A stretch of DNA of 32,000 nucleotides from Ruminococcus albus 7 = DSM 20455 (GCF_000179635.2 NC_014833.1:2520001-2552000), one strand, 5' to 3'. Positions 1 through 32,000 are shown, numbered from the stretch's first letter. Program-made: numbers and translations. The notes: generated by a model from the sequence alone, not told the origin.

Positions 1-418
1 GCTGCAGTGATGCCACAGGCAGCTTTATCTCATGCACCCATAGTTCTATATACTCACGGAACTCAGCATTCTCACGGCGGTATTCCGCGATGCGTTCGCA
101 CATGGATTTATCCGTTCGCCTTAACACATCATGCAAAAGCCTGCCCTCGAAGAAATCGGGATCTTCCAGCACTTCCGCCAGCAGATATTTTTTATCCAGT
201 TCATCAAGGCAGTTCACCATTTTATCGTAGTACAGCTTTTTTCTTACAAAAGTCAATACCTCGGAAATTATGCCCCCAATAAGAAATATTGCATCAAGCA
301 TGATCATCTGCTCCGCTTCCATATGGAAAGCGTTCATGAAAATAAAAGCGATAACAAGTGCGGCAGCAAATATCCAATAGGCTGCTGCCCTGTCCTTAAT
401 ATAGTCTGCAAAACTCAT
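1..418 (-). CDS. Sensor histidine kinase, N-terminal part (BceS-like intramembrane-sensing type); continues beyond left edge
   Basis: Absent from the ORF track because it has no stop in the window. My minus-strand translation from ATG 418-416 stays open to base 2 (139 codons): MSFADYIKDRAAAYWIFAAALVIAFIF...MLDAIFLIGGIISEVLTF...ELWVHEIKLPVASLQ. It has two hydrophobic segments with a short loop, then an H-box-like WVHEIKxP. The start overlaps the response-regulator stop as ATGA (415-418), indicating an RR-HK operon. Confidence 0.75.
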   Translation of the reverse strand, partial: MSFADYIKDRAAAYWIFAAALVIAFIFMNAFHMEAEQMIMLDAIFLIGGIISEVLTFVRKKLYYDKMVNCLDELDKKYLLAEVLEDPDFFEGRLLHDVLRRTDKSMCERIAEYRRENAEFREYIELWVHEIKLPVASLQ

Positions 419-1077
419 TTCAGCACGTACCCCTGTTTCTTGCGTGTTTCGATAGCATCCTCAAAGCCAAGGTCAGCAAGCTTGCCGCGCAGACGGCTGA
501 TATTTACCGACAGTGCGTTATCGTTAACGAACTCATCATTATCCCACAGGGCAGTCATAAGGTCATCGCGGGTGACTATCTCTCCCTGTCTGTCAAACAG
601 CAGCTGGAATATTATCATCTCATTTTTGGTGAGCACCTGTTCCCTGCCGTTCCTGGAGATGCTGCCCTTGACAGTACTCACCTCAGCATCGTGGAACATC
701 TGTAAGGTGCTTGTCCTGTTAAATCGTTTGAGCACCGCGGATATCCTCAGCAGAAGAATAGTGGGATTATAGGGCTTGGTCACGTAGTCATCAGCCCCGA
801 AGCTCATGGAGAGCACCTCATCTATCTCGGTGCTGCGGCTGGTGAGCATTATCACAGGGGTATCGGTGAACTTGCGGTACTCCTGCAGCAGGGCTTCACC
901 GCCCACGAAAGGCAGGTTTATATCCAGCAGGATAAGGTCTGCATCGGATGCTTTCATCTGTTCAAGGGTATTGCTGAAATCTGTGACAGCGGAAGCTTCA
1001 TAGCCTGAATTGCGCAGCAGAGTAGCAACTTCATCGCGGAGGGCATTATCGTCCTCGATAACGAGTATTCTTTTCAT
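415..1077 (-). CDS. OmpR/PhoB-family two-component response regulator (BceR-like)
   Basis: 220 aa. The receiver domain shows ILVIEDD...DLILLDINLP...ADDYVTKP. The C-terminal winged-helix shows LTKNEMIIFQLL...ALSVNISRLRGKL...GYVL. AGGAG RBS lies upstream of ATG 1077. Confidence 0.9.
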   Translation of the reverse strand: MKRILVIEDDNALRDEVATLLRNSGYEASAVTDFSNTLEQMKASDADLILLDINLPFVGGEALLQEYRKFTDTPVIMLTSRSTEIDEVLSMSFGADDYVTKPYNPTILLLRISAVLKRFNRTSTLQMFHDAEVSTVKGSISRNGREQVLTKNEMIIFQLLFDRQGEIVTRDDLMTALWDNDEFVNDNALSVNISRLRGKLADLGFEDAIETRKKQGYVLK

Positions 1078-1192
1078 ATATGTAAAACTCCTGTATCATA
1101 AATTTATACAATATAATTATAAACTATTTATGCAGATACGTCAACCCCGAAGCACTTTCAGCCTTCATGATGCAACGGCATTTATCCGCATA

Positions 1193-1229
1193 CAAAAACG
1201 AGCGTGGGCATATGATCGCTCACGCTCGT
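1193..1229 (-). terminator. Rho-independent terminator after the oxidoreductase gene
   Basis: 9-bp stem ACGAGCGTG (1198-1206) / CACGCTCGT (1221-1229), followed on the minus strand by TTTTTG. It lies 15 nt after the stop at 1244. Confidence 0.6.
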
Positions 1230-1243
1230 AAAATGTTAAGTAC

Positions 1244-2890
1244 CTACACCATGCCGGTAACACTGTGCTTAGCCGCTATTATGCCAAAGGTATAGCACTT
1301 GCCCAGTGAAAGTCCCGTCTGGTGGAAGGGATAATCCGCACCGCCGTAGAACTGTCCTCCCAGATTGCCCACGCAGTAAAGTCCCTCTATGGGTCTGCCG
1401 TCAGCATCCAGGGCTCTTGCATTCTCGTCGGTGATGACTCCCGATACCTCGGCAGATACACGTATATGCTTTCTCGCTCCCCAGAATGGTGCTTTCTCTA
1501 TCTTGTGCATATACTTTGCAGGCTTGCCGAAGTCCGTATCCACGCCCTTATCGCAAAGCTCGTTATAGCGGTCAACGGAAGCCTTCAGCTTGTCATAGGG
1601 TATATCAAGTTCCTTGGCAAGTTCTTCCAGTGTAGCGCATCTGTGGAGGTCTATAAGGTTCTTGAATACGCCCTGAGGATTTTCCACCGCACCCGGTATG
1701 AACTTCTCCATAACAGCAGGCGGAACTTTACCGCTTACGAACTCATCGTCAGACCAGTCCATATAGGTGCTGTCATAGACAGTGCAGTACCAGCCCTTTG
1801 AGCCTGTTTCCCTGTGTTCGGCATCCAGCATCGAGCCTTTGTATGCAGGCTGGGTTCTCAGGATATTACCCATGTATACAAATCCCGTATACTCATTGGT
1901 GAAGCGTTCGCCCTCCATATTCAGGTAGAGGAAAGGTTCTTCAAACATGAGTGCGGAATCGAAATCGTGCATCATCTTTGTATGACCGAGAGGTTCCATA
2001 ACTGCACCTGCGGATATTGCAAGGATATGACCGTCACCTGTTTTGCCGAACTGTTTTTTATCGAAGTCGGCTATATCGGGACACCATCTTTTAACCATAG
2101 CAGGGTTGTTGGTATAGTCACCTGTTGCCAGTATGACTGCTTTCTTCGCATTGTAGCGGATATACCTGCCTTCTTTGTTCTTTGCGATGACAGCACATAC
2201 CCTGCCATTCTCACGCACCAGCTGAACAGCCGGGGTATTATAGAACACCTCCAGGGGTGCACCTGCCTTCTGAACGTTGTCTATGATATTCCTCAGTGCA
2301 TGACCCACGTTCTTTGGCTTGGGACCCACCCAGGGTGCCCAGAAGTAGCAGTGGTCATCGCCGTATTCATAGGAATTCTCCCTGTCCTGCCAGTGACCTG
2401 TGAAATCGCCGCTGGTGCTGATAAATGCACAAAGTCCGTTGCCGTCGTTGAGTAATTCTGCCGAACGCTTATTATCGTCCACTTTGCTTCCGTCACCGTA
2501 CTCGGTTTCCCTTGTAAGTCCTGCCCTGTTGAGGAACCACATCATAGCTTCCTCGGAGTGTTCGGCATAGGCACGGAGAAGTTTAGTATCTGCACGCCAG
2601 CTGCAAAGGCTGTTGGTATGGTGTATCCACTTGGCGATACCTGCCTCGGTTGAACGCGATTTTATTATAGCCGATCCGCAGTTGCCCTGAGATACAGCTC
2701 CTGATTCTTTTTGCAGCAGTGCGACTTTAGCGCCAAGCTCCGCTGCTTTACAAGCGGCAGGGACCCCTGCTGCGCCTGCACCTACAACGACGATATCGTA
2801 ATCGTTTACATCATCAGGTATGATATCCTGCAGTTCACAAACAGAAGCATCCAGTTCCTGTTCAGTGATATTGATATTTTCCTGTGCCAT
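1244..2890 (-). CDS. FAD-dependent oxidoreductase (fumarate reductase/succinate dehydrogenase flavoprotein-like)
   Basis: 548 aa. N-terminal dinucleotide-binding fold DIVVVGAGAAGVPAACKAAELGAKVALLQK and C-terminal LYCVGN...GG motif typical of FAD_binding_2 flavoproteins. GGAGGAAGAATA-ATG RBS at 2890. Confidence 0.8.
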   Translation of the reverse strand: MAQENINITEQELDASVCELQDIIPDDVNDYDIVVVGAGAAGVPAACKAAELGAKVALLQKESGAVSQGNCGSAIIKSRSTEAGIAKWIHHTNSLCSWRADTKLLRAYAEHSEEAMMWFLNRAGLTRETEYGDGSKVDDNKRSAELLNDGNGLCAFISTSGDFTGHWQDRENSYEYGDDHCYFWAPWVGPKPKNVGHALRNIIDNVQKAGAPLEVFYNTPAVQLVRENGRVCAVIAKNKEGRYIRYNAKKAVILATGDYTNNPAMVKRWCPDIADFDKKQFGKTGDGHILAISAGAVMEPLGHTKMMHDFDSALMFEEPFLYLNMEGERFTNEYTGFVYMGNILRTQPAYKGSMLDAEHRETGSKGWYCTVYDSTYMDWSDDEFVSGKVPPAVMEKFIPGAVENPQGVFKNLIDLHRCATLEELAKELDIPYDKLKASVDRYNELCDKGVDTDFGKPAKYMHKIEKAPFWGARKHIRVSAEVSGVITDENARALDADGRPIEGLYCVGNLGGQFYGGADYPFHQTGLSLGKCYTFGIIAAKHSVTGMV

Positions 2891-3423
2891 TATTCTTCCT
2901 CCTTTTTAAGCACATACTGCCGTCCTCATCAGCGTAGGACGGCAGCTTTTATGGTTACGGTTCGTTAGTCCATTTTGCGGACTGTATTTCATTTGCTATG
3001 GTCTGTGTGTTTGGTACTTCCTGTCGGTCATGCCGCGTAAGGAGTTTATACGGTGGTATGCTTTGGTATCCGTTGGCAGACTTTCGTACTGCGGTTGACC
3101 TGTCGCCCCTTGCGGGTCGAGAAATCTGATTCGCTTCGCTGTCAGATTTCGTGCGCGGCAATAATTTTACGCGGATAGTTTGTGCGTGTCGTATGGTTTG
3201 GTACACGCTCGTACAATTTCGTTATTGCCGCGCTTTTTTGACAGGGGGCGGGAGTTTGCTGTGCTTTAATAGTTCGCTTTGTATTTTGGTTTTGCGCCTT
3301 GAGTTGAGGGCTCTGCCCTCAAACTCCCGCAAGCCTGCTAGCGCGAGGCTTGACCGCGCGCTTTGATTCCTTGGCATTCTATCCTCAGTACAGCTGCGTT
3401 ATCTTCCTGACAACAATTATGAA

Positions 3424-4056
3424 TTATTCATACCTCAGTGCGTCGATAGGATTCATATTGCCCGCTCTCTTCGCAGGATAGTAACCGAATATCAGTCCAG
3501 TCAGCATCGAGAATGCCAGAGATATAATGATCGCAGGAATCGATGGCTGTACACTCAGTGTGATGTATTCAGCATATTCAGCCGCCATATTGTTAAGCAG
3601 CAGCGCAGCTACCTTGCTGAGAAGCACACCGTTCAGCACGCCTATAAGAACACCGATGGTACCGCCCGTAAGACATATTATTACAGCCTCTACCACAAAC
3701 TGCGAACGTATATCTCCGTTCAGTGCGCCAAGGGCTTTTCTTACACCTATCTCGCGTGTACGTTCAAGGATGCTCACAAGCATTATGTTCATAACTCCCA
3801 CGCCGCCAACTATCAGGGATATCGCCGCTATAATTGATATCGCTATGGTTATTACGTTCAGCACCGTGGTTATCATGCCCATTTCTTCCTGCTCGTCATA
3901 TATATTCATACGCCATACCTCGTTGTTGCGGTATATAGGCTCGAAGTAATCGTTGATGTACTTCTTTGCAGTCTCGGAATCACAGCTGCTGGTCCAGCCT
4001 ATCTGTGCACTGTGGAGTATGGTCTCTTTCGGAGAAAGACCCTTAGCTTCAAGCAT
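3424..4056 (-). pseudogene. MacB/FtsX-type ABC transporter permease, 3' half only (5' half missing)
   Basis: The 210-aa ORF covers only the end of the periplasmic domain plus the FtsX 3-TM bundle (ITTVLNVITIAISIIAAISLIVGGVGVMNIM...REIGVRKALGA...IDALRYE). Full-length members are about 400 aa. The frame stays open upstream of the first ATG to 4119 (..KAIYVFFPYNT-MLEAK..) with no RBS, then hits a stop and AT-rich non-coding DNA. This is consistent with truncation at about 4060-4120. Confidence 0.65.
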
Positions 4057-4383
4057 GGTGTTGTATGGGAAGAAAACATATATCGCTTTAACGGTATAGA
4101 TACATAGCCTTAAAACCGCCTAATATCGTCATTTTTCACACTTTATTTGAACGTTCAAAAAAGTGTGTTTTCGTAGATGACCGAGCCTATTTTGTACCGA
4201 CTTTCATTTTCAATATCTAAAATTGATATTTCGTATATCAATCATTCATAGCTGTGATATTGAACGCAAAAAATAATAATATAATAATTTTAACCTCGCA
4301 TTTCTTATTCATCGTGACAAAATATCGGTGCATTATTTATCCATAGTGAACTTGTAATTTGTTTCGATAAAAGCACAAAGCAA

Positions 4384-4421
4384 TCTCCCCTTGTATCATT
4401 GAGAAATAATACAAGGGGAGA
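4384..4421 (-). terminator. Rho-independent terminator after the AAA-ATPase gene
   Basis: Perfect 13-bp stem TCTCCCCTTGTAT (4384-4396) / ATACAAGGGGAGA (4409-4421) with a 12-nt loop. It lies 27 nt after the stop at 4448 and has a T-rich trailer on the minus strand. Confidence 0.6.
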
Positions 4422-4447
4422 AATTATCTCTGTGAAATTTTGAAAGT

Positions 4448-6049
4448 TTACTTTGTGACCGTTTCTATCGTGCAAGTATGAACCTTAGTCTTTTCATCAT
4501 AGTTGATGCCGACAAGTATGATCTTACCTTTACGGTTCTTTAGGATAGTCGGATATTCACGGTCTTTGATCTGCTGAATGGCTGCCGTGTCAGACTTGTT
4601 CCATTTCAGCTCGATAACAAGTGTCGGATCGGTAGCCTTACGAGGAATGAAAACAACATCAGCGATACCCTTACCGCTTGGAAGCTCCTCGATCTTCATG
4701 TAGTTATCAACACAAACGATATAGGCAAACTTGATAACATACCTGAGTGCCTGCTCGTCATTGTAATAGGTGGGAGCATAGTTCATCATACGAATTTCGT
4801 CAATGGCTTTCGCAACAGCTTCTTCATTTCCGCTTATTGTATCTTGCAGGAGCTTTTTGGAATTACTGAGAAGATCGACCAGCACTTCATGCTTGGTCAT
4901 TTTAAGGATATTGGAAAATTCAAGCCTGATTTCGTCGTTCGGGATATGAACAAACTCCCTGATGATCTCGTCCTCGTCATCGCCCTCTCCGAGTATCTCA
5001 ACTTTCTGTTCGTATGCCAGATAGCCGAGGTGAACAAGTAAGGTCAGAACATCGTCTTTCAGCTTGAATCCTGTTACGTCATTCTTAAAACTGCTTGTGT
5101 TGATCTCAATGGTCTCGCCAGCAATAAGCTGTGCAATATCCCCTTGCAGACCTTCTTCGTCCATTTCAATATAGTCAAGCAGATTATCCGCCGCCGAGGT
5201 CTGTCTCCAATACGATGTGTATTTTTTCTTTTTGGCAGCACAGATAACCGAATACGGGTTGTAAACAGACTGAACATCACCAACAGTATAGCCGTCATAC
5301 CATTTCTTCATCTTGCGGAAGTCAGCGTGATATTTGTCGCATATCTTATGAACATCTTCTTCCAAAAAACCAGTATATTTTGCAAATTCATCAGGCTCTA
5401 TGATTGAATGTTCCTCAAAATCAGATATAGCAGACTGTGAACCATCTTTCTTTATAGGCAGGATACCTGTCATATATGCTGCGGCAAATATCTTGGGCGT
5501 TGTTGAACTGCTTTTAAAAAGCATACGCAAGAACAGTAGGTATTCTTTGGAATTGACCATAGACTCACGAATGGGTGCGTCCCACTCGTCTATTATCATC
5601 ACAATTTTTCTGCCTGTTTTTTCTACTGCGTTAATAAGCGTTTGATCGAATGATGAACCTTTTATGATGTTTGTATCAGTAGCAAGGATTTCATTTTCAA
5701 CGTTGTCCTTAATGAATTGAATCAGCTTCTCAGGTTCAACTTTTTCAAGCAAATTTGTCATATCAAGATAAATAACATGATATTTATTGATATTACTCTC
5801 ATAGGTTCTATCGCTGCTGATCTCATACTTTTCAAAAAGGCTGTGAGAATCGCAAGTGTAGTCATAGTAGGCACAAAGCATTTTAGCAGCATAAGACTTG
5901 CCGAAACGGCGCGGACGGCTGATACACACCAATTTGCTCGGAGTATTGATACGCTGATTTATCAAGGCGATAAGACCTGTCTTATCAATGTAGTCACCAT
6001 TCAGCACTTCCTCAAATCCGCTGTTGCCGGGATTGAGATATGTTCCCAT
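4448..6049 (-). CDS. Predicted AAA-ATPase with C-terminal PD-(D/E)XK nuclease-like domain (AAA-ATPase_like + PDDEXK_9 type architecture)
   Basis: N-terminus GTYLNPGNSGFEEVLNGDYIDKTGLI...ISRPRRFGKSYAAKML (P-loop) and Walker B-like VMIIDEWD. C-terminus GKGIADVVFIPRK...LVIELKWNKS (D...ExK nuclease motif). The track start 6115 is TTG; ATG 6049 is preceded by GGAGGTG and by a consensus promoter, so I call 6049. Confidence 0.75.
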   Translation of the reverse strand: MGTYLNPGNSGFEEVLNGDYIDKTGLIALINQRINTPSKLVCISRPRRFGKSYAAKMLCAYYDYTCDSHSLFEKYEISSDRTYESNINKYHVIYLDMTNLLEKVEPEKLIQFIKDNVENEILATDTNIIKGSSFDQTLINAVEKTGRKIVMIIDEWDAPIRESMVNSKEYLLFLRMLFKSSSTTPKIFAAAYMTGILPIKKDGSQSAISDFEEHSIIEPDEFAKYTGFLEEDVHKICDKYHADFRKMKKWYDGYTVGDVQSVYNPYSVICAAKKKKYTSYWRQTSAADNLLDYIEMDEEGLQGDIAQLIAGETIEINTSSFKNDVTGFKLKDDVLTLLVHLGYLAYEQKVEILGEGDDEDEIIREFVHIPNDEIRLEFSNILKMTKHEVLVDLLSNSKKLLQDTISGNEEAVAKAIDEIRMMNYAPTYYNDEQALRYVIKFAYIVCVDNYMKIEELPSGKGIADVVFIPRKATDPTLVIELKWNKSDTAAIQQIKDREYPTILKNRKGKIILVGINYDEKTKVHTCTIETVTK

Positions 6050-6094
6050 AAAAATCACCTCCGTGATCGTAACACGATACACTTTATCTATTCT

Positions 6095-6123
6095 ATTATA
6101 CCCTATATCAAACAAAATTGCAA
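6095..6123 (-). promoter_or_regulatory. SigA-type promoter of the AAA-ATPase gene
   Basis: The minus strand reads TTGCAA (6123-6118), 17 nt, then TATAAT (6100-6095), about 45 nt upstream of ATG 6049. Confidence 0.5.
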
Positions 6124-6168
6124 GAGGTCACAACTAATTTCTTCCGAAAAATCGTAGGCTGTGACCTC
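6124..6168 (-). terminator. Hairpin after the recombinase operon (possible terminator)
   Basis: 9-bp arms GAGGTCACA (6124-6132) / TGTGACCTC (6160-6168), followed on the minus strand by TTGCAATTTTGTTT. The 27-nt loop is large, hence low confidence. Confidence 0.35.
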
Positions 6169-6182
6169 CTGCATATGTAACA

Positions 6183-7820
6183 TTACTTCTCTACCGCCAC
6201 ATTCATTTCATGCCCATCCTTGAAGATGATCTGCACCTCGTTCTTGGACAGTACCCTGATAACCTCAATGACCTTGCGGACGGTCACATCGTCATATTCG
6301 GCAAGGTGGCAGTCATGACGGCGCAGCTCCTCACCGACAGCCATGAGAGCGTATTTCTTCTCATCACTCAGCTTGGCTTTGGTCTGCATATCGTCAAGCT
6401 GGGTTTTCAGGTAGGCTTCCTCGTCGTTCAGGCTCTCAAAGTTTTTGTCGAGGGCATCTTCATCGACTGCACCGCTTGTGATCTGACGGACAAGTGAATC
6501 CCTCTCGTCCTCTATTTCTTCAAGGCGTTTCTGTATTTTGGCAGTCTGTTTCTGCATATCGCCATTGTCGCCGATGACAGCAAGGATATTCTGCTCCATT
6601 CGGGCAAGCATATCGCCGTTTCGGGAATAGACAGCGTTCAGAGCCTTGACGATAGCATTTTGCAGGCTTTCTTCGCTGATTGAGGGAGAATGTTTGCAGT
6701 ATTTACTGCCGTGATCGAGCCTGCTGATACACCGCCACACGATACGCTTGTGACCGTGTGAAGTCCATGTTACCCTTCGGTATGCCGTTCCGCACTCTCC
6801 GCATATTAGAATATCGGTCAGGGCGTATTTGCTTGAATACTGCCCCAATTCCGTCCTTGCCTTTGCAGAGCGTTTCTTGATCGCTCCACGCTTCGCAAGT
6901 TCCTGCTGAACACGATTATATGTATCACGGTCGATAATGGCAGGGTGGCAGTCATGAACGATGTACTTATTTTTCTCGCCGTTGTTCTTGACACGCTTGT
7001 GGGTGATGCAGTCGATGGTGTAGCTTTTTTGGAGGATTGCATCGCCTGCGTATTTCTCATTTTTGAGGATGAAATTCACATTCGCCCTGTTCCATGTTGA
7101 CGAACCGCTTCGGCGTTTGATACCCTCCGACTGCAATTGATCTGCGATGCCCTGCATACTCATACCGTCAAGAAACATGACATAGATACGGCGGACAATC
7201 TCCGCTTCTTCCTCCACTATATACGGCACACCGTCCTCGCCCATGCGGTAGCCGAGTGTCTTGTCGAGAACATACTTGACCTTGCCCTCACGGAAAGATT
7301 TCTCGATACCCCACGATACATTTTTGCTGATACTCTCGCTCTCTGCCTGAGCGAATGAACCATACAGCGATATGATAAATTCGCTGTTCATCATCATGGT
7401 GTTAATGTTCTCTTTCTCAAAAATAACGCCAATGCCGAGCAGTCTCAGTTCACGGATATATTCAAGACAATCCACAGTATTTCGGGCGAAACGGCTGATT
7501 GACTTGCACAGCACAAGGTCGATTTTCTTTTGCTGACACTTGCGTATCATCTTGTTGAACTGCTTGCGGTTCTTGGTCTGCGTACCGCTGATGCCCTCGT
7601 CTGCGAATATGCCTGCAAGCGTCCATTCGGGGTTGGAGTTGATGAGGTTCGTGTAGTATTCTATCTGCACCTGATAGCTGTTCGCCTGTTCCTCGCTGTC
7701 GGTGGATACACGGCAGTAGGCAGCCACACGAATTTGCCTGTATTTGGACTGTTTCAGCTCGGCAGGCGAGAGGGCAGGTATCATCGTAACATTGGAAGCC
7801 ATATCGTTATTCTTCGGCAT
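6183..7820 (-). CDS. Large serine recombinase (resolvase catalytic domain + recombinase domain + zinc ribbon + coiled coil)
   Basis: 545 aa. Catalytic region RVAAYCRVSTDSEEQANSYQVQ...SISRFARNTVD, zinc ribbon CGECGTAYRR...WRC...C, coiled-coil tail. AAGGAGG RBS 6 nt before ATG 7820. Overlaps the upstream gene by 14 nt. Confidence 0.9.
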   Translation of the reverse strand: MPKNNDMASNVTMIPALSPAELKQSKYRQIRVAAYCRVSTDSEEQANSYQVQIEYYTNLINSNPEWTLAGIFADEGISGTQTKNRKQFNKMIRKCQQKKIDLVLCKSISRFARNTVDCLEYIRELRLLGIGVIFEKENINTMMMNSEFIISLYGSFAQAESESISKNVSWGIEKSFREGKVKYVLDKTLGYRMGEDGVPYIVEEEAEIVRRIYVMFLDGMSMQGIADQLQSEGIKRRSGSSTWNRANVNFILKNEKYAGDAILQKSYTIDCITHKRVKNNGEKNKYIVHDCHPAIIDRDTYNRVQQELAKRGAIKKRSAKARTELGQYSSKYALTDILICGECGTAYRRVTWTSHGHKRIVWRCISRLDHGSKYCKHSPSISEESLQNAIVKALNAVYSRNGDMLARMEQNILAVIGDNGDMQKQTAKIQKRLEEIEDERDSLVRQITSGAVDEDALDKNFESLNDEEAYLKTQLDDMQTKAKLSDEKKYALMAVGEELRRHDCHLAEYDDVTVRKVIEVIRVLSKNEVQIIFKDGHEMNVAVEK

Positions 7821-8676
7821 TGTTAACCTCCTTGTATGCGATGCGCTTTCCGTTTCTGAACTCTATCGCTATAACCTTGTTTTCATCAACGGTTATTCTG
7901 CTTACGATCTGCAATAAAAGCTCCGTATCAATCGTTTCGGAAGGCTCATGTCCTGCAATCAGGTCTTGAAGCTCCTGCGTGATATACGGCTCTCTGCTGT
8001 ATGTGCAGGCGTTGTATTTCATGACTGCCAGCGCAAGCGTTTTCGACTTTATCAGCTCATATTCAATGGGCTGAACAGCACAGAGCTGAGATATTTCCTT
8101 TTCTGCCTGCCGTATTTCTTCGGTAGGCTCATACACAGTCAGAGGCGTACCTGTTTCAAGCATATCGGAATTACCGACAACATCGTTCATAATGCTCTGC
8201 ACCACCGACACGAAATAATCATCGGGAATCCTCGGCTTAAAGTTCGCACAGCCCTTACGAGTACACCGCCACCGTTTGTAGCCTGTCCTGTCGGAGAAAT
8301 GCACCATATTCGTACCGCACACGGTACAATAGGACAGCTTTTTCAGCACCGTGTAGGTATCGGGGACTTTCACTTTTTTGGCTGAGTTTCCGATATTTGA
8401 AGCGCCGAAAATGTCCTCCGAAATGATTGCAGGATAGCCGTCCGCACCGCAGTACCGCCCGTCACGGAGAATGCCGTACACCTTGTCGATAGCTTTTTTC
8501 TTATCCTCCGAGAAATAGGGTATCTGTTCATCATAGAGTGCTGCACCGATCTTACTGCCAGATAAGCCGTTTGCCTTTTCGTCAAAGATACGGCGGATTA
8601 TCTCGGCTTCACCAATATCAACAGCGATCCTGCCCTCTGCCCAAATGTAGCCGTAGGGGGTCTTTTTAATTGCCAT
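7807..8676 (-). CDS. Serine-recombinase-family protein lacking the N-terminal catalytic (resolvase) domain: recombinase domain + zinc ribbon only
   Basis: Begins directly with the recombinase-domain signature KKTPYGYIWAEGRIAVDIGEAEIIRRIF...SGSKIGAAL, then zinc ribbon CTVCGTNMVHF...WRCTRKGC. There is no S-x-x-Q/R catalytic segment. The track start 8703 is TTG; ATG 8676 (MAIKKTPYGY) is more likely. Confidence 0.75.
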   Translation of the reverse strand: MAIKKTPYGYIWAEGRIAVDIGEAEIIRRIFDEKANGLSGSKIGAALYDEQIPYFSEDKKKAIDKVYGILRDGRYCGADGYPAIISEDIFGASNIGNSAKKVKVPDTYTVLKKLSYCTVCGTNMVHFSDRTGYKRWRCTRKGCANFKPRIPDDYFVSVVQSIMNDVVGNSDMLETGTPLTVYEPTEEIRQAEKEISQLCAVQPIEYELIKSKTLALAVMKYNACTYSREPYITQELQDLIAGHEPSETIDTELLLQIVSRITVDENKVIAIEFRNGKRIAYKEVNNAEE

Positions 8677-10210
8677 TCCTATCCAACCTTTCTGTAAATT
8701 CAAGTCCGCTGGGCAGCCTGAAAGTCAGCGTATCGCCCGAAATGGTGATGCTCTCGACTGCTGTTTCAAGTATCTCCTTACGGGCTTCGGGAGTGCCGTC
8801 ATAGCCTTTGAAAAGCTCTGCAAGAGTTTCCATATCATCAATGGTCTTGTCCTTGTTCTCACTTGCCCTGTCCATACTGCGTGACAGGCTGCTGATCTGC
8901 ATATCAATTTCCGTGACCTCACGGTCATACTTCTCGGTGGTGATAAAGCGTTTTCTGTACAGCGTGGCGAGCCTGAGCTTCTGCTCTTTCAGGTCGGCAA
9001 TGGTTTTTAGCTGATTTGCTCCCTCTGCCGTACCGTATTCCATAAGTCTTTGAAGCTCCGTGAGCTGTGCATAGCACTTGCCGATGATCTCCGCATTATG
9101 GGTATGGAGCTTGTCGCACAGTGCTGTGAAAGCAGTCTGCAATTCATCAGCATATAAAACAGTGTTATTGCAGGGATTGCCGACATCGTAGCGATAACCG
9201 CATTGCCAATAATCACGCTTTTTGGAGCGTATCAGGGCATATGTGTGACCGCATTTTCCGCAAATCAGCTTCTTTCTGAATGGCGATTCGACCTTAGTGC
9301 TTTTCTGAGGTGTGGACGCTTTCCGCATATCCCTGACAAGGGCGAATTTCTCCTTGCTAATGATGGCAGGGTGGCTGCCCTCGATGTAATACTGCGGCAC
9401 CTGTCCCGAATTGGGAATGAACTTCTCACCCATGAATTTGGAGTAGGTTTTCTGCCAGAGTGTATCGCCGATATACTTCTCCTGTTCCAGAATGTTCAGC
9501 ACCGTCTTTTGATTCCACGCTTTACCTGTGGGTGAGGGTATGCCCTCATCGGTCAGAGTAAGAGCGATCTTCCTTGCACCCATTCCGCTGATATACATAT
9601 CGAATATCCTGCGGACGACCTCGGCTTTATCGGGTTCGATGATGAGCTTGCCTGTTTTCTTCTCTTTGGTGTAACCGTAGGGGACACGGCAATGCCCGAA
9701 CGTACCCGATGCCATTTTCTTTTGAATGCCCCAGCGGACGTTGTTGGATATGGACTGTGATTCCTCCTGCGCCAGACCGCCCATGACGGTTATCATCATT
9801 TCGTCCGATAGCCTTGCCGTGTCGATATTTTCTTTCTCAAATGCTATGGTGATGCCCAGCTCTTTCAGCTCTCGGATAGATTTCAGGCAGTCCTTAGTAT
9901 TTCGGGCGAAACGGCTGATAGACTTCGTGACGATACGGTCGATTTTGCCAGCCCTGCAATCCTCCATGAGCCTTTGAAACTCCACACGCTTATCCATGCT
10001 CGTCCCCGAAATGCCCTCATCTGCGTACACACCGACAAGCTCCGATGTCTCCGAACCTCTGTACAGGCTCGTGAAGTACCGCACCTGTGTTTCGTAGGAA
10101 TGCTCCTGATCGTCCTTGTTGCTCGATACTCTGCAATACGCAGCCACTCTGATACGTCCCTGCCTGATCTGCGACACGGCAGGGATCACTGTCATTTTCT
10201 TCATAAACAT
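8666..10210 (-). CDS. Large serine recombinase
   Basis: 514 aa. Catalytic region RVAAYCRVSSNKDDQEHSYETQ...SISRFARNTKD, recombinase domain PYGY...AEVVRRIF, zinc ribbon CGKCGHTY...WQC, coiled coil. AGGAG lies 3 nt before ATG 10210 and 9 nt before ATG 10204, so 10204 may be the real start. Confidence 0.9.
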   Translation of the reverse strand: MFMKKMTVIPAVSQIRQGRIRVAAYCRVSSNKDDQEHSYETQVRYFTSLYRGSETSELVGVYADEGISGTSMDKRVEFQRLMEDCRAGKIDRIVTKSISRFARNTKDCLKSIRELKELGITIAFEKENIDTARLSDEMMITVMGGLAQEESQSISNNVRWGIQKKMASGTFGHCRVPYGYTKEKKTGKLIIEPDKAEVVRRIFDMYISGMGARKIALTLTDEGIPSPTGKAWNQKTVLNILEQEKYIGDTLWQKTYSKFMGEKFIPNSGQVPQYYIEGSHPAIISKEKFALVRDMRKASTPQKSTKVESPFRKKLICGKCGHTYALIRSKKRDYWQCGYRYDVGNPCNNTVLYADELQTAFTALCDKLHTHNAEIIGKCYAQLTELQRLMEYGTAEGANQLKTIADLKEQKLRLATLYRKRFITTEKYDREVTEIDMQISSLSRSMDRASENKDKTIDDMETLAELFKGYDGTPEARKEILETAVESITISGDTLTFRLPSGLEFTERLDRNGN

Positions 10211-10317
10211 CAGCTCCTGTTTTTACTGTTCAGATTTTGATACATATTTACGGTTTAGATGACCTGTTGCTTTTTGAATACGGAACAAGCAATTCGCCTG
10301 TTCCGTACCAATTCCGT

Positions 10318-10527
10318 TTAATCTTCGTCAGTGCAGTATGTCAGCCCATTCTGCAACTGGATAAAAATGCACTCGTTTCTTTCATGCTCCTCGCCGTCCG
10401 ATGCCATCATCGCTTCAAGAAAGAAATGCTGTGCGTCTTCACGGTCAGACCATACACGTTTTACTCCGTTGCAGACGGTTGTAATCTTGCGACTGCGGTT
10501 CATTGCCAATTCGGGGATTTTAAGCAT
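10318..10527 (-). CDS. Small acidic hypothetical protein (69 aa), second gene of the recombinase operon
   Basis: AGGAGG lies 8 nt upstream of ATG 10527. There is an 8-nt overlap with the preceding ORF. No motif recognised. Confidence 0.55.
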   Translation of the reverse strand: MLKIPELAMNRSRKITTVCNGVKRVWSDREDAQHFFLEAMMASDGEEHERNECIFIQLQNGLTYCTDED

Positions 10528-10771
10528 CTGTGATACCTCCTAAACCATAATCTTCGATAGACGGATAACTGGAGAAGATCATATCACGGTCAAGCTCGTC
10601 AATTTTTCTGCGCTGTTCCTCGGTGATAAGGTTCTTGCTGACGAGGTCGGCAAGAATTTCACGGCTGACAGCGTAATAATACTCTGCCTGACCGTAGCGT
10701 GTCCGCTCCGTTACACTGTCGCTCTTTGTACAGAGAGCCGATGTACTTTCGTAGGATATTCCGTTAAGCAT
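10520..10771 (-). CDS. Small acidic hypothetical protein (83 aa), first gene of the recombinase operon
   Basis: The track ORF starts at 10801, but ATG 10771 (MLNGISYES...) has AAGGAGG 4 nt upstream, and the predicted promoter would place the transcript start at about 10812. No motif recognised. Confidence 0.55.
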   Translation of the reverse strand: MLNGISYESTSALCTKSDSVTERTRYGQAEYYYAVSREILADLVSKNLITEEQRRKIDELDRDMIFSSYPSIEDYGLGGITDA

Positions 10772-10819
10772 TGTTCCTCCTTCCCCTTGTCGGGGAGACA
10801 TGGAATACCCTCATCTTCA

Positions 10820-10848
10820 ATGTTACACTTTAAAGCGGTGAAAGTCAA
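10820..10848 (-). promoter_or_regulatory. Candidate promoter of the small-ORF/recombinase operon
   Basis: The minus strand reads TTGACT (10848-10843), 17 nt, then TAACAT (10825-10820). Confidence 0.35.
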
Positions 10849-11111
10849 CTGTTTCGCAGCAAGTTTGGAGATGCGCCGCAAGAGTGACACTGAAAAGGGA
10901 TATTCCCCGGTTGATTTTGCACATACATATAGCAATACAAGAAAATAGCAGCATAAAGATTTCGAGAGAAAATTTCACAGTGCAAGGAAAACGACCGCAG
11001 TTGGGCTGTCGCCCTGCAAGGGAGTTTGACGCAGCAATGTGGAATTTTATCCGAAAGATTTGTGTTGGTATTTTCTTGGATTGCTATAATATAGGTGCGA
11101 CTTACAAAAAT

Positions 11112-11272
11112 GGTGTCTTGGTGTCTGAATGGCGTAATATCGCCGTTTTGGGTGTCTGGTTTGCCGTCTTATCAGACAGAAAGGTGTCTGCTCCATACAC
11201 CCTGCCTGTCTTTCATACACCATTTCAGACATCTGAAACAACGTAATATCGCCGATAAGACACCAAGACACC
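11112..11272. repeat. Iteron field (GGTGTCT x6 plus 13-mer direct repeat and palindromes); candidate replication origin
   Basis: GGTGTCT occurs at 11112, 11120, 11151 and 11183, and AGACACC at 11258 and 11266. The 15-mer GGTGTCTTGGTGTCT (11112-11126) has a perfect inverted copy at 11258-11272. CGTAATATCGCCG is directly repeated at 11133-11145 and 11242-11254. There is also a CAGACA/TGTCTG pair (11173-11190) and a TTTCAGA-ca-TCTGAAA palindrome (11223-11238). The field lies immediately 3' of the primase-helicase gene. Confidence 0.55.
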
Positions 11273-11278
11273 TTAAAC

Positions 11279-12652
11279 TCAGGTCGATATATATTTTATA
11301 GCGATACCTCTGAATCCTCTGACGGTCTTTCCACCTACTGAGATGTTATTGGTGTACTTGATGCTGAACTGGTCGCTGTTCTGCTTTACCCAGCTTGTGA
11401 AAGTGTCTCGCTTCAATGCCGTCAGAGCATTATCATCACACCATCGGTAATAACTGTCATATAGTGCCGCCGATGAAACGCACAGCTTTTCCCCATACAT
11501 CACCCTGTCCGTATCTTCCAGAAACTCCGTGATATTGCAGTTATCCTGCATAGTCTCCATGACGTTCTGCCTTGCCCTGTCGGATATCGTGAAGCGGTAA
11601 TTGTTGGCAAGCAGGCGGAGCAGTCCGTCATACATCCAGCAGAAAATCTTCTCTTTCTCAGCGATGAATTTCTCGGCGATATAGGGGTCAATAATTCGCC
11701 TTTCGGGCGGCGGCAGGGTGGTAAGGATTATCATTCGGCGTGAGAAGCCCTTGCTCTTGTCATAGAGCGTTTTGGGACTGCCGTTGCCGAAGCACAAAAG
11801 CCGTGTATACAAGAGCGCCTGTTCCGACTGCTTGCCCTTTGCTTCAACATCTATGGGCGTTTCGGCGGTGACGAGGTTCTTGATGTAACCCGTTGAGGAC
11901 AGCGCCTGCATTTGCATATCGTCATCTATCATAAGCAGACGGTCTTTCAGATTGTAGCGAAAAAAGCGGTCTGTCTCGATTCGGTGGATATTGCCCGTAA
12001 GCATATTATCCCTGAAAATCTCACGGAGTACGATGCCGATGCGAGACTTTCCCTCGCCGCCCTGACCTATGAGAAACATCATCTTTTGCCCTTTCGTGGA
12101 GGGTATCAACAGATAGCCGAGATATTCCTGCAAAGTGACCACATCTTCCGGTGTGAGCAGTTCCAACAGAAACGTCATGAACTGTTCGGGATAATAAGCA
12201 CCGTTTCGGATATTCGGGTCATAGCAGATGTTCAGGCGGTTGGTGCAGAACTCCCTGTTGGGATAGAAGTTCCCTTGGAGGTCCAGCTTTCCGTTCTGAA
12301 CATGGATAAAGTTCATGTCGGGCGGTATAGGCTCGCTGTATGTATAGAGCCTGAGCGCGTCCATTATCTGCACGACTTTCTTTGACAGCCCTATCCACAC
12401 ACCCAGACGGAGCATACGATAGACCTCGTTGCCGAGTGCGTTCTCGTCCACAAGTCCGTCATAATCGAAGAACCGTCCGCCGATGCATTTCATAGGGTGC
12501 TTCTGCGTGAACAGCTTGCAGAATTTCAGCTCATTAACGGTGGTCTTGTCCAGCATCCAATCGGGAAGCTCACGCTCTTTCTTCTTTTCAGGTGAAACGG
12601 TTGCCGAGGCATTCTCCCCATTCTTCGATACATCGTTTGTATTCTCGTTCAA
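11279..12652 (-). CDS. Phage/plasmid primase-helicase, P4-family C-terminal / D5-like SF3 NTPase
   Basis: 457 aa. Walker A FLIGQGGEGKSRIG and Walker B RLLMIDDD, with the overall layout of P4 alpha / D5-type proteins. TTG start at 12652 has GGAGGT 8 nt upstream. Overlaps the zinc-finger gene by 65 nt; an alternative ATG is at 12556. Confidence 0.8.
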   Translation of the reverse strand: MNENTNDVSKNGENASATVSPEKKKERELPDWMLDKTTVNELKFCKLFTQKHPMKCIGGRFFDYDGLVDENALGNEVYRMLRLGVWIGLSKKVVQIMDALRLYTYSEPIPPDMNFIHVQNGKLDLQGNFYPNREFCTNRLNICYDPNIRNGAYYPEQFMTFLLELLTPEDVVTLQEYLGYLLIPSTKGQKMMFLIGQGGEGKSRIGIVLREIFRDNMLTGNIHRIETDRFFRYNLKDRLLMIDDDMQMQALSSTGYIKNLVTAETPIDVEAKGKQSEQALLYTRLLCFGNGSPKTLYDKSKGFSRRMIILTTLPPPERRIIDPYIAEKFIAEKEKIFCWMYDGLLRLLANNYRFTISDRARQNVMETMQDNCNITEFLEDTDRVMYGEKLCVSSAALYDSYYRWCDDNALTALKRDTFTSWVKQNSDQFSIKYTNNISVGGKTVRGFRGIAIKYIST

Positions 12653-13202
12653 TCCTGTCTACCTCCGTTTTTATTTCTTCCTGTTGCTCTTTGTCGAAAC
12701 GATTGAACGTTTCAAGCATATACTCCGCATAGCCGATATTCTGCAAAGCGTATACGAAACGCCTGTCCGTTTCATCATCGGGAGAAGTCGGAACATAAAG
12801 CATTTTGTACTTGTCCAGCAAAGTAAAATACCTGAGCAGAACATCATACATATGCTCCGCCCTTGCTTTCTCTGCCTTACGCTCGGCGATCTCCCTGCGC
12901 CGTCTGTTGACTTTCTCCATATCCGGTGGCTTGTCCACGTCCAGACCAAGTGCAAAATCGCTGTTGAGCTGTTTCACCGCTTCGATAGATGACAAGCCGA
13001 AAAGCTCCTGCACCAGCTTGATAACATCGCCGTGTGCCTGACAACCGAAACAGTAATAGTGGTCATCATACAGCTTGCAGGACGGGTGACGCTCCCTGTG
13101 GAATGGACAGAGCGCCATGTTTCCTCGGTGGACTTCCACGCCGTAACTGCGGGCGGCGGTGGGTACGTCCACAAGCTCTTTTACTTCATCAAATATTGTC
13201 AT
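12588..13202 (-). CDS. CHC2 (DnaG-type) zinc-finger protein
   Basis: CPFHRERHPSCKLYDDHYYCFGCQAHGDVIKLVQELFGLS is a CHC2 primase zinc finger. AAGGAGG lies 7 nt upstream of ATG 13202 (MTIFDEVKEL), which I prefer over the track start 13235. Confidence 0.8.
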   Translation of the reverse strand: MTIFDEVKELVDVPTAARSYGVEVHRGNMALCPFHRERHPSCKLYDDHYYCFGCQAHGDVIKLVQELFGLSSIEAVKQLNSDFALGLDVDKPPDMEKVNRRRREIAERKAEKARAEHMYDVLLRYFTLLDKYKMLYVPTSPDDETDRRFVYALQNIGYAEYMLETFNRFDKEQQEEIKTEVDRIEREYKRCIEEWGECLGNRFT

Positions 13203-13239
13203 TAAAAGACCTCCTTCACATACAGCCTTTTTCACCCCA

Positions 13240-13265
13240 AAAGTTGTACGAAAACGTACAACTTT
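13240..13265. promoter_or_regulatory. Perfect 11-4-11 palindrome AAAGTTGTACG-aaaa-CGTACAACTTT (candidate operator or 5'-UTR hairpin)
   Basis: Read directly from the sequence. It lies 38 nt upstream of the CHC2 gene start, in the divergent intergenic region. Confidence 0.5.
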
Positions 13266-13300
13266 AAATAAAATATGTTTTTATTAAATTAAAAATCATA

Positions 13301-13338
13301 TGTTATCACAAAATGAGAGCCTGCATTTTGTGATAACA
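13301..13338. promoter_or_regulatory. Perfect 15-8-15 palindrome TGTTATCACAAAATG-n8-CATTTTGTGATAACA (candidate operator)
   Basis: Read directly from the sequence. It ends 22 nt upstream of the -35 of the STAND gene promoter. Confidence 0.5.
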
Positions 13339-13359
13339 GCACAGCACATTTCCCGATAC

Positions 13360-13388
13360 TTGAAATACATATCGCTTTGTGCTATAAT
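13360..13388 (+). promoter_or_regulatory. Near-consensus extended -10 promoter of the STAND gene
   Basis: TTGAAA (13360-13365), 17 nt, then TGcTATAAT (13380-13388). ATG 13422 follows with GAAAGGCGG upstream. Confidence 0.6.
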
Positions 13389-13421
13389 GTATATTGGATA
13401 ATTATTGAAAGGCGGCTATCT

Positions 13422-15950
13422 ATGTACAAGTTCTGCGACTTTCAGTCTGTTACCAAATTGCTGTACAGTGGGCTGATAAAATCTACGATCAAATCATATA
13501 ACGTAATGATGAGCGACCTTTTTGGTGCATATAACGCCGCTGAAAGAAAACAGGCGTTTACAAGCAGTGAGCTTTCACGTCTGGGCAACGGTAAGCGTGT
13601 GCCGTCAAAAACGTGGGTAGACTTCTATCAGCGGAATGATAAGTCTGTCATGATCGCAGATATTATGAGCATTATTCCAAATATCGTAGATAAAACATCA
13701 ATGCAGAAAGCACTGTTTGAGCTTTACACCAACGACAGATTTATCCCCGATGATTATATGCAGATATTTTTATCAAGCCATAAACCTGAATATTCCGATG
13801 ATAACGCACTTGCGGAACTCATTTATGATGTTCTGTTCATTTCTATCGTCCGTCCTTATGAAGAAAAAACAAAGGAATGTTTTGTAGTTATACCCTTTGA
13901 TGTTTCCGAGAATGAAGTTCCGTTTACAGATCAGAAAGCCGATGTACTGCCCACTGTAAACATAAAATCTCCGGAATCGCCTGACACATTGTTCGCCAAC
14001 AGCGAATATGTACCGCCGTGTCCGCATTTCTGCGGTTATGCGTCTGATATTGATGACCTGAACACAATGTTTGCAAAGGACAACAAGCTGTTTGTGACAG
14101 GCTATCCCTGTGTTGGCAAAAGTGAGTTTGTTCGTGCTTATATTGAGAAATACCGTTCCCAATATAAGAAAATCGGTTATTATTTTTACAGCGGCAGCCT
14201 GCGTTCGATCATTGCAAATATGAACTCGGATATGCCTGTATCGCTGAGTGATACAAATAACGCTCTCTACATAAGCAACCTTAATATTCTCCACACACTT
14301 GATGAAAGCACCCTTATCGTTATTGACAATTTCAACGTCGGCATTGAAGATGATGAATGTGCGGACGATATTCTCAAACTGAAATGCAGGGTCATCTTTA
14401 CTTCACGCAGGCGATATGAGGGAGTGACTACATTCAAGCTAAATGGTATTTCCAAGAATGACGGAATGGAGCTTGTAGAAAAGTTTTTTGACAACCCCAC
14501 GCCTTTAGCTGAACATAGGCTTAAGGGCATTGTCAGTATGCTCGGAAGAAATCCTCTTTTCATAGAAATAGTCGGCAAAATGCTGATAAAGGGCGGCTGT
14601 ACAACCGAAAGATTAGATTTTGAGCTTCTCGCCGGAGACTATTCCAAATTTGATCAAAAAGTAACCTTCACAAAAGATGGAAAACTCATGAAAGAGTCTC
14701 TTATCGGTGTTCTGAGAAATATGTTCGGATTTTCTGAACTCTCGGAGGTTCATCGCAAGGTTCTGTGTATGATGCACGTTGCAGTAGAAGCCCCCATACG
14801 AAAAGATGCAGCAATAGCCATGTTTGGGATTAACAGCGTTCAGCCGATAGACGATCTGATCGACGCAGGTTTTGTATCGGAAACTTCAAACGGCATGATA
14901 CAGATGAGCCATTTCATATCGGAGATTGTTTTCAGCGCCCTGAAACCCGACAAGAATATCTGCCGTGAGCTGATAGACCGAATCAGGCTTATCGGAAAAG
15001 ATGAAAGTATTCAGTGCGATTTCGGCGATATAAGAAATATCATAGCTGAGTTTGCATTTTTCCCCATAGTAAAGCCTGACACTGAAGCCGTGGAGGTCGC
15101 CTTCGACTGTTTCAAATTCTTTTGGCGTATCCATGATATTGAACGTATGGAAGAACTGAATGAGAGAACCTTTACCCTTCGTGGATTGACAGAGCCGAAA
15201 CAGCTTGCGATACAAGAACTGGAAGAAGCCGCTATCGAAGCCGAAAAGAGAAATTATGTCAAGGCATTGGAATTTCAGAAAAACGCCATTGAAAAAATCA
15301 TGGCACTTGATGATGAATATCTGAAAGCAGAAGCTGTAAGCAGCTATGCCTATTACCTTGAATATTCGGAAACGGCTGATTCCACCGAAGAATTATATGA
15401 AGCCTACCAAAGAGGTATAGAACTGTTTGAAGGTCTTGAACTTGATAACGGCGGCAAAGTGGAACAATGCCGTATCATCACCCGTTATGCCTACTTGCTC
15501 CTCATGACCTGTAAAACAGATGAAGCACTTGCGTGGGCTGATAGAGCCGTTAATACACTTGCAAATCTCAGACCAAGAACTGTACCCAGATATGAGTCTT
15601 TTGCCGATGCGCTATATGTCGGAGGGCTGTGCCATTTGCTTAAAAATGATGATAAAATCGCAAAATTTGAACTGGACAGGGCTTTCCGCATATACTTAAT
15701 GGATCACAAAAGAGAATCCGATTTCATCGAAGACAAGCTCGAATGGGTATTCAATTTTGCCTTAGATGTGGACTCTGATATTATGGAAACGAAGCCTTTG
15801 AAATATCTGTTTGAGGTTGAAGATGATTACGATGATGACCTTGATGATGACGATCTGATCGATGACGATGAAGAGTTCTTCCTTGATCCCGATGCCTTTA
15901 CAGAAGATGAGGACACCGATAAATCCGACTCATCAGATGAAATCGAATAA
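13422..15950 (+). CDS. STAND-class P-loop NTPase (NB-ARC-like) with TPR-like C-terminal repeats, unassigned N-terminal domain and poly-acidic tail
   Basis: Walker A GYPCVGKS, Walker B TLIVIDNF, RVIFTSRR sensor-like motif, a helical repeat region, and a C-terminus where 27 of the last 45 residues are D/E. The track start 13377 (TTG) lies inside the promoter, so I use ATG 13422 (842 aa). Confidence 0.75.
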   Translation: MYKFCDFQSVTKLLYSGLIKSTIKSYNVMMSDLFGAYNAAERKQAFTSSELSRLGNGKRVPSKTWVDFYQRNDKSVMIADIMSIIPNIVDKTSMQKALFELYTNDRFIPDDYMQIFLSSHKPEYSDDNALAELIYDVLFISIVRPYEEKTKECFVVIPFDVSENEVPFTDQKADVLPTVNIKSPESPDTLFANSEYVPPCPHFCGYASDIDDLNTMFAKDNKLFVTGYPCVGKSEFVRAYIEKYRSQYKKIGYYFYSGSLRSIIANMNSDMPVSLSDTNNALYISNLNILHTLDESTLIVIDNFNVGIEDDECADDILKLKCRVIFTSRRRYEGVTTFKLNGISKNDGMELVEKFFDNPTPLAEHRLKGIVSMLGRNPLFIEIVGKMLIKGGCTTERLDFELLAGDYSKFDQKVTFTKDGKLMKESLIGVLRNMFGFSELSEVHRKVLCMMHVAVEAPIRKDAAIAMFGINSVQPIDDLIDAGFVSETSNGMIQMSHFISEIVFSALKPDKNICRELIDRIRLIGKDESIQCDFGDIRNIIAEFAFFPIVKPDTEAVEVAFDCFKFFWRIHDIERMEELNERTFTLRGLTEPKQLAIQELEEAAIEAEKRNYVKALEFQKNAIEKIMALDDEYLKAEAVSSYAYYLEYSETADSTEELYEAYQRGIELFEGLELDNGGKVEQCRIITRYAYLLLMTCKTDEALAWADRAVNTLANLRPRTVPRYESFADALYVGGLCHLLKNDDKIAKFELDRAFRIYLMDHKRESDFIEDKLEWVFNFALDVDSDIMETKPLKYLFEVEDDYDDDLDDDDLIDDDEEFFLDPDAFTEDEDTDKSDSSDEIE

Positions 15951-16685
15951 CCTCAGCAGCACATCAATCACCACAGCAACAGGTGCGGCATAGTACAAAA
16001 CATCGCCAATCGTTCTGACGGTGCAGAAACGTTTTACTGACTTGCTGATTTGCTCGGAAGCATTTTCCGCCGCCGCTGTTGCCGATCTCACGCTGTTGGT
16101 GCAGGAAGTTATATCCTTCTCCATCTGATCGCTGTTTGCCTGCACATACTGCATCAGCTCGTTGATGGCTTCTTTCTCCTGCGCTTTGACCTGATGATAG
16201 ATGTTGTAAACACTGTCAGAGACCTCTGTCCTGACGCTTTTTGCGTACTGCTCTTGCAGGCTCAGGTTCTGCATCTGATGTTCGGACAACCTTTGTATTT
16301 CGGCGTTTATAGCTGTCGAATAGTTCTTCAAAAGTTGGCACATCTTTAGCGTTGCCGTTACCAGAAGAAGGACTCTCTCGTCCCTCTGTGCGTCCACTGA
16401 CGATACTCCGATCTCCTCCGCCATTTCCCGAACTCTCGTTTCGATTGCGTCCAGTTCCGGCAAAGGTGCTGCCTGTTTCTTGGTTTCCATTGGTCTTACC
16501 CCCTGTCTCTGTGCCTTGTGTGATTGTTCGTACTCCCTGTGGATACGCTCCGCTTCTTTTATCATCTGTTCCCGTGTAAAGACCGCCGTTTGCTGTTTGT
16601 GTTCTGTCTGCGGTTCTTGTACTGTCGGCGGTGAGGGCTTCGGCTCTGTCGGCTTCTTGCCCTCGCCAAATCTTGGTAAGCTCAT
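15933..16685 (-). CDS. Coiled-coil protein with C-terminal hydrophobic (tail-anchor-like) segment; overlaps the relaxase 3' region out of frame
   Basis: 250 aa. AAAGGA lies 7 nt upstream of ATG 16685. It has a Pro/Lys-rich linker, then helical heptad-like sequence, and ends GDVLYYAAPVAVVIDVLLRLFDFI. The 3' 283 nt (15933-16215) are covered by no other minus-strand ORF. Confidence 0.55.
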   Translation of the reverse strand: MSLPRFGEGKKPTEPKPSPPTVQEPQTEHKQQTAVFTREQMIKEAERIHREYEQSHKAQRQGVRPMETKKQAAPLPELDAIETRVREMAEEIGVSSVDAQRDERVLLLVTATLKMCQLLKNYSTAINAEIQRLSEHQMQNLSLQEQYAKSVRTEVSDSVYNIYHQVKAQEKEAINELMQYVQANSDQMEKDITSCTNSVRSATAAAENASEQISKSVKRFCTVRTIGDVLYYAAPVAVVIDVLLRLFDFI

Positions 16686-17502
16686 ATTTGATTCCTTTCA
16701 CTGTATATTTGTCACCCAGCTTACTGCCCCTGACCGAGACAAGTTTACCGTTCTTATCGGTATAATTCGGGTGACGGTAGGATATAGTGTTGCCCTTGAC
16801 ACGGCATTCCACATGATAATGCTTCATCAGGGCATTGACCACATCTTCTAAAGTTTTGTTGTTCGAGTCGGCGCACTCGATACGAATGACTTCCCGAAGT
16901 TCATCTTTGAATGTTTCCTTACCCTTAGCTTTCATCTGCTTCTCGGCAAAGGTTTCCTTGTCACGGTCGGGATCATCGTTATAATAATCCTTACGGACAG
17001 AGTGTACAAGCCCTCGCTTCATGCACTGCTCCCCGAAAAATTCGCACATGGTCTGCAAATCTTTCTGACTGCGGCGGTATGCCTTGCCTGTGACGGTGTG
17101 GCAGTTGCCCAGAAGAAAATGGACGTGCTTGTGCGGTTTGTCGGTGTGAACGGCAAACATGACCTGATAGCCGTCAAAAAACTTCTCGGCGAACTCCTTT
17201 GCAATGTTAAACACTTCTTCATAGGTCAGCTTGTCATTATCATCGGGAGAGAACGACAGCGACATCTTGAACGCAAGGTTCGTCCGCTTGTTATCACGCT
17301 TGCCGAACAGCTTTCGTGTGGTGAGAATGTCACAAGAATAAATGTTGCGGTCGCAGTTCATCTCCCAGCACAAATGCGGCGCAGTTTTTATGACACCTGC
17401 CTGCTGCTGTTCGGGCAGCTCACCCAGCATATACCGTGAAGCCCGGTCAAGCTGTATCTGCGATTTGCAGGGTTTATAGTCCACATTGACATTTCCGTAC
17501 AT
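16216..17502 (-). CDS. MobA/VirD2-family relaxase (mobilization nuclease)
   Basis: The histidine triad region FAVHTDKPHKHVHFLLGN is typical of the relaxase/mobilisation nuclease domain. ATG 17502 overlaps the mobC stop (TGATG). The last ~155 codons are G/T/R/S-rich low complexity and overlap another ORF. Confidence 0.8.
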   Translation of the reverse strand: MYGNVNVDYKPCKSQIQLDRASRYMLGELPEQQQAGVIKTAPHLCWEMNCDRNIYSCDILTTRKLFGKRDNKRTNLAFKMSLSFSPDDNDKLTYEEVFNIAKEFAEKFFDGYQVMFAVHTDKPHKHVHFLLGNCHTVTGKAYRRSQKDLQTMCEFFGEQCMKRGLVHSVRKDYYNDDPDRDKETFAEKQMKAKGKETFKDELREVIRIECADSNNKTLEDVVNALMKHYHVECRVKGNTISYRHPNYTDKNGKLVSVRGSKLGDKYTVKGIKYELTKIWRGQEADRAEALTADSTRTADRTQTANGGLYTGTDDKRSGAYPQGVRTITQGTETGGKTNGNQETGSTFAGTGRNRNESSGNGGGDRSIVSGRTEGRESPSSGNGNAKDVPTFEELFDSYKRRNTKVVRTSDAEPEPARAVRKKRQDRGL

Positions 17503-17855
17503 CACTTAACGCCTTTAATGCTGAACTTCGGATTATCCAGAAATGCAAGAATCCGCTTCATGACGGCTTCATTGGTAATTCGGATAGCCCCGATCTCGGC
17601 TCTGACCTTATCGTCCTGCCCGATGTTGGAATAGTAAGCAAGCTGATTGAGGTTCGTGCCGATCTTGCGAATCTCGTGGATAAGCGGTGCGATGTCATCT
17701 GCCACGCTGTAGATCCTGACTTCGCTGTCCCTGATTGCTTGCATCAGATAGTCGGTCTTGCTCAGTCCGCTTGTTTCATGCTTGGTATTCCAGAGCTGAA
17801 GCTCCTCGTCGGTCAGTTTCAGACTGATCGAGTGATAGCGCTTTCTGTTTATCAT
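17502..17855 (-). CDS. mobC: MobC-family relaxosome accessory protein
   Basis: 117 aa. ISLKLTDEELQLW...GLSKTDYLMQAI...IRKIGTNLNQLAYYSN is the MobC (bacterial mobilisation protein) pattern. It sits directly upstream of the relaxase. Confidence 0.8.
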   Translation of the reverse strand: MINRKRYHSISLKLTDEELQLWNTKHETSGLSKTDYLMQAIRDSEVRIYSVADDIAPLIHEIRKIGTNLNQLAYYSNIGQDDKVRAEIGAIRITNEAVMKRILAFLDNPKFSIKGVK

Positions 17856-17868
17856 TTTTATCCTTTCT

Positions 17869-17975
17869 CCGCCTGCGGCGGTCTTAGGGGAAGGTCTCGG
17901 AGGGGGAACGTCTCTGAGCAGGGAGACCGATGTGTCACTACATCGGTGCTACCTGCCCGGCGCAATCCGACGGGT
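17869..17975 (-). other. Candidate oriT (cluster of GC-rich inverted repeats upstream of mobC)
   Basis: CCGCC-tgc-GGCGG (17869-17881), GGTCTC...GAGACC (17893-17928) and CCGATGT-gtcact-ACATCGG (17927-17946). The call rests on position relative to mobC and the relaxase only; no nick site was identified. Confidence 0.35.
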
Positions 17976-18214
17976 CACGGTCCTGTTATTACAAGACATC
18001 ACGGCGATAAGCCGTTTTTTCATAAGCAATTCGCTCCGCCGATTGCGTTCGAGTCTGCAAATTCCTCTGTGATATTTGCAGGCTTTCTCTTTTCGCATAA
18101 AATGCTATCGGGCATTTTTGCGTTATATCCCCGATTTTTCCACCGTCTATTGGTTTGTTGCTGTTGTTGTAACACTCCGATATATGTACGGCGGTAAAGC
18201 TGTTTCAAGCAGTA

Positions 18215-18676
18215 TCAGCCGCCGATAAAATCGAAATCAATACCGGAATAATCATCATTTTCGCTGTTATCAGCGTTGCCAAAGCCCTCCGCGGCGCTCG
18301 GATTGCCGCTCACGGCATATCCTCTGCTGTCCATTGTTCCCATGGGAACAGCTCGAATCTCATTGAACTGTACAGGGTAACTGCTGTTCAGACTCAGCAT
18401 CAGACTTGCGAGAAACTTCGGCATTTCGGCGATAAACGCCTTGCCTACCTCGCTGACGATCTGCTGAATGAAACGCTCCTCACGCTGACGGGTCTCGAAA
18501 TACGGGTCATCAGCCAGTTTTCCCATACGGTCAAAGTAGTCATTGACCGCCGTAATGGCTGCAACATTGGTGGACTTGATCTTGTCCTTATCATAGTTAT
18601 GAAGATAGTCCCAGGCTTTGGCGTGTTCGGGGTTATCCATATTGAAGCGGAAACAAGTAGTCAGAACCTTGCTCAT
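18215..18676 (-). CDS. ParR-like centromere-binding adaptor candidate (RHH-like N-terminus, acidic C-terminal tail)
   Basis: 153 aa, translationally coupled to parM (ATGA overlap at 18673-18676), with an AAGGAGGAG RBS. The N-terminus TCFRFNMDNPEHAKAWDYL fits a ribbon-helix-helix pattern, and the C-terminus is NSENDDYSGIDFDFIGG. The assignment rests on position and shape only. Confidence 0.5.
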   Translation of the reverse strand: MSKVLTTCFRFNMDNPEHAKAWDYLHNYDKDKIKSTNVAAITAVNDYFDRMGKLADDPYFETRQREERFIQQIVSEVGKAFIAEMPKFLASLMLSLNSSYPVQFNEIRAVPMGTMDSRGYAVSGNPSAAEGFGNADNSENDDYSGIDFDFIGG

Positions 18677-19596
18677 TTCTTCTCCTCCTTTTTAAGCTGT
18701 GCAACGGCGAAATATTCATAGCCCTTTGCAGAAGCCTTAATGTCCTCGATGATAGTTACTCTATCCTTATCATAGTTTCCGAAATTTTTGATGAGCTTTC
18801 CTCCGCCGCCCGTGATGTAAAGGCGCATCATTTTCGGGTCATATTCATACTTGCGGAGCAGAGCAAAAATGCTCTCGGCGTATTCGGAAATTGCCTGTCT
18901 GAGAACCTCGGCATACTCGCTGTCAATGTCGGCAGTTCCGTAACGGATCATCGACTGGATAATGGTCTCGTCAACGGTCACGCCCAGCTTGTTCATCATA
19001 GCATTGGACGCAGCCTTTACGCACTGGTTCACGCCCATTTTCTCGGTGTAGGTTTTGGTGTTGATGACACGCTTGTTGCTGACGAAAATGATGTTGACCG
19101 TTCCGTTGCCGATGTCTGCAATCATGCTGAGACCTGTCATATCGTTCAGCTTGTCCACCACGGCAGCGTAGCCCTGCGGATACACATAGCAACCGATGAT
19201 GCGGACGGAGTAGAGCTTGTCCTCGTATTTGAAGTCCACGCTCTCCCTCTGCAACATATACTTGCGGAAATCCTCACGCTGTCTGCCTACCCAGGTGATC
19301 GGCAGTCCTACAGCGAGGTAAATCTTAGCCGAGGTGATGCCCTCTTGGTTCAGCTCACGGGCGATACCCATAAGCGTGAAGATGTAGTTGTCATCGTCCT
19401 GCCACTTGTCGGCAAGATACTCCTTGTGTCCCTCACCGATCTGATAGTAGTTCCCTTCAAAGAAAAGAGTATTTTTCGTAAAGGTCGGTGCGGCATCGAG
19501 CTTGGTGATGCCTGTGGGCGTGACCGTGTTGGCGGTCTTGATGTTGCCGTAACCGTGGTCGATGCCCACGATCAGGAAGTCGTTATAGTGTTTCAT
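18673..19596 (-). CDS. parM: ParM/StbA-family actin-like segregation ATPase
   Basis: 307 aa. Actin-fold phosphate motifs VGIDHGYGNIKT, ADIGNGTVN and YITGGGG. GGAGGA RBS upstream. Confidence 0.8.
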   Translation of the reverse strand: MKHYNDFLIVGIDHGYGNIKTANTVTPTGITKLDAAPTFTKNTLFFEGNYYQIGEGHKEYLADKWQDDDNYIFTLMGIARELNQEGITSAKIYLAVGLPITWVGRQREDFRKYMLQRESVDFKYEDKLYSVRIIGCYVYPQGYAAVVDKLNDMTGLSMIADIGNGTVNIIFVSNKRVINTKTYTEKMGVNQCVKAASNAMMNKLGVTVDETIIQSMIRYGTADIDSEYAEVLRQAISEYAESIFALLRKYEYDPKMMRLYITGGGGKLIKNFGNYDKDRVTIIEDIKASAKGYEYFAVAQLKKEEKK

Positions 19597-19690
19597 TGGT
19601 ATTCCTCCAATCTTTTTATTCAGTCATTCGGATAGCTGTGCGCTGTCCTTTGGCTGTAATTTTAGTATAGCACAGATCGGCTCTCAGTGG

Positions 19691-19755
19691 GTTGACAACA
19701 ACCTGACAAGAACCTGACAAAACAGGTTTGTCAATTCTGTCAACTTTGTCAGGTC
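19691..19755. repeat. parC-like array of TTGACA/ACCTGACAA repeats in direct and inverted orientation
   Basis: GTTGACAAC AACCTGACAAG AACCTGACAAAAC AGGTTTGTCAA TTCTGTCAAC TTTGTCAGGTC, 95-160 nt upstream of parM. An extended -10 (TGCTATACT, minus strand, 19672-19664) lies between the array and the gene. Confidence 0.5.
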
Positions 19756-19899
19756 ATGTTCTGAGTTGCAACGGAGAGGGCAGAAATATGTGCTATAAAT
19801 GAACAAGCCCTCGGAGCGTTATACTCTGAGGGCTAGTAAGCGTATAACCCCCCGCATCATAAAAGCAAACAGCCGGGCAGATAACACCCGGCCGTAACA

Positions 19900-20439
19900 T
19901 CATATTCTGGCTTTGATTTCTCCATTTCTCTTTGCGTCCATGTATATTTCTTTGAAATCAGCTTTGCTGTTCGGACCGAATATGATCGGCATAACAGATA
20001 CCAGGCCATCGGAAATGATCGCATTTTTAAATGGCAGAAGCGCTGCATCAAGCAAAGTTGGCATCGGTGCATTTCTCAGCATTTCCTCCCAACTGCTGAC
20101 AATGCCGTTTACAAGAAAAACAGAATTGTCATCGATCGATATAAATACCGATCCCTTTTTCCAATGTCGCTCAATGATAAATCTGCCGGTGATGCACCCT
20201 TTCCAGCTTTTAAGTATCTCCATGTGTTCTTCGGGCAGATCCGATCGCTCAAGATAATCATCAATGATCCATGTCCGTTCCCATAAAAAGTGGGCAACCT
20301 CCGCAGCGTCCTGTGGGTCGATCATTCCTTGCCCGAAATAATCTTCCTCAGGAAGTATATGATATTCTCTGTTCACATAGTCAAGCAGTGGAAAAAACAG
20401 TTCATAAAACAGCTTTGCATCTTCATTACTAAGTTTCAT
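19900..20439 (-). CDS. Hypothetical protein (179 aa) encoded inside the IS66 element downstream of tnpC
   Basis: GGAGGGAAG RBS embedded in the last codons of tnpC, with an 11-nt overlap. The ORF ends 47 nt before the terminal inverted repeat. No motif recognised. Confidence 0.6.
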   Translation of the reverse strand: MKLSNEDAKLFYELFFPLLDYVNREYHILPEEDYFGQGMIDPQDAAEVAHFLWERTWIIDDYLERSDLPEEHMEILKSWKGCITGRFIIERHWKKGSVFISIDDNSVFLVNGIVSSWEEMLRNAPMPTLLDAALLPFKNAIISDGLVSVMPIIFGPNSKADFKEIYMDAKRNGEIKARI

Positions 20440-21940
20440 TTTCTTCCCTCCATGGTAATAATATCGTCCCCGCAGGCTGTGAAAACAGCTCGGTCAGGTA
20501 TTTCTCAGCATCAACACCGTTCGCCTGTGCAGTTGAAATGATCGAATACAGCGTTGCACTTGATCTGGCTCCGTTTGCTGTATTTGAAAACAGCCAATTT
20601 TTTCGGCCTAACGCAAACGGTCTTATTGCGTTTTCGGCTCTGTTGTTGTCGATAGGCACGTCTCCGTTTTCAAGAAACGTGTAAAGATATTTCCGTTCAT
20701 TCAACGCATATCTTACTGCATCTGTCAGCTTGCCCTTACCACTGACCTGAACATTTTCAAGCCACGCAAAAAACTCGTCAAGCAAAGGCTTTACCTTCAC
20801 AAGGCGCTGTTTATATCTGTATTCTGTGGAGCTGTCGGCAAGCAGATTTTCTTCGTGATATATCTTGTTGAAATATTCTACTGCCTTTGCCGCAACAGAA
20901 GTGCTGTGCAGCTTTTGGTCGTTCGGAAGAGCCTGAATAAAACCACGCCTTGCATGAGTCATACAGCCGCATCGCTTAGCACCCTCGACTGCATTGTAGG
21001 CATCGTATCCGTCACAGATAAGATAGCCGATAAATCCTTTCAGGAAATTCGAGGCGTGCTCACCCTTTCGTGTCGGCTGATAATCGAAAATGATGATGCT
21101 CCTGTCATTCATTTTGCCGTTGCAGTAGACCCACATTCTTGATGTCGTGGTAGGCTTTCGGCCTTCCTCGTGAAGCACCTGAACGGTCGTTTCATCGGCA
21201 TGGATCATCTGCCCTGCGATAAGCGTCTCATGCATTTTCTCCACAATCGGCAAACACCATTTTTCGGCAGCAGTGCCTACCCAATTAGACATAGTCGCTT
21301 TGAGCAGAGGTATGTTTTTGGAATTAAAGTCCTTTTCCTGACGGTGCAGAGGTACTGACTTTGCATATTTTTCGTAGATGATATGAGCCAGAAGTTCGGG
21401 AGAGCAATAGCTTCCCGGGATCATAGCGTGAGGATATGGCGCACGGATGATATGACAAGGTTCGTCCCTTTCTTCGGGCTTTTCTCCGCACTCGGGACAC
21501 TTGTACTTATGTACTATATGCCTGCGGATATGATATTTTGGCGGCGTAAATATAAGTTCATCGTAAGCCTTTTCGGGAGTCAGTTCTTCCATTTCGGCGC
21601 CGCATATTTCGCATACCGGGTTGTCAATTTTGTGATGTTCTTCTTTTACAGGCAGATTGTTCATCCATTCATCGTGAGTGCGTTTTTTCTTGCGCTTGTG
21701 TTCGGGAACAGTAATTGTTTCGGCAGATTTAGCTGCGGATTTTTCTTCATTGTTTCCGAACATGGAAAGCTGAACACCGAACTCCTTTTCCATAACAACA
21801 GATGTCTGCTCTGTTTTTCTTCCGAATATCTGCTTTCTGAACCACGCTAACTGCTGATTGGCAAGTGCTAGTTCTTCCTTGAGAACAGCGTTTTCATTAC
21901 GGAGCGATACAATTTCCGATGTCATATTTGGTTCGGACAT
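20429..21940 (-). CDS. tnpC: IS66-family transposase TnpC
   Basis: N-terminal leucine-zipper-like region NAVLKEELALANQQLAWFRKQIFGRKTEQ, zinc-finger cysteines (CEICG...CPECG), and a DDE region (ADETT...CDGY...NRAEN). GGAGGGG precedes ATG 21940, which I prefer over track start 22006. Confidence 0.9.
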   Translation of the reverse strand: MSEPNMTSEIVSLRNENAVLKEELALANQQLAWFRKQIFGRKTEQTSVVMEKEFGVQLSMFGNNEEKSAAKSAETITVPEHKRKKKRTHDEWMNNLPVKEEHHKIDNPVCEICGAEMEELTPEKAYDELIFTPPKYHIRRHIVHKYKCPECGEKPEERDEPCHIIRAPYPHAMIPGSYCSPELLAHIIYEKYAKSVPLHRQEKDFNSKNIPLLKATMSNWVGTAAEKWCLPIVEKMHETLIAGQMIHADETTVQVLHEEGRKPTTTSRMWVYCNGKMNDRSIIIFDYQPTRKGEHASNFLKGFIGYLICDGYDAYNAVEGAKRCGCMTHARRGFIQALPNDQKLHSTSVAAKAVEYFNKIYHEENLLADSSTEYRYKQRLVKVKPLLDEFFAWLENVQVSGKGKLTDAVRYALNERKYLYTFLENGDVPIDNNRAENAIRPFALGRKNWLFSNTANGARSSATLYSIISTAQANGVDAEKYLTELFSQPAGTILLPWREENET

Positions 21941-22032
21941 AAAGCACCCCTCCGTTCGTGATGATACTTTAATGATACCACGAAAAGAGGGGCTTTTCAA
22001 GCACATATTCTGAATATTCGGTAAGTATTGCC

Positions 22033-22389
22033 TTAATACAGCGCCCCCGGCTTTCCCTCACGGATAGCCTTCGGCTGCTCTATTTTCAAGCCTTCCAGAA
22101 GCCAGCGAATTTGCTGAGATGTGAGCATTACTGCTTCGGTCTCACTGCGCGGCCACTGGAATCTTCCGTTGTCAAGGCGCTTGTACAACAGCAGAAAACC
22201 ATCGCCCTCCCACAGCAGACCTTTGATGCGGTCACAACGTCTGCCGCAGAACAAAAACAATGCTTTCGAGAACGGGTCAAGTCGAAGCTGAGCCTGAACG
22301 ATAGTCGCAAGTCCGTCTATCCCGCGTCGAAGGTCGGTGTATCCCGTAACAAGATAGACCTGTGCGTCCGCTGCCAGATCATTCAGCAT
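22033..22389 (-). CDS. tnpB: IS66-family accessory protein TnpB (Orf2)
   Basis: 118 aa. VYLVTGYTDLRRGIDGLA...LFLFCGRRCDRIKGLLWEGDGFLLLYKRLE-like sequence is the conserved IS66 Orf2 pattern. Confidence 0.9.
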   Translation of the reverse strand: MLNDLAADAQVYLVTGYTDLRRGIDGLATIVQAQLRLDPFSKALFLFCGRRCDRIKGLLWEGDGFLLLYKRLDNGRFQWPRSETEAVMLTSQQIRWLLEGLKIEQPKAIREGKPGALY

Positions 22390-22700
22390 AGCTCATGCAC
22401 CAAAGCGGTCAGAGTGTCCGCAGATATATCTGCCGGAAGAGATATTTGAAGTCCGTTTTTCTCAATGCGGATATTTTCGTTTGAGCAAGGAACTGATACA
22501 GGAACGATGGTCGGAGAATTTTCGATATACTTTTCACGAACTTTTCTTAGGCGGTTGTAATACGTGTTTGGCTTGATCCCTTTTTCTTTGCACCATTCCC
22601 GGATCGTCAGACCGCTTGCCTGCTGTGCTTTGATCTGCGCAGACCATTCCTGAAGCTGCATTTCTTTTTTGATTGTTGTGATGGATGTTGTTTTGTCCAT
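22383..22700 (-). CDS. tnpA: IS66-family accessory protein TnpA (Orf1, HTH)
   Basis: About 105 aa from ATG 22700 (AGGAGG RBS). WSAQIKAQQASGLTIREWCKEKGIKPNTYYNRLRKV is HTH-like. Overlaps the tnpB start. Confidence 0.8.
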   Translation of the reverse strand: MDKTTSITTIKKEMQLQEWSAQIKAQQASGLTIREWCKEKGIKPNTYYNRLRKVREKYIENSPTIVPVSVPCSNENIRIEKNGLQISLPADISADTLTALVHELC

Positions 22701-22920
22701 ACCTGTTACCTCCTTGTCTAATCGTCTCCAATGAACTCCATGGATCAATTTGGATTATTCAATTTACTTCATGGTGTTCCTTGGAGTTTATTATACTTTA
22801 TTAGACTTCGGTGGGGTAGGTGCTGGGGGTTATACGCTTACGGTTATACGCTTACGAGGGCTATTTAATGTGTGGTAGCAGGGCAGGGTAACTTTGATCC
22901 CACCGGAATCAAAGTTGACA

Positions 22921-22958
22921 TAAAAACGGCTCCGGAATATTTCATCCAGAGCCGTTTT
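22921..22958 (-). terminator. Rho-independent terminator after the giant surface-protein gene
   Basis: Stem AACGGCTC(C)GGA / TCC(A)GAGCCGTT (22925-22956), followed on the minus strand by TTTTTA. It lies 9 nt after the stop at 22967. Confidence 0.6.
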
Positions 22959-22966
22959 CGGGTTAA

Positions 22967-25666
22967 TTATGGGTTGCTTTTAGATTGCTCAATAACAGTA
23001 GGATATACCTTTGCATTGGTGTATACCAAATAATCAGTAGGCTTATTACCAATTGTTTCGCCACTGCCATCAATCAACTCGGCTTCAAGAAATACTTGAT
23101 AGTTTGCATATTCAGTGAAGCCGCTTCCGGTAATCACATAGTATTGAATTGTTGCACTATAAATCTTATCAGTTGCAGGATCTATTGACATTTCATAGAT
23201 ATATGTATCGTTTGTGCTTTCGCCAATCTTTGTTAATGAAGTATTGCCAATTTTTAAATCAATACCAGAAAGATAATTTGAAATATCACTTACTTTGACA
23301 TACTCAACTTTAGTAATAGCTGCATTGGCAATTTGAGGAGTATCCGTTTTCTTATTTAATGTTAAAGTAAATCGTATTTTTCTTGTTGTTGCGTGTGTTT
23401 CGTCCTCAATTGCCGTTGCATTTAATACCGCTTCCGAGTCTATCAACATAGCAGTTCTATCGTTGTTTGTGCCGTTAGAGGTTCGACCATTTACACCCAG
23501 CCTTGAATAGTTCTTACTCTCCTCGCCTATGGTATCATAGATGTCTAATTCTCTTTTGGCTTTGTAGGTTAAAATCGAAGCGTTTGCTGATTCTCTGTAA
23601 TAGTAGTAATTATTTGGTGCAAACGGTTTTGTCATACTTGTATGCGTAAGCTGTGTACTGTCATAAGCAAGATTTGATGTGGCAGAGACCTTTACACCAA
23701 CACGAGGATTTGAAGTGAGTTTTTCAGGAAATTCAGCTTGAATATCTGAAAATACCATGTCTATATCAGCAGATACTGTTAAGGTGTAGTTGCTTGCATT
23801 TAGCAGATTAGACATCACGTTAGTTGTGTTTACGAGTATATAGTTTGATTGCTTATCCACCACACAAGCAGTAGCTGAGCTATTTCCTATTTTATAGGCA
23901 GCTGTGCTGTTTGTAGCATCATAGCCGGCGATCTCATTTACTACACTTCCGTCCTCGCCATAGCAGTTCAATGAAATATCGAATGCATGATATAGTGGTT
24001 TGCCGCTATCAAGTAAATATGATCTCGCTGTATCATTTGTTAATCTGATAGTGGTTTCTGCATTAACTTCAATATGCCTATTGGAATCGGTGATTTGAAC
24101 CTGAGTATTTCCTAATGTGTAAGAGGTTGTCTGTTCATACAAATCAGCAATAAGAACATTGTAAGGTGAATTTGAAGTTCTTGCAGCAGATTTTGTTCCG
24201 GTCAACCGTGATGGTGAGTCAATTCTATAAAAATATAGTTCACTATCATAGCCGTCAACCTTTGGAACATACATACTGATATAGTAATCTTCGTTCAGAA
24301 CATAACTATTTGAAACGGACAAGTTGATATTACCGCTGCCGCCAACATATTCATAATAGTGCTTTATTCCGTTGTTGTCTATACGATATACACTATACTC
24401 ATTATCTGTGACCGTATGACCTTCTGCGAATGTCAGCTCATTATACATTCCTCCTGTATCTGATTCTAATGTTTCAACCTCGATTTCCTTTGCAATCATT
24501 TTATTAAAGCTGCTTACGGAAAATGAAGTACCACCGCTATCACTTGTGAAGTTAGTTAAATCAATCTTCCAGCCTGCTTCACCTAAAATATAACCGGTTT
24601 CGCCGGAATCAGGCAGAGCTTCAAAGTCATCTGCTGATGCATAGTATACCTTATCTGAATCTCCGTTCGGGTCAACAAGTACCATGTAAGTATCATCCGG
24701 CAGCTTATACGAAGCTATCTGCGTGTTGAATGTCACATACTTGTTATGATTCCATTTAAGATTTCCAGCAGAAAGCAGGATATTCAAGTCTTCTGCTGTA
24801 TAGGAAAATCTGATGTATTGTGTAACCCAGGTGTTAAGGCTGTCAACGTGAAGACGATTATTGCTTGCCATTGCAGCTTCATAGTCAGAAACAACTGATG
24901 GTGTCTGATATGTAACAGAGTTTGTATCGGTCAGTGCTGCAGCCGAGAAACTGAATGTCATCTGCTTGACTGTATATACAGGAACATACAGATGATAAGC
25001 TACATCAGTATGATCTGAGTCAAAAGGATCGGTGAATTGAACGTCAATCAGCGTAAATGTGTTTTCTTTTCTTGCTCCCGAATCAGCATTTGCACCACTT
25101 AAAGCGAATACTCCATTATTAAACGTCAGACCAGGAGCATAATCAGGATCATCTGTATCAGTTATAACACTAAACTTTCCGCCGCTGTACTTGCAAGTGT
25201 TTATTGCAATATTATAATAATTGCTTGAAGTTGTATAGTCGTTGGAAGTATTTGTTACTAACTGAATATAGCGATTGATAAGATTAGTTGTCTCTGTGTT
25301 GTCTGTGTTTGATATAACAACCACAGCAAAATTGTTTACTCCTGTTGGCAATGAGCCTGCCTCGGTTTGATAAGTCGAGATACGATCTCCGTCTTCGCCT
25401 GCTATGTGCTTCATGTAATTATCAATAGATACGCCCGTATTATCATCTCTTGTCGGAATAGGATCATCAACAAATGAAGTATAACGTCTTGTATTTGTTG
25501 TGTCGCTAAGTTCCGAATAGATTTTAGCTGCCATAGTTTGGTCGGCAGTCTTACCGCTGTATCCTGTGATTGATGAGCCGAAAAGCACAGCACCGTCACC
25601 TGAAATGATTTCATTAGTGCCAACAGCAGAGTGTGGATTGATATTAACATATGGAGCTTTAGGCAT
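22967..25666 (-). CDS. C-terminal segment (899+ aa) of the giant secreted/surface protein; a separate ORF as sequenced, probably the same gene as 25780..>32000
   Basis: N/T/S/Y-rich beta-rich sequence with the same composition as the upstream ORF. There is no convincing RBS at ATG 25666. The frame is open for 40 further codons upstream, to 25786, which is 4 nt from the upstream ORF's stop. Confidence 0.7.
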   Translation of the reverse strand: MPKAPYVNINPHSAVGTNEIISGDGAVLFGSSITGYSGKTADQTMAAKIYSELSDTTNTRRYTSFVDDPIPTRDDNTGVSIDNYMKHIAGEDGDRISTYQTEAGSLPTGVNNFAVVVISNTDNTETTNLINRYIQLVTNTSNDYTTSSNYYNIAINTCKYSGGKFSVITDTDDPDYAPGLTFNNGVFALSGANADSGARKENTFTLIDVQFTDPFDSDHTDVAYHLYVPVYTVKQMTFSFSAAALTDTNSVTYQTPSVVSDYEAAMASNNRLHVDSLNTWVTQYIRFSYTAEDLNILLSAGNLKWNHNKYVTFNTQIASYKLPDDTYMVLVDPNGDSDKVYYASADDFEALPDSGETGYILGEAGWKIDLTNFTSDSGGTSFSVSSFNKMIAKEIEVETLESDTGGMYNELTFAEGHTVTDNEYSVYRIDNNGIKHYYEYVGGSGNINLSVSNSYVLNEDYYISMYVPKVDGYDSELYFYRIDSPSRLTGTKSAARTSNSPYNVLIADLYEQTTSYTLGNTQVQITDSNRHIEVNAETTIRLTNDTARSYLLDSGKPLYHAFDISLNCYGEDGSVVNEIAGYDATNSTAAYKIGNSSATACVVDKQSNYILVNTTNVMSNLLNASNYTLTVSADIDMVFSDIQAEFPEKLTSNPRVGVKVSATSNLAYDSTQLTHTSMTKPFAPNNYYYYRESANASILTYKAKRELDIYDTIGEESKNYSRLGVNGRTSNGTNNDRTAMLIDSEAVLNATAIEDETHATTRKIRFTLTLNKKTDTPQIANAAITKVEYVKVSDISNYLSGIDLKIGNTSLTKIGESTNDTYIYEMSIDPATDKIYSATIQYYVITGSGFTEYANYQVFLEAELIDGSGETIGNKPTDYLVYTNAKVYPTVIEQSKSNP

Positions 25667-25779
25667 TCCAACATTGTTAGTATCATTGAAATTAGATACT
25701 GTGTTATTGGCTGATGTCTTACTCCGTCCGTCATAATCTGCGAATACGAAGCTTGCATTATCGAAGTTCTCCCTATTGC

Positions 25780-28700
25780 CTACGTTTTAGTAAAACCGTT
25801 TTCATAAACAGCCATACCCGAGAACTGAATAGAGGTTGTATCATCACTTCCGTCAACATAGCCTACCCAAGCACCCATATTAGTGCCTGTTACAGCTTCT
25901 ACATCATCAAGTTTGATATTATAGCCGAGGATTTTGTTTGTGCTTGATGCACTTTTTCTGTCAATTCGTCCGATAGCACCGCCGGCATAATTACCGGAAT
26001 CACCCATAGTACAATTAATAACAGAACTATCGTGAATATAGCAGGTTACAGAACTATTATTAGCAAATGAACCAGAGTAACCAATGAATCCTCCACAATA
26101 AGTACCCTTAATGCTGTAATTTGAAACGGTACTATCCTGAATGAGAATGTTAGGATCGCCGTTATCCAATACCAATGCTCTACCGATAAATCCGCCTGCA
26201 TAGTTTGCATCAGTTGTATAGACGGTCACTGCCTCTATTGTGTTTGGTGAAGCAGAATTACCCGTCACTTTACAATTGTTTATGGCGATTGAATAAGGTG
26301 TATAGCCTGTTGTTCCCCATTTGCCGCCATAGATACCGCCGACAAATTGACCTTTGAAATTGATATTTTCTATTGTGCAATTCTCAAAAACAGCATAACA
26401 GGTCGGCACATAATCGGGTATAGGATCGCCTGCCGTGTGACCATTTTCTGTTTTTTCATAAGCACCGGAAGTTCTCGACTGCATAGCTCCGCAAATTCCG
26501 CCGGCAAAACGTATTCCTCCGCCGCCAATCGTAACAGGGCTGCTGCTATCACTTGATTGTATCTTCATATTGTAAGCCTGACAGCCGTCACCTGCGAAAC
26601 CAACAAGTCCTCCTGCTGATGAAAGGTATTCTGCATTAGCTGATTCAAAGCCGATAGATTTCAAACCTACTGTTGAATAGCTTGCTGAATTACCCTGAAC
26701 GATTACCTTTCCTTGGAAACATACACCTACAAATCCGCCTAAACCATTTCGGGCTTTTTCGGAGCTTTCCTGATCGGAACTTGAATTCATCTTCATTGAA
26801 AGATTTGTTGCACTGCACTGTGTCGCTGTGATAATGTTTGTCTCTACACCATTAACAGCTTTACCAACATTGCCGGAATAGCCGAGAAGACCGCCTACGG
26901 CACTTGAACCGCATACTGTCAGGTCATTCAATGAGATTTGATCAAAAGTAATATTCACATCAGTCAAACTTGCACCGCAGACACCACCCACGCTCAGAAA
27001 TCTTGCAGTTGCCGATGCAACAATATCCATTTCGTGTGTTGAAGCGCTGTAATCGTTACTGAAAATTTCAGTATTTACAGAACCAGAGAGAGTGAAATTG
27101 GAAATACTGCTGCTTGCATTTTTGGTTACTATGCTGTCAAACAAGCCTATTCCGTGGTTTGAATCCGACTTGCTGACATTATTAGTACCGCTGTCTGCAC
27201 TCAAAATTTGGGTTGTAGTTGAATGAAGGTTATTGAAGTAGTTGTCATACTCAAACTTATTCAAGTATATATCAACATCTATTGTGCACTTAGACGCAGT
27301 AGAGGTAAAAGAGTCAACCTTCATTTTACTTCCTGCTACATAGTTTCCAACACAACCTAATCCACGGAAACTATCAGGCATGACATAGGAAGAACCTGTA
27401 AGACTTATGTCGTAATATCCTGTTGATGATGTTACAAAGCGAGCAGGATAGCTGTATGTGATTTCGTCATATTCTTCGCCTGTCTTCTCATAGAAATCCA
27501 GCTGCGCTCCATTACCTCCACCACCTTGTGCCTGACCAGTGAAATGATTGCCATTTCTTAAACCTAAGTATTTCCTATTATCTGAAGTAGAACCCTTTAT
27601 TTCCCATTTTCCTGCCGCTTCTCCTGAGGTTATTTGTGTTATTTCGAAGTTGTATGAATTATTAGATGAAATAATATTTCTACTTGTACCATTTTCAAAT
27701 GCAATATAATTAGAACCATTATTAAAAGATATTGTATAATCATTGCCACTTATTTTAGTAAATGTTAACGGTAATTTTGTTGTATTATCAGAATTAACAG
27801 CTTGAAATCCTTTCGCATTAGAGTAAGTACCTGTTGTACTGCTTAAAAACATATTTCCAAATGCGATGTATAGTTCTTTTCCATTGGGATCATCGCCTGA
27901 AAACAGTTTTACTCCCGAAGCATGATGAGTGTTTGTGGAAGTTCCGTATGTATACCACTTGATTATATATGGTAAAGCGGTATTAGCAGCCGTATCTTTG
28001 CTTGCAAAATTATCATAGTCCGTTACTGTGTATTTATCCGTGACCGCAGTACCCACGTCACTATAATCCGCTATATGGCTCATACCGTAAACATTAGTAT
28101 TATTAATTCCATACGAAAACGAATTTACATAAGCATTGCTGTTAGACGTTGTAGCTGTTCCTGCACCAGACTGCGTTATAAGCGACAGAATGAAGAGTGC
28201 TTGTGCATTAGGAACCGTTATCGTTCCGTCTGCTGTTGCACTTGTAGGTGGTGTGACAGAAAGTGAATTAGCTGTTGTTATAGTCGTATACTTCTGAATA
28301 TCGGCAATAGAATAATGCTTTTTACCGTTTTTCAGAGTGTGTTGTGTTCCTGTTCTTGCAGCACCTGCGTCACTATTAGCATCATCGTGATAAGTGCCGT
28401 TTTCGGTCACTGATAATTGATTTGATTCATTGACCGCATAACCGTTGATGACACGTCCGACAATCGGATTTACATAAATTGCTTCCTCAGCGGAATCCTG
28501 TGCAAGATTATGTGTTGTATTAGTCTTGTAATATACGTTAAGTCCCGTATTAGCTACAGTTGTTTTTGAGGAAGTCATATTTTTGAAAATAAGACCGCCA
28601 TAAACAACAACACCCACATAACCGCCGACAGGCACTATTGTACCATAAGTATTTGTTCCGTTATCTGTCAACTGTATCGCTGTAGAGAAAGATTCATCGT

Positions 28701-31700
28701 TCTCATCACCATCGGTGTCGGTATAAGAATATCTCACATAGCTGTTGTCAATGATATTGTCGCCGCCCATAATTTCGCCAATGATTCCACCGTAATACTG
28801 ACACTGAGAATTATAACCAAAATAAGCAGCACTGTTAGTAGCAGCGGACTGAGTACGCACGATAGTATCTGTGTCAACATCAATATTAATGTCTTTTATA
28901 ACGCTTCCGTTAGAGACATTGATGAGCGGATAAGGGCTATTGTTCGTGATAGTCCATTTTGGAACGGCATTGCTTGCACTTGTCTGTTCTCCAACAATAA
29001 CTCCTCGGAAAGCATAATTTCCATTTATTACTGTTGTACAGCCTAAACCGACATAGTTAGCACCAAGAGTAATATCACTGTTTATCTTATAATATGCACT
29101 TGCAAGGTACAGACGAACATTATCAGAAGTCCATGTGTAAACCGTTGCAGGGCTTGTTGATGAATCAGTATAGACGTATTTTCCGTTGTTATCACCGGAT
29201 GTAGCAAGCTCAAATACAGCGCACCCAGTTTTGCTTGCACACCAACGATCACCTTTTGCATTATTTGTAATTCCATTGAGCTGCGTTTTAGGCAGACGTA
29301 TGCTCTGCATATCACTCGGCTCACCGGAGGAGATGAATTTGGCAATAACTACAAGATTGTCACCTGATACAACATAAGGGTGGTTATAAGTGCCGCATCC
29401 GGTCTCAGGACCGGTCTTTTCGACATTGACCTTCAACTCTCTGTTATACATTTCATTGGCATTTGTTGCTGTGAATGCTACGGCAACATAAGGCAGCCAA
29501 CCACTTGAGAAATTATATACTCCTCCTGTTCCCGATATGGGGTTCGTGTAGGCACGATTTGAGCCGGAGTAGCAGTTTTCAAGGCTAACATCATTTTCTC
29601 TGTATTCCAAGGAGTCCTTAACTTCTTTGCCGTATGTTACATATCTGTCTGCTACTGAATCAGCATCGTCTCCGTCCTCCCAATCCTCTGCATAGGTATA
29701 GTAGTATTCAAGAGTTGCTGTCTGATTAGTTTTGATAGAATGCAAAAATACAGCATCATTAAATATAGACCTTGATGTGTTATATGCCGTATCCAAACCG
29801 CTGTTTCCTGATAATGCAGTAGTTCTTGCATCGAGTTTGACATGAGAAAACTTTATAGTAAGATCATTACCCGTTGCACTGCCTATAAGACTGCTTGCAA
29901 CAGGGAGAGTGCCGGTATAACCGCTTCCCGAATAAAGATTATTTATAATGAGCTGAGGAGCAGCAACGGTATCACTTTCTCTAACTATATTATTGATAAG
30001 CAAATAACCGCCTGTATATGCACCGTTATCTGTTGTTTTAGGAGTTATTCCGGCAAGTGCAATCGAACCGGTTTCGCATATGAAATTACCATTCATCACC
30101 TTGCTGATAATAACACCGCTATATCCATTAGCGGAATTTGTTGTCTCATCAACCGTACCGTCAAGACCAAGAAATGTTCCGGCAAGCGATAAATCACCTG
30201 TTACCGTTATTGCCTTGCCTGTTTCTAAATTCATAAATAATCCCGAATGCATCAGGAAATGCTGATTTACAGCACCAGGGTCACGGATATAGCTGTCACC
30301 ATTGATTACATTCTCAGCAGTAGAGTAGATTCCGCTATAATCAAATGTAAGTGAAAGATCACCTATGGTATAGGTGTCAGCATTTTTTAGCGGATAGAAA
30401 GAAAGACCTGTAAGATTGGCAGTTCCGCTAAAGGTTAATATACCTGTTTTAGAATCCGCAGCAATCGTTGTACCAAAGCTTTCTCCCTCGCCTTGAATGA
30501 ATTCATCTGCAATATTGGAAGCAGCATACTTGCTTACACTCCACAATACCAGATTCTGTCCATAATCTGCGTTTGACATTACATCAAGATTGTAGTAGTA
30601 TCTTGATTTTCCATTCGCATACTTGGCAGCATTTATAGCAGTGATATTTGTGCTGGCTGCCCTTGAAATCTGGTTCTGATATGTACCCTTGACAGTTATT
30701 TTTGCTTCCGTTCCGCTTCGACTACTGTTCGTATTTACTGATACAACGCCCCCGCCGCCTGCAATCACATCACTGGCTGAATAAGCAGCAAGTTCGTCAA
30801 AATCGCCTATACTATTTGGTAGTGTTATATCAGCATTCGTTAATTTATATCCGGAATTCAGAACGTCAAGATACAAGCCATCAGTGCTGTTATAAGCCTT
30901 GTTGACAATTATGCCGAGTGATGTTCCGCCGCCATTAGTCATAGACATCTTTTTTATGGAAAGTGAATTTACTGTCCACTTGCCGGTGGCTACATAGCAA
31001 ATAACACCAACGTTAGCAGCAGTTTTGGATAAAACGGTATTATTGATTGAACTTGTTCCCTTTACAGTAACTCCATCAATGGTCGTAGTTGTATTCATCC
31101 AGGCATAACCAAGAAATCCACCAGCTGTTTTCTCAGCACAGTTATTAATCACACAGCCATTGAATTCTACATTTCTAACGTTTATTTTACGGTCATCATA
31201 GCTGCCATTTGAAATGATATAACCAATAAGTCCGCCGCAATCAGAATTATCACCAATAACAGTCACATTATCTACATCAGTATTCATTCCAACAGTTAAG
31301 ATATTACTGCCGCTTTGTTCTATGTTTACTATGATGCTTTCAGATGCGATTTTGCCTATAACACCTCCGTAAACCAGCCAGGTTTTATGAGAACCTGTAA
31401 ACACAAATTTAGGAGAAGCAGTAGATGTTCCTGTAATAGTAATTATTCCATTATCGGTGTTTTCATCAACATACCCAATAAAGCCGCCAATGTTCTTACC
31501 TAAATCCTCGGTGCCAGGTGAAATAGCTCCTTCATGGTAATTAACTGTCAAAGCGTTAGTCCCGCTTGCTGAAACTGTAATTGCATTAAGTGCAGTGTTT
31601 CCGTGTGAGCGAGCAGCGACAGCACCAAAGCTCATGCCGTCAGCACCCGCATTGCGAATATTGATGGTTCCGGCAATATTTAGGCTATTGACCGTACCTG

Positions 31701-32000
31701 TTCCTGTTGTATCGTTTCCAATTACAGAAAAGAGACCGTTATACTGATGACGATAAATTTGACCTATACCTTCATCAGTTGAAGATGAACTAATACCGAA
31801 ACCATATTTTTCTCCTGTTGCTAAGGTTATGGTATTGTTTCCGCCACTGAGTGTTCCAATGAACGTTCCTACACCGCCAATATCGGAGCTGGTTGCACTT
31901 GAAGCCGCAACGCCCTCACTGACAGTTATACCTGTACCGTCACGCATAAAACCATTGATGCCCGTTCCGGAAAGACTGAATCCACTTGAAATGGTCAGAG
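25780..32000 (-). CDS. Giant GLUG-motif beta-helix-like surface/secreted protein, N-terminus beyond right edge
   Basis: The frame is open from 25783 to the window end; I checked codons 31948-31998 and found no stop, so the M at 31947 is internal. I count about 15 GG[FLIVA][ILVC]G motifs (GGFIGY, GGLIGY, GGFLGY, GGLLGY, GGLVGF, GGFIGR...) spaced as in GLUG-repeat proteins. The sequence is G/N/T/S-rich throughout. Confidence 0.8.
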   Translation of the reverse strand, partial: LTISSGFSLSGTGINGFMRDGTGITVSEGVAASSATSSDIGGVGTFIGTLSGGNNTITLATGEKYGFGISSSSTDEGIGQIYRHQYNGLFSVIGNDTTGTGTVNSLNIAGTINIRNAGADGMSFGAVAARSHGNTALNAITVSASGTNALTVNYHEGAISPGTEDLGKNIGGFIGYVDENTDNGIITITGTSTASPKFVFTGSHKTWLVYGGVIGKIASESIIVNIEQSGSNILTVGMNTDVDNVTVIGDNSDCGGLIGYIISNGSYDDRKINVRNVEFNGCVINNCAEKTAGGFLGYAWMNTTTTIDGVTVKGTSSINNTVLSKTAANVGVICYVATGKWTVNSLSIKKMSMTNGGGTSLGIIVNKAYNSTDGLYLDVLNSGYKLTNADITLPNSIGDFDELAAYSASDVIAGGGGVVSVNTNSSRSGTEAKITVKGTYQNQISRAASTNITAINAAKYANGKSRYYYNLDVMSNADYGQNLVLWSVSKYAASNIADEFIQGEGESFGTTIAADSKTGILTFSGTANLTGLSFYPLKNADTYTIGDLSLTFDYSGIYSTAENVINGDSYIRDPGAVNQHFLMHSGLFMNLETGKAITVTGDLSLAGTFLGLDGTVDETTNSANGYSGVIISKVMNGNFICETGSIALAGITPKTTDNGAYTGGYLLINNIVRESDTVAAPQLIINNLYSGSGYTGTLPVASSLIGSATGNDLTIKFSHVKLDARTTALSGNSGLDTAYNTSRSIFNDAVFLHSIKTNQTATLEYYYTYAEDWEDGDDADSVADRYVTYGKEVKDSLEYRENDVSLENCYSGSNRAYTNPISGTGGVYNFSSGWLPYVAVAFTATNANEMYNRELKVNVEKTGPETGCGTYNHPYVVSGDNLVVIAKFISSGEPSDMQSIRLPKTQLNGITNNAKGDRWCASKTGCAVFELATSGDNNGKYVYTDSSTSPATVYTWTSDNVRLYLASAYYKINSDITLGANYVGLGCTTVINGNYAFRGVIVGEQTSASNAVPKWTITNNSPYPLINVSNGSVIKDINIDVDTDTIVRTQSAATNSAAYFGYNSQCQYYGGIIGEIMGGDNIIDNSYVRYSYTDTDGDENDESFSTAIQLTDNGTNTYGTIVPVGGYVGVVVYGGLIFKNMTSSKTTVANTGLNVYYKTNTTHNLAQDSAEEAIYVNPIVGRVINGYAVNESNQLSVTENGTYHDDANSDAGAARTGTQHTLKNGKKHYSIADIQKYTTITTANSLSVTPPTSATADGTITVPNAQALFILSLITQSGAGTATTSNSNAYVNSFSYGINNTNVYGMSHIADYSDVGTAVTDKYTVTDYDNFASKDTAANTALPYIIKWYTYGTSTNTHHASGVKLFSGDDPNGKELYIAFGNMFLSSTTGTYSNAKGFQAVNSDNTTKLPLTFTKISGNDYTISFNNGSNYIAFENGTSRNIISSNNSYNFEITQITSGEAAGKWEIKGSTSDNRKYLGLRNGNHFTGQAQGGGGNGAQLDFYEKTGEEYDEITYSYPARFVTSSTGYYDISLTGSSYVMPDSFRGLGCVGNYVAGSKMKVDSFTSTASKCTIDVDIYLNKFEYDNYFNNLHSTTTQILSADSGTNNVSKSDSNHGIGLFDSIVTKNASSSISNFTLSGSVNTEIFSNDYSASTHEMDIVASATARFLSVGGVCGASLTDVNITFDQISLNDLTVCGSSAVGGLLGYSGNVGKAVNGVETNIITATQCSATNLSMKMNSSSDQESSEKARNGLGGFVGVCFQGKVIVQGNSASYSTVGLKSIGFESANAEYLSSAGGLVGFAGDGCQAYNMKIQSSDSSSPVTIGGGGIRFAGGICGAMQSRTSGAYEKTENGHTAGDPIPDYVPTCYAVFENCTIENINFKGQFVGGIYGGKWGTTGYTPYSIAINNCKVTGNSASPNTIEAVTVYTTDANYAGGFIGRALVLDNGDPNILIQDSTVSNYSIKGTYCGGFIGYSGSFANNSSVTCYIHDSSVINCTMGDSGNYAGGAIGRIDRKSASSTNKILGYNIKLDDVEAVTGTNMGAWVGYVDGSDDTTSIQFSGMAVYENGFTKT

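Follow-up and report, generated by a model that had tools for sequence, protein, structure and literature searches.

The 842-residue protein encoded at 13422-15950 of the window (the whole 32,000-nucleotide stretch of Ruminococcus albus 7 DNA that we analysed) is a real NLR-like (STAND) NB-ARC-type NTPase with a TPR-like sensor. Our comparisons of related sequences make it probable that its gene serves as the regulator in the backbone of an integrative mobilisable element (IME) found in Ruminococcus and in allied Clostridia from gut and rumen. With similar confidence, we propose that the protein acts as a ligand- and ATP-gated transcription factor that follows the logic of MalT and AfsR, carries a new DNA-binding domain, and governs partition and mobilisation. 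What points to this function is a set of three repeats at the promoter of the element's ParM operon, whose sequence co-varies with the N-terminal domain of the STAND protein and with no other STAND domain or backbone protein; we infer that this domain recognises the repeats and is a DNA-binding domain of a new, sequence-specific kind. An earlier note on this DNA had offered two alternatives for the gene, an Avs-like defence sensor or an element-encoded signal switch; the evidence favours the switch and leaves the defence sensor unsupported.

The gene, its expression signals, and the domains of its product are laid out as follows:

13360-13388, plus strand: STAND promoter, -35 TTGAAA, 17 nt, extended -10 TGcTATAAT (11/12 matches plus TG)
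13407-13415, plus strand: ribosome-binding site GAAAGGCGG, read from the sequence, 6 nt before ATG 13422
13422-15950, plus strand: STAND (NB-ARC/TPR) NTPase gene, 842 aa (ORF, homologues, AlphaFold, Foldseek)
13422-13901, plus strand: N-terminal domain, aa 1-160, candidate new DNA-binding domain (AlphaFold; co-variation with promoter repeats)
14016-14456, plus strand: nucleotide-binding domain, aa 199-345 (alignment invariants; homologues pass the NB-ARC threshold)
14457-14957, plus strand: ARC/winged-helix region, aa 346-512 (AlphaFold secondary structure; Foldseek alignment to Apaf-1, CED-4, and 6mfv)
14958-15812, plus strand: TPR-like helical-repeat sensor region, aa 513-797 (AlphaFold helices 515-797)
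15813-15947, plus strand: poly-acidic tail, predicted disordered, lineage-specific (27 of the last 45 residues are D/E)

The open reading frame does lie behind a near-consensus promoter, as first described, with the -35 at 13360-13365 and TG-n-TATAAT at 13380-13388. The protein begins MYKFCDF; TTG 13377 is ruled out as the start, being inside the promoter. All Pfam-annotated genes of the window are on the minus strand, in agreement with the claim that this is the only convincing plus-strand gene, and it is indeed divergent from the replication genes (CHC2 and DUF5906, 11279-13202). At its other end, the 266 nt past the stop codon are part of a converging, overlapping gene; no signalling-peptide gene adjoins the STAND gene, and there is no small secreted-peptide ORF between it and the converging gene. 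The promoter is kept almost base for base in relatives whose proteins are only 27-44% identical. Since it is conserved whatever the STAND type, it is probably not autoregulated in a type-specific way. The TATAGC-N5-GCTATA inverted repeat over the -10 is likewise conserved irrespective of STAND type, and we rejected it as a type-specific operator.

We collected 58 homologues of the STAND protein. The motifs follow the STAND/NB-ARC order and fall where they had been placed: after the lead-in FCGYASDIDDL (aa 203-213), Walker A reads GYPCVGKS (aa 227-234, nt 14100-14123), with G227, G232, K233, and S234 invariant in the family. Walker B is TLIVIDNF (aa 297-304, nt 14310-14333), in which LIVIDN (aa 298-303) shows the hhhhD pattern with an acidic or polar residue next; conservation is 100% at D302 and 96% at N303. 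With DN in place of DD, the motif suggests that hydrolysis may be slow. The sensor-1-like RVIFTSRR (aa 323-330, nt 14388-14411) has T327 conserved at 94% and R329 at 84%. An MHD-type histidine appears as the family consensus LHP, which is about 80% conserved and absent from the P0034 group; in the window protein, residues 495-497 read MSH, so that the histidine is one position out, and the protein also deviates from the consensus at W54L, S109P, and R206Y.

Searched directly, the window protein gives only sub-threshold P-loop matches in Pfam (AAA_22, E 0.065; NPHP3_N, E 0.11), NCBIfam (FxSxx_TPR, E 1.6e-5, far below the model cut-off), PADLOC, and PDB sequences. Its homologues P0056, P0058, and P0052 score 32.3, 28.6, and 26.4 bits, above the NB-ARC gathering cut-off of 23.5 bits, and these are linked to the window protein at E 1e-35 to 1e-45. 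The AlphaFold model of the full protein (pLDDT 80) has an NBD-HD-WHD fold followed by a repeat sensor, matched by Foldseek at probability 1.0 to 6mfv (E 8.5e-13), Apaf-1, Avs3, CED-4, and plant resistosomes. The distal third, called TPR-like from the sequence, is helical in the model and matches Rap, RapI, and KLC TPR proteins, and TPR_12 is found in homologues. This region is the most divergent STAND domain, with a mean pairwise identity of 23%. The acidic tail was also correctly described; it is limited to the window's clade plus one further lineage, P0075.

The genes around the STAND gene define its place in the element:

11279-12652, minus strand: DUF5906 primase/helicase gene, replication (Pfam)
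12588-13202, minus strand: CHC2 zinc-ribbon protein gene, replication (Pfam)
13240-13338, no strand: palindromes at 13240-13265 and at 13301-13338, both within an intergenic insert that is optional (present in the window)
15933-19596, minus strand: proposed target operon, with ParM-like ALP 18673-19596, unk153 18215-18676, and NikA-like 17502-17855 (Pfam, synteny)
16216-17505 and 15933-16685, minus strand: distal part of the proposed operon, MobA/VirD2 relaxase (Pfam) and overlapping orf250 (conservation)

Among 24 metagenomic loci with enough flanking DNA, drawn through the neighbouring CHC2 gene, the STAND gene is in the same slot in all 24, and relatives at 88%, 44%, and 31% identity keep it there despite different integrases and cargo. 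In about 60 more distant loci, it lies between an integrase and ParM-unk153-NikA-relaxase, adjoining the integrase or the replication module on one side and the ParM/relaxase module on the other. Related elements carry defence-like systems, adhesin-like giants, and other cargo; this variable cargo, including the defence genes, is located beyond ParM, away from the STAND slot. The earlier description of the gene as orphan cargo therefore fails: it is a syntenic backbone gene. The neighbouring CHC2 gene probably starts at ATG 13202, not GTG 13235, because homologues begin MTIFDEV with a GGAGG ribosome-binding site. In plasmid and phage collections, we found no relatives except a 4.4-kb fragment from faeces, which is unannotated, and two TPR proteins of Haliscomenobacter that are only distantly similar. 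The element IME_Rho_tet is not this one.

If the protein is a switch, where might it act? The palindromes at 13240-13338, which the earlier note had proposed as its target, are absent or degenerate in close relatives of the same STAND type (L001, L112) and show no co-variation with the STAND protein, and we rejected them as the operator. The DNA that does co-vary lies about 6 kb away, at the ParM-operon promoter:

19664-19672, minus strand: extended -10 TGcTATACT of the ParM-operon promoter, without a recognisable -35
19693-19725, minus strand: three 11-bp-phased direct repeats, proposed operator of the STAND N-domain (register, co-variation)
19724-19753, minus strand: upstream arm, TGACA in three inverted copies spaced about 9 bp (inverted repeats I3, I4)

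The TTGTCA cores of the window's repeats are at 19720-15, 19709-04, and 19698-93; the last unit ends 20 nt upstream of the -10, and its core 23 nt upstream. A terminator upstream, at 19895-19869, isolates this promoter. In 24 loci, the triple repeats stand in the same register with respect to the -10, and their cores are type-specific (TTGTCA, TGCCAAC, CTAC, GAACAAC, GTGCAAG, TGCAAC); the inverted upstream arm is found in window-type elements only. A distant group has the same triple repeat with an ATTGA core, again in register with the -10, within 300 nt upstream of STAND in 43/60 loci and within 250 nt upstream of ParM in 13/16, even with cargo between the genes. In distant relatives, a second repeat copy lies at the 5' UTR of the STAND gene itself. 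The window holds no further TTGTCA repeat copies beyond chance; as there is no copy near the STAND promoter in window-type elements, autoregulation is unsupported there.

Repeats in this position could also be a centromere or incompatibility determinant of ParM partition, bound by the STAND protein as a segregation or copy-control factor rather than as a transcription switch. In type II partition systems such as that of plasmid R1, parC iterons lie upstream of parM. The repeats here sit directly upstream of parM too, with 11-bp phasing and, in the window type, three direct plus three inverted copies, and type-specific pairs would avoid incompatibility between related elements. We nevertheless consider this reading unlikely. 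The ParR position after parM is already occupied by unk153, with its conserved acidic C-terminal peptide; the repeats number just three; their fixed 20-nt spacing to a -10 that lacks a -35 is the geometry of a promoter rather than a centromere; and the second copy at the STAND 5' UTR of distant relatives fits regulation.

The proposed reader of the repeats, the N-terminal domain, had been called unassigned, and this was correct: aa 1-160 have no match in Pfam (13 members searched, E up to 10), in PDB by sequence profile or by fold, or in BFVD (Foldseek). AlphaFold models the domain as nine helices plus a beta hairpin (pLDDT 82). It gives no GerE, Trans_reg_C, or BTAD match in Pfam and no Foldseek match, and is not a member of the LuxR-HTH (MalT) or OmpR-wHTH plus BTAD (SARP) families. 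A weak XRE-HTH-like stretch had been suspected within it; exactly those 20 residues align to a small XRE alignment, at an hhalign probability of 1.6%, which is not significant, and we rejected it as homology. The HTH-like stretch is still the likely recognition region, since it coincides with the residues that distinguish the types, which are densest at aa 41-50 and 60-61. The domain is acidic overall (median pI 5.2). Its family comprises about 520 clusters at 50% identity, from Ruminococcus, Oscillospiraceae, and Lachnospiraceae of gut and rumen, in which it is always N-terminal and never swapped; short matches that resembled standalone N-domain proteins are fragments of split or decayed genes.

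Bacterial STAND/NLR proteins are now mostly read as immune sensors, and the gene might encode an element-borne Avs-like immune NLR, in which the TPR region would detect a protein from a phage or an invader, and the N-domain, as a toxic effector or adaptor of a novel kind, would bring about abortive infection. The STAND plus TPR architecture, the Foldseek matches to Avs3 and AVAST5, the defence-like cargo on related elements, and the fast divergence of STAND relative to flanking genes all fit such a protein. P0058, the closest relative outside the family, carries a TIR domain where the N-domain would be, although it lies outside this element context. STAND clades of defence and non-defence function are interspersed (10.64898/2026.01.04.697583), which also leaves room for this reading. 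Even so, we think it quite unlikely. In PADLOC, the window protein and five relatives match no model beyond the level of the P-loop (E 1e-2 to 1e-4); aa 1-160 contain no recognised toxic effector class (nuclease, protease, TIR, SIR2, pore, others) in Pfam, PADLOC, PDB, or BFVD and have no effector-like fold; and the domain is never exchanged for another effector across its roughly 520 clusters. The STAND gene is a fixed backbone gene, whereas defence cargo occupies a different site beyond ParM, and the sensor is only about 285 aa, whereas the defence survey covered sensors of at least 400 aa. An effector role would also leave the co-variation of N-domain and promoter repeats unexplained.

This co-variation is clearest where recombination has separated the domains of the STAND protein. 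L006 and L104/105 share 87-91% DNA identity over about 10 kb, save for STAND codons ~12-164 and the repeat block; their N-domains are 49-51% identical, compared with 96% for NBD-ARC and 83% for TPR, and their repeats differ. The reverse holds for L006 and L018/L111, where the N-domain is 91-93% identical, NBD-ARC 55%, and TPR 57%, and the repeats are 97% identical. Thus, when the N-domain alone is replaced the repeats differ, and when it is kept with a changed ATPase and TPR the repeats stay the same: the repeats track the N-domain. Between L004 and L022/27/31, the STAND gene has been replaced and homology ends at the ParM -10, with 86-92% DNA identity in both flanking arcs. Between L018 and L105, the repeat flanks are homologous, yet all three repeat units have changed in concert. 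About four recombination events underlie these discordant cases, which are the decisive ones.

Comparisons across loci agree. Every backbone protein correlates to some degree with repeat identity, through shared ancestry, and the N-domain has the highest Mantel correlation (r = 0.90). Of 170 positions in the N-domain, 41 tell repeat types A, B, and C apart, against 0 in unk153, ParM, NikA, relaxase, and CHC2. We rejected unk153, in the ParR position, as the specificity factor that binds the repeats: besides having no diagnostic position, it keeps 95-96% identity from one locus to another where the repeats differ. Cargo genes could also encode factors that associate with the repeats. It is from the co-variation alone that we infer DNA binding by the N-domain. 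The co-variation might instead be historical linkage, with the N-domain contacting a partner (integrase, relaxase, or a protein of a helper element) while something else binds the repeats. In favour of this, the independent recombination events are few, the repeats border variable cargo, and the N-domain is acidic and without a recognisable DNA-binding fold. We think it very unlikely: conserved arcs (86-92% DNA identity) part the two co-varying segments on both sides, at least six different cargo junctions lie directly beside constant repeats in the nine TGCCAAC loci, no other backbone protein has type-diagnostic residues, and the units of L018 and L105 changed together between homologous flanks.

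For a transcription factor of this kind, we propose the following mechanism. By analogy with MalT, AfsR, and GutR, the STAND protein would be made constitutively from its strong promoter and rest as a closed monomer. Ligand at the TPR region, together with bound ATP, would cause it to oligomerise, so that three or more N-domains could bind cooperatively at about -38, -49, and -60 of the ParM promoter, which has no -35. Binding would switch the partition/mobilisation operon on or, less likely, off. Frequent replacement of matched N-domain/repeat pairs would leave related, co-resident elements with private switches that do not cross-talk. More tentatively, this protein could be the first example of an undescribed class of NLR-like (STAND) transfer master switches, with a new DNA-binding fold and a private three-repeat operator, exchanged as cassettes to give many orthogonal types; what the TPR region senses may be a conjugative helper element, a phage, or some cue from the host, so that the parasite element would mobilise only when it can get a ride.

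To our knowledge, few STAND transcription factors have been described (MalT, AfsR, GutR) and none controls a mobile element; in the literature, we found no STAND protein reported to regulate an ICE or IME. If our reading is true, the family would offer a new DNA-binding domain for which nature already supplies at least seven matched pairings of protein and operator specificity, usable in Clostridia as a toolkit of orthogonal regulators, and a clean natural case of modular co-evolution of a regulator domain and its site. It would also give a handle on the signal that triggers gene transfer in the gut microbiota, and STAND genes on mobile elements should then not default to a defence annotation.

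Several known systems resemble the proposed switch in part. ParR-type adaptors, which bind centromeres, are small proteins with an RHH or HTH fold; their gene directly follows parM, and their iterons lie on its upstream side. The iteron position fits, but the gene that follows parM here is unk153, not STAND. Avs proteins share the STAND NTPase, the C-terminal helical-repeat sensor, carriage on mobile elements, and the Foldseek matches (Avs3/AVAST5), and differ in that our protein lacks both an effector domain and a match in PADLOC, its sensor is small, its backbone slot is fixed, and its N-domain is paired with a promoter element.

In RapI-PhrI/ImmR of ICEBs1 and PrgX of pCF10, as proposed here, an element-encoded TPR-fold sensor times the expression of transfer functions; its alleles have diversified into specificity types, and its gene and the transfer operon run towards each other on opposite strands. 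Foldseek matches of our TPR region include RapI (4i1a) and phage Rap, a similarity to Rap that is generic. In contrast to our protein, these sensors have no NTPase module, sense secreted peptides encoded adjacently (no such gene is seen here), and have a canonical XRE HTH or a separate protein as their DNA-binding part. The protein does not match the RNPP regulators (Rap, NprR, PlcR, PrgX, AimR) either, given its NTPase and its non-significant HTH match.

GutR, the glucitol activator of Bacillus subtilis, is also from a Firmicute, is similar in size, and, going by its description, has the same order of HTH, NTP-binding, and TPR regions. GutR binds an inverted repeat and is a chromosomal sugar regulator, and no named GutR-like protein is among the matches of the STAND protein. 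A passage of PMC10936776, citing Poon et al. 2001, describes GutR as activated by inducer and then ATP.

The likeness to MalT, the activator of the E. coli maltose regulon and the prototype STAND transcription factor, would be one of logic. MalT oligomerises and cooperatively occupies several asymmetric sites that form direct repeats; in promoters that have no -35, the proximal site is near -38. MalT differs in having an N-terminal NTPase, a C-terminal LuxR-type HTH, and a SUPR sensor, and in being a chromosomal metabolic regulator. Its activation, according to a passage in PMC10936776, depends on inducer and ATP.

The domain order is that of AfsR and the large SARPs of Streptomyces: an N-terminal DNA-binding output (putative in our case), a STAND NTPase, and TPRs. 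In those proteins, ATP binding modulates activity. The proposed sites are similar as well: AfsR and other SARPs act at direct repeats with 11-bp phasing, which overlap the -35 or lie against it in promoters where this element is poor (PMC10936776). SARPs use two repeats 8 bp from the -10, whereas here there are three that end 20 nt from it. Our N-domain has no OmpR-type winged helix plus BTAD, and its setting is the backbone of a mobile element of Clostridia, with partition and mobilisation genes as proposed targets in place of antibiotic biosynthesis.

The window is an integrative mobilisable element (IME), and the STAND gene is part of its backbone, not the element cargo for which the earlier note took it. 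Its neighbours lie on the minus strand:

6183-10210, minus strand: three serine recombinases
11279-12652, minus strand: DUF5906 primase/helicase
16216-17505, minus strand: MobA/VirD2 relaxase, beyond the + strand STAND gene
17502-17855, minus strand: NikA-like protein
18673-19596, minus strand: ParM-like actin

STAND relatives at 88%, 44% and 31% identity occupy exactly the same slot in their own elements, which differ in integrases (three serine recombinases / tyrosine integrase / single serine recombinase) and in cargo (giant protein; MTase/ResIII/SMEK; HATPase_c_3/Z1/DUF4420/AIPR). Across 80 genome loci, from Ruminococcus flavefaciens (83-86% identity), other Ruminococcus, Oscillospiraceae and Lachnospiraceae, one flank of the STAND gene is always CHC2 (a zinc-ribbon gene) with primase, or an integrase, in divergent orientation; the other is relaxase-NikA-unk153-ParM (convergent) or ParM-unk153-NikA-relaxase (co-directional), where unk153 is the 153-aa protein after ParM. 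In an unbiased sample anchored on the CHC2 protein (loci with CHC2 at at least 74% identity and enough upstream DNA, n=24), a STAND gene with the N-domain was divergent from CHC2 in all 24 loci, and split in two of them. The plasmid collection contained no member of the family and the phage collection hardly any, and one homologue, the TIR-NB-ARC-TPR protein P0058, sits in an unrelated gene context. STAND genes are split or truncated at several related loci (L117, L118, L008-L010, L153-L156), and over 20 contigs carry one truncated form of 565 aa; some element lineages have thus lost or degraded the switch.

The outer parts of the window hold further features:

4448-6115, minus strand: AAA-ATPase_like + PDDEXK_9 gene, in a low-GC patch (38-40%)
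19900-22748, minus strand: IS66-family insertion, flanked by the ParM promoter region and the giant cargo ORFs
19900-20439, minus strand: unassigned 179-aa ORF in this insertion
20429-22006, minus strand: IS66 transposase
22033-22389, minus strand: IS66 TnpB
22383-22748, minus strand: HTH ORF in the insertion
22967-25666 and 25780-31947, minus strand: giant ORFs of 899 and 2055 aa, without a Pfam match

The first of these genes has host-like genes on one side (response regulator, FAD oxidoreductase, FtsX) and the recombinases on the other, and may mark the end of the element or be separate cargo. Two of the recombinases are full large serine recombinases, and the middle 298-aa protein has the Recombinase domain only; this arrangement recurs in L001 and L016, and related elements of other STAND types have a tyrosine integrase or a single serine recombinase. 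L001 has no IS at the site of the IS66 insertion and a single 3374-aa ORF in place of the two giant ORFs, which lie in a low-GC stretch (37-41%) and are probably surface or adhesin-type cargo.

Closer to the STAND gene, a 250-aa ORF (15933-16685, minus strand) overlaps the final ~156 relaxase codons in another frame and shares 18 nt with the STAND gene at the 3' end of the latter. It is missing from public gene calls and has a hydrophobic helix at its end. Among distant loci, its identity is 55% in L004 and 52% in L006, against 39% and 43% for the relaxase C-terminal frame; in L048/L053 it matches at 31% (E 1e-22), where the relaxase frame finds little or no match. This is probably a real overlapping gene, or a frameshift product, and we liken it to mobB of RSF1010, which lies inside mobA. 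The unk153 gene (18215-18676, minus strand) has no Pfam match; the N-terminal ~95 aa of its product are nearly invariant, a conserved acidic peptide DDYSGIDFDFIGG stands at its end, and its position makes it a candidate ParR-like adaptor.

The CHC2 gene (12588-13202, minus strand) probably starts at ATG 13202 (MTIFDEV...), with the ribosome-binding site GGAGG at 13210-13214, rather than at GTG 13235 further upstream. CHC2 and STAND are only ~81 nt apart in many relatives, which leaves no space for a separate strong promoter of the replication/integrase operon. Two palindromes belong to an optional intergenic insert of ~100-140 nt (13236-13345 in the window) that is degenerate in some relatives (L016, L026, L100, L108) and absent from others; the hairpin at 13301-13338 has a terminator-like score on the minus strand. 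An inverted repeat at 13366-13388, TATAGC-N5-7-GCTATA (TATCGC...GCTATA in the window), overlaps the STAND -10. It is kept in homologous promoters whatever the STAND type, and may be the site of another factor or belong to a divergent promoter.

The STAND gene itself (13422-15950, + strand) encodes 842 aa beginning MYKFCDF, and both this reading and its near-consensus promoter were borne out:

13360-13388: sigma-70-type promoter of the STAND gene (TTGAAA, 17 nt, TG-n-TATAAT; 11/12 matches)
downstream of this promoter: ribosome-binding site GAAAGGCGG
aa 203-213: motif FCGYASDIDDL
aa 227-234 (nt 14100-14123): Walker A, GYPCVGKS
aa 297-304: Walker B, TLIVIDNF
aa 323-330: motif RVIFTSRR

The four protein motifs, which the earlier note had read as a STAND core, coincide with invariant columns of the family alignment. 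Alone, the window protein reached no curated profile threshold in Pfam, PADLOC or NCBIfam: its best Pfam score was AAA_22 (E 0.065, sub-threshold), PADLOC gave mad8 over the P-loop region only (E 0.006), and NCBIfam FxSxx_TPR scored 23.6 bits with a cut-off of 300. A sequence search of the PDB gave no match. Three of its homologues, P0056, P0058 and P0052, score above the NB-ARC gathering cut-off, and many homologues match AAA_16, nSTAND1, NACHT and TPR_12. An AlphaFold model built from 20 sequences (pLDDT 80) matched STAND structures in Foldseek with probability 1.0, including 6mfv (E 8.5e-13), Apaf-1, Avs3, CED-4 and plant resistosomes. The suspected TPR-like distal third also held, as C-terminal helices 515-797 resemble TPR proteins including Rap and RapI. 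The acidic tail, with 27 D/E among the final 45 residues on recount, is predicted to be disordered and is restricted to the window's clade and one further lineage, P0075.

The N-terminus had been described as unrecognised, and it remains so: aa 1-160 found no match in Pfam and PDB profile searches, and the AlphaFold model of this domain (pLDDT 82; nine helices and a terminal beta hairpin) matched nothing by Foldseek in the PDB (best E 2.3) or BFVD (best E 0.88). In the family alignment these residues are kept as one unit down to ~20% identity. A profile search of 1.84 billion representatives recovered 520 clusters (50% identity), in which the domain is essentially always N-terminal and full-length proteins have ~740-800 aa; shorter matches are fragments, and the two looked up are split or decayed genes. 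The domain is acidic (median pI 5.2), and conservation is strongest at D6, F7, F34, W54, G57, Y69, D90, L101, D105, S109 and R144; the window protein deviates at two of these positions (L54, P109). The proposed weak XRE-HTH likeness of the stretch SELSRLGNGKRVPS was rejected as a homology, since hhalign aligns it to helix 3 of an XRE profile with a probability of only 1.6%.

The STAND gene is a swappable module, much less conserved between elements than the flanking proteins. Between L004 and the window, primase, CHC2 and ParM are 86%, 90% and 95% identical and STAND only 44%; for L024, relaxase, NikA and ParM are 93%, 97% and 92% identical and STAND 28%. Averaged over pairs of family members, identity is 45% in the NBD and 36% in ARC, and drops to 28.5% in the N-domain and 23% in the TPR region.

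In every element, three direct repeats with 11-bp phasing lie directly upstream of the ParM-operon promoter, which has an extended -10 and no recognisable -35:

19895-19869: terminator upstream of the ParM-operon promoter
19753-19724: additional inverted arm of the repeats
19720-15, 19709-04 and 19698-93, minus strand: repeat cores TTGTCA
19672-19664, minus strand: extended -10, TGcTATACT

The final repeat ends 20 nt before the -10, a register identical in 24/24 loci examined, and no further TTGTCA-repeat copies occur above chance across the window. The core varies between elements and tracks STAND type:

TTGTCA: window, L001/2, L016, L102; STAND 86-100% identical to the window's
TGCCAAC: nine loci; STANDs 90-99% mutually identical, 27% to the window's
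CTAC: L004/5; STAND 44% identical to the window's
GAACAAC: L006, L018, L111; STAND ~32% identical to the window's
GTGCAAG: L104/5; STAND ~31% identical to the window's
TGCAAC: L017, L019, L041; STAND ~30-32% identical to the window's

At the TGCCAAC loci, the repeats border on cargo at six or more different junctions.

Natural chimeras locate the putative determinant of repeat type in the N-domain. The DNA of L006 and L104/105 is 87-91% identical over ~10 kb with two exceptions, nt 4448-4904 of L006 (STAND codons ~12-164) and all DNA upstream of the ParM -10; their proteins are 96% identical in NBD-ARC and 83% in TPR but 49-51% in the N-domain, and their repeats are different. L006 and L018/L111 are 91-93% identical in the N-domain but only 55% in NBD-ARC and 57% in TPR, with repeats 97% identical. 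Between L004 and L022/27/31, both arcs around STAND have 86-92% DNA identity, and the STAND gene and the repeats are both different. Positions fixed within and differing between repeat types A, B and C make up 41/170 of the N-domain; there are none in unk153, ParM, NikA, relaxase or CHC2, and unk153 of L005 and L098 is 96% identical although the repeats differ. The density of type-specific residues peaks at aa 41-50 and 60-61, around SELSRLGNGKRVPS, a clustering that is suggestive only. Over 21 non-redundant loci, repeat identity correlates with protein identity at a Mantel r of 0.90 for the N-domain, 0.85 for NBD-ARC, 0.82 for TPR, 0.72 for unk153 and 0.65 for ParM, all values inflated by shared ancestry, so that the discordant cases carry the argument.

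A distant, integrase-adjacent group has TCAAT as its repeat core (ATTGA when read from the opposite strand), and here too 20 nt separate the repeats from the -10, TAGAAT, that precedes ParM. In 13/16 loci the triple repeat lies no more than 250 nt upstream of ParM. A second copy, in the opposite orientation, precedes the STAND start by at most 300 nt in 43/60 loci and mostly stands 18-30 nt before the ATG; the search gave only 77 matches in ~1 Mb. Where cargo lies between STAND and ParM, each copy remains beside its own gene. The N-domains of this group share the motif GLVCRW-NG-AK-SP where the type-specific region falls. The copy in the 5' UTR suggests autorepression of STAND; in the window-type group the STAND promoter is probably constitutive, since it is conserved regardless of STAND type.

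The simplest account of these comparisons is that the N-domain would be a new kind of sequence-specific DNA-binding domain. The N-domain/repeat pair could instead serve a centromere or incompatibility function, the repeats lying beside a ParM operon, but we consider this less likely. Linkage without direct binding is also a less likely source of the co-variation; between L018 and L105, the DNA is homologous on both sides of the repeats and all three repeat units have changed in concert. A defence NLR, the Avs-like sensor of the earlier note, is disfavoured as the main role: no PADLOC defence model matched, the N-domain has no effector-like fold and is never swapped for another N-terminus in the ~520 clusters, the gene keeps its fixed slot in the backbone with defence cargo located elsewhere in the elements, and the co-variation with the repeats is left unexplained. 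Defence may still be an additional function; STAND clades with and without a defence role are intermingled (10.64898/2026.01.04.697583).

By the favoured account, the window protein would act on the partition and mobilisation operon as a STAND transcription factor. We favour activation of the ParM operon over repression because the target promoter lacks a -35. No signalling-peptide gene was found adjoining the STAND gene. That the acidic tail is an autoinhibitory DNA mimic, as the earlier note put forward, is speculation that gains plausibility if the N-domain binds DNA.

STAND transcription factors are already known as a kind; judging from sequence comparison, the novelty seems to lie in the DNA-binding domain, in the biological role and in the modular specificity system. 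Literature searches found no report of a STAND regulator of an ICE or IME, and no source checked has a name for the family proteins. Swapping the N-domain together with its matching repeats would provide related elements in one host with switches that do not cross-react, which may be likened to phage immunity regions. The sites of AfsR and the SARPs are 11-bp-phased direct repeats that overlap a poor -35, and ATP modulates the activity of these regulators; MalT and GutR respond to inducer and then ATP (PMC10936776). In architecture and site geometry, the window protein and its candidate repeats parallel AfsR and the SARPs, and by analogy the protein may also parallel MalT and GutR.
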